Origin: a virus
UHGV virus genome: UHGV-1455077
Strand: one strand, 5' to 3'
DNA length: 64,000 bases
Positions 1-64,000 of the stretch are shown here, in pieces; position 1 is the first letter of the stretch; each line of letters begins with the position of its first letter. The notes under the pieces are model-generated. The model did no database searches. It was not told where the DNA came from and was given only the letters and a program-made list of their open reading frames with translations. A program made the translations under genes and the position numbers.

Positions 1-64
1 AACAGAATCCTGATTTTAATAAACATAAAACTGAAATTGAAAACTTTATGAAAGGAAAAAATTA

Positions 65-1219
65 ATGATTAAACAATTTGTGGGTATTTTTGGTCTTATT
101 GCTGTTGTCGTATTGGTTTGGCTATCTGGCTCGTTGTTTGAAACAAATAAATTTGGTAATTATCAGATTAAACAAGCCGCAATGACTGGTACAATTTCTG
201 TAAGAAATGAACCTGGTTTCTATTGGCAGGGTGGTGGTTCAATTGTAACGTATCCTGTATCAGAAGATGTTAATTTTGAAACAGAAAATTTGAAAGTAAG
301 ATTTAATGATGGTTCAGTTGCAAGTGTAGTTGGTACTGTAAAATTTAAGTTGCCAACTGACCCTGAAAAGCAGAAAGAATTGCATAGAGATTATGGAAAT
401 TATGATAATGTTGAAAAGAACTTGATTGTTCGTAATGTTAGTGAAGCTTTGTCTAATACTGCAACTTATATGGTAGCTGAAGATTCTTATGCATCAGGAC
501 GTGCTGTATTCTCTGATTTGGCAATGCAACAGTTGAAAGATGGTATTTTTAAGACATCAACTAAAACTGTTGAAGTAATTGATACTGATGGAACTAAATT
601 TAAAAAGAAAGAAATTAGAGTAGTTTATGATGAAAATGGTAATCCTGTAATTCAGAAACCTTCTTTGCTTAAACATTATGGTATTGAAATCTTGCAGTTT
701 GTTGTAAATGACTTTGAATATGATGAAAAAATTAAGGATTTGATTGCTCGTAAAAAAGATGCTGAACAGAATAAAGTTGTAGCTATGGCAAATGCTGAAA
801 AAGCAAAGCAGGATGCTATTACTGCCGAAGAACAAGGTAAAGCTCGTGTAGCAGAAGCTCGTGCTAATGCAGAAGTTGAAAAAATTACTGCGGTAGTTGA
901 AGCCCAGAAGAAAGCAGAAGTTGCAGAATTGGAAGCAAAACAGGCAAAATTTGAAGCCCAGAAAATTGCTGAAAAGGGTAAGGCTGAAGCAGAAGTTGCA
1001 CGGCAGAAGGTTGCCGCTGGTTTGACACCATTGGAAAAAGCAACTCTTGAAAAAGAAACAGCTATTGGTGTAGCACAGCAGTTGGCTAATGTTAAATTCC
1101 CAGACACTATGGTTATTAGTGGTGGTTCAGATGGAAAAGCTAATCCTTGGGATGCTGTTGGTTTGAATCAGATGATGGAAATTACAGCAAAAATTAAAAA
1201 CGCTAAAATGATTCAGTAA
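65..1219 (+). CDS. SPFH/band-7 (prohibitin/stomatin/HflK-like) membrane protein. N-terminal TM helix, C-terminal Ala/Glu/Lys-rich coiled coil
   Basis: N-terminal hydrophobic helix; central band-7-like region; long AEAKAKQ-type coiled-coil tail. GC content and codon use (CAG, GCC, CGG) are clearly higher than in the rest of the window. Confidence 0.5.
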   Translation: MIKQFVGIFGLIAVVVLVWLSGSLFETNKFGNYQIKQAAMTGTISVRNEPGFYWQGGGSIVTYPVSEDVNFETENLKVRFNDGSVASVVGTVKFKLPTDPEKQKELHRDYGNYDNVEKNLIVRNVSEALSNTATYMVAEDSYASGRAVFSDLAMQQLKDGIFKTSTKTVEVIDTDGTKFKKKEIRVVYDENGNPVIQKPSLLKHYGIEILQFVVNDFEYDEKIKDLIARKKDAEQNKVVAMANAEKAKQDAITAEEQGKARVAEARANAEVEKITAVVEAQKKAEVAELEAKQAKFEAQKIAEKGKAEAEVARQKVAAGLTPLEKATLEKETAIGVAQQLANVKFPDTMVISGGSDGKANPWDAVGLNQMMEITAKIKNAKMIQ

Positions 1220-1221
1220 TA

Positions 1222-1247
1222 AAAAGGTGGGAAAACCCACCTTTTTT
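1222..1247 (+). terminator. rho-independent terminator
   Basis: aaaGGTGGGaaaaCCCACCtttttt hairpin plus T-run directly after the stop codon. Confidence 0.7.
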
Positions 1248-1325
1248 ACAAATAAAATTTTAATATTTGATTTTAAGATAATAAAATGATAAATTCTTTA
1301 TGTAAAAAATATTAGGAGATTTTTA

Positions 1326-1562
1326 ATGACTGATGAAGATATTTACTACATATGGAATATATTAAAAGAATTTATTCAATCTAAAGATAGAGAAGAAGCA
1401 TCATTGGCAATGCTAGAATACGTTTATAATAATGATGGTTGCGTTGCTTCAATTAGAGATGCCGCTCAAGAAGAAGATGATGAATTTATAGTTAATTTAA
1501 TTGATAAACATCAAGAAGATTTATTAGATGCTTATGATGATGGATATGAGGAAGATTGGTAA
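1326..1562 (+). CDS. hypothetical acidic protein
   Basis: ORF with AGGAG-like RBS (ttaggagatttttaATG). Confidence 0.4.
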   Translation: MTDEDIYYIWNILKEFIQSKDREEASLAMLEYVYNNDGCVASIRDAAQEEDDEFIVNLIDKHQEDLLDAYDDGYEEDW

Positions 1563-2017
1563 TGCAATATTTTCAATTTATTAAAAAAGATGAAACAAAA
1601 TTAGAAGAAGTTTTAAATTATTTTAATGATGAATATGAATTAGCCCGTGAAGAAATTAAAATTAAAGGAAGATTAAATAAATGTATTGCAGAATTACCTT
1701 CCTTATTTGAAATTAGATTTTCTCAATTACAAGAATTAGAAGCAATTTTAGCTTATTTTAATAATAAATTAAATGGATTAAGAGGTTCAATTTATAGACA
1801 ATTACAAGAACATTCAAAAAGACAGTTAAATTCAACTGATATTAAACAATATGTTGATAGTGATGAAAAAGTTCTTGCAATGCAAACAATTATTAATGAA
1901 ATTGCATTAGTTAGAAATAAATTTATTTCATTGTCAAAAGGATTTGAAACTAAAAATTGGCAGTTAAGTAATTTAACAAAATTACAATGTGCAGGCTTAG
2001 ATGATATTCAAATTTAA
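1556..2017 (+). CDS. hypothetical protein
   Basis: ORF overlapping the upstream stop (ATGA-type junction). Confidence 0.4.
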   Translation: MVMQYFQFIKKDETKLEEVLNYFNDEYELAREEIKIKGRLNKCIAELPSLFEIRFSQLQELEAILAYFNNKLNGLRGSIYRQLQEHSKRQLNSTDIKQYVDSDEKVLAMQTIINEIALVRNKFISLSKGFETKNWQLSNLTKLQCAGLDDIQI

Positions 2018-2035
2018 CTAATTTTGTGAGGAATA

Positions 2036-2446
2036 ATGAAAGTTTATACAACTGTTAAAACACATCAAAATTTTAGTAATATTGGTGTTGTTTTGTTAAG
2101 TGATAAAAATGACATATATATGATGAATAATTTTCAAGTTTCTGAAAAAGATAATGTCAAATCTCATATTTATGGAATTAAAAGAGCATTGAGTTTTGTT
2201 AAAAATATGAAGCTTTTATATGCCAAAAATGATATGGAAATATTAATTCCAGAAGACATTGAATTAAAAAAATTTCAAGAAAGTATTGCAAATGATGAAT
2301 ATATTGTAATGGTTTCAAAACAATTAGATATTAATGTAGTATCAAAAGAAAATTTATTGCCTAATGATGATTACTTTAAAATGATTGCAAAACATCAATT
2401 AAAAAATATTATAAATCCTATTTTTAATATTAAAGAACGAGAGTAA
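2036..2446 (+). CDS. hypothetical protein
   Basis: ORF, RBS gaggaataATG. Confidence 0.4.
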   Translation: MKVYTTVKTHQNFSNIGVVLLSDKNDIYMMNNFQVSEKDNVKSHIYGIKRALSFVKNMKLLYAKNDMEILIPEDIELKKFQESIANDEYIVMVSKQLDINVVSKENLLPNDDYFKMIAKHQLKNIINPIFNIKERE

Positions 2447-2467
2447 ATAATTAAAAAGGATATTTTT

Positions 2468-2704
2468 ATGAATAAAGAACAAGCATATTTAAGTATTATT
2501 AATGCAACTATTCGAACATTGAATGAATGTATTCAAAGAATAGATTCTCACGTCAGAAATTATTCTCAAACTCATCCAGTTTCTTCTAAAGAAAGTGATG
2601 AACATATGAATTATGTTGAAAATGTTATTAAAGTTTTAACTCGTATTGCTAAAGTTGTTAGTTCAAGAGCAAATACTGTATATAAAGCAGGAAAATATGA
2701 TTAG
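2468..2704 (+). CDS. hypothetical protein
   Basis: ORF, RBS aaaggatatttttATG. Confidence 0.35.
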   Translation: MNKEQAYLSIINATIRTLNECIQRIDSHVRNYSQTHPVSSKESDEHMNYVENVIKVLTRIAKVVSSRANTVYKAGKYD

Positions 2705-2770
2705 ACTTAATAAATATTTAAAGATAATGAAATAAATTGTTATCTGTATAATTTATTTAAGGAGAAATTT

Positions 2771-3502
2771 ATGGGAAGACCTCTTGCTGGTTTTGGATTT
2801 TTTAATGCCGAAAAAAGATTTGATGCTGAAGCAGAAAACTTTGAAAAAGTTAAAATTCACGCATTTTTAGAACAAGATGCTGAACCTGCTGTATGGGTAA
2901 AAAATACTCAATATGAAGTTGGTGATAAAGTTAAAAATGGTTCAAAATATTATATTTGCACAACAGCTAATTCACAAGCAACATTTAAAGCAAAAGAAAC
3001 TGCTCCTGCCGCTTGGGTTGCCGCAACTGCATATAATGTTGGTGATAAAGTAACAAATAGTGGTTTATATTATATTTGTAAAACTGCTCATACTTCAAGT
3101 GATGACTTTGCAACTGATTCAGCAAATTGGGATTCATACACATTAATTACCTACTGGACAGAATATACTTTAGGTGGTGGTGCAATTGAAGATGCAAAAA
3201 TTATTAAACAAACAGGATATAACAAATATTTAGTATCTGCTTCTGCTGATGTAAATCGTCAAGGTATTGTTATGTTAGTTGATAAAACTGATGCAACTGT
3301 TGCTGGAACTGCTTATATTTCAGTAACTAAGTTAGCTGATTCATCAACTAAATATGCAAGTAAAATCGTTCGTAATGTTATTGAAACATTTGATGGTGAA
3401 GTTTTAACTTATCAATATGATTTAACCGAAGAAGATGGCGAATTTTCAGGTGCATTTAATAAAGATAAAACAGTTGTTGAATGTTATCCAGAAGTATTTT
3501 AA
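2771..3502 (+). CDS. protein with two tandem chitin/carbohydrate-binding (CBM5/12, ChtBD3-like) repeats
   Basis: Two repeats of form AxW..Y.VGDKV.N....YYIC.TA....W. Confidence 0.45.
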   Translation: MGRPLAGFGFFNAEKRFDAEAENFEKVKIHAFLEQDAEPAVWVKNTQYEVGDKVKNGSKYYICTTANSQATFKAKETAPAAWVAATAYNVGDKVTNSGLYYICKTAHTSSDDFATDSANWDSYTLITYWTEYTLGGGAIEDAKIIKQTGYNKYLVSASADVNRQGIVMLVDKTDATVAGTAYISVTKLADSSTKYASKIVRNVIETFDGEVLTYQYDLTEEDGEFSGAFNKDKTVVECYPEVF

Positions 3503-3577
3503 TTAATATTTGACATTTAATCTAATTAAACCTATCATTAATTTGATAGGTTTAATTTTTAATATAAGGAAAAAATA

Positions 3578-4081
3578 ATGACAGTTAGAGTTGGTAAATT
3601 TGAAAAAATTAGTTTAGAACAATGGCATAAAGATTTTGACAACGATTCATCTAAAATTGTTGATAAAATGTTAAATGAAATTATTAAAATTCCAACCAGA
3701 GCTACAAAAGGGTCGGCAGGTTATGATATTGTTACACCATTTGATATAGATTTGCAACCAGGTGAATCAAGAAAAATCCCGACAGGATTAAAATGTCAAG
3801 TAGATAATGGTTGGTTTCTTGGTATTTTTCCAAAATCTGGTCTTGGTTTTAAATATTCGTTAAGATTAGGTAATTCAGTTGGTATTATTGATGAAGATTA
3901 TCATAATAATGAAAACAATGAAGGTCATATTTGGGTTAAAATTCAAAATGATGGATATAAAGAAGTTCATATAGATGCTGGTAAGGCATTTTGTCAAGGT
4001 ATTTTTTTGCCATATGGTATTACTTATGATGATAAAACAGAAGGTGTTAGACAAGGCGGATTAGGTTCTACTAATTCATAA
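3578..4081 (+). CDS. dut: dUTP pyrophosphatase (dUTPase)
   Basis: All five dUTPase motifs present: SAGYDI, KSGLG, GIIDEDYHN and C-terminal RQGGLGSTN. Confidence 0.85.
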   Translation: MTVRVGKFEKISLEQWHKDFDNDSSKIVDKMLNEIIKIPTRATKGSAGYDIVTPFDIDLQPGESRKIPTGLKCQVDNGWFLGIFPKSGLGFKYSLRLGNSVGIIDEDYHNNENNEGHIWVKIQNDGYKEVHIDAGKAFCQGIFLPYGITYDDKTEGVRQGGLGSTNS

Positions 4082-4108
4082 AAAGAGGGTTTAATAACCC
4101 TCTTTTTT
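4082..4108. terminator. bidirectional rho-independent terminator
   Basis: aaaGAGGGTTtaataAACCCTCtttttt, between convergent genes. Confidence 0.65.
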
Positions 4109-4508
4109 AATATCCACAAGTGTACCATCTTCTTATATTTAAACCGTTACCAGAATAGAAATGAATTACAAATGAAGAATTAGTTACACTTACTATTGTT
4201 GCAGGAATATGCCAACCTGTAACAGTTTGTGACCAAGCACCATTAAATCCAGTTGTTTGAGTTATAAAATAATCAGAATTTGTATAAGGTTTGTGTAATT
4301 GAATTGTAATTTCAGAATCAACTGCATTATAAGATTGTCCACCTTGTTCAATCCAGCCATCTGACCAAACACGATACCATTCAGTTCCTTCATTCCAAGT
4401 TTCAATGATATATTTTCTATTTTCTAAATTAATTAATCGGTTATTTATTTCATCTAATTTTGAAATTAATTCATCTACTCGTGATATAGGTAATTTACTT
4501 GTATCCAT
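4107..4508 (-). CDS. small tail-fibre-associated protein (family A). N-terminal coiled coil plus conserved C-terminal YRVWSDGWIEQGG...GY module
   Basis: Paralog of 36700-37101(-) and 56166-56570(+). The C-terminal module is shared with the fibre proteins at 60.5-64 kb. Confidence 0.5.
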   Translation of the reverse strand: MDTSKLPISRVDELISKLDEINNRLINLENRKYIIETWNEGTEWYRVWSDGWIEQGGQSYNAVDSEITIQLHKPYTNSDYFITQTTGFNGAWSQTVTGWHIPATIVSVTNSSFVIHFYSGNGLNIRRWYTCGY

Positions 4509-4521
4509 TTGAATTATCCCC

Positions 4522-4550
4522 TTTGTCTGTATTTATTAAATACAGACAAA
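4522..4550. promoter_or_regulatory. palindrome TTTGTCTGTATTTATTAAATACAGACAAA immediately upstream of the RBS of 4107-4508(-)
   Basis: Perfect dyad with TATTTATTAAATA core. Same architecture with different arms at 37115, 37687, 56128 and 59974. Confidence 0.5.
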
Positions 4551-4607
4551 CTTTATAAAGAAAAAATTATACAATAAATATTATTATATTGATAGGAGAA
4601 TATACTA

Positions 4608-5126
4608 ATGTTTAATGAAATAGTTACTCAATATGGTTCATCTGAACCTATTAAATCCTCTGTAACAACTTCTGAAAGTTCGGATAAAAAAATTGTTATT
4701 TCTTTTCCTTTATTGATGAGAATTATGGAGTGGTGTCACGAAGATGCTAAAGATGATGTTGAAATGCACAAAGTAATGGAAAAATTAATAGCATTTAATG
4801 ATGGTATGAATCCATTAACTATTGATGTTTATGATTGCTTAATTGCAGATGTATCAGAAAATAATTGTCAAGATATGGTAGAACCTATGCAAACAGGTTG
4901 TTTTTCTGAATATGATATGACTGATGCCGTTAGTGCTGTAAAAAAATCATATGATGAAATGATACCTTTAGATACCAAATCTTTTTCTTGGGAAAAAGGT
5001 TTAGATGATAATTCTACAACAATTACATTAAATGGTGATGAAGAATGTTCTTCTGAACAACCACAAGAAGTTGATGCAGAATTAGAAGAAGAAATTCAAA
5101 ATTTAATTAATTTAAGTAAATTATAA
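4608..5126 (+). CDS. hypothetical acidic protein
   Basis: ORF, RBS ataggagaatatactaATG. Confidence 0.4.
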   Translation: MFNEIVTQYGSSEPIKSSVTTSESSDKKIVISFPLLMRIMEWCHEDAKDDVEMHKVMEKLIAFNDGMNPLTIDVYDCLIADVSENNCQDMVEPMQTGCFSEYDMTDAVSAVKKSYDEMIPLDTKSFSWEKGLDDNSTTITLNGDEECSSEQPQEVDAELEEEIQNLINLSKL

Positions 5127-5138
5127 TTAGGAATATTA

Positions 5139-7877
5139 ATGGCAATTAATTGGATAACACCTCAAGGAATATTAATAAATGATTATGAAGAAACACCTGT
5201 AAATAATTTATTCATACAGGTTGAGCCAACTAATGCAATTATTGAAAAAATTGCTGGGGAATATCCAATGAATATGGATTTAAACTACGTTGAACCAGGA
5301 AAATATCAATTAGTCAGTTCAACAGGCAAATTACCAATTGTAAATGAAGAAACAAATTATTATTTCACATTAAGAGCATCTGTTGATGATGAATATTCTG
5401 ACAGATGGTTTGGAATAACAATTTTAAATAAAACAACCGATTGGAATATGCCTGAAACGGCATTTGAATATTCTGAAACATCATACGTTTCATTACAATT
5501 AAAATTATTAAATGCTCAAGGTAATGAAGAATTTTTTAAAATATCTGGTGAATTGCCACCAAATTTATTAATTAATAAAACTGGTTTAATTTATGGAATT
5601 GTAAATGAACAAGAAAAAGAAAAAACATTTTATTTTACAATTGGGGTTAGAAGAAATGATGAAGTTATTTTAACAAAAGATTTTAGTATAAAAGTTGTAA
5701 AATTATCTTCATTAAATGAACCAATATGGATTACTGAAGCAGGTTTTTTAGGTGTATTAAATTATGATGAAGTTTCAACATTATTTGTAAAAGCATATGA
5801 CCCTAATAATTTGCCAATTACCTATACATTATCAACATCAGGAAATGATAATTTACCACCAGGTTTAACATTAGATACAAATACTGGAAAAATTAATGGT
5901 CGTTTGTCAACAAGATATACTGATACTTGGAATTTTTCTGTTAATGTAAACAATGGAGAATATACAGTTTCCAGAGATTTTTATATTAATACAAATGTGA
6001 TTTCTGAAAATAATAAAATTGAATGGGTTTCTGAATCATTATTAGGAAATATTGCAATTGGTAATAACGTTTATATACAATTAGAAACTAATTCTAAAAA
6101 AACAGTTAATTATACTATTGTAAGTGGTCAATTACCAGATGGATTAACATTTTCTTCAACTGGTTCAATAAACGGCGTATTATCATATCAAGATATTAAA
6201 TCATATTCATTTATTGTTGAAGCATCAAATGGTTCAAATGTTATTCAAAAAGAATTTACTATTAATGTAGTTAAAGGCTTAGGTCAAAATGCATTAAAAT
6301 GCTTTTATTATATTAATAATGAATATATGGTTGAATATAATGAAATGAAAAATTCTTTTGATGTTGAAACAGCTTATCAACCATTAAATATTAAATATGA
6401 TATTGCTACAAAACCTCGTATTGATATTTGTACTTTGAATTGTTTTGATAAAATTTTATTAAAACATTTATTAAACTTTAATACAACTGATACTTATCAT
6501 TGGAAAAGAACAGTAAAACAAAATTTTAATAATGAATATTCTGTATATTATAAAGAATTACAAGAAGATAATAGCGATTCTAATACATATCATATTGCTG
6601 GAAATAAAACATTTATTAAACCATCAGAAACTTCACCAACAGGTTGGGTTACAGAATATAATGATACACCAATTCAACCAAATGATACTTTAGGAAATGA
6701 TTGGATTGATGGAAAAACATATTATATTAACTCATTTAATGAAAAAATTTATATAGAATACTTAAATGATTCTATGTATTATGAAACTGAATCATTAAAA
6801 ATTGTACCAAGTGGAACACCAATTTTTAAAGAACAAGTATTATTTCAAAATGAATTAATAGAATATCTTTATATATTAAAAGATGGTGTAAAATATTTTG
6901 TTACTAATGCGGCTGATAATCAATTGTTAAATGTAGAAACACAAACTGTTTTAGCGGATACCCGTGAAAATATTGAACCATTAAAAGATGAAAAAACTCG
7001 TAGATGGTTCTTTATTCCAAATAGTTCATTAAGTATTGTACCAGCATCAGTATCTGGAATTCGAGATATATTGAATACTCAAATATTTGTTGAAAAAAAT
7101 AATAATGAAAATGTTGTATATGATGTTGCAACTCAAGTTATTATTGATGGAATTGATACAAGTAAGAAATTCATTATTAAATGGGATGAAAAAAGAAAAA
7201 CATATTATACTGAATTTAATGGGGAAGAAGTATATTTAGATGTTTATGCAATTCTTGATACCGACCCAACAAAAACTCCAATTCAAGTTGAAGGTTTTAT
7301 CAATGGAACAAATTATCAATTAGTTCGTGTATGGCAACAATTTAATAATACAGATGTTGATTATTTAAATTATTTAATATATGAAAAAGGAACTAATAAA
7401 TTAGAAGAAAATATAATTTTTGAATTAGATTGGAATCGTGGTAATGAGTTTGTGATTCAAAATGGTGTTGTTCATTTTATTAGTTACATAGATAATCCTT
7501 GGATGTATAAACCTGAATTAAATGAATCTGTTGGTTATGGAGAAGAAATCGTATTACCTTATATTTTAGATTATGATGTAAGAGATATTGATAGTAAACC
7601 GTATATATATTTCTTTGATAAAGCCAACGAGTCATTAATTGAATGGAAAGAAAGATATTTTCCAACTCTTGATTTATTTTATTCAAATCTTAATACAAAT
7701 GTGGTATCATTATCTGAATTAAATCAAAAAGAAAGAAAAGGTGAATATTGGACTGGTAAAAAATTTGTATTTTTTGAAGTAACATTTGAACCAATTTATA
7801 ATAAAAATATTGACATATTTGGGATTCAATTTTATAATCATAATCAACCTAATTCACCAGAATTTCAATTAATTTAG
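5139..7877 (+). CDS. large structural protein with repeated putative Ig-like (He_PIG-type) domains
   Basis: 912 aa. Repeats LPPGLTLDTNTGKINGRL, GQLPDGLTFSSTGSINGVL and GELPPNLLINKTGLIYGIV. Confidence 0.5.
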   Translation: MAINWITPQGILINDYEETPVNNLFIQVEPTNAIIEKIAGEYPMNMDLNYVEPGKYQLVSSTGKLPIVNEETNYYFTLRASVDDEYSDRWFGITILNKTTDWNMPETAFEYSETSYVSLQLKLLNAQGNEEFFKISGELPPNLLINKTGLIYGIVNEQEKEKTFYFTIGVRRNDEVILTKDFSIKVVKLSSLNEPIWITEAGFLGVLNYDEVSTLFVKAYDPNNLPITYTLSTSGNDNLPPGLTLDTNTGKINGRLSTRYTDTWNFSVNVNNGEYTVSRDFYINTNVISENNKIEWVSESLLGNIAIGNNVYIQLETNSKKTVNYTIVSGQLPDGLTFSSTGSINGVLSYQDIKSYSFIVEASNGSNVIQKEFTINVVKGLGQNALKCFYYINNEYMVEYNEMKNSFDVETAYQPLNIKYDIATKPRIDICTLNCFDKILLKHLLNFNTTDTYHWKRTVKQNFNNEYSVYYKELQEDNSDSNTYHIAGNKTFIKPSETSPTGWVTEYNDTPIQPNDTLGNDWIDGKTYYINSFNEKIYIEYLNDSMYYETESLKIVPSGTPIFKEQVLFQNELIEYLYILKDGVKYFVTNAADNQLLNVETQTVLADTRENIEPLKDEKTRRWFFIPNSSLSIVPASVSGIRDILNTQIFVEKNNNENVVYDVATQVIIDGIDTSKKFIIKWDEKRKTYYTEFNGEEVYLDVYAILDTDPTKTPIQVEGFINGTNYQLVRVWQQFNNTDVDYLNYLIYEKGTNKLEENIIFELDWNRGNEFVIQNGVVHFISYIDNPWMYKPELNESVGYGEEIVLPYILDYDVRDIDSKPYIYFFDKANESLIEWKERYFPTLDLFYSNLNTNVVSLSELNQKERKGEYWTGKKFVFFEVTFEPIYNKNIDIFGIQFYNHNQPNSPEFQLI

Positions 7878-7886
7878 GAGAATGAA

Positions 7887-8159
7887 ATGCCTATGATTTT
7901 TTTTGAAGCTGATAAATTGAAAGATTTATCAAACATTGACCTTATACATAAACAACAAGAAATAGAAGAAAAACTATCTAATATTAAAAAGAATTTAATT
8001 TCACCTGATATTTTAGCATCTATGAATATGATGAATGAATATTATAATAATGAAATTGAAAGAAGAATTATTTCTGGTGATTTAGATATGGATGAAATTG
8101 AGGAAATTGAAGAAGAAAACTTTTTTAAGAATTTAAATAATGGAAAATCAAGTAATTAA
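7887..8159 (+). CDS. hypothetical protein
   Basis: ORF, RBS aggagaatgaaATG. Confidence 0.35.
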   Translation: MPMIFFEADKLKDLSNIDLIHKQQEIEEKLSNIKKNLISPDILASMNMMNEYYNNEIERRIISGDLDMDEIEEIEEENFFKNLNNGKSSN

Positions 8160-8670
8160 TTTAGGAAATAGAATTATTGATACTGATGGTAATGTTGTCT
8201 ATTGTATAGACGCATTGATTGAATTATTATACAATGGAGAAATACCTTCGGAAATATTATTTCCATATAATAATGAGGATGTTTTATTATTTAATAAATT
8301 TTCATATGAAAACTTTGATGATATTTTATATAAATTGCCTGAAAAATTATTAACAACAAAAGAAAGACAAAACGATTGGTTTTTTCCTGATTATTATAAA
8401 GAAATTAATTTAGAAGATTATTTCTTAAATTTATGTCAAACGGATATTGAAAAACAAAGAGTTATTGAAGAAACAAAATTATATAATGAAAAAGGATTTG
8501 ATAATTTTTTAAGATTTTGTATATTCTTTTCTGATAAAATTAAAGAAAATAATTGGGTAATTGGCGTTGGCAGAGGTTCATCTTGTGCATCATATCTATT
8601 GTATTTGCTAAAAATACATTTAGTTGATTCTATAAAATATAATTTAGATATTAAAGAATTTTTAAAATAA
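8140..8670 (+). CDS. hypothetical protein
   Basis: ORF. Confidence 0.4.
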   Translation: MENQVINLGNRIIDTDGNVVYCIDALIELLYNGEIPSEILFPYNNEDVLLFNKFSYENFDDILYKLPEKLLTTKERQNDWFFPDYYKEINLEDYFLNLCQTDIEKQRVIEETKLYNEKGFDNFLRFCIFFSDKIKENNWVIGVGRGSSCASYLLYLLKIHLVDSIKYNLDIKEFLK

Positions 8671-8685
8671 TCAGGGAGAGAATAA

Positions 8686-9057
8686 ATGGATAAAGAATTT
8701 TTAAATAATTTATTTCTATGGCTTCAAGAACTTTACAATAATACAACAGGCGGACAATTTGGTGAATATGATGAAATAGAAACATATGGTGATGTAAATG
8801 AAAATGGCTATCCTGAAATAATTAAAATTGAAAAACGCCCAATAGAAGAATTATATGAAATTGTTGATAAGCCAGAAGGAACAAAACAAGAATTTGAGGA
8901 TGAATGTTATGATGATATTCCAACAGCTTATAAATTTTTAACTTATGAGTATTGCGACCAATGGAGAAATGGTGGTTATTCAGGAGATGATTATGCTGGA
9001 CATATGTATTACCCATTGCCAGATGGTAAATTTATGAAAGTTTATTATTCCTGCTAA
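8686..9057 (+). CDS. hypothetical acidic protein
   Basis: ORF, RBS agggagagaataaATG. Confidence 0.4.
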   Translation: MDKEFLNNLFLWLQELYNNTTGGQFGEYDEIETYGDVNENGYPEIIKIEKRPIEELYEIVDKPEGTKQEFEDECYDDIPTAYKFLTYEYCDQWRNGGYSGDDYAGHMYYPLPDGKFMKVYYSC

Positions 9058-9075
9058 TTTTTTTTATTTTTCCTA

Positions 9076-9104
9076 TTGACAAGTAATTTTTATATGTTAT
9101 ATTA
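9076..9104 (+). promoter_or_regulatory. sigma70-like promoter (TTGACA-16-TATATT). Part of a 78-bp promoter-leader cassette that recurs identically at 29057-29135
   Basis: Exact copy of the sequence at 29057-29135, including leader, RBS and ATG. Confidence 0.55.
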
Positions 9105-9138
9105 ACCTTATCAAAAACAACAATGAAAGGTTAATAAG

Positions 9139-9597
9139 ATGACATTATACATTAACAAAGCACTTTACACCGATGTTCAATCTTGGAAAGTTATTGAATT
9201 GGATGAAGAAAAAGGTGAAGCAACTGTTATTGAAGTTGAAAAAAAGCCTGAAAATTTGAATTATGAGCTTGGTGGTTTTGTAGCTCATTTTAGCAATCTT
9301 AATGAAGCTTTTAGAAATGCTCCTATTGTTGAAGTTAAAAATGCCAAACCTTTTAAATTGTATCGCAGAAAAAATGGTTGGTTTAAAAAACAAAATGTTG
9401 GTTATTCTCTTGACAAAAGGATTGTTGATTTAAATAATCTTAAAAAAGAACCAAATACAACTATTGTTGTTGATGAATTTTCAGTTCATTTTTTGAAAAC
9501 AACAAAAACAGGTAAACTTAAAGAAACATTCACAAAATTTTGTGATTTAAATGCAATGTCTGAAAATTGCAATTACTTTTACGACTACAATTTTTAG
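9139..9597 (+). CDS. hypothetical protein
   Basis: ORF driven by the duplicated promoter-leader cassette. Confidence 0.4.
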   Translation: MTLYINKALYTDVQSWKVIELDEEKGEATVIEVEKKPENLNYELGGFVAHFSNLNEAFRNAPIVEVKNAKPFKLYRRKNGWFKKQNVGYSLDKRIVDLNNLKKEPNTTIVVDEFSVHFLKTTKTGKLKETFTKFCDLNAMSENCNYFYDYNF

Positions 9598-9611
9598 TAA
9601 GGATAAAAACA

Positions 9612-10016
9612 ATGCCATTGACCGATGATATTTTGGAAATATTAAAAGACCAACTGCAAAAAACAAATGATAACATTGCAGTTCTTGAAAAAAAGAAATT
9701 TGAAATTCAAGAAGGAATTCAAAAATATATTCTCCAAGCAAAATTATATGAAACAGATTTCGTACCATATAAAGGTCAATGGCTTGATGAAATTACTTTA
9801 ATTATTGAAGATAATTCTGGTATTCATCATATACATTATGATGGTGCATCTGTTGATAATAATGCTCATATTTCAGCATATCATACTGGAGAATTTAGTC
9901 ATTGGGGATATAGTTGGAGTGATAAAGACCAATCTTATGTATATGATACCTGCTTTGATAATACAAAATTCCCCGTTAAAATAATTGGTTTTTATGATGT
10001 TAAAATGGATGAATAA
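9612..10016 (+). CDS. hypothetical protein. Start moved to MPLTDD, which has an RBS
   Basis: ORF; aaggataaaaacaATG. Confidence 0.4.
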   Translation: MPLTDDILEILKDQLQKTNDNIAVLEKKKFEIQEGIQKYILQAKLYETDFVPYKGQWLDEITLIIEDNSGIHHIHYDGASVDNNAHISAYHTGEFSHWGYSWSDKDQSYVYDTCFDNTKFPVKIIGFYDVKMDE

Positions 10017-10361
10017 ATGCTAATAGAAGATGAAGAATTTTTTAAAAATAGTGCTAAAATTAATAGATTATATGCCGAAAATAAAAAAGGGTGCTGTAAA
10101 TTTGTTAAAATAGATACAGATTATCCAAAAATTATTGATGTTTTAGTTGAAGTTGGTATTGTAGAATCAAAAAGTCAATGCAGAAGATTAATTGAACAAA
10201 ATGGTATAACAATTGATGAATCTTGGGAATGTGAACAAAAACCAACAGATATTAATTGTATTGTTGACTTATCTATAGATGATTTTTTTGATGTTAGAAT
10301 TGGGAAGAAAAAGCATTTTAGAATTTTTTGTTTAACTCCTAAAGAATTTTTAAAAAATTAA
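10017..10361 (+). CDS. S4-like RNA-binding domain protein
   Basis: IDVLVEVGIVESKSQCRRLIEQNGITIDE...RIGKKKHFRI matches the S4 fold seen in the TyrRS C-terminus and Hsp15. Confidence 0.45.
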   Translation: MLIEDEEFFKNSAKINRLYAENKKGCCKFVKIDTDYPKIIDVLVEVGIVESKSQCRRLIEQNGITIDESWECEQKPTDINCIVDLSIDDFFDVRIGKKKHFRIFCLTPKEFLKN

Positions 10362-10497
10362 AAAAGTTTTGGACTTGGAAAAATCTTAATAGAAATAGAA
10401 TTACAATTAAATTTATTGATTTAATTTTTCTTAAATGTTATTGGAATATTAAATTATTTAATAAAATAAATATTATCATATTAATAGAGGAATTAAA

Positions 10498-10833
10498 ATG
10501 ATTGTTGATATTAACTTAAATAAACCAAATGTTTTTCAAAGTGAAGATTTATTAAATGTTTTGATAATGGATTATAAAAAATTAAAAAATAAAATTAATA
10601 ATGTTCAAATTTCTATGACAGATAGAAATTTATATAAAACTTTACTGCAATATGAAACTTCCTATATGGATGGAGTAGATTTAGAATATTTAGGAGATGG
10701 CGGTAATAAACAAAGTAAAGAATTCTATGTTAATTTTATTGCTATGGTTTTAGAAGCTAAAAAAAGAAATTTGCCATTAAATTATGAAAAATTGATAAGA
10801 AATATTGAATATGTTTGGGCAAATTATTATTAA
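10498..10833 (+). CDS. hypothetical protein
   Basis: ORF, RBS agaggaattaaaATG. Confidence 0.4.
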   Translation: MIVDINLNKPNVFQSEDLLNVLIMDYKKLKNKINNVQISMTDRNLYKTLLQYETSYMDGVDLEYLGDGGNKQSKEFYVNFIAMVLEAKKRNLPLNYEKLIRNIEYVWANYY

Positions 10834-10905
10834 TAACATTTTTTGTTATTTTTAGTGATATATAAATAGATTCTAAAAATTTTTTAAATTTTTTATAAAA
10901 AATTC

Positions 10906-10934
10906 TTGACAAGTAAAATTATTTATATTATATA
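10906..10934 (+). promoter_or_regulatory. sigma70-like promoter TTCTTGACA-17-TATATA
   Basis: Consensus -35/-10 hexamers; no ORF downstream. Confidence 0.5.
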
Positions 10935-11158
10935 TGAATGTACAGAGAGGAAATAAGGTGAAATACCTTATTGAGAGAATTTAGTAAGAAGTACAATGAA
11001 AAATTTTCGATGGTGTATAAAAGCAACACTCTGACTGCTATAAAAGTATTTTACAATATTTTTAATAGAGATATTATAAAATATTTTTAAGGTTTTTAAT
11101 TTATTATTATAAATATCTTATGAACAAATAAATATTTTATGAAAAAAGAAAAAAATTC

Positions 11159-11187
11159 TTGACAAGTAAAATAAATAAGTTTATAAG
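11159..11187 (+). promoter_or_regulatory. sigma70-like promoter TTCTTGACA-17-TATAAG
   Basis: Consensus -35/-10 hexamers; no ORF downstream. Confidence 0.5.
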
Positions 11188-11384
11188 ATAGATATTGAAA
11201 AGGAAAAAAGTGATACACAGTAATGTGGAAAATAATTCAAGAGATTATCAAATGTTTGCGATTAAACCTGCAAGCAAAAGGGCTTATATGTAACTATACA
11301 AAGGTATAAAATAGATACAAAATAAGCTCTAAAAGAAAATCTTTAGAGCTTTTTCTTTTTAATAAAAATAAATTAAAAAAGTTC

Positions 11385-11413
11385 TTGACATTAAAAAATA
11401 AATGATGTATAAG
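11385..11413 (+). promoter_or_regulatory. sigma70-like promoter TTCTTGACA-17-TATAAG
   Basis: Consensus -35/-10 hexamers; no ORF downstream. Confidence 0.5.
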
Positions 11414-11479
11414 AACAAACATTGAAAGAAATTGAAAACATAAGTTGAAAAATCTTTCAAAAATAAATTAAAAAAGTTC

Positions 11480-11508
11480 TTGACAAACAAAATTAAATAG
11501 TTTATAAA
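11480..11508 (+). promoter_or_regulatory. sigma70-like promoter TTCTTGACA-17-TATAAA
   Basis: Consensus -35/-10 hexamers; followed by about 400 nt without an ORF, then the tRNA array. Confidence 0.5.
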
Positions 11509-11955
11509 GAACACATAAAGAACGAAAGTTCTTGTTATAAAAGAAAAAATGGAGACCTTGCTCCTTGATAAACTTCAAATAATCTAAATCACCAAGGGAT
11601 AACCTGACGACTATATGGTGTAACAGCAGATATAGAGAACGGTTAGAGGGAGATAGCAAAAACCCCTCAATTTATATAAGTGGTTAATAATGTGGAACTC
11701 ATAAAAGTAATATTATAAGTATGCGATAAACGACATAGATGTAAGTGAAAGTAATATGAAATGAACGGAGTTTAAATTCCATAGACCATATGCGAAAAGA
11801 TTAGGTATGGACACTTTTTAGTTTATTAACCATTTATATAAATTTATTTGAGCAACAAGATATTCGGGTCTCTACCGAATACGTTAGAACCTTCGGCGAT
11901 TTTAGCAACAGTTCTTCACGATAATTACGATAAGATTATCAAAGATTTTTTTAAT

Positions 11956-12041
11956 GCAGAGTTATACCGTAGGAGTAGCGGGACAGACTGTAAATCTGTT
12001 GCCTTTTGGCTCGGGTGGTGCGACTCCATCACTCTGCACCA
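11956..12041 (+). tRNA. tRNA-Tyr(GTA), long variable arm, CCA encoded
   Basis: Acceptor GCAGAGT/ACTCTGC; anticodon loop CTGTAAA; T-arm GGTGG-TGCGACT-CCATC. Confidence 0.7.
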
Positions 12042-12051
12042 TTATTTTAAT

Positions 12052-12127
12052 GGCACTCTAGCAACCACGGTTGATGCGTCTGTCTGAAGAACAGAATAAC
12101 TCGGTTCGACTCCGAGGGGTGCCACCA
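12052..12127 (+). tRNA. tRNA-Phe(GAA), CCA encoded
   Basis: Acceptor GGCACTC/GGGTGCC; anticodon loop CTGAAGA; T-arm CTCGG-TTCGACT-CCGAG. Confidence 0.7.
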
Positions 12128-12135
12128 ATTTTATT

Positions 12136-12215
12136 CGGGTAGTTGGGGAGTTTGGTTACCCCGCTTGCTTTGGGAGCAAGAGAACTCGCAGGTTCGAATC
12201 CTGCCTACCCGACCA
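12136..12215 (+). tRNA. tRNA-Pro(TGG), CCA encoded
   Basis: Acceptor CGGGTAG/CTACCCG; anticodon loop TTTGGGA; T-arm GCAGG-TTCGAAT-CCTGC. Confidence 0.65.
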
Positions 12216-12299
12216 TTTTTAATAAATTAAATGTTCCAATAGTTTCTAACTAGCTAGTAGAATAAAGGATAATAACCTTTTTGGAACGCCGAGTTTCTT

Positions 12300-12377
12300 G
12301 GGCCAGTAGTTCAGTTAGGGAGAACGCCTGCTTTGCAAGCAGGATGTCGTGGGTTCGATTCCCACCTGTGTCCACCA
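12300..12377 (+). tRNA. tRNA-Ala(TGC)-like with a one-nucleotide bulge in the 3' acceptor strand (G3:U70 retained)
   Basis: GGGCCAG...anticodon loop TTTGCAA...T-arm GTGGG-TTCGATT-CCCAC...CTG(T)GTCC-A-CCA. Confidence 0.5.
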
Positions 12378-12663
12378 ATTTTTAAAAAGATTTGTGATAG
12401 GTGAAAACTATCATAAAAATGGGTAAATGCATACCGTTAGTCACAAGCATTCGGAGTCAGCCGCTTCGTTAGATAAGGGTATCGCCGTTTGAGATTTTAA
12501 GCGTTATTAATAAATCTCACCAGTTAGGTAGACAACTCCTGATTTGACTAATCCAGAACATTAGGTGAAGATGTTTTTAATATATATTGAAAAGAGAAGC
12601 CGAGCGTCACTCGCTCTAAAGGAGTAATTGTAAATCGCTCACCAATTTATTTAAGTTTAAAAA

Positions 12664-13008
12664 ATGATAGAATTAAGAAATTGTAAAAAACACGGTTTAA
12701 CAGAATTTTCATATCATAAATCTGGTAATAGATGGAGATGTAAAAAATGTATGGTTGAAGCTGTTAAATTAAGAAGGAAAAAAATTAAAGAAAAAGCTGT
12801 CGAATATAAAGGTGGAAAATGCGAAATCTGTGGATATAATAAATGTATAGATGCATTAGAATTTCATCATTTAAATCCAAAAGAAAAAGATTTTGGAATT
12901 GGAGAAAAAGGTTATACTCGCAGTTGGATAAAAATTCAAGAAGAACTTGATAAATGTATTATGGTGTGTGCAAATTGCCATAGAGAAATACATAATAAAG
13001 ATACGTAA
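12664..13008 (+). CDS. HNH homing endonuclease
   Basis: CxxC...CxxC zinc ribbon plus HNH core (EFHHLNP...CANCHREIH); located inside the tRNA array. Confidence 0.7.
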   Translation: MIELRNCKKHGLTEFSYHKSGNRWRCKKCMVEAVKLRRKKIKEKAVEYKGGKCEICGYNKCIDALEFHHLNPKEKDFGIGEKGYTRSWIKIQEELDKCIMVCANCHREIHNKDT

Positions 13009-13015
13009 TTTTTAT

Positions 13016-13092
13016 TCTGACGTAGCTCAGTTGGTTAGAGCGTTCGCCTGTTAAGCGAAGGGTCATAGGTTCAAGTCCTATCGTCAGAGCCA
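13016..13092 (+). tRNA. tRNA-Asn(GTT), CCA encoded
   Basis: Acceptor TCTGACG/CGTCAGA; D-arm GCTCAGTTGGTTAGAGC; anticodon loop CTGTTAA. Confidence 0.75.
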
Positions 13093-13287
13093 ATATTTAA
13101 TAAAAAATTTGTATGAAAGCTAGTGAGTAATACAGATAGTTTAACCCATCTGTACTTCAACAGGGTTCTTGCCATAGAAATAAATGGTCGTTGGATAGAA
13201 AATGTCAATGTTATGAAAAGGAACATTCAAAGTTTTAGTTTTTGAGTGGTAGTTACTAAATTAACAAATAAACTACCATACTTTTAT

Positions 13288-13363
13288 GGTTCGGTGACAG
13301 AACGATTAATGTACCCGTCTGCAAAACGGTGTTTAGTGGGTTTGACTCCCACCCGAATCTCCA
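13288..13363 (+). tRNA. tRNA-Cys(GCA), CCA encoded
   Basis: Acceptor GGTTCGG/CCGAATC; anticodon loop CTGCAAA; T-arm GTGGG-TTTGACT-CCCAC. Confidence 0.6.
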
Positions 13364-13389
13364 TTATTGTTTTTTCAAAATTTTTAAGA

Positions 13390-13520
13390 ATGGTGAGAAA
13401 TTGATTTACATAGACTGGAAATCCGTGTGTAGAAAGTTCGATTCTTTCCCCATCGACCATTTAACGGTGGGTAGCTCATTGGTAGAGCAACGTAAAATGA
13501 TAATCAATTGTTATGTTCCT
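13390..13520 (+). ncRNA. permuted or split tRNA-like unit 1. A tRNA 3' half (T-arm, 3' acceptor strand, ACCA) precedes a 5' half (5' acceptor strand, D-arm), and is itself preceded by the 25-nt motif
   Basis: 3' acceptor CCCATCG at 13449-13455 pairs 7/7 with 5' acceptor CGGTGGG at 13465-13471, 9 nt downstream. D-arm GCTCATTGGTAGAGC follows. A second copy with compensatory acceptor changes is at 23324-23455. Confidence 0.4.
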
Positions 13521-14178
13521 TCTTAATTTTAAAAGTTTTGGTAGTTGGAAGTTAAGCTTTTGGGGCAGGAGCAACTTAACTTCCATCTATTGATGCGTGT
13601 CCTGATTTAATTAATTACCTTCTCGTGGTTCAGGATGTAAGTAAGAATTGCAGTTTTTGACATAAGACAATTCTGAAACTAAAGATTAATATTAAAATGA
13701 TTTAATTGAAGTATAGTAAATTAAATAAGTTGATTAAATAAGTGAGCAAGATAGAATCAACTAAAGGTAATAATATGCAGATTATATGCCGAACTACTAA
13801 CGCTTAAGGTAGATGTAGGAAATAACCTCGGTAGGGCAATTTAATTGTTAATCTCTTAGAAGTCCTAAAAAAATAAACCGTTTTAAAAAACTGCGTTAAA
13901 TTAAAATTTTGAAATTGTTGTTCTCCTTTCATTGTTTTTCATACAACAAGAGTAAAAATATTCTTAGTATCGGGAGAGGTAATATCTTATCTCTCTCTTT
14001 TTATAAAAATGCTGGCAATATTGGTTCGAATCCAATATGTATATCTTATCCTAAAAATTACTATTATAGTATTAGATTTAAATAGTAATGATATGTCAAA
14101 TTTAATAAGAACGTGTTATTGAATTATATACATTAGTTTAATGGTAGAACCCCAGCATTTCTATAAGAAGATTTTTAT

Positions 14179-14245
14179 GGGTGTATAAGTCAACGGTTAG
14201 ACTAACAGCCTTTTAAGCTGTAGATTCGGGTTCGATTCCTTTATA
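14179..14245 (+). pseudogene. degenerate tRNA-Lys(TTT)-like element
   Basis: D-arm AGTCAACGGTTAGACT and anticodon arm ACAGC-CTTTTAA-GCTGT are present, but the T-stem and 3' acceptor are not recoverable. Confidence 0.25.
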
Positions 14246-14736
14246 ATCAATAATGTATAAGAAAAATAACAAATTTCTTTCTTGATAATTAGGTAATGAA
14301 ATTAATGCCTAATTATGACAAGTATTTAACAAAATTTTCTGACTCTAATCAAAGAATTAGTGATTGATAGTTTAAGAATTATCTGTATACGTGAATGACA
14401 CCCTTTATCAACGTTTGCATACATAACTGCATAAATCAAGATGGGTTAGGTGGTCGTTTATCCGTTTCACCTTTCATATGATAAACAAAACGAAAAACGG
14501 ATTGCATTTTTTATAATATTCAAAATGGGTATTAGATAAGATATTGGTAGCTAGATAACCCAATATATGATAAAAACCATTATTGATAAGGTTTAAGATT
14601 TCGACCTTTAACCCAATGGAAATCCAGTTTATCTATTGTACTTGGTTAACAATAGCGTAGAATTGGTCATTCTCAAAAAGGTACGTAAGCCTTTTTATAT
14701 TAAATAAATATCTTATATAATTTATGAGGTATTAAA

Positions 14737-15159
14737 ATGAAATTAATTGACATATTAGCATTATTTAAAGCTATAAAAAATACTGCTAAAAAATATCATT
14801 GGAAAACTGTTGGCACAACATTTATGTCTGACCATTTATTATTTGATAGAATTTATGATGATATTGATGATGACCAAATTGATACAATTGTTGAACAATA
14901 TTATATGGGTCTTGGAAGAAAAGATATTGATGATTTAGATAATTTAATTGCATTATCTGCTCAATATGAAGGACAGTCTTTTACTGCTTCTTCTGAAAAT
15001 TTATTAATGATGTATCAAGAATTAGCAAGAATGATGAATACATTTTTAGTAAATGTTGAAAAATTAAATTTATTAAGAGGTATAAATTCTGAATTAGATA
15101 ATATTGCATCAACAATTACTCAATTATATGGTTTAGTAACTGCAAGATTAATTCAGTAA
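14737..15159 (+). CDS. hypothetical protein
   Basis: ORF, RBS atgaggtattaaaATG. Confidence 0.4.
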   Translation: MKLIDILALFKAIKNTAKKYHWKTVGTTFMSDHLLFDRIYDDIDDDQIDTIVEQYYMGLGRKDIDDLDNLIALSAQYEGQSFTASSENLLMMYQELARMMNTFLVNVEKLNLLRGINSELDNIASTITQLYGLVTARLIQ

Positions 15160-15190
15160 TTTATAAATTTAATATTATAAACATTTAAAT

Positions 15191-15267
15191 GACCCCATCG
15201 TCTAAATGGTTAGGATACCACCCTTTCAAGGTGAAGATTACGGGTTCAAATCCCGTTGGGGTCGCCA
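15191..15267 (+). tRNA. tRNA-Glu(TTC), CCA encoded
   Basis: Acceptor GACCCCA/TGGGGTC; anticodon loop CTTTCAA; T-arm CGGGTTCAAATCCCG. Confidence 0.7.
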
Positions 15268-15495
15268 ATTTTGGTTGCTATCGGAAATCAAGTGCGAATT
15301 TATGATATGATATATCGGATAAATCATATGGAAAAATGGTAACTTGTGGTACGCCAAACTTAATATGTACCGATAATGTATTAAGTTAAAAATAGCGTTT
15401 TAATATTCAATTTGTCCTTGCCTTTACTTTATAAAGGACTTACAGGCGAGGGGGTGGTCTGGAGTTTAAATAGAGGAAAGTCCCCCAACATTTTT

Positions 15496-15569
15496 GGTGT
15501 ATTAGTTTAATGGTAAAACTCCCGACTGTCTATCGGAAATCAAGGGTTCGATTCCCTTATACACCGCCA
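15496..15569 (+). tRNA. tRNA-Asp(GTC), CCA encoded
   Basis: Acceptor GGTGTAT/ATACACC; anticodon loop CTGTCTA; T-arm AGGGTTCGATTCCCT. Confidence 0.7.
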
Positions 15570-15894
15570 TTTTTTATTTTATGGGAATATTATCATTCGA
15601 TATTATATTTTTATCTATCAAATAGTGATAAATCAACAGCTTAAGATTAGGACACTTAATAAATGAAACAATGTAATTTTTGTGTGTAGTAAAATTTATT
15701 GGTAGTAATTTATTAATATATGGAAAATCTAATGAATCATTAATGTAGAAATACACAACTTTAATGATAGTGAAAAATAATTGTCAATGGTATTTCAAAC
15801 AATTGTTTGATTTGATATATAACCACGATATAATTATATAATCAAGGTTTTACCTTGGTATTCCCCACCAAATTTATTAGAAGGATTTTTAATA

Positions 15895-16221
15895 ATGAAA
15901 TATAAAAAGAAATATATTGTAGTTGGTGCATACAAGATGAAAGATAATACAATTAATTATTCTTTTTATTATATGAATGAATGCTTTTTAAATACTTTTG
16001 CAACAACTTATTCATTAAATGAAGCTAAAGAAATTGTTAAACAGCTTTATAAAAATGTTAAAAAAGTTAATAAGCTAAAGAAAAATCGAAAAAGATATAC
16101 ATATTTCATTGTTAAAGCACATACATCAAAAACAAAATTATCTAATGGAAAATATTTATATATTAATAGAGATATACTTGATGAATTTAGTTCATATTGT
16201 ATTAAATGTGAAATTAAATAA
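15895..16221 (+). CDS. hypothetical basic protein
   Basis: ORF, RBS aggatttttaataATG. Confidence 0.35.
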   Translation: MKYKKKYIVVGAYKMKDNTINYSFYYMNECFLNTFATTYSLNEAKEIVKQLYKNVKKVNKLKKNRKRYTYFIVKAHTSKTKLSNGKYLYINRDILDEFSSYCIKCEIK

Positions 16222-16538
16222 AAATGAGATATATGCCTAATGTTTTCGGTAAAAAATCAAGAAAACAAATGCCTAAATGGTCAAGACATATATCAATAGT
16301 CTGTGGTACCAAATTCCGTAAGGTTCAGCGGGAACTCCTGTATTTATACTTTCCTGCTGGTAAAAAGTTCAGTCATCGAACATAGAATGACCAAACCAGC
16401 GATAAAGGTGGAAAGCCTTTAACAATATATGTGTAGATATGGCGAAAGTTGGTAAAAGCTCCGAGTGATATTGGTTTTAGGTTGTTTGAATTTTGAAGGT
16501 TAAAATTCAATTCCTTTTTCTATGTATATAATTAATTT

Positions 16539-16614
16539 GGGTGTGTAACTTAATTGGTAGAGAAACTGACTCTTAATCAGTATGATGAGGGTTCGAGTCC
16601 CTCTGCACCCACCA
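16539..16614 (+). tRNA. tRNA-Lys(CTT), CCA encoded
   Basis: Acceptor GGGTGTG/TGCACCC; anticodon arm ACTGA-CTCTTAA-TCAGT; T-arm GAGGGTTCGAGTCCCTC. Confidence 0.7.
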
Positions 16615-16629
16615 ATATGTAAATTTAAT

Positions 16630-16705
16630 TGCACCCATAGGCTAATTGGACAAACCCAAAGTCTTCTAAACTTTTATTACAGGTTCGAGTCCTGTTGGGT
16701 GTGCC
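16630..16705 (+). tRNA. tRNA-Arg(TCT), CCA encoded
   Basis: Acceptor GCACCCA/TGGGTGT; anticodon arm AAAGT-CTTCTAA-ACTTT; T-arm ACAGGTTCGAGTCCTGT. Confidence 0.7.
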
Positions 16706-16737
16706 ATTTATAAAAAATGATGAAACGGTGTGGCGGT

Positions 16738-16868
16738 GTACACGTCTGAAAGTAATAGACCTAGACTTTTAGTTTGAAAGTGAAAGCTAAACAAAGGTAT
16801 TACCGTTAGAGGAAGTAAGAAGTCATTGGTTCAACTCCAATTTTCATCACAAATGCTCGGTTAGTTCA
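16738..16868 (+). ncRNA. 131-nt tRNA-like element: acceptor GATGAAA/TTTCATC and a canonical T-arm, but about 55 extra internal nucleotides
   Basis: 5' GATGAAA...ATTGG-TTCAACT-CCAAT-TTTCATC-A; no CCA; the interior does not fold as a standard cloverleaf. Confidence 0.3.
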
Positions 16869-16873
16869 GTTGG

Positions 16874-16949
16874 AAGAACACCGCTTTTACACAGCGGGGG
16901 TCGGCAGTTCGAACCTGTCACCGAGTACCAAAAAATATCTTGACAATAA
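16874..16949 (+). tRNA. tRNA-Val(TAC), CCA encoded
   Basis: Acceptor GCTCGGT/ACCGAGT; D-arm GTTCAGTTGGAAGAAC; anticodon arm CCGCT-TTTACAC-AGCGG. Confidence 0.7.
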
Positions 16950-16958
16950 ATAAAATAA

Positions 16959-16987
16959 ATTATATAATAAAGTTATATTGGAAAGTC
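16959..16987 (+). promoter_or_regulatory. sigma70-like promoter TCTTGACA-17-TATAAT, 11 nt upstream of tRNA-Gln
   Basis: Consensus hexamers. Confidence 0.55.
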
Positions 16988-16997
16988 ATCTAAGGGT

Positions 16998-17071
16998 AGG
17001 ATAGCGGACTTTGACTCCGTTCATACTGGTTCGAATCCAGTCTTTCCAGCCATTTTTTAACTGGGGTTATG
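16998..17071 (+). tRNA. tRNA-Gln(TTG), with U1:A72 and G73 as in bacterial tRNA-Gln
   Basis: TGGAAAG...anticodon loop CTTTGAC...ACTGG-TTCGAAT-CCAGT-CTTTCCA-G-CCA. Confidence 0.7.
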
Positions 17072-17336
17072 ACTGTTATTCCCCATTCAGGTAAATGATA
17101 CAGCTATTGTTATGAAGTAACACGTTGAGGAATACTATCGTGAAAAAGTATTGGTTTGTTGGTTATTTGTTAGATATGTCAAAGTTTTGGAATTCCCAAA
17201 AACCTGAAATCAACAGGGTATAATAAAACATCCTTGAGTTATATTAAGTTTGTCTTAAAGCATTTAATATAAACATTAAAGTTTTATTCGTGAATACTGA
17301 AACAATGTTAAGTACGTTAATCTTAACAATGTTAAT

Positions 17337-17428
17337 GGAATGTTACCCAAGTCTGGTGAAGGGGACTGTTTGCTAAACAGTTAGGAGCAGTAATGTTCGC
17401 AGAGGTTCAAATCCTCTACATTCCGCCA
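17337..17428 (+). tRNA. tRNA-Ser(GCT), type II long variable arm
   Basis: Acceptor GGAATGT/ACATTCC; anticodon arm ACTGT-TTGCTAA-ACAGT; T-arm AGAGGTTCAAATCCTCT; discriminator G plus CCA. Confidence 0.7.
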
Positions 17429-17458
17429 TTTTGAAAAATAATTTTTCAAAAAAAGTTC

Positions 17459-17487
17459 TTGACAATATAAATTAAATATATTATATT
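17459..17487 (+). promoter_or_regulatory. sigma70-like promoter TTCTTGACA-17-TATATT
   Basis: Consensus hexamers; roughly 400 nt of non-coding sequence downstream, before tRNA-Ile. Confidence 0.5.
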
Positions 17488-17891
17488 AAGTTCATAAGGA
17501 GTTACCATTAGTCCTTAAATCACAATCATAATGGCGTTAGAATATCACGAGACGATATTTGGTTTGTAGTTATCCAGAACTATAATGTCACAATACGGAC
17601 ATTTCGTAAATTTAAAAACTGTATTGCGTGGCTGATTACCCATACCATTACGACAAGATGGTTAAAAAATTTAGGTTAAAATGTGATTCCTATAAATCAA
17701 AAAAGACATTCTTTTACTATTTTAGAGTTAGAAAATAGCGTTCATAATTAGAGTGAAATTATCGGTGAATTTGATATTACATCGTGATAAAAAATATTGA
17801 AGGAAGGAAAACCGTGTTGAAACCTTATTTAATCATTGTTATAAATGATTCGTGGTGATTCAATAACTATTACGTGAATATAGTTTTTAAT

Positions 17892-17969
17892 AGGCTCGTG
17901 GTGTTAATGGTTGGCACGTTCGCCTGATAAGCGAGAGGTTTGTGAGTTCGAATCTCACCGAGCCTACCA
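17892..17969 (+). tRNA. tRNA-Ile(GAT), CCA encoded
   Basis: Acceptor AGGCTCG/CGAGCCT; anticodon loop CTGATAA; T-arm GTGAGTTCGAATCTCAC. Confidence 0.65.
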
Positions 17970-18004
17970 AATTAAAATTAATTTTTTGTGGGAGTATAAA
18001 ATAA

Positions 18005-18217
18005 ATGCCAATGGAAAAGAAAGTTCTTACACAGGAAGAAAAAGAACTTAAAAAGAAAGAACAAGAATTTAATAAACATATGAATCAAGTATGGAAGCTA
18101 AGACCATATAAAATTAATGGAATTTCTAAGAATGTTGGTAAAGCTCCAAAATGTAATACAAAAGTTAAAACTGAAAGACCAGTTGAAATGGTAAATCAGA
18201 AAAAGAAAAAGAAGTAA
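18005..18217 (+). CDS. small Lys-rich basic protein
   Basis: ORF of 70 aa with a poly-K tail. Confidence 0.3.
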   Translation: MPMEKKVLTQEEKELKKKEQEFNKHMNQVWKLRPYKINGISKNVGKAPKCNTKVKTERPVEMVNQKKKKK

Positions 18218-18358
18218 TTAAAAAATATTTTTAATCGAAATTGAGTAAATCTTGAATATTTTATATTTGCAAGATAAATGCGATAGAGTAGCGAGAATCG
18301 AACGCTTGTAACAAATGTTCGGCTGTTAGAGTTCAGTATAAAAACTCATTTTTCTTAT

Positions 18359-18438
18359 TCTCTGGTAGCTAAACTGGTTGTAGCGGCGGTCTTATAAACC
18401 GTGTCTTTATGTGAGTTCAAGTCTCATCCAGAGAACCA
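18359..18438 (+). tRNA. tRNA-Ile(TAT)-like (AUA decoder), CCA encoded
   Basis: Acceptor TCTCTGG/CCAGAGA perfect; anticodon arm CGGT-CTTATAA-ACCG; T-arm GTGAGTTCAAGTCTCAT. Confidence 0.55.
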
Positions 18439-18836
18439 TTTTAAAAAATTTTTCAGAAATATATAAAATGGAACAAATGCTAGATAGTTCAATTCTATCA
18501 ATCTTGTTAAAGATAAAGGACGGTATTTGAAAAGGTTTGAAGCCCATTATATTACTGAAATTTGGTTCAGACAATATCCATACAGCCGTATAACGTGTGG
18601 TGAGCCAATTAATTTATGGGTCGCTCCCAATTAACGAATGGGTCTGATGACTTTTATAATTTTTCAATAAGAAAAAGTGTTGCAACAACCATTGATATAA
18701 AATCGTTTGCTAACAAGTTCGTGTATATCATATATGGTTAATAATGTTAGAGGAATAATTTGATATTTTGACTATGTAGAAAATATCCGATAGATTGGAT
18801 AATCTTCATAAATCATTCGTTAAGTGATTATTTTAA

Positions 18837-18909
18837 TGCGGAATAGAGCAGAGGTAGCTTAACTGGCTCATAACCAGGAGGTCGGGCGGTTCGAATCCCC
18901 CTTCCGCAA
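18837..18909 (+). tRNA. tRNA-Met(CAT), elongator-type (U1:A72 paired); no CCA encoded
   Basis: TGCGGAA...D-arm GAGCAGAGGTAGCTT...anticodon loop CTCATAA...GGCGG-TTCGAAT-CCCCC-TTCCGCA-A. Confidence 0.6.
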
Positions 18910-19014
18910 CATCTAACAAAAGCAAAACCTTTACGTGGTGTTAGATATAAGTAATTCGATTTGAATGAAACCAATTTGCTTAATTATTGAAAAATAGATA
19001 TTTAAGGTTCAATA

Positions 19015-19680
19015 ATGTATTACCTAATTTATAAAATAACTAATAATGTAAATAATAAAATCTATATTGGAAAACATCAAACGGAAAATAAAGATGATGA
19101 TTATATGGGTTCTGGAAAAATAATAAAAAGAGCTATTGAAAAATATGGTATAGATAAATTTACAAAAGAAATATTATATGAATGTAATTCATTAGAAGAA
19201 ATGAATGAAAAAGAAGCAGAAATTGTTGATGAAGAATTTGTTGTTCGTTTAGATACATATAATATTAAATTAGGTGGTCAAGGTGGATGGGATTATGTCC
19301 ATAAATATACTGATTGGAATGGATTTAAATATATAAATTCACAAAAGTTAAATAATAAATCGAATCAGTATAAAATATCTGCTGAAAAACTTAAAAATGA
19401 TGAAAAATATGCAAAAGAATTTTCTTTAAAAATTTCTAATGGATTAAAATTATATTACCAATTACATAATAATCCATTTAAAGGGAAAAAACATACAATT
19501 GAATCAAAAATAAAAATTGGTAAAGCAAATGCTATTAAACAAGCTGGTGAAGGAAATTCCAATTATGGAAAATGTTGGATTTATAATGAAGAATTAAAAG
19601 AAAATAAATCTATTAAAAAAGAAAATTTACAATCTTGGTTAGAGAAAGGTTGGAAAAAAGGGAGAAAAATGAAATTTTAA
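19015..19680 (+). CDS. GIY-YIG homing endonuclease (Seg/I-TevI-like)
   Basis: N-terminal YYLIYKITNNVNNKIYIGKH GIY-YIG motif with conserved Arg, Glu and Asn downstream. Confidence 0.75.
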   Translation: MYYLIYKITNNVNNKIYIGKHQTENKDDDYMGSGKIIKRAIEKYGIDKFTKEILYECNSLEEMNEKEAEIVDEEFVVRLDTYNIKLGGQGGWDYVHKYTDWNGFKYINSQKLNNKSNQYKISAEKLKNDEKYAKEFSLKISNGLKLYYQLHNNPFKGKKHTIESKIKIGKANAIKQAGEGNSNYGKCWIYNEELKENKSIKKENLQSWLEKGWKKGRKMKF

Positions 19681-19811
19681 ATTATTTATATAATTTAATT
19701 TTTTACTGGTAGGTACGAAGATAGCTCAAATACCTCGTTAAACTAAATAGTCGTGCTATCCGCAAACCTTTAGGAAGTAAATGGCGTTATAAGTAACTTC
19801 CTGTTTATAAT

Positions 19812-19886
19812 GGCAATGTAGTGAAAAGGTTATCACGACTGACTCATATTCAGTAATTTCAAGTTCGATTCTTGACATTGCTACCA
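19812..19886 (+). tRNA. tRNA-Met/fMet/Ile2(CAT), second CAT-anticodon tRNA, CCA encoded
   Basis: Acceptor GGCAATG/CATTGCT; D-arm GTGAAAAGGTTATCAC; anticodon arm ACTGA-CTCATAT-TCAGT; T-arm TCAAG-TTCGATT-CTTGA. Confidence 0.65.
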
Positions 19887-19916
19887 TTCATTATTAACTT
19901 GTGGGATATTAATTTA

Positions 19917-21080
19917 ATGACAAATTACATTATAAATAATAATATCGTCAGAATTTTTGGCGAAGATGAAATCAATATTAAACCAGAAATTCCATTAGGA
20001 ACATATTTGGTTAAAGAAAATGAATTAACAGGTGAATTGTTTTTAGAAAGAACAGCAGATTTTGTAAAGCCTGAAAAAATATATGGAGAATGTGAATTCC
20101 AATCTGAACGAATTATTAAAACATTTAAAGACAGACCTAATAATACTGGAGTTCTTTTAAATGGTGCAAAAGGTTCAGGAAAAACATTTTTAACTAAGTA
20201 TATTTCCTATAAGCTTTTAAAAGATAATTATCCAACAATAATTATTAATGATATATTTAGTCCAACAAAGTTATCTTTATTAATTCAAACAATTAGTGAA
20301 CCTTGTGTCATTATTTTTGATGAATTTGAAAAAATTTATCAATCAAATAAAAAAGATGATTTGCAAAACCCACAGAATGGTTTACTTTCATTGCTTGATG
20401 GTTTATTTCAAACTAAAAAGCTATTCATCTTTACTTGTAATGATGATAGTAATATTTCAGATTTGATGAAGAATAGACCTGGTAGAATTTTTTATAAATT
20501 GGAATTTAAAGGAATTACTGAAAAAACAATTGAAGAATATTGTGAAGAAAAATTAAATAATAAATCATATATTTCTCAAATTTTTAGTATTCGTAAAATG
20601 ATTAAAGATTTTACCTTTGATATTTTACAAGCAATTGTTGAAGAAGTTAATCGTTATAATGAAACTCCTTTAGATGTTGTTAAAATGCTTAATGTAACTC
20701 CAGAATCTTTATATGCAAAATATACTGTATCAATTAAGCCATTAAAGAATCAACAAATTGTAAAATTTGAAAAATCTTTATGGGTAAATCCATTATCTTC
20801 AGAAGAAGAATCAGTATGGATTTATAGAACTAAAACATCAAATGCAGATGATAATAAATATGTTGTTGAAGACGAGGATATTAAAATTTGTGAGCTTAGT
20901 TGTGAAACTGATGATGATGAAGATAATAATGTTAAAACAGTTACTGATTATTTTCCAGTATCATTGCTTACAATGGTATCATCTAACAAAAATACTTATG
21001 TGTATCAGAATGAAGAATATCAGGTTACTTTAACTAAAAAGATTATTGATACTGATGATATGTGGAAGTATGCATTTTAA
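19917..21080 (+). CDS. AAA+ family ATPase. Start moved to MTNYII, downstream of the tRNA
   Basis: Walker A GAKGSGKT, Walker B IIFDEFE, sensor RPGRIF. The listed ORF start at 19872 overlaps the tRNA. Confidence 0.6.
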   Translation: MTNYIINNNIVRIFGEDEINIKPEIPLGTYLVKENELTGELFLERTADFVKPEKIYGECEFQSERIIKTFKDRPNNTGVLLNGAKGSGKTFLTKYISYKLLKDNYPTIIINDIFSPTKLSLLIQTISEPCVIIFDEFEKIYQSNKKDDLQNPQNGLLSLLDGLFQTKKLFIFTCNDDSNISDLMKNRPGRIFYKLEFKGITEKTIEEYCEEKLNNKSYISQIFSIRKMIKDFTFDILQAIVEEVNRYNETPLDVVKMLNVTPESLYAKYTVSIKPLKNQQIVKFEKSLWVNPLSSEEESVWIYRTKTSNADDNKYVVEDEDIKICELSCETDDDEDNNVKTVTDYFPVSLLTMVSSNKNTYVYQNEEYQVTLTKKIIDTDDMWKYAF

Positions 21081-21268
21081 AAAATTATTGACATATAAAA
21101 AATATTATGTTAATTGTTATAACAAAAGGGAAAATAAAAAACGCCCCTCTGTTAGAAATATATGAGTAGAAATAACAAGTCGTTAAGAAGATTCGCCTTA
21201 TCTAACAAGGTTAAAGAGTTTTTTCCTAAAGATGATTTAGGTTTGATGATAAATCAGTAAAAAATATA

Positions 21269-21297
21269 TTGACATATGTTAATTATTATGATATATT
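21269..21297 (+). promoter_or_regulatory. sigma70-like promoter TTGACA-17-TATATT
   Basis: Consensus hexamers; precedes the structured non-coding region. Confidence 0.45.
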
Positions 21298-21299
21298 TA

Positions 21300-21880
21300 A
21301 TTATATTTTAATTTTAAGTAATATATTAAAATCATTTAATAATTGGTTGGCAAGACCAATAGGATGCCTTTTTAAGGCAATGAAAGTAAAATCTTTCTTT
21401 TAATATATGAAGATAAATTATGTCGTGAATGATTTAGTCGGAGAGATAAGCGACTAAGATAAAATAAAAAAATCTCAAATTCCATAGACGTATGGACGGC
21501 ATAATAAATTAAATTGTTGTAACTCAAACAATGGGTAGCCTGCCCATAAGAGTATGCTGGATAATCTGAAAAGATTTGAAGGTAGTTGTGAGTAATACGA
21601 ATCATAAGGTTGAAATAGCCACGGTTGGCTAACCGTGAGTGACGTAAGAACCAGACAAATCGTACAGATGAATAGGTCTGATGGCTGTATCTGGTTGGGA
21701 GTAGTCATTCTCCCCATCCATTAAGCAAAGGAGTAATTAACCTTTGTGGGTGTGACTGAATAATGTGTCGTATGAGGGGCTTGTTGGTAGTCAGGAGTCC
21801 AACCAATAATTTAATTTTAACAGTTTGTGGCAGTCGTTCTGTTTAAAAACTCTGCCTTTTTAAACAAACAGATAGTGATT
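21300..21880 (+). ncRNA. roughly 580-nt ORF-poor region with many stable hairpins; candidate large structured RNA of unassigned family
   Basis: Hairpins TAGTCGgagagataagCGACTA, ATGGGtagcctgCCCAT, CACGGTTggctAACCGTG, GGGAGtagtcattCTCCC, and CTGTTTAAAAA...TTTTTAAACAAACAG. GACTA and TAGTC elements could form a group-I-like P7 helix. Confidence 0.3.
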
Positions 21881-22095
21881 ATTAGATTTACATAGTTCGA
21901 TTCTATATTTTTTCATATAAAAAGGAAAAATGCCAAAAGGGTGGCGTTTACAATCTAATGAATTTTCTTCTGTTTATTTAAAAATTTTCGATAGTGAGTA
22001 TAAGATTTACATAGACCAGACTTTTAATCTGACATTTACAAAATCTTATAGATTGTTCTTCGAATTAATACTTTTTTGTGAATAGTGAGATATTA

Positions 22096-22170
22096 GGTTT
22101 ACATAGCTAAAGTGGTTAAAGCATTTGACTTGAAATCAAAGTATTGTAGGTTCGATTCCTACTGTAATTT
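22096..22170 (+). tRNA. tRNA-like, anticodon TGA (Ser codons) but type I (no long arm); one-nucleotide bulge in the 5' acceptor strand; preceded by the 25-nt motif
   Basis: GGTTTACA-TA-GCT...AGC-A-TTTGA-CTTGAAA-TCAAA-GTATT-GTAGG-TTCGATT-CCTAC-TGTAATT. Confidence 0.35.
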
Positions 22171-22244
22171 TAACTTAATAAAATGTTCTTTCACAAATTT
22201 AATTATTTGACACTTTATTATAAATGTTATATAAATAATAATAT

Positions 22245-22330
22245 GGAAGGTAACTGGCTGGATGAAGACACCGACTTGAAATCGGCTGGGCGTAACTGCT
22301 TTGGGGGTTCGAGTCCCTCACCTTCCGCCA
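22245..22330 (+). tRNA. tRNA-Ser(TGA), type II, CCA encoded
   Basis: Acceptor GGAAGGT/ACCTTCC; anticodon arm CCGA-CTTGAAA-TCGG; long variable arm; T-arm GGGGTTCGAGTCCCTC. Confidence 0.7.
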
Positions 22331-22337
22331 TTTTTAT

Positions 22338-23031
22338 TTGGTATTGTGGGATATGATAAAAGTAAGTAGAAAAGAATACGAAAATAATCCAGAAAAATAT
22401 ATTATATATTGTACAAAATGTAAAAAACCAATAATATTTAAAGATTATAGACATTATTGTGATAGAGTTAATAAAATTAATATTAGACATCATCAACCAT
22501 TTTGTTCAAAAGAATGCTCATATGAATATCATAGATTATTTACAAATAAAGGAATTTGTGATTTTTGTGGTAAAGAGTTTATTAGACAAAATGTTTATGG
22601 GGATAAAAGACAAAAACATACATTTTGTTCACAAAAATGTTCTGCAAAATATTTTAATAGTCATAAAAAATTTGGTTATAGAAAATCAAAAGCTGAAGAA
22701 TATATTGTAAGTCAATTAAAAAAAAGATTATCCGTATTTAAATATTAAAGAAAATGATGTATCAACAATAGGTAAAGAACTTGATATTTATTTACCAGAT
22801 TTAAATTTAGCATTTGAAATTAATGGTATAGTTCATTATAAACCTATATATGGAAAAGAAAAGTTAAATAAAATACAAAATAATGATTTTTTTAAAAAAG
22901 AATTATGTGAAAGTAAAAATATTTTATTGACAATAATTAATATAAGTGATATAAAAGTATTTAAAGAGAATTTAATTATAAATAAATATAATTACATTAA
23001 AGAAATTATAAGTAATACAATGCCACGATAG
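22338..23031 (+). pseudogene. frameshifted Zn-finger/Vsr-like endonuclease gene
   Basis: Frame 0 (22338-22748) encodes a Cys/His-rich domain. The +1 frame from an A-run at 22720 continues as ...GKELDIYLPDLNLAFEINGIVHY... (Vsr/PD-(D/E)xK-like) to 23031, ending inside tRNA-Thr. Confidence 0.4.
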
Positions 23032-23086
23032 CTCAACTGGCAGAGCAACCGATTTGTAATCGGTAGGTTGGGGATTCGACTTCCTC
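23011..23086 (+). tRNA. tRNA-Thr(TGT), CCA encoded
   Basis: Acceptor GCCACGA/TCGTGGC; D-arm GCTCAACTGGCAGAGC; anticodon arm ACCGA-TTTGTAA-TCGGT. Confidence 0.75.
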
Positions 23087-23323
23087 TCGTGGCACCAGAT
23101 TTTAATAAGCTCCCCCGCTAAAGATACTTTGTGTATACAGCGAATATGGGTCAAAGTTTAAACTTTGCATTAAATTATAATAATTGTACAATAAAAAATT
23201 ATGTGAGCATTTTTTAATTTTGTATGGTAATAGTGACTTAAAGAATTACATAGATAACTGATTATTGTCTGCCAAAACAAGAAATTCTTTAAAATTATTC
23301 TTTACCATTTAAACTATTTTAGC

Positions 23324-23455
23324 AATAGTGAGAAAAGGATTTACATAGGTTTGTAACCCGTTGGTAATTGGTTCGAATCCAATCAAGTAATTGAAATATA
23401 TTATTTGTAGCTCATTGGTAGAGCAACGATAAAAAATAATCCTTTATTATGTTCT
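23324..23455 (+). ncRNA. permuted or split tRNA-like unit 2 (paralog of unit 1 at 13390-13520)
   Basis: 25-nt motif, then T-arm ATTGG-TTCGAAT-CCAAT, then 3' acceptor CAAGTAA. Ten nt later 5' acceptor TTATTTG pairs 7/7, followed by TA, D-arm GCTCATTGGTAGAGC and a conserved hairpin ATAAT...TTAT-GTTC. Confidence 0.4.
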
Positions 23456-23489
23456 TTGCTAACAAATATTTGGTGATAGTGATTAATTA

Positions 23490-23563
23490 GGTTTACATAG
23501 CTTAATGGTTAGAGCATTGATTTAACACATCAAACGTTACAGGTTCAACTCCTGTTGTAATTA
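23490..23563 (+). tRNA. tRNA-like, anticodon AAC, bulged 5' acceptor strand; preceded by the 25-nt motif
   Basis: GGTTTACA-TA-GCTT-AATGGTTA-GAGC...TTGAT-TTAACAC-ATCAA...ACAGG-TTCAACT-CCTGT-TGTAATT. Confidence 0.3.
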
Positions 23564-23643
23564 ATACCTAATTTACTATTCTTCACCAGTTCAATTTTGC
23601 ACCCAAGAACATATGTTCTTGGGTATTTTTTTATATAAGTTAT

Positions 23644-23672
23644 TGACAAATCATCTATAAATGAAGTATATT
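23644..23672 (+). promoter_or_regulatory. sigma70-like promoter TTGACA-17-TATATT
   Basis: Upstream of ORF 23699. Confidence 0.45.
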
Positions 23673-23698
23673 AATAAAAAACGTAAAAAGAGGTAAAA

Positions 23699-23998
23699 AT
23701 GAGCTATATTACAAATGAAGATGAACATCAACATATGACATTGTTTGTCTATTTTCCTTGTTCATTAGGTTATGAATGTGCAAAAATTATATTGCAACCT
23801 GGTGAGAAATTTTTTGCTAATGATGATGAAATTATTATGAAAATAGATAATAATAAAAATCCATTAAATAAAGATTTTGTAGGAATTAAAAACGGTGTTT
23901 TATATGCTGTTGGTCAAGAAATATATAAATTAGGAATGTTTAGAGAAAAACCTAAACAAATGACATTTGCCACGACAATGTTTAAATATACAGAATAA
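23699..23998 (+). CDS. hypothetical protein
   Basis: ORF, RBS aagaggtaaaaATG. Confidence 0.4.
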   Translation: MSYITNEDEHQHMTLFVYFPCSLGYECAKIILQPGEKFFANDDEIIMKIDNNKNPLNKDFVGIKNGVLYAVGQEIYKLGMFREKPKQMTFATTMFKYTE

Positions 23999-24022
23999 AT
24001 TAATTATAAGGATTAATAAATT

Positions 24023-24205
24023 ATGGATTATAATGAAGAATGGACTTTAGCTGATATTGATAATAATCACGATACACAGATGCTCAATGAATATTTTTCA
24101 CAAAAAAGTATTAAAGAAAGAATATTAGAAAATAAAGAAAAATATCGTGCAGAACAAATACTTAAAACTAAAATGATTAAAGAAAATTTAGGTCAAAAAA
24201 GATAA
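24023..24205 (+). CDS. hypothetical small protein
   Basis: ORF, RBS aaggattaataaattATG. Confidence 0.3.
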   Translation: MDYNEEWTLADIDNNHDTQMLNEYFSQKSIKERILENKEKYRAEQILKTKMIKENLGQKR

Positions 24206-24214
24206 AAAAAGTAG

Positions 24215-24243
24215 TTGACTAATAAAACTAAAAATGTTATAAA
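24215..24243 (+). promoter_or_regulatory. sigma70-like promoter TTGACT-17-TATAAA
   Basis: Upstream of the Ro60-like gene. Confidence 0.4.
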
Positions 24244-24277
24244 AACAATGTAAAATTAACTTATGGAGTGTTGAAAA

Positions 24278-25564
24278 ATGAAAACAAATAAAGCTGAAAA
24301 GAAACCAGCAATTTACACTAATGAAGGTGGTAAAGCATCTCATATTAGTGATTTAGAAGAATTGAAAAGAGCAACAATGTCTTGTTTGCTTTGGGAAGAT
24401 AACTTCTATGAAGATGGTGTATCAATTGCTGACAGAATTACCTCTTTAGTTAAAAATTGTATTGATAAAGGTCATTATGATGATGTAATTGATATTTTGA
24501 AAACTGTAAAATTTGATATGAGATTACGTCATTGTCCATTGTGGATGATTGTTGCAATTTATAAAGCAGGTAAAACTATTGATAAGAATGTTATTGCATC
24601 TATTCTTACAAGACCAGATGATATGGGAGAATTACTTTCTCTTTATCGTAAAGACCAAGCAAATGCACCTATTCCAAATGCTATGAAAAAAGCTATGGCT
24701 ATTGCCATTACTAAATTTGATGAATATCAATTGGCTAAATGGAATCGTGATGCTAATTACAAATTGGTTGATATTGTAAACATTTGTCATCCACAAGTAA
24801 CTGAAGCTATTGATAAGTTGGTTAAAGGAACTTTAGAAACTCCAAAAACTTGGGAAGTTCTTCTTTCTGCCGCTGGTTCTGATAAAGAAAAGAAAAAAGA
24901 AGCTTGGTTGGATTTGATTGAAACTAATAAATTACCTGATATGGCTCTTTTGAAGAATATTCGTGGTATGTTGGATGTAGGTGTTTCTAAAAACACATTG
25001 GTTGACCGTATTAATAATATTAAAAATGGTAGATTATTGCCAATTGATTATATTAGAGCGGCAAATACAAATCCATCATTGGAAAATGAAATTGAAAAGA
25101 AATTCTTAAATTGCTTTGAAAAACCTTCTTTGAATGGTAAGACTGCAATTTTAGTAGATGTGTCAGGTTCTATGGATGGAGAAAGATTAAATTATGCAAA
25201 TGCATTAGCGATGATTGGTCGTGAAATGTGTGAAAATGTTGATATTTACTCATTCTCTAATGAAGTCAAATTCATTCCAAATCGTAGAGGATTTGCTTTA
25301 GCAGAAGCTATTGATAAATCACAATACCATAATGGAACTTATATGTGGGATGCTATTAGTACAGTTGAAAAAGCTCATTACGATAGATTAATTGTTATTA
25401 CTGATGAGCAAACAATGGGTATGCCACACAACGCAGTTATTAAAAATGCATACATTATTAATGTTGCACCATATAATAAAGGTGTTGGTTACAATAATGG
25501 TTACAAACATATTAATGGTTTTTCAGATAAAGTATTTAATTATATTACTGAAATTGAAAAATAA
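24278..25564 (+). CDS. Ro60/Rsr-like protein: TROVE-like N-terminal region plus C-terminal von Willebrand A domain with MIDAS motif
   Basis: N-terminus NEGGKASHISDLEELKRATMSCLLWEDNFYEDG resembles the Ro60 TROVE start (N.dGGy...L.RfL.fGsEggtYY). vWA domain ILVDVSGSMDG with downstream T and D residues. Confidence 0.45.
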   Translation: MKTNKAEKKPAIYTNEGGKASHISDLEELKRATMSCLLWEDNFYEDGVSIADRITSLVKNCIDKGHYDDVIDILKTVKFDMRLRHCPLWMIVAIYKAGKTIDKNVIASILTRPDDMGELLSLYRKDQANAPIPNAMKKAMAIAITKFDEYQLAKWNRDANYKLVDIVNICHPQVTEAIDKLVKGTLETPKTWEVLLSAAGSDKEKKKEAWLDLIETNKLPDMALLKNIRGMLDVGVSKNTLVDRINNIKNGRLLPIDYIRAANTNPSLENEIEKKFLNCFEKPSLNGKTAILVDVSGSMDGERLNYANALAMIGREMCENVDIYSFSNEVKFIPNRRGFALAEAIDKSQYHNGTYMWDAISTVEKAHYDRLIVITDEQTMGMPHNAVIKNAYIINVAPYNKGVGYNNGYKHINGFSDKVFNYITEIEK

Positions 25565-25920
25565 TTAAATAAATATAATAAACAAACCCGATAGGCTTCT
25601 TATTTAATGAGTAGTATGGGTATATTGGTTAAAGTTAGACTTGCCCCCCTCTGCTACTCACATCAATAAATGCTTCTCGTTAGTCCACGAAGATTAACCG
25701 CCTAGATATTGATGAGTTTAAATACAGCACAATTATCTTTCTGGAATTGACCAGATAAGTTTATTAATATTCCTAGGTTCAATTAATAAATGGGTAGATT
25801 TATTTTTAACTTAATAAATTCCAATCAAAAAATTTAATTATAAGTATTAAAATATAAGTTGGAGTTTAGTGTTAATTAATTTAACAAGAAGGATTGATTT
25901 CTTTCTTGTTAAATTATTTT
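25565..25920 (+). ncRNA. 350-nt non-coding region downstream of the Ro60-like gene; candidate Y-RNA-like partner
   Basis: No ORF. Helix TGAGTAG...CTACTCA (25608/25648) and a terminal hairpin TTAACAAGAAggattgatttcTTTCTTGTTAA at 25881-25912 followed by a T-run. Confidence 0.25.
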
Positions 25921-25921
25921 T

Positions 25922-26158
25922 GTGAAAAAGGATATGAAAATGTTAAATTTGAAAAGTATTTTAAATGATAATATGAGAGTTAAATTTGATTTTTATCGTG
26001 ATGGTGCTTTATGGTATTCAACAATGAATGGGTTTCAATTTCCTGTTCCTGTGAGAACTTTAGCCGCAACATCAATATTAAAAGCTAATGATAAAGCAAC
26101 AGCATTCAGTTATTATATTAAAAAATACTATAATGAATTAAATAAAAATAAGGAATAA
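25922..26158 (+). CDS. hypothetical protein
   Basis: ORF. Confidence 0.35.
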   Translation: MKKDMKMLNLKSILNDNMRVKFDFYRDGALWYSTMNGFQFPVPVRTLAATSILKANDKATAFSYYIKKYYNELNKNKE

Positions 26159-26163
26159 TTTTT

Positions 26164-26583
26164 ATGAAAATGCAATTTTATGTTAGTACAAAAGAAATAA
26201 GTGAAAATAATTATTTGTATGGTGTAATGTCAATGATTAATGATGAACCATTTGATTTTATTGTTGGTCAAATGAATGGAGAAAAGGATGATATTATTAA
26301 TTTAATATCTAAAAATACATTGATAAAAAATAAAACAGTATTGAAAAATAATTATTATACTTTTAAATATGAGGATTTATATACAACAAAAAAAATGTTA
26401 TCAAAATTTCATACAGATGATTTTTATAAATCATATTCAAAAGAACAGCAAACTGATTTAGATGCTTTGCCAGCATTATTTCTTTCGGATACAACAAAAA
26501 TGATGCCATTAAATAAAAAGATGAATAATTATAAACAAATGCTTCAATATTATCAGATAACAAAAGAAAAAAATCGGAAATAA
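26164..26583 (+). CDS. hypothetical protein
   Basis: ORF. Confidence 0.4.
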   Translation: MKMQFYVSTKEISENNYLYGVMSMINDEPFDFIVGQMNGEKDDIINLISKNTLIKNKTVLKNNYYTFKYEDLYTTKKMLSKFHTDDFYKSYSKEQQTDLDALPALFLSDTTKMMPLNKKMNNYKQMLQYYQITKEKNRK

Positions 26584-26599
26584 AAAATCCGATTTTTTT
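26568..26599 (+). terminator. rho-independent terminator
   Basis: AAAATCGGAaataaaaaaTCCGATTTTTTT. Confidence 0.6.
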
Positions 26600-26600
26600 C

Positions 26601-26628
26601 TTGACAGTTAATTTTTTTATGTTATATT
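26601..26628 (+). promoter_or_regulatory. sigma70-like promoter plus conserved leader (related to the 9076/29070 cassette)
   Basis: TTGACAgttaatttttttatgTTATATTgaCCTTATC...AAAGGaatataacaATG. Confidence 0.45.
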
Positions 26629-26736
26629 GACCTTATCTTAAACAATTAAAGGAATATAACAATGATTTATCTTTTCTTTGCCTGCGTAATTTTTTTCATT
26701 ATTTTTAATGATTCTATTGGTTAATGGAGAAAAATT

Positions 26737-26976
26737 ATGAAATGGTACACACAACAAGATATGCCTTATGGAAAAGACCCAATTGTGATTAAAACAATTG
26801 ATAAACAAATATTTGTTGGTAATCATCAACATATCCATAATTCAAGTCTTAAGCATAAATTTAAGAATGAAGAACAATGGGTATTAACGACTAATCAAAA
26901 TAAAATTGAATGGTCAAAGGTTAAAGAATGGCATTATGTTCGTAAATTTATTGAAGTAATAGAAAGGAATTTTTAA
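26737..26976 (+). CDS. hypothetical protein
   Basis: ORF, RBS atggagaaaaattATG. Confidence 0.35.
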   Translation: MKWYTQQDMPYGKDPIVIKTIDKQIFVGNHQHIHNSSLKHKFKNEEQWVLTTNQNKIEWSKVKEWHYVRKFIEVIERNF

Positions 26977-26977
26977 A

Positions 26978-27247
26978 ATGTCAAATTATCTAATAATGGT
27001 CTATGGTTTTTCTCATTGGACTTGGATTTACGATTTTAAAAATAAAAAATGGGATAGATTTAATTGGTGTAATAAAAACGCTAATGAAAAATTTATTGAA
27101 GTTGTTAAAACTCATCATACTTTATTTTTTAATGCAACTGAAATGGAAGAAGCATATACAAAATTTGATGAAGATGAACTTGAATATATGGGTTTTGAAA
27201 ATCCTAATTGGAAAGATTTTGTAAAGGTTGTTAGTTATGTTTGTTAA
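26978..27247 (+). CDS. hypothetical protein
   Basis: ORF, RBS aaaggaatttttaaaATG. Confidence 0.35.
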   Translation: MSNYLIMVYGFSHWTWIYDFKNKKWDRFNWCNKNANEKFIEVVKTHHTLFFNATEMEEAYTKFDEDELEYMGFENPNWKDFVKVVSYVC

Positions 27248-27587
27248 AAAAATATTGATTTTTTGGATTACATTAATTACACTTGTTTTATGTATTTCTA
27301 TAAGTGAAGCTAATGCAAAATATGTTATTGCATCAAGTTATCAATATTCAACTGATGATTTTGCAACACTTATAGAAATTTCTGAATTAAAAGGTTGCCA
27401 ATTAAAAGGTAATATTTTTAATATTTCAAATAATGTAATTGGTATATTAATGGAATGTCCTCATAATTTTGATTATGATAAAATCTTTGAAAGATATATG
27501 GAAATTATGGATAATGAACATATGGAAATTATGGATAATGAACATATTAAAATTGAAATGCCACGAGATATAGGAAGATTTCTATAA
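27228..27587 (+). CDS. hypothetical secreted protein with a 24-bp tandem duplication (MEIMDNEH x2)
   Basis: Signal-peptide-like N-terminus; direct repeat at 27497-27544. Confidence 0.35.
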   Translation: MLVMFVKKILIFWITLITLVLCISISEANAKYVIASSYQYSTDDFATLIEISELKGCQLKGNIFNISNNVIGILMECPHNFDYDKIFERYMEIMDNEHMEIMDNEHIKIEMPRDIGRFL

Positions 27588-27600
27588 ATATTTTAACAAT

Positions 27601-27689
27601 GGTGGACGTAGCCAAGTTGGTCGAAGGCGTTAGATTGTGGCTCTAATACATTAGAAACATCGTGGGTTCGAATCCCACCGTTCACCCCA
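27601..27689 (+). tRNA. tRNA-His(GTG)-like with G-1 and C73, but an unusually long variable region
   Basis: G(-1)-GTGGACG...D-arm GCC-AAGTTGGTCGAA-GGC...anticodon arm TTAGA-TTGTGGC-TCTAA...GTGGG-TTCGAAT-CCCAC-CGTTCAC-C-CCA. Confidence 0.5.
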
Positions 27690-27692
27690 GAT

Positions 27693-27769
27693 GGCTCGTT
27701 AGGCGAATTGGCATAGCCGTCTGTCTTAGGTACAGATGTTTGGGGGTTCGAGTCCCTCACGAGCTACCA
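27693..27769 (+). tRNA. tRNA with anticodon TAG (Leu CUA codon) but a short type-I variable arm, CCA encoded
   Basis: Acceptor GGCTCGT/ACGAGCT; anticodon arm TCTGT-CTTAGGT-ACAGA; T-arm GGGGG-TTCGAGT-CCCTC. Confidence 0.55.
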
Positions 27770-27802
27770 AAAATTAAATAATCTATTTTGAGAGTAATAT
27801 AA

Positions 27803-28360
27803 ATGTCAGACATACAAAAAGTTAAACAAGAAGAAGTCATTTATTGTGATGATGAATCTAAATGGGATAAAATTAAAGAAAAGTTTGATGATATTCTTTA
27901 TGAAATATTACCTCGTTTTTTATATAGATTTTTACATAATTTATTTAATTTATCTATGTGGAGAGGAAAAATTAGAAGATTTTTCCAAAGAATAATAAGA
28001 GGATGGGATGATTCTGATACTTGGTCATTAGATACAACTTTTTATCAATGGTTTTTACCAAGATTTAAAAGATTTCAAGAATTAAATTGTGGTTATTCTT
28101 GTGGTTATGAAACATTTGAACAATGGGATAATGAGTTAAAAGAAAAAATTTATGAGTTGGAAATGCTTATTAAATATATGGATGATAATAAAAATTTTCC
28201 AATTAACAAATATTTAACAAGTGAATTTATTAAAGAATTTGATATTGATAATAATAAAATTAAAAATGACAAATCTTATCATAATTTATGGGCATATACA
28301 GCTTGTTTAGAAAATTTTAATAATTGGTTTGGTAAAAAAATTAATCATTTGTGGTGGTAA
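27803..28360 (+). CDS. hypothetical protein
   Basis: ORF. Confidence 0.4.
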   Translation: MSDIQKVKQEEVIYCDDESKWDKIKEKFDDILYEILPRFLYRFLHNLFNLSMWRGKIRRFFQRIIRGWDDSDTWSLDTTFYQWFLPRFKRFQELNCGYSCGYETFEQWDNELKEKIYELEMLIKYMDDNKNFPINKYLTSEFIKEFDIDNNKIKNDKSYHNLWAYTACLENFNNWFGKKINHLWW

Positions 28361-28703
28361 AAAATGTTTAAAGATTTATGGTTTGAAATTAAAGAATGGT
28401 TATATGCTATTTGTTGGCTATTTAAATAAAAGTTGGAAAAGAAATTATAAAGGAAAACATCAATAGAAGGAATCATAATGGCAACATTAAGTAAAGATTC
28501 TAAATATTATGATATTTCCAATGGCTCAAGAAAATATATAAAATATATTACCAAAAGAAAAGCCAGAAGAAATTTTAAAAAAGGATTGATGGAAGTTAAT
28601 TCTAAAAAATTAATTGGCTGTAAAGAATATTATTTCGATAGATATTGGTAAATAAAAAAAGAATTAAAAATAATTATTATGTCAAACTTAATTACTATGT
28701 TTT

Positions 28704-28994
28704 ATGGAAAATAAAGATAGTTTAATTTTTCAGATGTACCACGTTAATAACGGTAAGTCCTTTGATTCAAAAAATTGTGTGCTTCTAATGGATTCAAAAG
28801 TTCATAAGTACCCAGAAGAAAAGTGTCCGTTTTGTAATAGTGTTCTGGAAGAAGGTCATTCAAAGGATTGTATGATGTATGAATATCCAGAAATATCTAT
28901 TTGGTGGTTTATTTTACCCATATTACTGTTAATTATGACAGGTTATATGTGGTTAAAATTTAAAATAAATGAATATCGTAAGCGAAAAAAATAA
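28704..28994 (+). CDS. hypothetical protein with a C-terminal TM helix
   Basis: ORF. Confidence 0.35.
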   Translation: MENKDSLIFQMYHVNNGKSFDSKNCVLLMDSKVHKYPEEKCPFCNSVLEEGHSKDCMMYEYPEISIWWFILPILLLIMTGYMWLKFKINEYRKRKK

Positions 28995-29019
28995 TTTTTG
29001 CAACTAATTTTTTCATTTT

Positions 29020-29060
29020 AAGTGTATTACTGCTTGTGAAAGTCGTATACACTTTTTTTA
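29020..29060 (+). terminator. rho-independent terminator (long loop)
   Basis: AAGTGTAT...ATACACTTTTTTTAT. Confidence 0.4.
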
Positions 29061-29069
29061 TTTTTCCTA

Positions 29070-29097
29070 TTGACAAGTAATTTTTATATGTTATATT
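29070..29097 (+). promoter_or_regulatory. sigma70-like promoter; second exact copy of the 78-bp promoter-leader cassette
   Basis: Identical to 9063-9141. Confidence 0.55.
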
Positions 29098-29132
29098 AAC
29101 CTTATCAAAAACAACAATGAAAGGTTAATAAG

Positions 29133-29330
29133 ATGTCTAAAATTGCTAAATTTGTTTTAAGATTTGGTTACAAAGATAAATTTGTTTTAAAAACAGGTAA
29201 TTTATATTCTGAACGTGGCGTTAACTCCATTGAAGAAGCTAATCAATTAGTTAAAGAAGCAAATATGAAAATGTTTGATGAGGTAACTTTATTTAATCAG
29301 CGTAATTGGAGCATCGTTAAAAAGTATTAA
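29133..29330 (+). CDS. hypothetical small protein
   Basis: ORF driven by the duplicated cassette. Confidence 0.35.
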   Translation: MSKIAKFVLRFGYKDKFVLKTGNLYSERGVNSIEEANQLVKEANMKMFDEVTLFNQRNWSIVKKY

Positions 29331-29337
29331 AAAAGAC

Positions 29338-29365
29338 TTGACAATATTGCAACTCCTTGTATAAT
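29338..29365 (+). promoter_or_regulatory. sigma70-like promoter TTGACA-16-TATAAT
   Basis: Consensus hexamers. Confidence 0.45.
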
Positions 29366-29409
29366 ACCAGTTATACAAGGAGTTTTTTATTTATAAAAAG
29401 GAATAAAAT

Positions 29410-29677
29410 AATGTGTAACTATGATATTGATGTTTTATATGTCAGATTAGAAAACGCTGAAAAGAAAATTGCAGAATTAACAAATACTTTAAATGAAGTT
29501 ATTAGAATTAATAACTTATTTACTAAAGAATATCCAATAACAGTACCAATGGTAACAAAATTAATGGAAAAAACAGGTGAATGTTATTATACCTGTGAAA
29601 AAGCATTAATTAAAAATCACGGTGATATGGAAAAAGCATTAGCGGGATTGGTTCGTTATACAAAGGAAGATATATGA
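29410..29677 (+). CDS. hypothetical protein. Start moved to MCNYDID
   Basis: RBS aaaaaggaataaaataATG. Confidence 0.35.
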
Positions 29678-29940
29678 AAACACCAATTAAAATTAAACCC
29701 TGTTCTTGTGGTTGTAAACATCCAAAATTTTATTCAGAAATGAATAAAGAGAAAACAACTGTCCATAATAATGAAGATGGTATAATGCTAGAAAAAGAAA
29801 ACTGGTTTCCAGTAGGAACAGCTTATTTTGGAACAGTAAAATGTAATGTTTGTGGTAAAACTAATGAAATGATTTCGTGGGGAACATCTTGGGAATCTTG
29901 TGCTAAAATTGCTATTGAAGATTGGAATAAAGACAAATGA
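29674..29940 (+). CDS. hypothetical zinc-ribbon-like protein
   Basis: CSCGC...CNVCGK cysteine pairs. Confidence 0.35.
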   Translation: MKTPIKIKPCSCGCKHPKFYSEMNKEKTTVHNNEDGIMLEKENWFPVGTAYFGTVKCNVCGKTNEMISWGTSWESCAKIAIEDWNKDK

Positions 29941-30155
29941 TAGGTATGGAAAAAATTCTTGCTGAAATATTAATTGATAAGCAAAAAGAAGTAATTGCTC
30001 AATATGAAGAAATAATTAAAAAGAAAAATGAACAATTAATAAAAGAAATGAAAAGAGCTAACGAATTGTTTCAATTATCATATAAGAGAAAATTAAGAAT
30101 TCAAGAATTAGAAAATGAATTATCTCAACTTAAAAATGAAAGAAATAAATTATGA
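29937..30155 (+). CDS. hypothetical coiled-coil protein
   Basis: ORF. Confidence 0.3.
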   Translation: MIGMEKILAEILIDKQKEVIAQYEEIIKKKNEQLIKEMKRANELFQLSYKRKLRIQELENELSQLKNERNKL

Positions 30156-30565
30156 AAAAATATAAATGTACTTGGGGAAGTATTGAACAAATAATATGTT
30201 GTAATTCAGAAGATGAAGCAAGAGAGGAATTTGTATCATCTCTTATTTCTGATGAAGAATTAAATAATTTTTATTTTTATGAAGATTTACGTTTTGAAAC
30301 AAAAGTTCAAGAAATTTTAAATATTGAAGTTGGTAAATGTTATCTGTCAAGAGATGGTAGAAAATGCTTTGTTTATTCTAAACCAAAATGCTTAAATGAT
30401 ACTTTTTTATTTAGCCGTGAAGAATTTCCAGATGATGTATTTTGGGAAACAAAATTAGATACAAAATTTTATCAATGCGATTCATCAGGAAAGATTTATA
30501 AAGATTATTGTGATAATGAATTAAAAGAAATATTTAAAAATTTTGATTTAGTAGAGGAAATTTAA
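30152..30565 (+). CDS. hypothetical protein
   Basis: ORF. Confidence 0.35.
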   Translation: MKKYKCTWGSIEQIICCNSEDEAREEFVSSLISDEELNNFYFYEDLRFETKVQEILNIEVGKCYLSRDGRKCFVYSKPKCLNDTFLFSREEFPDDVFWETKLDTKFYQCDSSGKIYKDYCDNELKEIFKNFDLVEEI

Positions 30566-30567
30566 TT

Positions 30568-30810
30568 ATGACAAAAACAGAAATAACTAATAGTGGTATA
30601 TATGGATTTGGATTATTAATTATTATATTTTTATTTACACTTACATTAGCAATACCTGGTTGTATAGCTTATGACCAACAAAAAAGTAATCTTCGGTCAG
30701 AGGTTATAAATGATTTATGCAATCAAAATAATGGAAAATATGATTTTTATGTATTAGATAAAACAACTTATCATTATATTGAAAAGGTCAATGAAAATGG
30801 CAGAAAATAA
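30568..30810 (+). CDS. hypothetical membrane protein
   Basis: TM helix. Confidence 0.3.
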   Translation: MTKTEITNSGIYGFGLLIIIFLFTLTLAIPGCIAYDQQKSNLRSEVINDLCNQNNGKYDFYVLDKTTYHYIEKVNENGRK

Positions 30811-31534
30811 TAATTATATAAATTTTGATGGTAGTTATCCTCTTGTTAAAGAAGATGATACAGGTATAAGACCTGCGGGAAAACCTGATGAATGTTTTTA
30901 TTGTGGTAGTAAAGTTGGTGAACCTCATAAACACGGATGTGTTACAGTTGTAAAAAAAGTTAAGTTAAAAGCAACAATTGAATATGAAAAAGAAGTTCCC
31001 GCCGATTGGGATGATGAACAAATTTATTATCATTACAATTTAGGCACTTGGTGTGCAAATAATATTGTTGATGATTTAAAAGATTACATTGATGAATTAA
31101 ATGAATATAATGATTGTTTATGTCATTATTCTGAAATAGAAGTTATTGAGGAACAAAAAATGAATGATATAAAAATTGAAAAGATAGATGTTAATTGTCC
31201 AGCAAGACCATTAAGTGAAGATTTTCAAGAATATTTTGATAAGTTATATGGTCGTCCTTGTACAGATATGTATGATTTTGAATTTCTTACTCTTGAAGAA
31301 TGTGAAGAAAAAGGTTTAGATTGGGGTTGGAAATCTAAAAAGAAAGAAAATATTACAGAAGACCAAAAGATTAAAAAACAACGTGAAAAATATTCATATT
31401 TAGATATGAAACCTCTCATTGTTACAGAAGAAATGACTAATATATCAACAGGTATAACTGAACAAGTTACAAATGAATTAAAAAAAGTTATTGATGAAGC
31501 AATTTTGGAAAGGCTATTTGAAAATGAATATTAA
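30779..31534 (+). CDS. hypothetical protein
   Basis: ORF. Confidence 0.4.
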   Translation: MKRSMKMAENNNYINFDGSYPLVKEDDTGIRPAGKPDECFYCGSKVGEPHKHGCVTVVKKVKLKATIEYEKEVPADWDDEQIYYHYNLGTWCANNIVDDLKDYIDELNEYNDCLCHYSEIEVIEEQKMNDIKIEKIDVNCPARPLSEDFQEYFDKLYGRPCTDMYDFEFLTLEECEEKGLDWGWKSKKKENITEDQKIKKQREKYSYLDMKPLIVTEEMTNISTGITEQVTNELKKVIDEAILERLFENEY

Positions 31535-31982
31535 TGCAAAAATGTTCGAATTATTAAAATCAATATATCCTAAAATTGTAGCAGAACAGCTTACTTCTGT
31601 TCAATCTATTACTTCAAATTTTAATGATGAATTAAGAAAAGAAATAGTTATTCCAGAATTTTATCAACAAATTATTGATGAAATTTCTAGTATGAAAACA
31701 AATTTTCGTTTCATTCATTATGATAATCGTTTTGATAAAATTTCAGGTCACATTAATTTAGTAAATTATGACACACATATTTTTACTGGAAATTTAAAAA
31801 GCGAAAGTATCAAAGACAAATATTTTGATATGTATAAAGAAGATATTGACATTATTAAAAATATTTGTAAGAATTACAATGTTAATGTTGAATTTAAATT
31901 ATCTGATTTACATTGCTTTGCATTTGGGTGGTGTAATATAATTGATATGGAAATAAAGAAGAAAGATGAAAATAATGGCTGA
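31491..31982 (+). CDS. hypothetical protein
   Basis: ORF; start possibly at 31524. Confidence 0.35.
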   Translation: MMKQFWKGYLKMNINAKMFELLKSIYPKIVAEQLTSVQSITSNFNDELRKEIVIPEFYQQIIDEISSMKTNFRFIHYDNRFDKISGHINLVNYDTHIFTGNLKSESIKDKYFDMYKEDIDIIKNICKNYNVNVEFKLSDLHCFAFGWCNIIDMEIKKKDENNG

Positions 31983-32454
31983 TAATCTAAATAGGTATAT
32001 TATAAAATTATGTAATGATTTACAAGATGGTAAAGAATTATTTTATGAAATCCCTTTATTTGATAATATTGAAAAAATTATAAATGATAAAAATATGATT
32101 GATGAAAAACAAATTAAAAATAATTTTCAAATATTCATTTCTGCATTAAATCATTTACCAAGAAATAGTTTTATATTTAAAACAATTATAATTAAAAAAC
32201 CAACTAATAGTAATGATATTACAAATAAATTGCAAAAATGGTTTCAAGAAAGTTTAGAAAATTTAGGTGATTTATTAAATTATGCTATTGGTTTTGAATT
32301 AGATAATATTGAAGATTTAATTTGGAAAAATAATCCTAAATATGCTATTTATAAAACACCCATAGGATTACTTAAAATATTTCCAATGACTTGGTTTTGT
32401 AACGATAATTTTGAAATATTGTGCAGTAAAATTATTAATGGAGATAATAAATGA
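31966..32454 (+). CDS. hypothetical protein
   Basis: ORF. Confidence 0.4.
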   Translation: MKIMADNLNRYIIKLCNDLQDGKELFYEIPLFDNIEKIINDKNMIDEKQIKNNFQIFISALNHLPRNSFIFKTIIIKKPTNSNDITNKLQKWFQESLENLGDLLNYAIGFELDNIEDLIWKNNPKYAIYKTPIGLLKIFPMTWFCNDNFEILCSKIINGDNK

Positions 32455-32474
32455 AAATAAAAAGGAAATAATAA

Positions 32475-32705
32475 ATGCAAAAACTAAATATTAAAATGCC
32501 ACGCCCTATGCCTGATGATTATAATATTGAATTAGAAAAAGGCAATTATATTGTTAAAGATACTAGAGGTAATTTTTATATTGATACTTGGTTAGATAAT
32601 ACAATGGGATTTTATTGTTGGGAACTTGATGCTTTATCAGAAATTGTATGTAAATTGCCTGATTGTGAAACTTTAATGAAAATTTTGGAAGACTATAAAA
32701 ATTAA
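32475..32705 (+). CDS. hypothetical protein
   Basis: ORF. Confidence 0.35.
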   Translation: MQKLNIKMPRPMPDDYNIELEKGNYIVKDTRGNFYIDTWLDNTMGFYCWELDALSEIVCKLPDCETLMKILEDYKN

Positions 32706-32717
32706 GGAGATTTTTAT

Positions 32718-33035
32718 ATGAAAAAAATATTTTTAGTTATTTTAATGTGTTTAATTTCATATAATGCAAATGCAGGAATATTTACATATTTGGAAGCATC
32801 AGGTGCTAATAATGCGGCTAATAAGGCATTAAATAGTCAAGAACAATTAAATAATAGACTTATTCGTTTAGAAAACGAAATAATTCAAATAAAAAATGAA
32901 ATTGTTGAAAATAGAAAGTATTTAATTATAATTAAAGAACATTTGAAAGCAGATGAAAAAGAAATTGTTAAGAAACAGGTTTCTTATCCTATAATGCCTA
33001 ATAATGAATTAAAAAATTATACAATACGATATTAA
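32718..33035 (+). CDS. hypothetical secreted coiled-coil protein
   Basis: Signal peptide MKKIFLVILMCLISYNANA. Confidence 0.35.
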   Translation: MKKIFLVILMCLISYNANAGIFTYLEASGANNAANKALNSQEQLNNRLIRLENEIIQIKNEIVENRKYLIIIKEHLKADEKEIVKKQVSYPIMPNNELKNYTIRY

Positions 33036-33043
33036 AGGACAAA

Positions 33044-33607
33044 ATGAATAATATAACATTTATTTCTAATGGTAATGTAAAAGATTACCCAAGTCAACCT
33101 GTTAGTTATACATTAACTTGGAAAAGACAAACAATAAATTTTAATAAGGAAACAGAAATGCAAGATAAAATTTTAAACGCTTATAAGCAGGCAGTTAAAG
33201 AAAATGATTTTTGGAGAAAGAAAGTTTTAACTACTTTACGCTCTGAAATTAAAAATATGGAAATTATGCTTCGTCCAAAAAATTTAACACCAACTGATGC
33301 AGATATTCTTTGTGTTATTCAAAAAATTATTAAACAAGATAAAGAAGCACTTGGTATGTTTATTGAAAGTGGACGACAAGATTTGATTGATGCAACTAAT
33401 ACTGAAATTACAATTCTTGAAGAATTTTTACCAACACAATTAACAAATGATGAAATTGATAATATCATCAAACAAGAAATTGAAAATAATAGCTATTCAT
33501 CAATGAAAGATATGGGCAAATTGATGGGATATTTTAAGAATAATTATTCTGGTCAATGTGATATGGGATATGTATCTAAGAAAATTAAGGAGATGTTAAA
33601 TGGATAA
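33044..33607 (+). CDS. GatB/YqeY-domain protein
   Basis: ...EILEEFLPTQLTNDEIDNIIKQEIENNSYSSMKDMGKLMGYFKNNYSGQCDMGYVSKKIKEML matches the YqeY/GatB C-terminal domain pattern. Confidence 0.5.
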   Translation: MNNITFISNGNVKDYPSQPVSYTLTWKRQTINFNKETEMQDKILNAYKQAVKENDFWRKKVLTTLRSEIKNMEIMLRPKNLTPTDADILCVIQKIIKQDKEALGMFIESGRQDLIDATNTEITILEEFLPTQLTNDEIDNIIKQEIENNSYSSMKDMGKLMGYFKNNYSGQCDMGYVSKKIKEMLNG

Positions 33608-33857
33608 TATATTTGCAGGATTATCTAAAAAGCAAATATTATTAATATTGATGATGGCATATAAATGTAGTACATTAGTATCTCCATTAGATATGAAAAA
33701 AATTTACAATATTTCTTATGATAGAAATTTTTCAGAATTTTTAAAAGATTTATGTTATAAAATTGATAATAATGAAATAATGAATATTGATAATGATTAT
33801 TTTTATTCAAAAGTTTTAAATAATTTAGAAAATGAATTAATAAATGAGGAAAAATAA
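33600..33857 (+). CDS. hypothetical protein
   Basis: ORF. Confidence 0.3.
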   Translation: MDNIFAGLSKKQILLILMMAYKCSTLVSPLDMKKIYNISYDRNFSEFLKDLCYKIDNNEIMNIDNDYFYSKVLNNLENELINEEK

Positions 33858-34344
33858 AATGTTTAAACTAATCGGTAATACTATTGATAAAATGATGTCA
33901 AGTTTTGATAAATGTTTCGATAAATTCGATAAATTGGATAAATGTATAGATAAATTTGAAAGTAATTTTGCAGGTGGTACATTTACAAATTGTAACTTTA
34001 AAAGTTTTAGAATTTCAAGTAAAGAAAAAAATAATATTCAAATTGGTAATAAAACGTATAATGGTAAAAATATTAGAGGTGTTAATAATAAAATTATTAT
34101 TGATGATAATATTGTGCTTGATTCTTCTGAAATTCCTATAATTATTATTAATAGTGATGTTGATGGTATAGATGCCACTTCTGTAATAGTTAATGGTAAT
34201 GTTAATGGAGATATTGATTGTACATCTATTAAAGTAGCTGGAAATGTAAAAGGTGATATAGATGGTACAAATGTTACTATTGAAGGAAATTATGAAGGCA
34301 ATATTGATGGACTAAATGTTACAATTAATAACAAAGGAAAATAA
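33844..34344 (+). CDS. hypothetical protein with bactofilin-like beta-helical repeats
   Basis: NGNVNGDIDCTSIKVAGNVKGDIDGTNVTIEGNYEGNIDGLNVTIN. Confidence 0.3.
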   Translation: MRKNKMFKLIGNTIDKMMSSFDKCFDKFDKLDKCIDKFESNFAGGTFTNCNFKSFRISSKEKNNIQIGNKTYNGKNIRGVNNKIIIDDNIVLDSSEIPIIIINSDVDGIDATSVIVNGNVNGDIDCTSIKVAGNVKGDIDGTNVTIEGNYEGNIDGLNVTINNKGK

Positions 34345-34559
34345 TGAAAAACGAAAGTTGTATAATATCAGATGTTCTTGATTGTGATGGTTTATATCAA
34401 GTAACATATAATAGAAAATGCAATAATTGTGATTATCAAGAATTAAAAGATAGAAAATTTGTTCAAGTTTTAAAAAATGGATATACTCAAGATATTGATA
34501 ATTGGCGTTGTCCAAAATGTAATTCATTAAATATTACTCAAATAATTGCAGATAAATAA
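34344..34559 (+). CDS. hypothetical zinc-ribbon protein
   Basis: CNNCD...CPKCN. Confidence 0.35.
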   Translation: MKNESCIISDVLDCDGLYQVTYNRKCNNCDYQELKDRKFVQVLKNGYTQDIDNWRCPKCNSLNITQIIADK

Positions 34560-34591
34560 GTTAAAATAATAAACTTAAAAAGGAGTCTGTT

Positions 34592-34879
34592 ATGACATTT
34601 AAAGAAATTTGGACATCATTTTGTGATAAAACAAAAGAACAAGGAATTAAGGCTTGGGAAGGCATCAAACAAGTATGTTCATCATCTTTTACAATTTTAA
34701 AAAATGCAGTTGTTGGTTTCTTTACAGGAATCTATAATTGGTTAATTGAAATTGTAACTGGTGTAGGTAAAATTGCTATGGCATTAATTTCATTTGTTTT
34801 TACTGCAATTGGTTCAGCTATTTTTGCAACATTAAAATTATGTTTAGATAAATTAGTTGATTGGGTAATGAAATGGTAA
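34592..34879 (+). CDS. hypothetical membrane protein
   Basis: Two TM helices. Confidence 0.35.
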   Translation: MTFKEIWTSFCDKTKEQGIKAWEGIKQVCSSSFTILKNAVVGFFTGIYNWLIEIVTGVGKIAMALISFVFTAIGSAIFATLKLCLDKLVDWVMKW

Positions 34880-34946
34880 TCTAATTTAAATTAGACTAAT
34901 CTATACTATATAAATAAATGCATAATAAAGAAAAAAGGATTTTATT

Positions 34947-35615
34947 ATGCATTTTTTATTTTCAACAATAAGTGGTTTTATTGAATCAATCTGGCGTAGA
35001 TGGTATGGTGGTTGGATTGAAGGAACTATGGAAGATAAATTACCTAAATGGTTATATAGATTTTTATCTTCTCGTGGAACACAAACTATTTTTAATTTAA
35101 TTGTTTTATTTGGCATCTTTATGCTTAATCCTATATGGACGACAACACCATTGTCTTCTTGGTTAATTTCTCACGGAATATATGATTGGTGTATAGCATC
35201 AATAATGTCAATTATTATACAATTTGAATTTTGGAGTCGAGGACACGGCCCAGCATTTGATGAAGGCAGAGGAATACCAACACAAGAAACAATAGATAGA
35301 TACCAAAAAGTTTGGTGGGTGTTCATTCCGAATAAATTAGTTCCTAAAGAACATTGGTATGGTTTTCTTTATGATTTTATTTGGATGTGGACAAGATATA
35401 CTATTGGATTATTCTTAATGATTCCATTTTTATGGTCATTTAATATTCTTTGGTTAGGCTTAATTACAACAAGCATTTATGCATTATGTTGGACTTTATA
35501 TGAACGAGAACCTTGGATATTTCCATTAATACCGTGGAAAATGACATCAGTCGCTACACAATTAGCTGAATTATTAGTAGGGTTTGTAGTAGGTTTTTGG
35601 CTAATGTGGTTTTAA
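34947..35615 (+). CDS. polytopic Trp-rich membrane protein
   Basis: Multiple TM helices. Confidence 0.4.
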   Translation: MHFLFSTISGFIESIWRRWYGGWIEGTMEDKLPKWLYRFLSSRGTQTIFNLIVLFGIFMLNPIWTTTPLSSWLISHGIYDWCIASIMSIIIQFEFWSRGHGPAFDEGRGIPTQETIDRYQKVWWVFIPNKLVPKEHWYGFLYDFIWMWTRYTIGLFLMIPFLWSFNILWLGLITTSIYALCWTLYEREPWIFPLIPWKMTSVATQLAELLVGFVVGFWLMWF

Positions 35616-35654
35616 TATTTTGTAGAAAAGTGTTATACATTTTCTACAAAAATC

Positions 35655-35682
35655 TTGACATTATTAAAAATTATGATATAAT
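35655..35682 (+). promoter_or_regulatory. sigma70-like promoter TCTTGACA-16-TATAAT
   Basis: Consensus hexamers. Confidence 0.45.
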
Positions 35683-35714
35683 AAATATAATTTTTAATTT
35701 ATTGGAGAAATAAA

Positions 35715-36065
35715 ATGTTGAATTATGAAAAATACAAAAATACATTAAAACCTGCACCAAGATTTTATGATGAATGTATTGAACTTAAGAAATTACAAAA
35801 ACTTAATGAATTAACTCCTGCTCAACAGTTAAGAGTAAAAGAATTAGAAAATTTTATTGAGAACGCCAAAAAGCAAGCCGATTTATATGATGCTGAAGAA
35901 AAGCAATTGCGTGACCTTTGGATTAATGATTTGTATGAAGAATATGGTGTAAAAGATAATCCTAAAGCAGATGATGCTTACCATCTTGCTTATGAATATG
36001 GACACGCTTATGGATATTCTGACATTGAAAATTATTTTAGTGATTTAGTAGAACTTATTAAATAA
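35715..36065 (+). CDS. hypothetical protein
   Basis: ORF. Confidence 0.4.
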   Translation: MLNYEKYKNTLKPAPRFYDECIELKKLQKLNELTPAQQLRVKELENFIENAKKQADLYDAEEKQLRDLWINDLYEEYGVKDNPKADDAYHLAYEYGHAYGYSDIENYFSDLVELIK

Positions 36066-36090
36066 ATTTAATATTATTTAAATTTTCCTA

Positions 36091-36118
36091 TTGACAAATA
36101 AAAAACTGGTGTTAATAT
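36091..36118 (+). promoter_or_regulatory. sigma70-like promoter TTGACA-16-TAATAT
   Basis: TTCCTATTGACA context as in the 9076 cassette. Confidence 0.4.
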
Positions 36119-36151
36119 AACATCAGTTTTTAACTTATATGGAGATAAAAA

Positions 36152-36688
36152 ATGACCACTTTAACAACAACAATTTGCTGGAATCCTTTTATCTTGAATG
36201 GCAGACGAGTTACTAACATCATTTTTTATAATGATGAAGGAATTATGTTTGAAACACATCGTGGTTGGTTTGGCAATGGAAATAATGTTTTCAGAACATT
36301 AAATGTTGGTGATGTTAAAACTCGTAGAGTTACTGCTTTGGAGAAAATGGATAAAAAAGAGAATTTCTGTGTTACAACAAAAATTCCTTATTCAAATGAT
36401 AAAGGTTATGTCCTTTACTTGTATGTTGATGGTGAAGGTATTCAACTTATTAAAGAAGAAGAAAAAGAAGAAATTTTTTCTCCTACACAAATTAGAAAAT
36501 ATGTTGAGCGTACAATTAGATTGTACGGGATTATGATTGATTTGGAAGAAACTTTAAAATTTATTGATAATGAATTTGGTAAAAAAGTTAAAGAATTTCA
36601 AAAAGAATTAGAAAGTTTTGGAATCAAACTTAATTGTTGGGATGCAGAAAACATTTTAAAACATTATGAATTTGTAAGGCGGTCTTAA
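36152..36688 (+). CDS. hypothetical protein
   Basis: ORF, RBS atggagataaaaaATG. Confidence 0.4.
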   Translation: MTTLTTTICWNPFILNGRRVTNIIFYNDEGIMFETHRGWFGNGNNVFRTLNVGDVKTRRVTALEKMDKKENFCVTTKIPYSNDKGYVLYLYVDGEGIQLIKEEEKEEIFSPTQIRKYVERTIRLYGIMIDLEETLKFIDNEFGKKVKEFQKELESFGIKLNCWDAENILKHYEFVRRS

Positions 36689-36702
36689 TGACCGCTTTTT
36701 TA
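36675..36702. terminator. bidirectional rho-independent terminator
   Basis: AGGCGGTCttaatGACCGCTTTTTT between convergent genes. Confidence 0.65.
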
Positions 36703-37101
36703 ATAACCATAAGCATACCAAATAGTATGACGGTTATGATAACAAGAAAATGATGATGTTGTTCGTGTACCTCTATTTATTGTAGCATTTCTTGAATTGT
36801 CAGATGTGCTTGATGGGTCTGATTCTGAAAATAAAACTTCATAATTTGTTGTTGTAAATTCTTTTAACAATTGAACTGTTACTGTTGCACTAGTTCCAGA
36901 TGTTATGATACTTCCTTGTTCAATCCAGCCATCTGACCAAACTCTATACCAATCATCTCCATTGGAATATGTTTCAATAATATGTTTATGTGATTCTAGT
37001 ACACTTATTCTATTTGATAATGAAGTAATATTGTTATTAATTTCTTCAAGTTTTGTTAATAATTCGTCAACACGAGAAATAGGTAATTTACTGCTATCCA
37101 T
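36700..37101 (-). CDS. small tail-fibre-associated protein (family A paralog)
   Basis: MDSSKLPISRVDEL...WYRVWSDGWIEQGS...WYAYGY, closely similar to 4107-4508(-). Confidence 0.5.
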   Translation of the reverse strand: MDSSKLPISRVDELLTKLEEINNNITSLSNRISVLESHKHIIETYSNGDDWYRVWSDGWIEQGSIITSGTSATVTVQLLKEFTTTNYEVLFSESDPSSTSDNSRNATINRGTRTTSSFSCYHNRHTIWYAYGY

Positions 37102-37114
37102 TGAATTATCTCCT

Positions 37115-37140
37115 TTATTTCTATTTAATAAATAGAAATA
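37115..37140. promoter_or_regulatory. palindrome TATTTCTATTTAATAAATAGAAATA upstream of 36700-37101(-)
   Basis: Same architecture as 4522-4550 with compensatory arm changes. Confidence 0.5.
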
Positions 37141-37143
37141 AAC

Positions 37144-37677
37144 TCAATATTTAATGAAGTAATTAACTATTGAAGCAGGTGGTTGAACGGTATTTGATTT
37201 ACCATAAATTGAATTATATGAATTTAAATTACCATTGATAATAATTTTACGTGGAGCATTACTTCCTGTATCAGCACCACCATTAGCATTTTCTATAGCT
37301 CCAGAATCACTTCCTGAAATAGAGCCTGTATTATTTTGTAAGCCAATAAATCTACCGTGGGCTTCTACTAAATAAAATGAACCACTCATATCTACATTTG
37401 GTAAACCAGCTTCAATTTCCTGACCTAAAGATTGATTATCATTTATCATTTGAAGAAATTTACCTTTGTAATTAGGCACATTAAATGTTGTTGTGCCGTC
37501 ACCAAAGCCAAAAGTTGTTCCAATAATTTCAAATAAATCTACATAATCAGTTCTTGATACTTCCTGACCGTCACATAAAAGCCAACCATTTTTATATGTT
37601 CTTAATGAATATGTTAAATCACCTGGTTCAACACCATCATCAATACGATTCATTTTAATTTTTGATATATCAGCCAT
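37144..37677 (-). CDS. phage tail collar domain protein (short fibre/collar-like)
   Basis: WLLCDGQEVSRTDYVDLFEIIGTTFGFGDGTTTFNVPNYKGKF matches the tail collar domain. Confidence 0.7.
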   Translation of the reverse strand: MADISKIKMNRIDDGVEPGDLTYSLRTYKNGWLLCDGQEVSRTDYVDLFEIIGTTFGFGDGTTTFNVPNYKGKFLQMINDNQSLGQEIEAGLPNVDMSGSFYLVEAHGRFIGLQNNTGSISGSDSGAIENANGGADTGSNAPRKIIINGNLNSYNSIYGKSNTVQPPASIVNYFIKY

Positions 37678-37686
37678 ATTAACCCC

Positions 37687-37715
37687 TTTGAAGTTATTTA
37701 ATAAATAACTTCAAA
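37687..37715. promoter_or_regulatory. palindrome TTTGAAGTTATTTAATAAATAACTTCAAA upstream of 37144-37677(-)
   Basis: Same core TATTTAATAAATA with different arms. Confidence 0.5.
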
Positions 37716-37770
37716 CCTTTTTAATGATTCTTCAATGAATAAATATTTGTATAGTTTTAAAGGTTATTAA

Positions 37771-40440
37771 ATGGCTGAAATTTTAGGAAGTAAATTAAAA
37801 ATTAATTCAATTGATATTATCCCTTCTACCATCAATCATAATGATGAATATTTAAAAGTAGCAACGGATGAAACTACTTATGAATATGTTTCTAATCAAG
37901 ATGTTAAAAATGAATTAAATATATCTTATGAAAAAAATGCTGTTGTAAATAAAGGTTATAATAAAACTTACGATTTATCTTTAACTAATTTCTCAACAGG
38001 TTTATTAACATCAAATTATAGTAATGGTTTTGTTATTACAACAAATGGTTCACAATATGATAGTAGTTGGTCAGTATTAAATGCTTTCAATGGAATAATA
38101 TTAGGCGAATGGTATTCCGCAAAAGCTGATAACATTTATCTTCAAATACAAACCCCTGTTCCAATGGCTTATACAGGAATATTGAGAAGGGTTATTGATT
38201 GGTATGATAATGTTAGAGCATTTGAACCTTTAAATTTTGTTGTTGAAGCATCAAATGATGGGCAAACATTTGTTGAAATGTTAAATCAAACAGAAGTATC
38301 ATTAGCACCTGCAAATGTTTATGAATATACTTTTAATGAAAATAAAGTAAAATATTTATATTGGCGTATAAGATACCCAACTGCTGGCGTAACTGGACAA
38401 AGATTTTCATATTGCTTTTTAGGAGAAATTGAACCAAATTTGTTTACTCAAACAGAATATCAGAAAAATAAATTGGTAAAATTAACTCCATTTTGGATGC
38501 AAGAATTAATTACTTATAGAACAACTTATTCAAATGAAAATGGAACTGTATCTGGAAGTGATAATATAACAGAATATAATGCAAACAATCAAATGTGGCA
38601 AGCATTTAGAGGTCGTGTTGATACATCAAATCAAGGTTGGATGTCAGCAAATACTCAAGCAGTCCCTTGTGATTTAATTTATACCCCAACAGAAATTTAT
38701 ACGTCAGGTTATTATTCTTTTTCATTTAGAAAAGGTATTTGGGGTGATACTTGGGGTTATACTCCTACTAATGTTGCGATACTTATTGTTGATGAAAATG
38801 ATGCCGAACACGTAGTATGGCATAGAGTTATGCATTATATTAATCCAGCAACATTTTCAACTGAAATTTTATATATTCCATATAATTTTAAACAAGTTAA
38901 ATGGAGAATAATTTCAAAATATTCAACACACGTTTCAATGGGTTGGTGTCAAGTATTAAAATGTAAAAATGAAAATGAATTTAATGTTGGTACACTTAGA
39001 CAAGATTATAATATCTTTATGGCTAATAAAGGAACAAATTTAAGAGCTGGTGGATATTTTCATAATCCGCATATTGAATTTAATGTTGATGAAAATAATC
39101 CATTAGACGTTACATTTCCTGATAATTCTAAAAAAACATTTACATCATTAAATGCGATAGATATTAAACCTCAAAAAAAATTTCGTTTAATTACTCCAAA
39201 ACATTTAGAATCAGATACATATAATTCAGCAATATTTGGAGAAATTAGTAATAATACAGATTATGTAAATATTGTTCAAGGAACTTGTACAGGAGTTGGT
39301 TCACAATTAGATGCTTCAAGATATTTTTGGAGAGCTATGTGTACTGATGTTAGAACAGCAGATGATTGTTGGCTTACTACAAATAATGGTGCATTAGGTG
39401 GCCCAATTTATAAATGGAATCAAATGAAGCCAAAAGGAAAATATGTATTTAAATTTAATACAGGTTGGTGGAAAGATACTAATGGATATTCTGCATCTGA
39501 AGTTAGAGTTCACGTAAGAAATGGCGATTCAGATGAATGGAAAACTGTTTGGAATGTCGTAAATATACCAGCAACTTATTCAACTTATTGGTGGTCACCA
39601 GTTATTGATATTAATTTTGAATTTAATCAAGTTTATTTTGAAATGGTATCACGAAACCAATCATATCACGGTGGTCTTGCTTGCTGTGCAGTTTTCCAAG
39701 AATGTGATTATGATTATCAAATTGTAACTGGAGTTGCTGAAAAAGAAAGATATTTATTTGAAAGAGCATATCAATATGCATATGATTATCAAGAATCACA
39801 AAACCTTTATTTGAAAAAAGATGGAATAGTATATGGTTTATCAAATAATGTTTATAGACAAGCCGAACAACCAGCAGAACCAGTAGAAAATGATATTTGG
39901 TATGATAATAAACAAGAACCATTAAGAGTATATCAATACAAAAATAATGAATGGATATTATTTAATGATGTATTATTAGGTAACTTTAATTTAATTAATG
40001 GTATGATTCAAACATTTCACGAAAATCCATATAATGATAATGGAACTTATAAAAATTCAGATTGTATTTGGTCAACAGAATTGACATTATCTGATGAAGC
40101 AACTATATTTGATGGCGATGTATTTTCTATTGTTAATTTAATATCAAATGTTTATCATAATTTAAATATTCAAGATACAACTAAGTATAAAGCTGAATGT
40201 TATTTAAAATGCGTTGCTGAAGATTGTGGCTATGAACCAGGTGATATTGGTATGGGTACAGTTGTAATGTTAAGTGATACATTGTTTGCTCAACCAATAC
40301 CATATTTAACAAAAAATACAATTGGTATTTGGACATCTAATTTAAATACTGGTTGGAGAGTAATACATAAATGGTCTGGACAAATTGTTAATGCAAATTG
40401 TAATAATTGGAGATTAGTATTTAAGATAAGGGAATTATAA
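37771..40440 (+). CDS. long tail fibre/receptor-binding protein with a galactose-binding-like (discoidin-type) domain
   Basis: 889 aa. SWSVLNAFNG...YLQI...EASNDGQTFVEM. C-terminal approximately 70 aa shared with 40440-42353 and 42362-44068 (...NWRLVFKIREL). Confidence 0.6.
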   Translation: MAEILGSKLKINSIDIIPSTINHNDEYLKVATDETTYEYVSNQDVKNELNISYEKNAVVNKGYNKTYDLSLTNFSTGLLTSNYSNGFVITTNGSQYDSSWSVLNAFNGIILGEWYSAKADNIYLQIQTPVPMAYTGILRRVIDWYDNVRAFEPLNFVVEASNDGQTFVEMLNQTEVSLAPANVYEYTFNENKVKYLYWRIRYPTAGVTGQRFSYCFLGEIEPNLFTQTEYQKNKLVKLTPFWMQELITYRTTYSNENGTVSGSDNITEYNANNQMWQAFRGRVDTSNQGWMSANTQAVPCDLIYTPTEIYTSGYYSFSFRKGIWGDTWGYTPTNVAILIVDENDAEHVVWHRVMHYINPATFSTEILYIPYNFKQVKWRIISKYSTHVSMGWCQVLKCKNENEFNVGTLRQDYNIFMANKGTNLRAGGYFHNPHIEFNVDENNPLDVTFPDNSKKTFTSLNAIDIKPQKKFRLITPKHLESDTYNSAIFGEISNNTDYVNIVQGTCTGVGSQLDASRYFWRAMCTDVRTADDCWLTTNNGALGGPIYKWNQMKPKGKYVFKFNTGWWKDTNGYSASEVRVHVRNGDSDEWKTVWNVVNIPATYSTYWWSPVIDINFEFNQVYFEMVSRNQSYHGGLACCAVFQECDYDYQIVTGVAEKERYLFERAYQYAYDYQESQNLYLKKDGIVYGLSNNVYRQAEQPAEPVENDIWYDNKQEPLRVYQYKNNEWILFNDVLLGNFNLINGMIQTFHENPYNDNGTYKNSDCIWSTELTLSDEATIFDGDVFSIVNLISNVYHNLNIQDTTKYKAECYLKCVAEDCGYEPGDIGMGTVVMLSDTLFAQPIPYLTKNTIGIWTSNLNTGWRVIHKWSGQIVNANCNNWRLVFKIREL

Positions 40441-42353
40441 TGACACAAGTTAATCCAAAAGTAGAATATGATAATTTAGAAGGATTTCCATCATATGATG
40501 GAAATGAAATTCATTATCTTAAAAGTACAACTGATTTAGTTAATTTAAAAGATGTTTCTGTGAATGAAATTAAAACAGAAATGGATTTTAATAATCCTCA
40601 AAAATTAAATTATAATTATATTCAAGAAGCTCCTGCAAATATTTTACAAGATATTAAAAAAGAAATTTTTACATTTCCTGTAATGACTGCCAACGAAACA
40701 ACTGTTGGAGATATTACTTATATTGCTTCTTCATCATCACAATATAATGATACTTATGCCGCTTGGAAAGCATTTACAGGTACATTTGCGGCAGAAACTG
40801 ATGCTTGGCAATCAGTTGCATTACCAACTGTTGATGCTCCACAATGGCTTAAAATATATTGTGGTGGGCAAGATATTTTTCCATTATATTGGACATTTGG
40901 AAATTGTGGTTCTTATACACGCTCAATGAAAAATTTTGTTATTCAAGGTTCTAATAACGATACTGAATGGACTGATTTAGTAACTGATATTAATTATTCA
41001 AATATAGCTAATGATACATTTTTTGTTTATTCAACTATTAAAAATCAATCATTTAAATATTTTAGAACACTTATTACCACAGGAAATGCAACTGATTTGG
41101 TAAAAATTGGTAATTGGTCAATGATTGGTTATTTAAATTCATCTACTATTACAATTCCATCAAACATTGATGAAAATAATCCATTAAAATATGTAGATGA
41201 TAATGGTACTGTTCATACAATTACAACTCCATTATCTATTAATGTCCAGCCAAATAGTTATACTAATATTGTACCTCATATGAATAGTAATGAAGAACAA
41301 GGTTGGACATTAACAAGTAATAGAATGAATGGATATGCATATGCTCAACCATATTTTATGACAAGTGGAATTAACACGCAAGGTTTTCATTGTAATACCG
41401 CTATTGCTACAAATAACATAAGCTATGTAAGTTATGCTAAAGATACAACATTTACTCCAGTAGCATTTAAAATTAAAAATAGATGGGATTATGGAAGTGG
41501 TATTGCTTATGAAGCAATTATTGGTTTTAATGTTAAAAATGAAAAATCAAATGTTTTATATAGAACTAATCAACATTATCGTTTAGCCCAAAATACTTGG
41601 CAAGAATTTAAATTACAAAGAATTGAACCTTGTACTTCATTTATTATTGAAGCATTTAATAGTGATAATACAAATTCATATCATAATTATGGCAGAGGAT
41701 TTGAAATTTTAGTAGAAGATAATAATGGTACAGATTTCTTAGAATGGAGTACATCATATATCTTTTTAAATACTACAACTAATCAATTGATTGAAGAAAA
41801 AGGTAAATTTACTATTTCGCAAATAATTCCAGCAACTCCTAAAAATAATGACCTTTGGTTAAGTATTTTAGATAAGAGCAGAGTTTATAAATTTGATGGT
41901 ACAAATTGGAATTTAACAACATATATACCCATTGCTATGATTGTATTTAATTATTATCAAATAGCAAAGGTATATAACTATCCAATAAATGCTAACTGGT
42001 ATGATTTAACAACTAAATCTATGTGGAAATCTGCGGAATTAATGCCTGCAACAAATGCGTGGATAATGTATCCTCATAATCAACAAATGCAAAATATTAA
42101 AAATAAATTTTATGACGTAATATTAATTAATAAAGTTGCTGAATTTGGCTATGAACCAGGTGATATTGCTGAAGGAATTTCTATGGATTATGTTGCAACA
42201 GATAATCGTTATCCAATGATTTATTTAGATGATGAATTAATTGGTATTCATACTGGAACTTTAAATACAGGTATTTCAATACTACAAAAAAATAGTTCAA
42301 CTGAACAATATATTACATTAGCTAATTGGCGTTTAATATTTAGAATATGGTAA
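40440..42353 (+). CDS. tail fibre/receptor-binding protein paralog
   Basis: 637 aa; discoidin-like segment AWKAFTG...PQWLKIY...; C-terminus ...NWRLIFRIW. Confidence 0.6.
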   Translation: MTQVNPKVEYDNLEGFPSYDGNEIHYLKSTTDLVNLKDVSVNEIKTEMDFNNPQKLNYNYIQEAPANILQDIKKEIFTFPVMTANETTVGDITYIASSSSQYNDTYAAWKAFTGTFAAETDAWQSVALPTVDAPQWLKIYCGGQDIFPLYWTFGNCGSYTRSMKNFVIQGSNNDTEWTDLVTDINYSNIANDTFFVYSTIKNQSFKYFRTLITTGNATDLVKIGNWSMIGYLNSSTITIPSNIDENNPLKYVDDNGTVHTITTPLSINVQPNSYTNIVPHMNSNEEQGWTLTSNRMNGYAYAQPYFMTSGINTQGFHCNTAIATNNISYVSYAKDTTFTPVAFKIKNRWDYGSGIAYEAIIGFNVKNEKSNVLYRTNQHYRLAQNTWQEFKLQRIEPCTSFIIEAFNSDNTNSYHNYGRGFEILVEDNNGTDFLEWSTSYIFLNTTTNQLIEEKGKFTISQIIPATPKNNDLWLSILDKSRVYKFDGTNWNLTTYIPIAMIVFNYYQIAKVYNYPINANWYDLTTKSMWKSAELMPATNAWIMYPHNQQMQNIKNKFYDVILINKVAEFGYEPGDIAEGISMDYVATDNRYPMIYLDDELIGIHTGTLNTGISILQKNSSTEQYITLANWRLIFRIW

Positions 42354-42361
42354 GGTAAAAA

Positions 42362-44068
42362 ATGGCAAATAAAACAAGTTATAAAAATGTTGAAGGATTA
42401 GTACCATTACAAAATAATGGTGGTAAATTTATTGGTATAAAAAATAACCAATTACAAGCAGTATCTAATATGGAATTATTAGATGCATTTAATATTAGTC
42501 AACGAGTACCATTTAGTAAAAATGCTTGTTCTAATAATTTTATTAAACCATATGGAATTATTTCAAGTGGTAATGAAATAACTTTATATCCTATGAAATT
42601 AATGGATTCAACAAATACAGTAGAAATAAATTTAACACAGACATTAACAAAAAATATGAATTTATTTGCTGAAGGTAATAATCAGGGTTGTAAAGATAAT
42701 TCTTACACAAAATGGCAACAACCGATTATGACTGGTGAATATGCTCCAATGGGTCGTTGCTATCAATCTCAAGGAACTATGACTTCTGCACCTTATATGG
42801 CTATGGATGGTATTATAGATTCTCCATTAAATCAATGGTTAGCATCAACAATTAATTCAACTTGGATTTATGTTAATCCTAATCCAATTATTGTCGAATC
42901 ATTATATTTACATAATACTAATACTATAAACAGAAGTAGAGATTTGGATATTTTTGTCAATGAAAATATTGAAGATAAAATATTATCTGATTATGTATGT
43001 TCTCCTGATATATACGATGTCAATTATGTTAATATACCTTATGAAAATCGTAAAGAATCAACATCTATTGGTATATTAGTTAAAACTGCATTTGTTGGCA
43101 CAACAGTTGGATTTACTGAAATTGAAATTAATGCAAAAACAAAATATGTTCAGCCAAAAACATATTATAATGTATTTTTAATTATGAATGAAGATAAAAC
43201 TAAAGTAGATTTTATTATTTCATCAGATGCAAAACCAATAATGCCAACTGGATTTGAGAATGGTTTTTATGCATATGTTAAACAAGTTCAAACTGATATA
43301 ATTTATACAGTATTTGAAACTTCTTTAGGAGATGGATTAGTTTTTGATTTATCTCGTGATTTAATTATTACTAATTGTAACAACCAAACATCTATAATTA
43401 CAAATGAATTACCAATATTAAAATTTAATGATACTGATTTAACAAAAGAAATAATTCATACTGTTTATTGTAAAATGGATGGTACAGTATATGATAGAAC
43501 ATCAAAATTTTATAAAAATATTGATAATTTACCAGTAGCCACAGAAGTTGGTGAAGTAGCATTTGTTACAAGTAAATATGCTGATGGTAAAGCATTTGAA
43601 TGGAATGGTGAAAGTTGGGTAGAATTTAATGATGTTCCTTTATGTGAAGTTTATAGATATAATAATAAAACAATAGCTATAAATCAATTTCCTTGTAATA
43701 ATAATTTTTATATTAATGCTATTCAAAATAATGTATGGATTCATAAAGAAACATTGAAATTAGGTTATAATTATATTATTCCCCATAATTTAAATATTGA
43801 AGACATTACAGATTATAAATTTGATTGCCAACTTTTATGTGTAAATGCAGATGCAGGATATATGGCAGGAGAAATAGCTATGTGTCCAACACGTTTATTT
43901 AATACTTCTAATAATATTAAAAATATTCAACCTTATTTAACTAAAAACTATATTGGTTTAATGTCAGGAACTGTTAATGCTGGTTTTTGGGTTGTACATA
44001 AAACAAGAGGTTATGCGTGGGATATTAATATAAACAAATGGCAACTTGTGTTTAGGATTTGGAAATAA
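42362..44068 (+). CDS. tail fibre/receptor-binding protein paralog
   Basis: 568 aa; C-terminus ...KWQLVFRIWK. Confidence 0.55.
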   Translation: MANKTSYKNVEGLVPLQNNGGKFIGIKNNQLQAVSNMELLDAFNISQRVPFSKNACSNNFIKPYGIISSGNEITLYPMKLMDSTNTVEINLTQTLTKNMNLFAEGNNQGCKDNSYTKWQQPIMTGEYAPMGRCYQSQGTMTSAPYMAMDGIIDSPLNQWLASTINSTWIYVNPNPIIVESLYLHNTNTINRSRDLDIFVNENIEDKILSDYVCSPDIYDVNYVNIPYENRKESTSIGILVKTAFVGTTVGFTEIEINAKTKYVQPKTYYNVFLIMNEDKTKVDFIISSDAKPIMPTGFENGFYAYVKQVQTDIIYTVFETSLGDGLVFDLSRDLIITNCNNQTSIITNELPILKFNDTDLTKEIIHTVYCKMDGTVYDRTSKFYKNIDNLPVATEVGEVAFVTSKYADGKAFEWNGESWVEFNDVPLCEVYRYNNKTIAINQFPCNNNFYINAIQNNVWIHKETLKLGYNYIIPHNLNIEDITDYKFDCQLLCVNADAGYMAGEIAMCPTRLFNTSNNIKNIQPYLTKNYIGLMSGTVNAGFWVVHKTRGYAWDININKWQLVFRIWK

Positions 44069-44101
44069 TAAATATTCTATATAAGAAATGAAGGAAATTT
44101 A

Positions 44102-44833
44102 ATGTCTACAATTTATGATATAGCTGGTACAACATCTGATGCTTTTAATCTTAATGGTAAAGTAACTTTCTTACAAGGTGATGAAGCTCCAGAAGTATAT
44201 CAAGGTATTAATGGAGATGTTTATTTTAGAACAAATGGTTTAATTTATTCTAAACAAAATAATACTTGGTTAAACTTATCATCTGCATCTTTACCTGATG
44301 CCGCTTCTGGTGCAGGAAAATTTATTATGTCAAATGGACAGAACTATGAATTTGCTGAAATACCTGTTCAAGATATTGCATCTAAAACAGAAGATAATGT
44401 ATGGTCAGGTAATAATACATTTACAGGTACAATAAATGGTATTTCAATGGGTTCATATTGGGGTGACTTAGCAGAATATTATGAATCTGATAATGAATAT
44501 CCTAAAGGAACTTTAGTTAAATTTGGTGGTGAAAAAGAAATTACTATTGCAGATGATACTGTTAATGCTGTTATTACATCTAATCCAGGTTTTATATTAA
44601 ATATGGGAATGAATAAAAAAACTCGTCAAGCAATTGCATTAGTTGGTCGTGTTCCTGTAAGAGTTATTGGTAAATGTAATAAATTTGATTATTTAACATT
44701 ATCTGATGTTCCTGGTATTGCAAGAGCATTGGAACAAAATGAATTTCCAATGAATGTTATTGCAAGAGCGTTAGAAAATAAAGATGAAATTAAAGAAGAT
44801 TTAGTTCTTTGTGTGGTCAAACTTGACTTATAA
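44102..44833 (+). CDS. tail-fibre-associated structural protein (hypothetical)
   Basis: ORF in the fibre operon. Confidence 0.4.
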   Translation: MSTIYDIAGTTSDAFNLNGKVTFLQGDEAPEVYQGINGDVYFRTNGLIYSKQNNTWLNLSSASLPDAASGAGKFIMSNGQNYEFAEIPVQDIASKTEDNVWSGNNTFTGTINGISMGSYWGDLAEYYESDNEYPKGTLVKFGGEKEITIADDTVNAVITSNPGFILNMGMNKKTRQAIALVGRVPVRVIGKCNKFDYLTLSDVPGIARALEQNEFPMNVIARALENKDEIKEDLVLCVVKLDL

Positions 44834-44858
44834 ATATGATTATTGAAAACTAATTAAA

Positions 44859-44892
44859 AATCTCTTATGATGAATACCATAAGAGATTTTTT
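44859..44892 (+). terminator. rho-independent terminator
   Basis: AATCTCTTATGatgaataccATAAGAGATTTTTT. Confidence 0.65.
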
Positions 44893-44912
44893 ATAATAAA
44901 TAGTTAATATAA

Positions 44913-45635
44913 ATGGAGAAAATAATGGTAGAGTTTTCATACGATTTAATAAAAACAAATAAAGTAGAAAGAAATGATGAAAATGGTAAAAAAATTATTG
45001 AATTATTACCACAAACAGATATTACATCAGACGAATTATTAGAATTATTAAATTATGTTTATAATTTAGAAAATAATGAAGAATTTAAAGATACAATTCT
45101 TTTACAATTAAAAGGCTTAAACAAAAATCTTTTAATTGATGCCTTTAAATATTCATTATCAAGAGAAGATTTAAAAGACCCAATAATGATTTTAAATATT
45201 ATTAATCTTATTAAAATTTATAATAATTTAAATGATAATTTCTTTCAAGATGAAAACATTTATATTTCTTCAAAAGCTGATTTATTAGATATTAAGAAAA
45301 ATTTGAAACCTGAATTAAAAGAATTTGTAAAGAAAGTTAGTATTTACTTTTTATCAGTTATTAAATCATATAATAAAGTAACTTATACTTCACTTGATAC
45401 TTTTGAAATATTACCTAATATTTACAGAACTATCTTTTTATCATCAGACTTTTTAACATTATCAGGTATTTTTTCAGTTTCAGAACCATTTAATACAGAA
45501 GAATGTGTAACAATCAAAGATTCTTTTACTTATGTGTCGGCATTTTTAACAAAGAATTTAATTGGATTAAATTTTATGGATTCATTCTTCAAAAATTTAG
45601 AACAAAATAAACCTATTGAAAATAAGGAAGAATAA
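44913..45635 (+). CDS. hypothetical protein
   Basis: ORF. Confidence 0.35.
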   Translation: MEKIMVEFSYDLIKTNKVERNDENGKKIIELLPQTDITSDELLELLNYVYNLENNEEFKDTILLQLKGLNKNLLIDAFKYSLSREDLKDPIMILNIINLIKIYNNLNDNFFQDENIYISSKADLLDIKKNLKPELKEFVKKVSIYFLSVIKSYNKVTYTSLDTFEILPNIYRTIFLSSDFLTLSGIFSVSEPFNTEECVTIKDSFTYVSAFLTKNLIGLNFMDSFFKNLEQNKPIENKEE

Positions 45636-46282
45636 TGGCTGTACAAAAAGGTGAATTAATTGTATATCAGGATTTAATTGATTTTGTATTAACAAATATT
45701 AAATCACATTGTTCAAATATTGATGCATTTGCAAGTAATGTTCCTGTATCTTTAAGAAATGGGTCAAGTTATGTATTAGCATCTACACCTGGTGGTAATG
45801 GAACTGTTACAGCCACAGGTACAGTTAATGATGGTTTATTAGTTACCGTTTCAAGTGCAACTGTTGAACAACAATTAAATGATTTTTTAGTTGCTAGAGG
45901 TATTAAAAATAAACCTGATAGAGTTGTAGCATTTAAAGATATTATGAATTTTTACAATAATATTGCTTCATTTTTAGCTACAAAATTAATGTTTGTAAGT
46001 AATAGTTTTGGTAGTGGTACTTTTATTTTTTATAATAGTGCAAATACATCATTTCCTTCTGTTAATTTAGATATTACAAGTATTGATTTTACTAATCCAG
46101 AAGTTAAAACAAGTATAACTGATTTAATGAACGCAATTAATAATGTTTCAAATACACATTATGCCGCTACAACTATTGTTTATACTTGTTCATCAAGTAG
46201 TTCATCTAGTTGTTCTTCATCAAGTAGTTCATCTAGTTGTTCTTCATCAAGTTCAATGTTTATTGCATATATGGATATATAA
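45635..46282 (+). CDS. hypothetical protein with a Ser/Cys-repeat C-terminal tail (SSSSSSSCSSSSSSSSCSSSSS)
   Basis: Tail encoded by a 27-bp tandem repeat; paralog of the next gene. Confidence 0.45.
   Translation: MAVQKGELIVYQDLIDFVLTNIKSHCSNIDAFASNVPVSLRNGSSYVLASTPGGNGTVTATGTVNDGLLVTVSSATVEQQLNDFLVARGIKNKPDRVVAFKDIMNFYNNIASFLATKLMFVSNSFGSGTFIFYNSANTSFPSVNLDITSIDFTNPEVKTSITDLMNAINNVSNTHYAATTIVYTCSSSSSSSCSSSSSSSSCSSSSSMFIAYMDI
46187..46253 (+). repeat. 27-bp tandem direct repeat (about 2.4 copies) encoding the Ser/Cys-rich tail
   Basis: TCATCAAGTAGTTCATCTAGTTGTTCT repeated. Confidence 0.6.
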
Positions 46283-46833
46283 TGGCTATACAAAATATTA
46301 CATATAATGAAATTGTTGAAGCAGTTAAAAATTATGCAAAAAGTAACTGTATGAATATTGCTAATTTTGGAGCTATTCCAGCGGCATTTAAAGCAGGATA
46401 TTCTTTATCAGGAGATATTAGTTCATCGGGAAATAGATATACATCTAAATATGTTGTTACAATTACTAGAGCTGTTTCGCAAGTAGCTTCAAGTGTAGTT
46501 GATACAGATATGAATAATTTTTTAACAAGCATAAATGTTGCTAATAAATTAAATGACAATATTCCTGCAAGTGAATTTATTAATTTTATAAATGATATGG
46601 TAAGTTTTTGTTCAACAAAATTATGTTTTGCTACCAGTCAATATGATGGCAATAGATATTTAATTTATTATACAGCAAATACTTCTTATTCATCAGTAGT
46701 TTCTATTACAACAAATAATCAATTAAAACTTATTGAAGCAAGTGATGTTAATTCAATCTTAAATATGCTTTTTAATGTTGTCAAACAAAATATTAGAAAT
46801 GTACCTTGTACATATAATATTGCATTATCTTAA
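46282..46833 (+). CDS. paralog of 45635-46282 lacking the Ser/Cys tail. Start moved to MAIQNIT
   Basis: Shares NDFL..., F(C/L)ATKL..., YY(T/N)ANTS(Y/F) blocks with the upstream gene; TAATG start/stop overlap. Confidence 0.45.
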   Translation: MAIQNITYNEIVEAVKNYAKSNCMNIANFGAIPAAFKAGYSLSGDISSSGNRYTSKYVVTITRAVSQVASSVVDTDMNNFLTSINVANKLNDNIPASEFINFINDMVSFCSTKLCFATSQYDGNRYLIYYTANTSYSSVVSITTNNQLKLIEASDVNSILNMLFNVVKQNIRNVPCTYNIALS

Positions 46834-46880
46834 TTTTTTTAATATAATTATTTCCATAAACTATTTTAAGGATATTTTTT

Positions 46881-47747
46881 ATGAATTGTAAGCCTGTATA
46901 CGAATTTTTATTATGGGATAATTGTAATAATAATTGTAAATTCTGTTGGCAACGAGAAAATCCAAGAATTTTTAATAAACAACAACGAGAAAAAATATTA
47001 AATAATGTAATTAAATTTATTGAAAGTAGTAAATTTAAAAAAGGCAGTCATATTCTTATCGTTGGTGGAGAAATATTTGATAAACCTTCTGATTTTGAAA
47101 TGCTCGATGCTTTCTTTTGTAAAATTCTTGAATTTATGATTGCTGGAGTAATTGATTTATTATATATTAATACAAATCTTATCTATAAAGATTTAACTGG
47201 TATTGTCCGCTTATTACAAAGAATAAAAATATTAAATTTATTTGATAAATTAAGATTTACAACTTCTTATGATACAGAAGGAAGATTCAAATCATTAGAA
47301 GATAAAGATTTAATGTTATCTAATTTAAAACTTCTTACAGGTATATATGATAAACTACAAACAGTTACAAATGTAATTTTAACTAAACCAACTTGCCAAG
47401 CAATTATTAATAAAGAATTTAGTATTAAAGACTTTATGAATAATTTTAATTGCTGGGTTAATCTTATTCCGTATATTGTATTAAATAATGATTTGACGGC
47501 TAACAGAGAAGAAATATTTAATGCTTTGCAATTTGTTGATGAAGAAAATAATGGATATTTACAAAAATACATTACTAATTTGGATTTAGCTCAAGATAAA
47601 TTATTATATATGTTTAAAGATGGTAGATTTCAATTTTGTAGTTGTGAAAATGCAGATTGTGGACATTCAATCAATTTTAAAAAATATTCTAATACTAATG
47701 AATGTTTTATATGTGATTTAAAGGAATTATTTAATGGAAAACTTTAA
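46881..47747 (+). CDS. radical SAM enzyme paralog 1
   Basis: N-terminal WDNCNNNCKFC (Cx3Cx2C), GGEIF motif, SYDTEGRF, C-terminal CGHS...CFICD. Confidence 0.65.
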   Translation: MNCKPVYEFLLWDNCNNNCKFCWQRENPRIFNKQQREKILNNVIKFIESSKFKKGSHILIVGGEIFDKPSDFEMLDAFFCKILEFMIAGVIDLLYINTNLIYKDLTGIVRLLQRIKILNLFDKLRFTTSYDTEGRFKSLEDKDLMLSNLKLLTGIYDKLQTVTNVILTKPTCQAIINKEFSIKDFMNNFNCWVNLIPYIVLNNDLTANREEIFNALQFVDEENNGYLQKYITNLDLAQDKLLYMFKDGRFQFCSCENADCGHSINFKKYSNTNECFICDLKELFNGKL

Positions 47748-48654
47748 GAATAGAAATCGTTTTATTCAATATGAATTATGGAAAGATTGTAGTTTAGGTT
47801 GCAAATTTTGTTTTAATAAAAAACAAAAAGATGCCGATAAAATAGAATCATTGTTATTTGTTATTGATAAATTAGATAATCCAGAAGTTTTAGATTATAA
47901 TGAAGTTGGTTTTATTGGCGGAGAATTTTTTAATGGTGAAATAGCTAAACCAAAAGTAAAACAATTATTTTATAATTTGTTTAAAAAACTTTCAACAATG
48001 CATTTTGAAAAAATATATATAACAGGTGCATTAATGTATGATATGAATACTTATTTAATTCCTTTTTTAGATTATTTAAAAGAAATTAAATTATTAGATA
48101 AAACTTTATTCTGTACATCCTATGATTTAAAATATCGTTTTTATACAAAAGAAAGAGAAGATTTATGGAAAAATAATATGTTATTACTTCATAAATTATA
48201 TCCTGAATTAAAATTACATACAGAAACTGTTATTACACAATATTTTATAGATGCTGTATTAAATGATGAATTTAGTATAACTGATTTTTGTAACACTTAT
48301 CATACAAGATTAGATTATATTGAACCTACATCAGGATTATATTATAAAGATAAGCAAGAATGTATAAAAGATATTCCAGATTTTTTTCCTACAAAAGATA
48401 GTTTTATTGATTTTATGATGAAAACAGGTGTAGAATCAAATGAAATTGATTTAAAAACATTTTTATCTATGGAAATACGTTCTAATAAATTATATTATTT
48501 AGATGAAGGCATTAGATGTGTATCAGCCGATAGACGAGAAAATGACGGAATGATAGTTCCAAAAAATAATTCAGTTAAGTATGAAATAGGTTTTTCAGAT
48601 TCAGATGATAATATGCCAGAATTAGTTAGAGATTTTTGTTTAACAGTAGGATAA
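47734..48654 (+). CDS. radical SAM enzyme paralog 2
   Basis: WKDCSLGCKFCFN (Cx3Cx2C), GGEFF, SYDLKYRF. Confidence 0.65.
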   Translation: MENFKNRNRFIQYELWKDCSLGCKFCFNKKQKDADKIESLLFVIDKLDNPEVLDYNEVGFIGGEFFNGEIAKPKVKQLFYNLFKKLSTMHFEKIYITGALMYDMNTYLIPFLDYLKEIKLLDKTLFCTSYDLKYRFYTKEREDLWKNNMLLLHKLYPELKLHTETVITQYFIDAVLNDEFSITDFCNTYHTRLDYIEPTSGLYYKDKQECIKDIPDFFPTKDSFIDFMMKTGVESNEIDLKTFLSMEIRSNKLYYLDEGIRCVSADRRENDGMIVPKNNSVKYEIGFSDSDDNMPELVRDFCLTVG

Positions 48655-48658
48655 CATT

Positions 48659-49648
48659 ATGGATTTAATAGATTGGTGGATAAACTTAGAACCTTTGTCA
48701 GTAGAAGAAAAAAAATTATTAACTTCTTCAAGAAATGATGAATTTATAGATAAAATTTTTACAGTATCATTGACATCAGAATTTATTAAAAGATTACCAA
48801 ATTGTAATTTATCTAATGAATATCAAGTACGTGTAGATAATTGTGCAACGAATTTAATTCAAAGTTTATTTAATACATATATTGATGATGATACTCTTGT
48901 TATATATACCGAAAATGAGCATTATAAAATTAAAGGAATTCTTGATGCATTTAAAAATAAATTGGTATTAAGTTATAATGATATACTTAAATTAAATATG
49001 TCTAAAATAGCTTCTCAATTATCTAAATTCAAAAAAGTTTTTGTTTATATTATTGGAACTCAATTATCAAGTGGAGAAATAACTTCTCAATATTTTTTCA
49101 TAAAATTAAAAGAATTATTAAATACTTATAAATGTCAATATAAATTAGTTTTAGATGATGTTCACGGAATGTTTTTTGTCCCTCGTGATTATAGCATATT
49201 TGATTATATTATTGGAACAACACACGCCCTCATTCCATCATATCATATGGGGATTTTAATTGGTAAAGAAAATATGGATAAATTTGGAAGAATACAATAT
49301 CAATGGGAAGATGAATATCTTAGAGCATTAGATGTATTATTAAAAAGAAAAGAAAAAATTTATCAATTTAAATATATAATGGAACAAAGTTTAGCTAAAA
49401 TTATTTCTGAAGGTAAATGTCATTTATTAACTCAAACTGCCCCACATTTGTTTACTTTAAAAACCGACCAATTACAATATAATCAAGAATTTAAAGATGA
49501 ATTGGATAAGTATGGAATAAGGTTAGAAGGGGTTAATGAAGAATTAAAATATATTTTATGTAGAGTATCACAATTTATTATTAATCCTAATATATTAAAA
49601 GAAGGTATTGAAACATTAAATATTGTATTAAACTATATGTATGAATAA
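48659..49648 (+). CDS. hypothetical protein; possible degenerate fold-type-I PLP enzyme-like protein (VLDDVHGMF motif), no obvious catalytic Lys
   Basis: YKLVLDDVHGMFFVP...DYIIGTTHALIPSYHMGIL resembles the (D/E)EAHG...SK(A/T)LG pattern of alpha-oxoamine-synthase-like enzymes, with His in place of Lys. Confidence 0.3.
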   Translation: MDLIDWWINLEPLSVEEKKLLTSSRNDEFIDKIFTVSLTSEFIKRLPNCNLSNEYQVRVDNCATNLIQSLFNTYIDDDTLVIYTENEHYKIKGILDAFKNKLVLSYNDILKLNMSKIASQLSKFKKVFVYIIGTQLSSGEITSQYFFIKLKELLNTYKCQYKLVLDDVHGMFFVPRDYSIFDYIIGTTHALIPSYHMGILIGKENMDKFGRIQYQWEDEYLRALDVLLKRKEKIYQFKYIMEQSLAKIISEGKCHLLTQTAPHLFTLKTDQLQYNQEFKDELDKYGIRLEGVNEELKYILCRVSQFIINPNILKEGIETLNIVLNYMYE

Positions 49649-49659
49649 GGAAAAAAATT

Positions 49660-50586
49660 ATGGGTAATATGGTTCAATTTGGAGTTTGGTCTAATTGTTG
49701 TAATGCGTGTGATTTTTGTTTACGTGAAGAAAGAATTCCATATAGCAAAGAAAAACAATTATATTATTTAGATATGATTAAAAAGAATATTGAATATATT
49801 GATTGGAAAGATAAATTTTCATATGGAATTTCATTACTTGGCGGAGAATTATATTACATTACTGATAAAGATTTACAAAAATCATTTCTTGAATTAATTG
49901 ATGTTATTATTGAAAAAGTATTAAAAGTTTCTACTAATCCAGAATGTAAGTATTCAACTGTTACAAATGGATTATACGACCCTGCATTTTTATATCAAGT
50001 TATTGATAAAATTGTTAATGAAGTAGGATTAAAAGCAATTGATGTTAATTTTTCATATGATTTAAAATACAGATTTAAATCAGAAGAAGACCGTTTAAAA
50101 TGTTTAAAAAATATTAATGATTTTCATTCAAGATATGATTATAATGTTGGTGTGCAAATGATTATGACACAATATGTTATTAATGAATGGAAAGCTGGAC
50201 GATTTGATGTCAATAAATTTATGGAAGAAGAAATTCCAGGAAATTATTTAACGTTTTTATATCCACATCCTGTAAGAACAGGTAAAAAATTAGATGATTT
50301 TAATTTTAACAGAAATGATTTTTTAGATTTTATTCAATATTTAAAAGATGAATGTTATAATGTTTATTTGTCATTTTTACATTCAACAAAAAATTCAGGA
50401 ACTTTTAAATATACAGGCTTACAAAATCGTATTCATCCATCAGTTAATGCCCAGCCTGTATTATCAGATGGTAAAGAAATTATAAATCAAGAATGTGGTC
50501 ATTCTATCATATATAAATGTTATAGCGATTGTGATGATTGTGTCTTATGCGATTTAAAAAATTTTGATGAGGAAGTATATCTATGA
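49660..50586 (+). CDS. radical SAM enzyme paralog 3
   Basis: WSNCCNACDFC, GGELY, SYDLKYRF, C-terminal CGHSIIYKCYSDCDDCVLCD. Confidence 0.65.
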   Translation: MGNMVQFGVWSNCCNACDFCLREERIPYSKEKQLYYLDMIKKNIEYIDWKDKFSYGISLLGGELYYITDKDLQKSFLELIDVIIEKVLKVSTNPECKYSTVTNGLYDPAFLYQVIDKIVNEVGLKAIDVNFSYDLKYRFKSEEDRLKCLKNINDFHSRYDYNVGVQMIMTQYVINEWKAGRFDVNKFMEEEIPGNYLTFLYPHPVRTGKKLDDFNFNRNDFLDFIQYLKDECYNVYLSFLHSTKNSGTFKYTGLQNRIHPSVNAQPVLSDGKEIINQECGHSIIYKCYSDCDDCVLCDLKNFDEEVYL

Positions 50587-51569
50587 AAAAACAAATGCAA
50601 TTTGAATTATGGGACGAATGTAATTCTAAATGTACTTTTTGTCATTTATGTAATAAAAATGGAAATACTCCAAATAATATAAAATTAGAAATGCTTCAAG
50701 ATACATTAGATAAAATTTCTGATTTATCAATTTATTCTGAATATAATACAATTGGTTTTATTGGTGGGGAATTTTTTCAAGGACAACTTAATACGCCTGA
50801 AATTAAATCTAAATTTATGGAATTGATGGATAAGGCTTGTTGGTTATTAAATAATGATTATATAGATAATGTTTGGATTAATGCTACATTAACAATTGGA
50901 AATCAAGATGATTTATATGCCGTTTTAAAGCGTTTTGAGGGGCATAAAGGAAATTTATGGATACTTACCTCATTTGATACATTAGGACGCTTCCACACCC
51001 AAAAAATGAAAGATAATTGGGATTATCATATGAAGAATATTCATAATTTATATCCAGAAATTAAATTTAATATTACTACTATTTTATCAGGTGATTTTAT
51101 TGAACGCTATTTAAATGATGAAATAAATTTTGAGCAATTTATGCAAGAATATAATGCTTCATTATTTTTTAAAGTTCCTGCATTACAAAAAGAATATTAT
51201 CATACTAATAAAGAAATGAATGATAAAATTGGTTATTTTTTTCCTACACGGGATTTATTTTTAGAATTTTTATCAAAATTTAGACAAACAGAACATCCTG
51301 ATTTATGGAATAAATTATTTAATATTGAATATCGTGCCGATACATTATATTGTAAAGAAAATGGCGATGATATAGAAATAACTCGTTCTAAAGATAATAA
51401 TTATATGGAAACAATTATAGATACAACCATTAATGAACAAATGGAAAGAGTAAAAGAAAAGCAAATGGATTATATTATGGATTGCGGGCATTTAAGTACA
51501 TATAATTCTTATATAGATGAAGATGGTTGTGCATTATGTGATAAGTTAATGTTTGAAGAACTAATATAA
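50583..51569 (+). CDS. radical SAM enzyme paralog 4
   Basis: WDECNSKCTFC, GGEFFQGQLNTPEIKSKFMEL, SFDTLGRFH, CGHL...CALCD. Confidence 0.65.
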   Translation: MKKQMQFELWDECNSKCTFCHLCNKNGNTPNNIKLEMLQDTLDKISDLSIYSEYNTIGFIGGEFFQGQLNTPEIKSKFMELMDKACWLLNNDYIDNVWINATLTIGNQDDLYAVLKRFEGHKGNLWILTSFDTLGRFHTQKMKDNWDYHMKNIHNLYPEIKFNITTILSGDFIERYLNDEINFEQFMQEYNASLFFKVPALQKEYYHTNKEMNDKIGYFFPTRDLFLEFLSKFRQTEHPDLWNKLFNIEYRADTLYCKENGDDIEITRSKDNNYMETIIDTTINEQMERVKEKQMDYIMDCGHLSTYNSYIDEDGCALCDKLMFEELI

Positions 51570-51589
51570 ATATTTCAAAAGGTAAAATA

Positions 51590-52540
51590 ATGAGTAAACA
51601 GATGCAATTTGAGTTATGGCAAGAATGCAATTCTAAATGTAAATTTTGTTATTTAGGAAAAGAAAATTGTCATACACCAGATGAATTAAAATTACAATCT
51701 TTACAAAATGCAATTGATAAAATTTCTGATTTATCAATTTATTCTGAATATGATACTTTATCATATCTGGGTGGAGAATTTTTTCAAGGACAACTTAATA
51801 CGCCCGAAATTAAATCTAAATTTATGGAATTGATGGAAAAAACCGCTTGGTTATATGATAATGATTATATTAAACACGTATGGATTTATGCTACATTAAC
51901 TATCGGCGACCAACAAGATTTATATGATACTTTGAAATTATTTAATAAAAAAGATGAATTATGGATTTTAACATCATATGATACAATTGGTAGATTTCAT
52001 ACTAAAAAGATGTTTGATAATTGGGATTATCATATGAAGAATATTCATAATTTATATCCAGAAATTAAATTTAACATTACTACTATTTTATCAGAAGACT
52101 GTATAGACAAGTATTTAAATGATGAATTGTCATTTAAAGATATGATGGAAGAATATCATTGTTCATTCTTTTTTAAGCAATGCGGCAATGGTTCTTATAC
52201 AAAAGAAGAAATGAATACAATTATTCCTCACTTCTTTCCACCTAGAGATAAATTTATTGACTTCTTACAAAAATTCCGCAATGAAGAAAATGATGAAATG
52301 TGGAATAAATTATTTAATATTCATTATAGAGCAGATAGTTTGTATAGGAATTTCAATGATAAAAATCATCAAATGGAATTAAATGTTCGTCATAAAGATT
52401 CATTAAATGAAATTGAAAATGATAATAAAGATGAAATGGAAACAAATGAATGTGGTCATTTAAAAGTTTATGCGGCATATATTGATTGTGATGAGTGTGT
52501 ACTTTGTGATAAATTAATGATAGAAGAATTTTTAAAATAA
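51590..52540 (+). CDS. radical SAM enzyme paralog 5
   Basis: WQECNSKCKFC, GGEFFQGQLNTPEIKSKFMEL, SYDTIGRFH, CGHL...CVLCD. About 77-bp and about 65-bp tracts are near-identical to paralog 4. Confidence 0.65.
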   Translation: MSKQMQFELWQECNSKCKFCYLGKENCHTPDELKLQSLQNAIDKISDLSIYSEYDTLSYLGGEFFQGQLNTPEIKSKFMELMEKTAWLYDNDYIKHVWIYATLTIGDQQDLYDTLKLFNKKDELWILTSYDTIGRFHTKKMFDNWDYHMKNIHNLYPEIKFNITTILSEDCIDKYLNDELSFKDMMEEYHCSFFFKQCGNGSYTKEEMNTIIPHFFPPRDKFIDFLQKFRNEENDEMWNKLFNIHYRADSLYRNFNDKNHQMELNVRHKDSLNEIENDNKDEMETNECGHLKVYAAYIDCDECVLCDKLMIEEFLK

Positions 52541-52550
52541 GGAAATATAA

Positions 52551-53027
52551 ATGATTACAATTGAAAATAATGATAATGATATTATGATTGAAAATGATGT
52601 CAATCAACCATATGTAAAAAAAATTATATTAAATAAAAGTATTACTATTAAAGCACAAACTAATACTTCTTTTGATATTAATACTGTCTTTAAATTTACT
52701 GATAATAATGATTTTGCATTTGTTGAAGGTGTTATTGTTGATGCAAAAGATTATTATGTAGTTGGAGAAGTATATAGTTTAGACCGCCAAAATAATAAAT
52801 TATCTTTATTAATTGGTAATAATTCAAATGTATCTTATACAATTCCAGCAGGAACTCATATTGCTAATATCTATACATTAGCAAAAAATTTTAGTGGTAA
52901 TGTTATATATAATAATGGAAATATTGCAGTAATAGATTATAATAACTATTATAAAGTTAGTGATACAACTTTAACTGAATTTCCAGATGGAAAAAAAGCT
53001 ATAACAATTAATTTAGATAAAGAATAA
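52551..53027 (+). CDS. hypothetical protein within the rSAM array
   Basis: ORF. Confidence 0.35.
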   Translation: MITIENNDNDIMIENDVNQPYVKKIILNKSITIKAQTNTSFDINTVFKFTDNNDFAFVEGVIVDAKDYYVVGEVYSLDRQNNKLSLLIGNNSNVSYTIPAGTHIANIYTLAKNFSGNVIYNNGNIAVIDYNNYYKVSDTTLTEFPDGKKAITINLDKE

Positions 53028-53983
53028 TGAGTTTACAAATACAATATGAATTATGGAGAGAGTGTAATTGTAAATGTACATATTGCACTCTTGGAATAGA
53101 TAATTGCTTAACAAGTAATGAATTAAAACTTCAATCAATGCAAACAGCAATTGATGAAATGAAACAATTTAAATCAAATGAACATCAAACAGTTGGTTTT
53201 ATTGGTGGAGAGTTTTTTCAAGGACAACTTAATACACCTGAAATTAAATCTAAATTTATGGAATTAATTACAGAAGCAAATAATTTATTAAATAATAATA
53301 TTGTAAAAGATTTATGGCTTAATGCATCATTATTAATCGGTAATCAAGATGATTTATATGAAGCAATAAATTTAATTAATGATAAAACAAAACTATGGGT
53401 TTTAACATCATATGATACAATTGGTAGATTTCACACATCTAAAATGTTAGATACTTGGAAATATCATATGAATAAACTTCATAATGATTATCCAGAAGTT
53501 AAATTAAACACTACAAGTATTTTAACGGGTGATTTTATTGAAAAATATTTAAATGATGAATTTGATATTGAAGATTTTAAAGCTAAATATCATACCAATT
53601 TATTTTTAAAAACAACTGTTAAACCTGGTCATTTAAGCCATTTAACAAAACAAGAAATTAATGATAAGATAGGTAATTTTTTTCCTACACAAGAAAAATT
53701 TCAAGAATTTTTATTTACATATTATTCACGTGAAGGAGAAGATGAATATCATAAATTGTTTAGTAATGATTTAAGAGCCGATGAGGTTCGTAAAAATTTC
53801 AATGATGAAAATAAAAGAAATATTAAATTTATAAGAGATAAAAACACTCTTGAAGAAACAATTGATTGTATTGATGAACATATTGATAATTTATCTTGTG
53901 GTCATTCATCTATCTATCAATCTTATGTTGATTCAGATGATTGTTCAATATGTGATAAACAACAAATTTTGGATATAATTTAA
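53027..53983 (+). CDS. radical SAM enzyme paralog 6
   Basis: WRECNCKCTYC, GGEFFQGQLNTPEIKSKFMEL, SYDTIGRFH, CGHS...CSICD. Confidence 0.65.
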   Translation: MSLQIQYELWRECNCKCTYCTLGIDNCLTSNELKLQSMQTAIDEMKQFKSNEHQTVGFIGGEFFQGQLNTPEIKSKFMELITEANNLLNNNIVKDLWLNASLLIGNQDDLYEAINLINDKTKLWVLTSYDTIGRFHTSKMLDTWKYHMNKLHNDYPEVKLNTTSILTGDFIEKYLNDEFDIEDFKAKYHTNLFLKTTVKPGHLSHLTKQEINDKIGNFFPTQEKFQEFLFTYYSREGEDEYHKLFSNDLRADEVRKNFNDENKRNIKFIRDKNTLEETIDCIDEHIDNLSCGHSSIYQSYVDSDDCSICDKQQILDII

Positions 53984-54618
53984 TGCCTGATTTTGAAAAA
54001 AATAATTATTATAAAATTATAGATATAAAAACAAATGCTATTATTTGTGCAGGGAAGATTGCATTTATTAAACAAACTAAAGATATGCCTATTCTAATTA
54101 GTTTTGATAATAAATTCTTCTTCAATTCCGAAGGAACTTCAAAATATAAAGTTGTTAAATCTGATACAGAGGTTGATGTTCCTTTATTAAGAAATATTAT
54201 ATTAGAATCTTATAAAATATGCTTATATGAAGATTATTTTAATTATCCTGATTATGATATATTTAGAGAATATGATATTAATGAATTAGATGAGCCAGTT
54301 ATTAAATTAGTTACTATATTAAATAAATTTGATGATATTGAAACCACAGGAAGTTGTTGCGGACACGGTGATAATTATTTATGGGTTGATATTATGTTTC
54401 ATTCGTTATCATCTATTAATTTAATTATTGATTTATTAAATGATGATAAATGGAATAATAAATTTATTTTAAGTAATTATTATACTAATAAAAATAAATC
54501 TAATTATTCTGTTATGCTACATTTACGTTCATTTACTAAAGGTGAAGAAGCATATAAAGATGCTAGTTTATTAGCAGATGATTTACAAGAAATTTATGAA
54601 TTACTTTATGGATTATAA
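53983..54618 (+). CDS. hypothetical protein with TTGSCCGHGD motif
   Basis: ORF; ATGA start/stop overlap with rSAM6. Confidence 0.35.
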   Translation: MPDFEKNNYYKIIDIKTNAIICAGKIAFIKQTKDMPILISFDNKFFFNSEGTSKYKVVKSDTEVDVPLLRNIILESYKICLYEDYFNYPDYDIFREYDINELDEPVIKLVTILNKFDDIETTGSCCGHGDNYLWVDIMFHSLSSINLIIDLLNDDKWNNKFILSNYYTNKNKSNYSVMLHLRSFTKGEEAYKDASLLADDLQEIYELLYGL

Positions 54619-54662
54619 ATGATATTTAGATTTTAAATAATTTATTATAGAAATAAACTATA

Positions 54663-54690
54663 AAAAAGAGAGCTTTTTAAAGCTCTCTTT
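54663..54690. terminator. bidirectional rho-independent terminator
   Basis: AAAGAGAGCTTTttaaAGCTCTCTTT between convergent genes. Confidence 0.65.
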
Positions 54691-56098
54691 AACTATCACC
54701 TTGAGCAAAAATTATTCTAAAAGCTACTGTTGGACCATCAAATGTGTAACCTATTGTAAATTTTTGTCCTTTTCTAACAGGAAAATAAAGAACATCATTA
54801 ACACCACTTGTTGACCATTTTATTGCAATTGTATTTTCATCAACGCTAGTTGATGGTAAATCATTATCATAAGCAATCATATATTGACCACTAGCAGTTG
54901 CTTGTTTAACAAATTGAATATATCCATTTGCTAATGCTGTATAAGTTGTTCCAGATACACCTAATTCTAAATCAACATATTTAGAAGAAGGCATTGCTTG
55001 TTCTGCAATAAAAGTCGTATCATTTTTATCTAATAATTGATTTGTATTATATGGATTAAAAGAAATTATTTTACCTAAATTATTAGATATTGCTGTTCCA
55101 CAAATATATCTTTGTTGATTATCCCAAGTAGTTCCATTATAATAAAACATTTTATTATCATTTAAAACAAAATAATTTCCATTTCCAAAAACTTCTTCTT
55201 TTGTTTTAATGGTAAATATTGGTCTAAATAAAAGGGAATTAGATTGTTGAATAAAAATATATCCATTTCTTTCAATAGTTTCATTATAAATTAATACATT
55301 TGTTGTAATCGTTTCAATATTATTTAAACTACCATCTGAATTTCTATTATTTGGAATCAATCCTTTAACTCCAGGTAATGCAAATATTGTTGAACCAATA
55401 AAACCCAATCCATTAAATATCTGGTCAATAGAAATAATTCCAGTACCATTTGTTATATTTAATAAACTAAATGGCAACGAACAACCATTTTGCCAATTTG
55501 CTCCATTATCAATAGTATATTTAATAATATTATTTGCAGTATCATACCAAAAAGCATATGTTGCAGTAACGGTTGGTGCAGTATCTCCACTAAATTGTTG
55601 AGTTGATATTACCAATGCTTGAATTAAATTTGTTGGTAATAAACAAGCCATATGTTGGTTAGAAGCATAGGTTGATGCATTAAAACTAATATCATTCTCA
55701 ATTATTTTAATATCAAATTTTTTAGTAGTACCATCAGTTTCAAAACCATTAGGAATATATAATTTACTACCTGCTTTTAAAGTAATCGTATTATCTGAAT
55801 TTAATTCTACTTTAATATCTTGAGGTATTTCAGTAATGCAATTAGTAACTTGATTATAACCTATTTGTTCTTCACGCCATATTAAATTAGTGCCATCATT
55901 ACTTAATATTTGTTGACTTGTTTCAGTATTAAATTCTGGTATTGCTCCACCGTCAGGAGTTATATAAAATTCATTTTCAACTAATTGTCCAGCTTCTTTT
56001 AATTCTTCATATTTTGCTGAACTCATTTTATTAAATTTTAATTGTGCAATATCTGTATTTGTTGTCATAATAAACTTTTCCTTGATAAACTTATACAA
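54689..56098 (-). CDS. tail-fibre-like protein (paralog of 56895-58160)
   Basis: Shared blocks VTNCITEIPQDIKVELN..ITLKAGSKLY and IDQIFNGLGFIGSTIF. Confidence 0.5.
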   Translation of the reverse strand: MYKFIKEKFIMTTNTDIAQLKFNKMSSAKYEELKEAGQLVENEFYITPDGGAIPEFNTETSQQILSNDGTNLIWREEQIGYNQVTNCITEIPQDIKVELNSDNTITLKAGSKLYIPNGFETDGTTKKFDIKIIENDISFNASTYASNQHMACLLPTNLIQALVISTQQFSGDTAPTVTATYAFWYDTANNIIKYTIDNGANWQNGCSLPFSLLNITNGTGIISIDQIFNGLGFIGSTIFALPGVKGLIPNNRNSDGSLNNIETITTNVLIYNETIERNGYIFIQQSNSLLFRPIFTIKTKEEVFGNGNYFVLNDNKMFYYNGTTWDNQQRYICGTAISNNLGKIISFNPYNTNQLLDKNDTTFIAEQAMPSSKYVDLELGVSGTTYTALANGYIQFVKQATASGQYMIAYDNDLPSTSVDENTIAIKWSTSGVNDVLYFPVRKGQKFTIGYTFDGPTVAFRIIFAQGDS

Positions 56099-56127
56099 AT
56101 ATTTATTTTAAAATTATTGATAATAAA

Positions 56128-56156
56128 GTTTGTGGATATTTATTAAATATCCACAA
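56128..56156. promoter_or_regulatory. palindrome TTTGTGGATATTTATTAAATATCCACAAA between divergent fibre genes, just upstream of 56166(+)
   Basis: Perfect 29-nt dyad; identical copy at 59974-60002. Confidence 0.55.
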
Positions 56157-56165
56157 AGGGGATAA

Positions 56166-56570
56166 TTGATGACTGATATAAGTAAAATAGATATGGAACG
56201 AATTAATGGATTACTTGATAAACTTGAAGAAGTAACTGATAAACTTAATTCAATGAAATATGTTGTGGAAACTGGTGGAGATTCAACGCAATGGTATAGA
56301 AAATGGAATGATGGTTTTATAGAACAATGGGGGAATATAATTTTTTCACAATCTGCTGGAAGTTATACTAATCAAACAACAACATTACCAATAGCATTTT
56401 CTTCAACTGCATATTATATAACACTTATTGCAACAAATTCAAATAATCAACAAAGTCACACCTGTGGTATTTTAGTTAAAAATAAAAATTCATTTAATTG
56501 GTCATCATCATATTGGTGGGCAAGAGATGCATATGTTTCAAGCTTTAATTGGTATGCGTGTGGATATTAA
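56166..56570 (+). CDS. small tail-fibre-associated protein (family A paralog)
   Basis: ...QWYRKWNDGFIEQWGN...WYACGY. Confidence 0.5.
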   Translation: MMTDISKIDMERINGLLDKLEEVTDKLNSMKYVVETGGDSTQWYRKWNDGFIEQWGNIIFSQSAGSYTNQTTTLPIAFSSTAYYITLIATNSNNQQSHTCGILVKNKNSFNWSSSYWWARDAYVSSFNWYACGY

Positions 56571-56598
56571 AAAAGAGAGGTTTTAAAACCTCTCTTTA
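56571..56598. terminator. bidirectional rho-independent terminator
   Basis: AAAAGAGAGGTTTTaaAACCTCTCTTT. Confidence 0.65.
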
Positions 56599-56895
56599 TT
56601 CTTTTGGATATTTTTCTTTAATTGATTTAATTAATGTTTGCCAGTTATTTGTTCCATCTTCTAAATCGTGATATATCATATCTAACTGTTCAGCTAATGG
56701 TGGATATTCTTTTAATCTATTATTAATAGCAACAGCATTATGTGATTCAGATTCTTTAATATATTCTCCATTAACTAAAATATATTTTTCATTTGTTTTC
56801 ACTATTTTATCAAATTCCATAAGAGGAATAGATTCAATTTCTTTCTTTGTATTTTTAACTACAATAATCTTGTTATTTTGATAACCTAACCACAT
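56596..56895 (-). CDS. hypothetical protein
   Basis: ORF; ATGA overlap with the upstream gene. Confidence 0.35.
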   Translation of the reverse strand: MWLGYQNNKIIVVKNTKKEIESIPLMEFDKIVKTNEKYILVNGEYIKESESHNAVAINNRLKEYPPLAEQLDMIYHDLEDGTNNWQTLIKSIKEKYPKE

Positions 56896-58160
56896 TATAT
56901 TTCCCCTTTTGCATAGATAAATTTAAAACTAATTAAATTTGTAAATTCAGTATCAAACAATATTTGACAAGTTTCACCTTTTAAAACAGGTATAATTGTT
57001 CTTAAATATTTGTCTGCACTTCTTGATGCATAACAATAACCATAATTTAAACCACTTCTTATAATAGCTATATCAACCCAGTTTGGCCCTTGCCCATCTA
57101 TACTGAAATAACCATTTGCTGGAGCAATATAAGTTGCTCCTGATGCTCCTAAAGTTAATGAAACATATTTACTACCTGGCATAACTTGTTGTGTAATAAA
57201 TGTAGTATCATTTTTATCAAATAATTGATATGCATTATTAAAACTAAATGTAGTAATTTTTCCAGAAGCATCAGTTAAAAATGTTCCAATTGGACATACT
57301 ACCCAATCATTTAACCATCCATTTGAAATATCATTTAAAACATATTTCCATTTATTTTCATTTGGAGAATACCAAATAGAATATGTAGATAATGTTGGTG
57401 CATTATTTTGATAATAAACTTTTGATGTTTCTAAAAACTCTAATTGTCTTTCATCATCTGAAACTCTAGCAAATAATGTATATGATGTATTTGGAGCTAA
57501 AGATATTGTCCAATAAGTTAAAGTAGGTAAAATTTTTACAATATTATTTTGACTTCCATCATCATTGTTACCATTTGGAAATATATAAGTATTTCCACCA
57601 TTTTTAATTATTGTATTTCCAATAAAACCAAATCCGTTAAATACTTGGTCAATAGATGTCCAAGATGTTGTAGTAGATGTTCCAATAGCAAATGGAAAAG
57701 AACATTCTTGCCAACCATCAGTTGTATCCAAATAACATTTTTTATCAGTTGTATTAAAATAAATTTTAAATGTTGCAGTTGATTCGGGTAATTCAGATAC
57801 AGTTTCACCTGTTAAAAATCCAGTTAATAATACATCATAATCTTTAGAAAGTGCTAACATAACTTGACCATCATAATTTGCATTTGCACTTGTAATATCT
57901 GTTGTGGTAGTTTTCATAATACCATTACCATTATAAACTTTACTACCTGCTTTAAGTGTAATTGTACCATTATTTAATTCAAGTTTAATATCTTGAGGTA
58001 TTTTTGTTAAACAGTTTGTAATTTGACCATAAGTCCAATATGGTTTAGAACCATTATTACTTAACATCATTCCTGATGTTTCATCATTCATTAATGGCAT
58101 TTGAACACCATTTAACATAATTTTTTGACTAAGTTCATTGTTACCTAAATATAATGTCAT
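56895..58160 (-). CDS. tail-fibre-like protein paralog
   Basis: ITNCLTKIPQDIKLELNNGTITLKAGSKVY...IDQVFNGFGFIGNTI. Confidence 0.5.
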   Translation of the reverse strand: MTLYLGNNELSQKIMLNGVQMPLMNDETSGMMLSNNGSKPYWTYGQITNCLTKIPQDIKLELNNGTITLKAGSKVYNGNGIMKTTTTDITSANANYDGQVMLALSKDYDVLLTGFLTGETVSELPESTATFKIYFNTTDKKCYLDTTDGWQECSFPFAIGTSTTTSWTSIDQVFNGFGFIGNTIIKNGGNTYIFPNGNNDDGSQNNIVKILPTLTYWTISLAPNTSYTLFARVSDDERQLEFLETSKVYYQNNAPTLSTYSIWYSPNENKWKYVLNDISNGWLNDWVVCPIGTFLTDASGKITTFSFNNAYQLFDKNDTTFITQQVMPGSKYVSLTLGASGATYIAPANGYFSIDGQGPNWVDIAIIRSGLNYGYCYASRSADKYLRTIIPVLKGETCQILFDTEFTNLISFKFIYAKGEI

Positions 58161-59914
58161 TATTCACCCCAATCTACTATTGTTGCCGCAATATATGTTT
58201 TTAAAATTTTGTACATTTCCATCCAGTATGTTGTATTTGTTAATTCTGTTCCCGCTGGAATATTATCTTGTAATCCTAAATAACCATATTGAGCTGTACT
58301 ATCTTCATATGTTACAAAATCACTAGCAATATATGCTTTACTTGAATCCCAATCACCTTTAGGATTAATACCTTTACCACTTGTAATATCTACTGGAGTT
58401 GGGTTTTCTAAACCACCGTCATTTGTCCAAGATAATGTATAACCATTTTCCATAGGAGTTAATTCTGGAGTAAATGTTATACCTTCTGTACCAATATTAA
58501 GATTGTAAAAATATTTTAAATCTACTAATGTTCCAGCAGTTAATCCAGAAACTAATGTAACTGTTTTTTTATCTGTTCCTAATGTATAAGCCGCAGAAGT
58601 TAATTCTGTATTACCAACATTTACAGACAATACTGATTTATCATAAATTTCGTGAGAAGCTACAAAAGTTGTTTGTCCTTCTGTGGCTGTAAATGATTCA
58701 ACAATTCTTTGTGCATAATTAGTATAGATAGAAATTGTTTCAGGATTATCTAAATTTTTATTATTTGTAAATGAAATTGTTGCTTCGTGTGCATCTTGTG
58801 TTGTATGTGGTGTATATGTAACACCATCAGAAATAACAACGTCCGTTGGATTAGGCAATCCAGCATCATTTGTCCAAGATAATGTTGTATCCAAACCAAC
58901 TTTAGTTTGAGTTGGAGTATAGGTTGCACCATCTTTTATAATAACAGTATTTGGATTTTCCAATTCTCCATCATTTGTCCAAGATAATGTTGTTTCTGTT
59001 CCTGTTTTAGATTGTGAAGGAATAAATGTAACACCATCATAGATATGAGAATCTGCTGGGTTTTCTAAACCACCGTCATTTGTCCAAGATAATGTTGTAT
59101 CTCTATCAACTTTATTAATATGAGGAGTATAAGTTGCACCTACTTGAATCTCTAAATTATTAAACCAAGATAATTGAACTCTTGTTCCTATTGGAACAGC
59201 ATTTTTTAAAACAACGGTATCTAAAGTTTCATTTAAATCCCATTCAGAATTTAAAATAACTGAATTTTCAATATTAACAGTAATTAAATCTTTTTTAAGA
59301 ACTTTTTCACCTAAAGGAAAATCAGTTGTACTTTCTAAAGTTGTTGTAAATGATTTTGAAACAATTTGAGATACGTTTGTTGGAATAATCATATTACCAT
59401 ATACAATTACTTCAATATTATTACCTGGTTCAACTGGCTCATTAAAAGTAAGAGTTTTACCATCTTCAGCTAATGTATAGTTATTTGATTGTAATAAAAG
59501 GTTATTAATATTAACTGATAAAGATTCTTTGTTAGCAACTGCATCATCTAATACAACACTTGTAATTTCATTTACAGGGTCATAGAAAAATTTAGATGAT
59601 TTAAAATAACCTGCTAATAATTGCCATTTATTAAAATCAAATGGTTCTTGAGCTGTATGTTCCATTCTACATTGAAATAAACTATTATTATATGAAACAA
59701 TATCGCCAACACGGTAAGTAATACCAGGTGTCCAAATTGTTGAAGTATTATCACCACCTGTACCACCAATATCGTGAGCAACTTCATCAGGTGTTAAATA
59801 TTGAGCAAAACCATCATTATTAATTTTTACATAAGTATTAGGATTATCCTTAAAAGGTGATTGAAATTCATCAATCATACTTGTTGTAATTTTTATATTT
59901 GGTGTTCCAACCAT
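58160..59914 (-). CDS. tail-fibre-like protein with four to five tandem ~40-aa repeats (TLSWTNDGGLENP). Start moved to MVGTPN
   Basis: RBS aaggaaaattgaaATG at 59914. Internal repeats are visible as recurring tcatttgtccaagataatgt at 58418, 58867, 58970 and 59075. Confidence 0.5.
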   Translation of the reverse strand: MVGTPNIKITTSMIDEFQSPFKDNPNTYVKINNDGFAQYLTPDEVAHDIGGTGGDNTSTIWTPGITYRVGDIVSYNNSLFQCRMEHTAQEPFDFNKWQLLAGYFKSSKFFYDPVNEITSVVLDDAVANKESLSVNINNLLLQSNNYTLAEDGKTLTFNEPVEPGNNIEVIVYGNMIIPTNVSQIVSKSFTTTLESTTDFPLGEKVLKKDLITVNIENSVILNSEWDLNETLDTVVLKNAVPIGTRVQLSWFNNLEIQVGATYTPHINKVDRDTTLSWTNDGGLENPADSHIYDGVTFIPSQSKTGTETTLSWTNDGELENPNTVIIKDGATYTPTQTKVGLDTTLSWTNDAGLPNPTDVVISDGVTYTPHTTQDAHEATISFTNNKNLDNPETISIYTNYAQRIVESFTATEGQTTFVASHEIYDKSVLSVNVGNTELTSAAYTLGTDKKTVTLVSGLTAGTLVDLKYFYNLNIGTEGITFTPELTPMENGYTLSWTNDGGLENPTPVDITSGKGINPKGDWDSSKAYIASDFVTYEDSTAQYGYLGLQDNIPAGTELTNTTYWMEMYKILKTYIAATIVDWGE

Positions 59915-59973
59915 TTCAATTTTCCTTATATATTCATATAAGATATTTATAAAAAAATTTAGGAATAAAAAAG

Positions 59974-60002
59974 TTTGTGGATATTTATTAAATATCCACA
60001 AA
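59974..60002. promoter_or_regulatory. palindrome TTTGTGGATATTTATTAAATATCCACAAA, second copy, upstream of 60023(+)
   Basis: Identical to 56128-56156, including the flanking AAAG...AAAGGG. Confidence 0.55.
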
Positions 60003-60022
60003 GGGTTATTTTGGAAATAGTT

Positions 60023-60541
60023 ATGGCTGATATTAGTAAAATTAAAATAGATAGAATTGATGGTCTTGAAGAAGAACTTCAAAAAGTATCATCACCTGGT
60101 GATTTATGTTATTCATTATGTACTTCAAAAACAGGTTGGCTTTTATGTGATGGAACAAGTTATTCAGTTTCAGATTATCCAAACTTATTTAATGTCATTG
60201 GTTATACCTTTGGTGGAAGTGGAGATAATTTTAATGTGCCTAATTACAAAGGTAAATTTCTTCAAATGATAAATGATAATCAATCTTTAGGTCAGGAAAT
60301 TGAAGCTGGTTTACCTAATATTGTAGGTAAATTTTCAGGAAGATGTATATTAAATGATTCTATACAATATTCAGGTGCCCTTTATGAAGATAATACATAT
60401 ACTACTCAATTAGCTGGTGGTACATCAGGTAATCATACTAGAGGTATTGGTTTTAATGCATCAAAATCAAATACAATTTATGGTAAGTCAAATACAGTTC
60501 AACCACCTGCTTCATTAGTTAATTACTTCATCAAATATTAA
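60023..60541 (+). CDS. phage tail collar domain protein (paralog of 37144-37677). Start moved to MADISKIKID
   Basis: WLLCDGTSYSVSDYPNLFNVIGYTFGGSGDNFNVPNYKGKF. The 26-aa block NYKGKFLQMINDNQSLGQEIEAGLPN and the C-terminus YGKSNTVQPPAS(I/L)VNYFIKY are identical or near-identical to 37144-37677. Confidence 0.7.
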   Translation: MADISKIKIDRIDGLEEELQKVSSPGDLCYSLCTSKTGWLLCDGTSYSVSDYPNLFNVIGYTFGGSGDNFNVPNYKGKFLQMINDNQSLGQEIEAGLPNIVGKFSGRCILNDSIQYSGALYEDNTYTTQLAGGTSGNHTRGIGFNASKSNTIYGKSNTVQPPASLVNYFIKY

Positions 60542-61801
60542 TTAATATCCTTCTGCTTGCCAATAACCAGCAGTAATTGTCATACCTGTTGTTGTAATAT
60601 TAGTTGCTCCAACAGTTGTTGTTAATGGTATATTTTCAAATGCAACAGGAAATACTGGATTAGCATTATTTCCCCATTGTTCTTTCCATCCGTCTGAATA
60701 AATTCTATATCCAATTGTTGTTGCTTGTTCTTTAACTACAAAATGATGCTCAAAACTTGAAGTTAAATCTCGTGTTGGAAAATAAGAACTTAATTGTGAA
60801 GATGTTGCTTTAAATCTACCAATTAATTTATATCTATTTGTTGGTTCAACATCAGAATAAATGAAATCATCATTTATAAAATCATAATATACATTATATG
60901 TTACATTAATTTTTAATGATTCTGTATTAAAGTATTCAATTTTCATATAACCATTAGAACCATTATAAGCAATAGTATTACTACCAGAAGTATTTGAATC
61001 TCCACCTTTACCATATGTTTCATAAACTGGTGTGCCACCATTTTTATAACCACCATTTGCTCCATAATTTCCTGAAACACCATCTAAATTAAATACTTCT
61101 TCTTCAATAGTAAAATTAATTACTGTTGTTAATCCACCAGTCTTTGCGGCTTCTGCTCCACTTCTCCACCAAGAATGTCCACCAAAACCACCAGGTGTTG
61201 AAATATATTGGCTATCTGATAATTTTAATATTGTTGCTCCACCTGTATCACCAGTTGCATTCATATCTAAACCATATTTTGCATTACCACCTTGACCAAC
61301 AGTTAAAGTATAAGTTCCTTCTGCTAAAAATACTTTACATTGATATGCTGAACCAGATGCACCTGCGGATGATGCAGATGAATTACTTGATTGTGTTCCT
61401 GCTCCGCCACCACCAGCACCAACAGTTGTAATAATATAAAAACCAGAAGGTAAATATTTTTGAATAGTTTGTGGTGTATCACTTTCAAATAATATTTCTC
61501 CAGCAGTTAAATCAATTTCACTTTCATCAGCAAATTTTAAGTTTTTTACTGTTGGTTTATTAAAAATATATAATTTTTCTGTTTCTTCATCATAAAATGA
61601 GCCTTCACTTATAATAAGTCTATTATCAAAATTTGATAAAGTTAAACCATTATTATATTCACGTAATGCCATATGAGAAACTAAATCATCTTGTGGAATA
61701 TAATTAATTGTTTTCTCATCTTCAAAAACTGCAATGTTATTTGCATTATTAAATGGTTTAATATTTAATTCTAAACGTGGATTTGATATTTTTACACTCA
61801 T
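60542..61801 (-). CDS. fibre protein with Gly-rich domain and conserved C-terminal YRIYSDGWKEQWG...GY module
   Basis: C-terminal module shared with 61803-62780, 62782-63975 and the family A small proteins. Start chosen at MSVKIS (RBS aaaaggctattaaaATG); the longer ORF to 61837 is possible. Confidence 0.5.
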   Translation of the reverse strand: MSVKISNPRLELNIKPFNNANNIAVFEDEKTINYIPQDDLVSHMALREYNNGLTLSNFDNRLIISEGSFYDEETEKLYIFNKPTVKNLKFADESEIDLTAGEILFESDTPQTIQKYLPSGFYIITTVGAGGGGAGTQSSNSSASSAGASGSAYQCKVFLAEGTYTLTVGQGGNAKYGLDMNATGDTGGATILKLSDSQYISTPGGFGGHSWWRSGAEAAKTGGLTTVINFTIEEEVFNLDGVSGNYGANGGYKNGGTPVYETYGKGGDSNTSGSNTIAYNGSNGYMKIEYFNTESLKINVTYNVYYDFINDDFIYSDVEPTNRYKLIGRFKATSSQLSSYFPTRDLTSSFEHHFVVKEQATTIGYRIYSDGWKEQWGNNANPVFPVAFENIPLTTTVGATNITTTGMTITAGYWQAEGY

Positions 61802-61802
61802 T

Positions 61803-62780
61803 TTAATAGCCTTTTGCAAACCAATAACCAGCGGCAATTGTCATTCCTGTACGAGTAACAGCAGAAGCCCCTCTTGAAATAGATAATGGAATTTCATTAA
61901 ATGCTACTGGAAATACAGGATTAACTAAATTACCCCATTGTTCTTTCCATCCGTCTGAATAAATTCTATATCCTGTCGTTCCTGATTGCTCTTTAATTAT
62001 ATATCTATTTTGATATGATGTTGCTAAATCTTGTGTTGGATAATAACGAACAATTGAGGTGCTATCACTTGCAGTTACAAAATAGCCTATTTCTCTAAAT
62101 ACTTCTCCATTATTTTCAAAATCAGTATCTGCACTTTGTGATAGTACATAAGGATATAATGCATTAGGTTGTAATGTTGGCATATCAATAATGAAATCTT
62201 GAGTAATTTCTAAATATTTTTTATCTAATATTTTTTTATAATGATATTCATTATTAATCGGAACATAATATAATAATTCATCACCTTCATTCATTATTGG
62301 TTTATCTGCATAACTTGTTATAATCATATCATATTCATTAATATGATTTTTAATACGGCAAAGATAATATTTTAATGTTTCTCCTGTTGATGAATCTAAT
62401 CCGCCATCACCATTTGTATTATATAAATTAGTTGTATATCTTACTTGATAATTATTAACTGTTAAATCCATCGGTTGAAATTGATATGTTACATTAATAT
62501 CCCATAATGGATAATTTGAATGAAAATGCTGTTGATTAGAATTTATTTCAAGATAGTAATCACAAACTGTATCTAAAAAGGTATGCCCTTTTGTAAGCAT
62601 TAATTGCCCATTTACCATTTTAAATGTTAATCCAGAAGAAGCATTTGAAAGATTATATTTTTCTGCAAGTTCAGTTGAAGAAATAGTATCTAATGCAGAA
62701 GCGTTTGAATTTATTACAACAAATCCATTATTATCAGGCAATGGACGTTCAAATCTATTAAATTTTATTTTATTTGTCAT
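61803..62780 (-). CDS. fibre protein paralog with the conserved C-terminal module
   Basis: ...GYRIYSDGWKEQWGNLVNPVFPVAFNEIPL...GYWFAKGY. Start chosen at MTNKIKF (RBS gaaggttgaaggatattaatATG); the alternative start is at 62795. Confidence 0.5.
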   Translation of the reverse strand: MTNKIKFNRFERPLPDNNGFVVINSNASALDTISSTELAEKYNLSNASSGLTFKMVNGQLMLTKGHTFLDTVCDYYLEINSNQQHFHSNYPLWDINVTYQFQPMDLTVNNYQVRYTTNLYNTNGDGGLDSSTGETLKYYLCRIKNHINEYDMIITSYADKPIMNEGDELLYYVPINNEYHYKKILDKKYLEITQDFIIDMPTLQPNALYPYVLSQSADTDFENNGEVFREIGYFVTASDSTSIVRYYPTQDLATSYQNRYIIKEQSGTTGYRIYSDGWKEQWGNLVNPVFPVAFNEIPLSISRGASAVTRTGMTIAAGYWFAKGY

Positions 62781-62781
62781 A

Positions 62782-63975
62782 TTAATATCCTTCAACCTTC
62801 CAATTTCTTGCTGTAATTGTCATACCTGTTGTTGTAACATTTGTAGCATCTCTTTCAACAATTTGTGGTATTCTAATAAAAGCAACAGGAAATGTTGGAT
62901 TAGCATTATTTCCCCATTGGACTTTCCATCCATCTGAATAAATTCTATATCCAATTGTTTCAAGTGATTCAGCAATAACATTACCGTGCATAAATGATTC
63001 TTCAAGAGTTAATGATGGATAAAAATATTCAGTTTCATTTAAAATATTTGTGTTATAAAAACCTATTTTAGCATATTCAGTATATCCATCAGGCAAAGTT
63101 GGAATGTTATCAATTGAAGTTAATATTTTTCCTTCTTTATTTTCTCCACCTATTGCAAAAATATTATATGATTGATTAGGTATTCTAAAATCGTGATAAT
63201 ATGCAACAATTATAAATCTTCCTATTGATACATATCCTTCTGCGTGTGTTGAAGCATAATTAACATATCTAAAATAACTATATTCTTTTAAAGTTTCTTT
63301 TGCTTGATATTCATTAATAGCATTTTCCACAGTATTTGGAATAATATCTTTATTATTAACAGAAACCAATATGTCCCAATTAACTCCATCTTGAGAAGCT
63401 AAAATATCAAAAACTGTTCCACTTGTTGTTGCATCAGCTTGTCTATTTTGAATAACAAATTTTTCAACTCTTATTGGAAATATTGTTTTATATTGTAGCC
63501 AATGTGGATATTCCGTAGAATTATTTTTTGAATGCCAGCAATCAGTATTAGAACTATTTGTTCCATTAAATGCTTTCCAAGGATAATAATTATTATCATA
63601 AAAACTACTTGCTGTAACTTCTCCATAAGGTGTTGTATAATTTGTCATTATTGGTTGATTCCATAATCTTTCAACTATTTTATCACCTATTTCATTATCA
63701 TTAACCCCTTTTGAAGTGTCAAATGTTCCGCCATTAAAACGAATTATTTTATTATTTTGACTTAAAACTGAACCGCCAGAAACATTAATTGAAGTTCCTG
63801 TCATAGAATTTATTTTAAATGAATTCACAGTATTATCTAAACCAATACCATTTGCTAAATCATCTTTATTAACATAAATTGTTTGATTATTATTACGCAA
63901 AATAAGTTTACCAGTATTATTACTTAATTCTGGTATTTTCTCATTTAATCTTGTAATTTTAATTTTATCAACCAT
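62782..63975 (-). CDS. fibre protein with galactose-binding-like (discoidin-type) domain plus the conserved C-terminal module
   Basis: CWHS...PHWLQYKTIFPIRVEKFVIQNR...FDILASQDGVNW, then GYRIYSDGWKVQWG...NWKVEGY. Confidence 0.5.
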   Translation of the reverse strand: MVDKIKITRLNEKIPELSNNTGKLILRNNNQTIYVNKDDLANGIGLDNTVNSFKINSMTGTSINVSGGSVLSQNNKIIRFNGGTFDTSKGVNDNEIGDKIVERLWNQPIMTNYTTPYGEVTASSFYDNNYYPWKAFNGTNSSNTDCWHSKNNSTEYPHWLQYKTIFPIRVEKFVIQNRQADATTSGTVFDILASQDGVNWDILVSVNNKDIIPNTVENAINEYQAKETLKEYSYFRYVNYASTHAEGYVSIGRFIIVAYYHDFRIPNQSYNIFAIGGENKEGKILTSIDNIPTLPDGYTEYAKIGFYNTNILNETEYFYPSLTLEESFMHGNVIAESLETIGYRIYSDGWKVQWGNNANPTFPVAFIRIPQIVERDATNVTTTGMTITARNWKVEGY

Positions 63976-64000
63976 TTATTACCTTAATTTTTGCTAAATT

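Follow-up and report, generated by a model that had tools for sequence, protein, structure and literature searches.

What would a phage do with six radical-SAM (rSAM) enzymes encoded almost side by side among its tail-fiber genes, and on which substrate could they act? Within the window (the entire 64,000-nucleotide stretch of viral DNA analyzed), we found the six ORFs at the positions given by the original prediction, all on the plus strand and 288-328 aa long, and its CxxxCxxC strings and GGE(I/F/L)(F/Y) motif were right in each of them. The six can be aligned end to end, with invariant W, C, C, C, GGE, and S-D-RF positions, and no further convincing CxxxCxxC radical-SAM ORF occurs elsewhere in the 64-kb window, which argues that the array is not a chance feature. 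Two other proposed hallmarks held in part: the C-terminal CGH...CxxCD motif is present in five of the ORFs and missing from the one at 47734, while the block (S/T)(S/F)YD(T/L)xGRF(H/K) is exact at 46881, 51590, and 53027 and varies in the other three (SYDLKYRF(Y/K) at 47734 and 49660, TSFDTLGRFH at 50583).

Rather than the six-fold array of equivalent paralogs that had been proposed, the locus holds four ancient orthogroups, one of which has expanded locally. R1 (46881..47747, 288 aa, PHROG 1802) carries the cluster cysteines Cys15/19/22, a further conserved Cys172, and a C-terminal C260-x-H262...C275-x-x-C278 site. R2 (47734..48654, 306 aa, cluster Cys19/23/26) is without this C-terminal Cys/His site, which we found in only 1 of 32 R2 orthologs. 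The best-conserved orthogroup is R3 (49660..50586, 308 aa), which shares 71% identity with its ortholog on contig L005 and combines Cys13/17/20 with C279-x-H281, C287, and C294-x-x-C297. R4 is represented by R4a (50583..51569, 328 aa), an extra, lineage-specific copy that is missing from contig L009; by R4b (51590..52540, 316 aa; Cys13/17/20 and C288-G-H290...C303-x-x-C306), the family member used for the structure model; and by a third copy, R4c (53027..53983, 318 aa), whose identical protein occurs on 67 contigs, the largest of 293 kb. R4a and R4c share 61% and 48% identity, respectively, with R4b.

Motifs, weak PF04055 matches, and a fold predicted with high confidence agree that the six ORFs are radical-SAM enzymes, for which the motifs and the modeled fold predict SAM cleavage. 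Against PF04055 (gathering threshold 29.5 bits), the ORF at 46881 scored 30.2 bits and the other five 14.5-24.4 bits; the GGE SAM-binding motif and a partial TIM-barrel fold are present in the window enzymes, and CxxxCxxC occurs in 140 of 141 diverse family representatives. We found no named member of this family among 5.8 billion proteins, and the literature searched held no paper on it or on an equivalent system. It had been predicted to be unassigned, and indeed all scores lay below every curated viperin, NrdG, MoaA, QueE, and SPASM threshold: no window protein matched QueE (NCBIfam/TIGRFAM) or TIGR04085 (SPASM), and the NrdG, MoaA, and TYW1 matches were far too weak for membership (E > 0.02, 11-14 bits vs cutoffs of 126-326). 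The proposed likeness to viperin is limited to the cluster-binding N-terminus and, marginally, the mid-region, and the enzymes fall short of the membership thresholds. The viperin model NF038283 (cutoff 180) gave 17.8-24.6 bits and aligned residues 3-75 only, PADLOC pVip gave 18-24 bits at the N-terminus only, and PDB viperins were the top sequence-profile match among solved structures (E 2e-4). The structural neighbors of the predicted fold were SPASM/twitch enzymes, and a search of the window enzymes for a RiPP recognition element, a SPASM domain, or a peptide-maturase family returned nothing significant. Toward the C-terminus, conservation is confined to C-x-H...C-x-x-C, with one more cysteine in R3 and none in R2. 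For this site, earlier suggested as a possible auxiliary Fe-S cluster, a Zn knuckle is an alternative; with SPASM/twitch enzymes as structural neighbors, it may be either a reduced twitch-like site or one that binds Zn.

The functional unit does not start at 46881, as had been assumed, but reaches upstream to 44913. We propose from the sequence that 44913-54618 is a single co-transcribed cassette of 12 genes in the order A-B-C-R1-R2-ORF3-R3-R4a-R4b-ORF7-R4c-ORF9, with intergenic gaps of -14 to +47 nt and an RBS-like AGGA before most genes. A consensus scan placed a hairpin followed by a TATAAT-like box at 44856..44891 (plus strand), between the stop codon of the upstream fiber gene (44833) and the start of A, which likely forms the 5' boundary of the transcription unit, and a GC-containing hairpin with A/T runs on either side, in the convergent gap past ORF9 (54665..54690, no strand assigned), is likely a bidirectional terminator and the 3' boundary. 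The tail-fiber setting was borne out by PHROG and Pfam matches on the flanking genes (tail protein, tail fiber, Collar, Gp53-like_C, Peptidase_G2, and CBM_5_12).

The three upstream genes, all on the plus strand, provide the partners of the enzymes. A (44913..45635, 240 aa), an orphan protein and core module component, adjoins the rSAMs in ~20 loci; its family of 171 members contains no named protein and no Pfam domain, and searches against PDB, Pfam, and PHROG returned no match. Its conserved C-terminal region of ~140 aa, which gives the impression of being helical, has no invariant residues of catalytic look, and A is possibly a chaperone or substrate-recognition partner. B (45635..46282, 215 aa) joins an alpha/beta N-domain of unrecognised fold to a C-terminal tail (46187..46279) that consists of a Ser tract of ~23 Ser/Cys, CSSSSSSSCSSSSSSSSCSSSSS (46187-46255), encoded by mixed TCN/AGY codons, followed by MFIAYMDI (46256-46279). 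All B orthologs carry such a tail of 20-31 Ser with scattered Cys and then xFIAY(M/F)x(I/L), and it is their most conserved feature, the N-domain having diverged beyond BLAST in L018, L020, and L027. Within the tail, conservation is stricter in the terminal xFIAYMx(I/L) than in the residue composition of the tract before it. AF2 predicted the tail to be disordered (pLDDT < 40), which fits the expectation for a maturase substrate. The tail contains no His, and the sulfatase motif (C/S)-x-P-x-R is absent from the B sequence. C (46282..46833, 183 aa) is a tail-less paralog of B whose ATG overlaps the B stop codon (TAATG); in L016, L019, L021, and L031 the C-like copy is tailed as well. In L027, a B domain and tail are joined, in a 640-aa protein, to repeats that by visual reading resemble BspA-type LRRs, although no Pfam domain was found.

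Homologous arrays, for which a check of related jumbo phages had been proposed, were found there. A, B, C, and R1-R4, often with ORF3, occur together in ~25 diverged large-phage contigs, with shuffled gene order, duplications, six to nine rSAM genes per genome, and identities down to 23-50%. A tailed ORF lies within 10 kb of the family rSAMs in 23 of 25 contigs. One of the two exceptions is interrupted by the contig end; L033 has a lone R4-like gene with no tailed ORF within 10 kb upstream or the ~7 kb downstream to the contig end. A reciprocal search for the DNA pattern of SSxFIAYMx(I/L)-stop returned 10 genuine tails, nine of them on rSAM-module contigs. In P0194, P0199, and P0219, R2 is fused to a MiaB-like methylthiotransferase (UPF0004 + rSAM), one such fusion lying directly downstream of a tailed B, and L005 encodes five additional rSAMs with SPASM-like C-termini and weak matches to peptide maturases.

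The linkage of maturase genes to a conserved, disordered target sequence that is expected of a RiPP-like rSAM cassette is thus present, and it is by this gene linkage that we infer B to be the rSAM substrate. We lean, somewhat better than evenly, toward a RiPP-like cassette, encoded by the phage, whose four kinds of rSAM enzyme would act on the C-terminal tail of B, a protein that is probably associated with the tail fiber. Each R1-R4 orthogroup would bind a [4Fe-4S] cluster via CxxxCxxC and convert SAM to a 5'-deoxyadenosyl radical, which would take hydrogen atoms from the disordered tail (the ~23 Ser/Cys and M-F-I-A-Y-M-D-I). The retention of four distinct enzymes, each conserved separately, leads us to expect several modifications, either different or iterative. 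The first candidate would be epimerisation at C-alpha, followed in order of preference by formylglycine formation through C-beta oxidation of Ser/Cys, by cross-links (ether or thioether) within the Ser tract, and by a cross-link in, or decarboxylation of, the conserved Phe/Tyr octapeptide. ORF3, aminotransferase-like but without the Lys, may join A and C in recognition, chaperone, or auxiliary roles. Once matured, B probably belongs to the tail-fiber apparatus as a component or accessory, a virion association to which the gene context points. A bolder extension, which we consider rather doubtful, is that large phages living in anaerobic gut and rumen communities use a dedicated four-enzyme pathway to turn the poly-Ser tail of a tail-fiber-associated virion protein into a new post-translational polymer for host adhesion or fiber assembly; examples would be poly-D/L-serine, poly-formylglycine, and a rod laddered by ether or thioether bonds, with the cross-linked aromatic octapeptide as its cap. 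In that case, B would be the first structural protein of a virus matured by radical-SAM enzymes, through an rSAM chemistry on serine homopolymers that would itself be new.

ORF3 (48659..49648, plus strand, 329 aa) is the first of the three interleaved non-rSAM ORFs (329, 158, and 211 aa), which are all present as described in the original prediction. The PLP-like fold proposed there for ORF3 was supported by an Aminotran_5 (PF00266) match in 2 of 13 orthologs (best E 1.2e-5), the window ORF itself having none. An alignment of the 13 orthologs showed that the PLP-pocket motifs EH, LDDVQ, and T-x-H are kept, that an invariant Ala (T187-x-H189-A190) stands where the Schiff-base Lys would be, and that there is no catalytic or conserved Cys. 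A search against PDB sequences gave no match; hhalign against IscS yielded collinear motifs at a weak E of 0.18. ORF3 is hence likely related to class-V aminotransferases (cysteine-desulfurase-like) at the level of fold.

Instead of acting on the residues of B, the enzymes may modify neighboring tail-fiber proteins, or may assemble a small molecule or cofactor on the C-terminus of B, which would then be a scaffold like the PQQ, mycofactocin, and pearlin peptides, with poly-Ser as a linker presenting the F-I-A-Y-M octapeptide. We consider this unlikely, though it is in keeping with the stricter conservation of the octapeptide, with the location of the module among fiber genes in many lineages, often with a W44102-like fiber protein with a Peptidase_G2-like C-terminus directly upstream, with the repeat-bearing L027 protein, and with the PLP/PMP-type pocket of ORF3, which would fit small-molecule chemistry. 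Among the points against maturation of the B tail, the tract could be no more than a flexible linker, its Cys residues vary in position, the L030 tail is Cys-free, and the window enzymes have no significant RiPP recognition element, SPASM, or peptide-maturase match. Against targets other than the residues of B stand the conserved length (20-31) and Ser purity of the tract, with mixed codons, the L005 module, which lies next to SbcCD and DHFR instead of fiber genes and still has A, B, and C, and the block itself, in which we recognised no cofactor/RiPP-release protease, ligase, or export gene. The original prediction had also listed nucleotide, DNA, and tRNA modification beside protein modification. 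It is improbable, in our estimate, that viperin-, MoaA-, or QueE-like enzymes here produce modified nucleotides, hypermodified DNA, or tRNA for anti-defense or takeover next to unrelated A, B, and C; the top match among solved structures, the nucleotide-modifying viperin, is a counterpoint to maturation of the B tail, but the conserved poly-Ser-tailed B makes protein modification far likelier. A view of the ORFs as structural pseudo-enzymes, duplicates that are in decay or lack catalysis and whose motifs are relics, as five scores under the Pfam gathering threshold and the missing ORF3 Lys might suggest, is very hard to reconcile with intact ORFs throughout, dN/dS of 0.08-0.26 for the rSAM genes (R1 0.18, R3 0.08) and 0.34 for ORF3, cluster cysteines kept in 96-100% of each orthogroup, a family of 278 clusters (50% identity) at E<=1e-30, and a confidently predicted fold.

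Among known systems, a precedent for the favored maturation of B is HXS, a bacterial antiphage system in which an rSAM pair, HxsB/HxsC, and the small HxsD mature the full-size HxsA with its His-x-Ser repeats (PMC13128918); shared are the several rSAMs with a small partner and a full-size protein with a Ser-containing repeat (PMC13128918). R1 matched HxsC (TIGR03977) at E 6e-4 with 18.7 bits vs a cutoff of 267.9 and is therefore not an HxsC ortholog. HXS is bacterial and defensive, with two rSAMs and His in its repeat, whereas the window cassette is phage-encoded, lies among fiber genes, and has four orthogroups and a Ser/Cys tail. The anaerobic sulfatase-maturating enzyme anSME/AtsB (PDB 4k36) is only 13% identical to the window enzymes; it is a single enzyme with a 7-Cys SPASM domain, two auxiliary clusters, and a (C/S)-x-P-x-R substrate, in contrast to four enzyme types with 3-4 Cys and one His C-terminally. 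The SPASM/twitch RiPP maturases compared (SkfB 6efn, SuiB 5v1q, ChlB 9gm3, PqqE 6c8v, the sactipeptide maturase 5wgg, and EpeE/YydG 8ai1) likewise supplied no family that the window enzymes match at threshold. Since the rSAM cluster begins at residue 13-19, no RRE/PqqD domain is detectable in them. The putative substrate, B, is a protein of ~200 aa that has its target at the C-terminus and lacks a recognisable leader, and obligatory thioether chemistry is unlikely because Cys is dispensable (L030). With viperin/pVip, the top NCBIfam and PADLOC match, the enzymes share a size of ~300 aa, an N-terminal cluster, and the lack of SPASM; the match mainly covers the 60 cluster-binding residues (18-25 bits vs 180), viperin is not known to have a C-terminal Cys3His site, and its substrate is an NTP, whereas the gene context here points to a protein. 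In proteusin (polytheonamide) pathways (PoyB/C/D), several rSAMs iteratively modify a long low-complexity core on a large protein-like leader. The resemblance would lie in several rSAMs and a low-complexity target on a larger protein; here, there is no NHLP/Nif11 leader, B12-binding domain, or detectable homology, and the core is poly-Ser, C-terminal, and followed by a conserved octapeptide. RimO modifies ribosomal protein S12, and the three fusions to a UPF0004 + rSAM methylthiotransferase module recall RimO/MiaB, while none of the window proteins carries such a fusion or a UPF0004 or TRAM domain.

Maturation by rSAM enzymes is known for ribosomal peptides and a few proteins in bacteria. Our analysis suggests that a virus cassette with four conserved rSAM orthogroups tied to a poly-Ser-tailed protein is undescribed in the literature searched. 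If the maturation of B is correct, the cassette would offer a new rSAM family whose substrate is simple and genetically defined, possibly a chemistry of serine homopolymers not seen before, and a new phage route to build or tune the host-recognition apparatus under anaerobic conditions. It would likewise give a working hypothesis for at least five orphan families (A, B/C, ORF3, ORF7, and the R family). The cassette is common, with identical proteins on 60-67 metagenomic contigs whose sample labels are human-gut cohort names.

The remaining two accessory proteins, both on the plus strand, vary between modules. ORF7 (52551..53027, 158 aa), for which a family search (Pfam, NCBIfam, PHROG) gave no match, is kept in some of them (L005, L009, L029, and L030). 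ORF9 (53983..54618, 211 aa) was said to be Cys-rich with a CCGHG motif; the motif is there, as TTGSCCGHG, in a protein with only 4 Cys in 211 residues. It weakly resembles the N-terminal motif of TYW3/Taw3 (18 bits, under cutoffs), and ORF9 occurs only in close relatives and in L010.

The six plus-strand ORFs of the original prediction, beginning at 46881, 47734, 49660, 50583, 51590 and 53027, are all present at these coordinates and can be aligned end to end, sharing an invariant tryptophan, three cluster cysteines, a GGE motif and an S-x-D-x3-R-F block; no further convincing CxxxCxxC radical-SAM ORF was found elsewhere in the 64-kb window. Two motifs thought to be common to all six proved less uniform: the C-terminal CGH...CxxCD motif occurs in five ORFs and is missing from ORF 47734, and three ORFs match the 'SYD..GRF' block only approximately. 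The Pfam model PF04055 matches all six, with ORF 46881 alone (30.2 bits) reaching the gathering score of 29.5 bits and the other five scoring 14-24 bits. Matches to NCBIfam models were weak and N-terminal, the best being to viperin_w_prok (18-25 bits; cutoff 180); scores for the NrdG, MoaA and TYW1 models lay far under their cutoffs, the QueE and SPASM models gave zero matches, and PADLOC returned nothing beyond weak N-terminal pVip matches. The structural neighbours were anSME 4k36 (score 15.1, 254 residues aligned), BlsE (14.6), SkfB (14.3), viperin (13.8), ChlB (13.4), MoaA (13.4), SuiB (13.3) and the sactipeptide maturase 5wgg (12.6), and viperins were the closest solved sequences to the six-paralogue profile, at an E value of only 2e-4. 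Together, the motifs and Pfam matches, the sub-cutoff NCBIfam scores, the structural neighbours and this profile E value show that the six ORFs encode true radical-SAM-fold proteins and that their family is unassigned. They do not belong to the viperin, NrdG, MoaA, QueE, TYW1, SPASM, anSME or HxsB/C families, and the predicted structure places them nearest the SPASM/twitch/viperin/MoaA neighbourhood.

Homologous arrays do occur in related large phages. Upon comparing the ORFs of the window with those of 26 IMG/VR loci chosen by the family motif and of a 238-kb JGI phage (locus L005), we obtained four radical-SAM orthogroups, each kept across phages: R1 (ORF 46881; 35-61% identity in most of the diverged loci), R2 (ORF 47734), R3 (ORF 49660; identity up to 72%) and R4 (ORF 51590). 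ORFs 50583 and 53027 are extra R4 copies, with 61% and 48% identity to ORF 51590, respectively, and are confined to the lineage of the window. At the C-terminal site, R1 carries C-x-H...C-x-x-C plus a conserved Cys172, R3 carries a fourth cysteine, R4 has C-G-H...C-x-x-C, and R2 has no such site, the motif appearing in one of its 32 orthologues. In the predicted model, the CxxC opens the final helix, behind a beta-hairpin, an arrangement that fits both a zinc knuckle and a reduced Fe-S site of the twitch type.

The cassette begins further upstream than ORF 46881, as three proteins outside the radical-SAM family that immediately precede it are conserved as well as the enzymes in the compared loci: A (44913-45635), from an orphan family that has 171 members and lacks any domain, B (45635-46282), and C (46282-46833), a paralogue of B. 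Some phages have the genes of the module in another order or duplicated, L012 having two full sets. The tail-fibre setting described in the original prediction is borne out by flanking genes assigned to the PHROG categories 'tail protein' and 'tail fiber protein' and by precomputed Pfam matches on the flanks to Collar, Gp53-like_C, Peptidase_G2, CBM_5_12 and F5_F8_type_C. A fibre-like protein (44102-44833, plus strand) immediately precedes the cassette, as do its orthologues in several diverged loci (L010, L015, L028 and L029). Over its C-terminal 130 residues it matches PHROG 6427, with a weak match to Peptidase_G2, an autoproteolytic intramolecular-chaperone domain. The L005 module adjoins SbcCD and DHFR genes, not fibre genes, and still contains A, B, C, R1-R4 and ORF7, a 158-aa ORF that in the window lies among the radical-SAM genes. 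Beside it stand five more radical-SAM genes, four with SPASM-like Cys-rich C-termini and the fifth cut by the locus end, and a gene for a 296-aa protein bearing a degenerate cluster motif; these additional genes lie at L005 1-4323 (minus strand) and 11412-12302 (plus strand). This phage has about ten radical-SAM-type genes in total.

We found B to carry a distinctive tail. All B orthologues end in a stretch of 20-31 residues, serine with scattered cysteine, and then a C-terminus that is nearly invariant, x-F-I-A-Y-(M/F)-x-(I/L); the tail in the window reads TCSSSSSSSCSSSSSSSSCSSSSS-MFIAYMDI. The poly-Ser tract (46189-46252) consists of 2.4 copies of a 27-nt unit with mixed TCN and AGY codons, and B measures 215 versus 206 aa between near-identical strains (the B genes of L001 and L002, and proteins P0272 and P0289), a difference of exactly one unit, which suggests repeat slippage behind the variation in tail length. 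Against PDB, sequence and profile searches with B gave only low-complexity poly-Ser matches, with E values down to 1e-3. While BLAST detected no B in L018, L020 and L027, these loci contain tailed ORFs with divergent N-terminal domains. The one in L027 (4398-6317, plus strand) is a 640-aa protein in which N-terminal repeats, resembling BspA-type LRRs by visual reading and matched by no Pfam model, precede a B-type domain; the poly-Ser/Cys tail of this protein finishes with IFIAYFNI. Overall, a tailed ORF lay within the fetched flanks on 23 of 25 contigs with family radical-SAM genes, the two others being one truncated by the contig end and one with a lone R4-like gene. In the reciprocal direction, we scanned viral contigs for DNA encoding S-S-x-F-I-A-Y-M-x-(I/L)-stop and obtained 11 matches, nine on contigs with the radical-SAM module, one by chance and one on a stretch too short for judging. 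On L034, a fusion of a MiaB-like methylthiotransferase with R2 (684-2696) lies downstream of a tailed B, and a 121-aa ORF also precedes the fusion.

With radical-SAM motifs and fold, four separately kept enzyme types, a close two-way linkage to a protein whose poly-Ser/Cys tail is conserved and predicted to be disordered, an operon-like layout and purifying selection in hand, we propose that the enzymes would make 5'-deoxyadenosyl radicals and modify the tail of B, a reading that assigns the substrate by linkage and that we hold to be slightly better than even. It is favoured because the linkage outlasts extensive divergence and altered genomic context, because the tail is the best-conserved part of B, and because the closest structures are mostly protein- or peptide-modifying radical-SAM enzymes. 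There are also precedents: RiPP pathways with multiple radical-SAM enzymes are known. The bacterial HXS system, moreover, relies on two radical-SAM enzymes and a small protein to process a full-size effector that contains His-x-Ser repeats (PMC13128918). The closest functional likeness of the cassette is to a radical-SAM peptide- or protein-maturation cassette, and we found no description of a poly-serine-directed or phage-encoded multi-radical-SAM maturation system in the literature searched. The cassette would bring together a new enzyme family and a new substrate type in a viral setting.

As to the chemistry on the tail, C-beta oxidation to formylglycine would be attractive because serine and cysteine are interchangeable and the fold is anSME-like, and a proteusin-like C-alpha epimerisation would explain iterative action on a homopolymer equally well. 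The invariant aromatic octapeptide may serve as a docking site, or be the target of a cross-link or a decarboxylation. Obligatory Cys-to-carbon thioether chemistry of the sacti- or ranthipeptide kind is unlikely, since the tail in L030 has 31 serines and no cysteine and yet occurs with a full R1-R4 set, showing cysteine to be dispensable there. The recurrent fibre-gene setting and the fusion of LRR-like repeats, B-type domain and tail in L027 suggest, from context, that B may be part of a host-recognition apparatus. The enzymes might instead modify neighbouring fibre proteins, or B might be the scaffold on which they assemble a small molecule, its serine tract being a linker; we consider this alternative rather unlikely. 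We give still less credence to the viperin- or MoaA-like modification of a nucleotide, DNA or tRNA put forward in the original prediction, for which the sole argument is the weak N-terminal similarity and which would leave the linkage unexplained. That the radical-SAM ORFs are non-functional relics is barely credible, being contradicted by their conservation and by dN/dS ratios of 0.08-0.34 for cassette genes against L009 orthologues (76-94% identity).

The twelve cassette genes all run in one direction and are spaced by -14 to +47 nt; they have AGGA-type ribosome-binding sites, and there are hairpins at both cassette ends (44856-44891 and 54665-54690). Together with the dN/dS values, this layout marks the genes as functional and not pseudogenes. 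A sigma-70 promoter scan gave matches rarer than in shuffled sequence and is uninformative because of the 25% GC content.

ORF3 (48659-49648), which is present in about half of the modules, had been called PLP-fold-like, and this holds at the level of the fold: two of 13 orthologues match Aminotran_5 (E 1.2e-5), and a collinear, statistically weak hhalign alignment with IscS pairs EH with TEHK, LDDVQ with VDATQ and GT-x-H-A with SGHK, indicating that PLP-pocket residues are kept. ORF3 does not qualify as a canonical PLP enzyme; in the orthologue alignment, the position of the Schiff-base lysine is an invariant alanine and there is no catalytic cysteine. We thus reject a role as a cysteine desulfurase supplying Fe-S, as both residues are absent. 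Over about the first 35 kb of the window, where most genes have no Pfam match, no Pfam domains for Fe-S assembly, SAM synthetase or flavodoxin were recorded. ORF7 and ORF9 (53983-54618, plus strand; 211 aa) are accessory genes of sporadic occurrence, and ORF9, described as Cys-rich, has four cysteines and so does not merit that description. It contains a TTGSCCGHG motif, with 30 residues weakly like the TYW3/Taw3 methyltransferase N-terminal motif (18 bits, under the cutoff), and has a weak PHROG glycosyltransferase match. Sequence and profile searches of PDB with ORF3, ORF9 and A gave nothing under E 0.1.

The six-paralogue profile retrieved 965 proteins from a 90%-identity database, many on 285-293 kb contigs and none with an informative name, one bearing the generic JGI label 'MoaA/NifB/PqqE/SkfB family radical SAM enzyme'. 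From a 50%-identity library we retrieved 863 representatives, 278 of them at E <= 1e-30; CxxxCxxC is present in 140 of 141 full-length representatives and the C-terminal CGH...CxxC in only 67. Among members with N-terminal fusions, Pfam recognised one AAA ATPase, three MiaB-like modules and, in two further proteins, a second Radical_SAM domain, and no domain in the other extensions. The ATPase belongs to a set of R4-type proteins with 180-300 aa extensions (P0129, P0124, P0144, P0158, P0168 and P0171), the others of which have no Pfam match; in P0194, P0199 and P0219, a MiaB/RimO-like methylthiotransferase module (UPF0004 plus radical SAM) is fused to an R2-type domain. The GenBank entries for the window's proteins are third-party MAG annotation only, under Caudoviricetes sp. 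(DAR13142.1, 'Radical SAM superfamily'; DAR13140.1, 'hypothetical protein'). DNA and tblastn searches of the GenBank phage collection with the window gave no match, leaving no cultured relative for comparison. The IMG/VR UViG 3300045988_152892 is 100% identical to the window, and ENA assemblies with human-gut cohort labels in their record names carry genes identical to its own. A search of genome contigs with R3 alone returned only two MAG contigs, of which one (249 kb) is probably a binned phage, and hence gave no host assignment.

The window has about 26% GC and 21-23 tRNA genes (21 by ARAGORN, 23 by Rfam). The tRNA array (11958-27769, plus strand) includes tRNA-Ser(GCU) and tRNA-Ser(UGA); the codons that these decode, AGY and UCA (with related UCN), are those used in the poly-Ser tract. 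Within the tRNA-rich region, a 428-aa protein with a TROVE (Ro60-like) domain is encoded at 24278-25564 (plus strand); the Rfam scan at gathering level gave the 23 tRNAs and no Y-RNA-like partner for it. A small ORF in the array (12664-13008, plus strand) has an HNH-like CxxxCxxCHxxxH motif (CIMVCANCHREIH) and may be a homing endonuclease, and an ORF of 387-402 aa in the same region (19872-21080, plus strand) has AAA and weak nSTAND3/NACHT-type ATPase matches.
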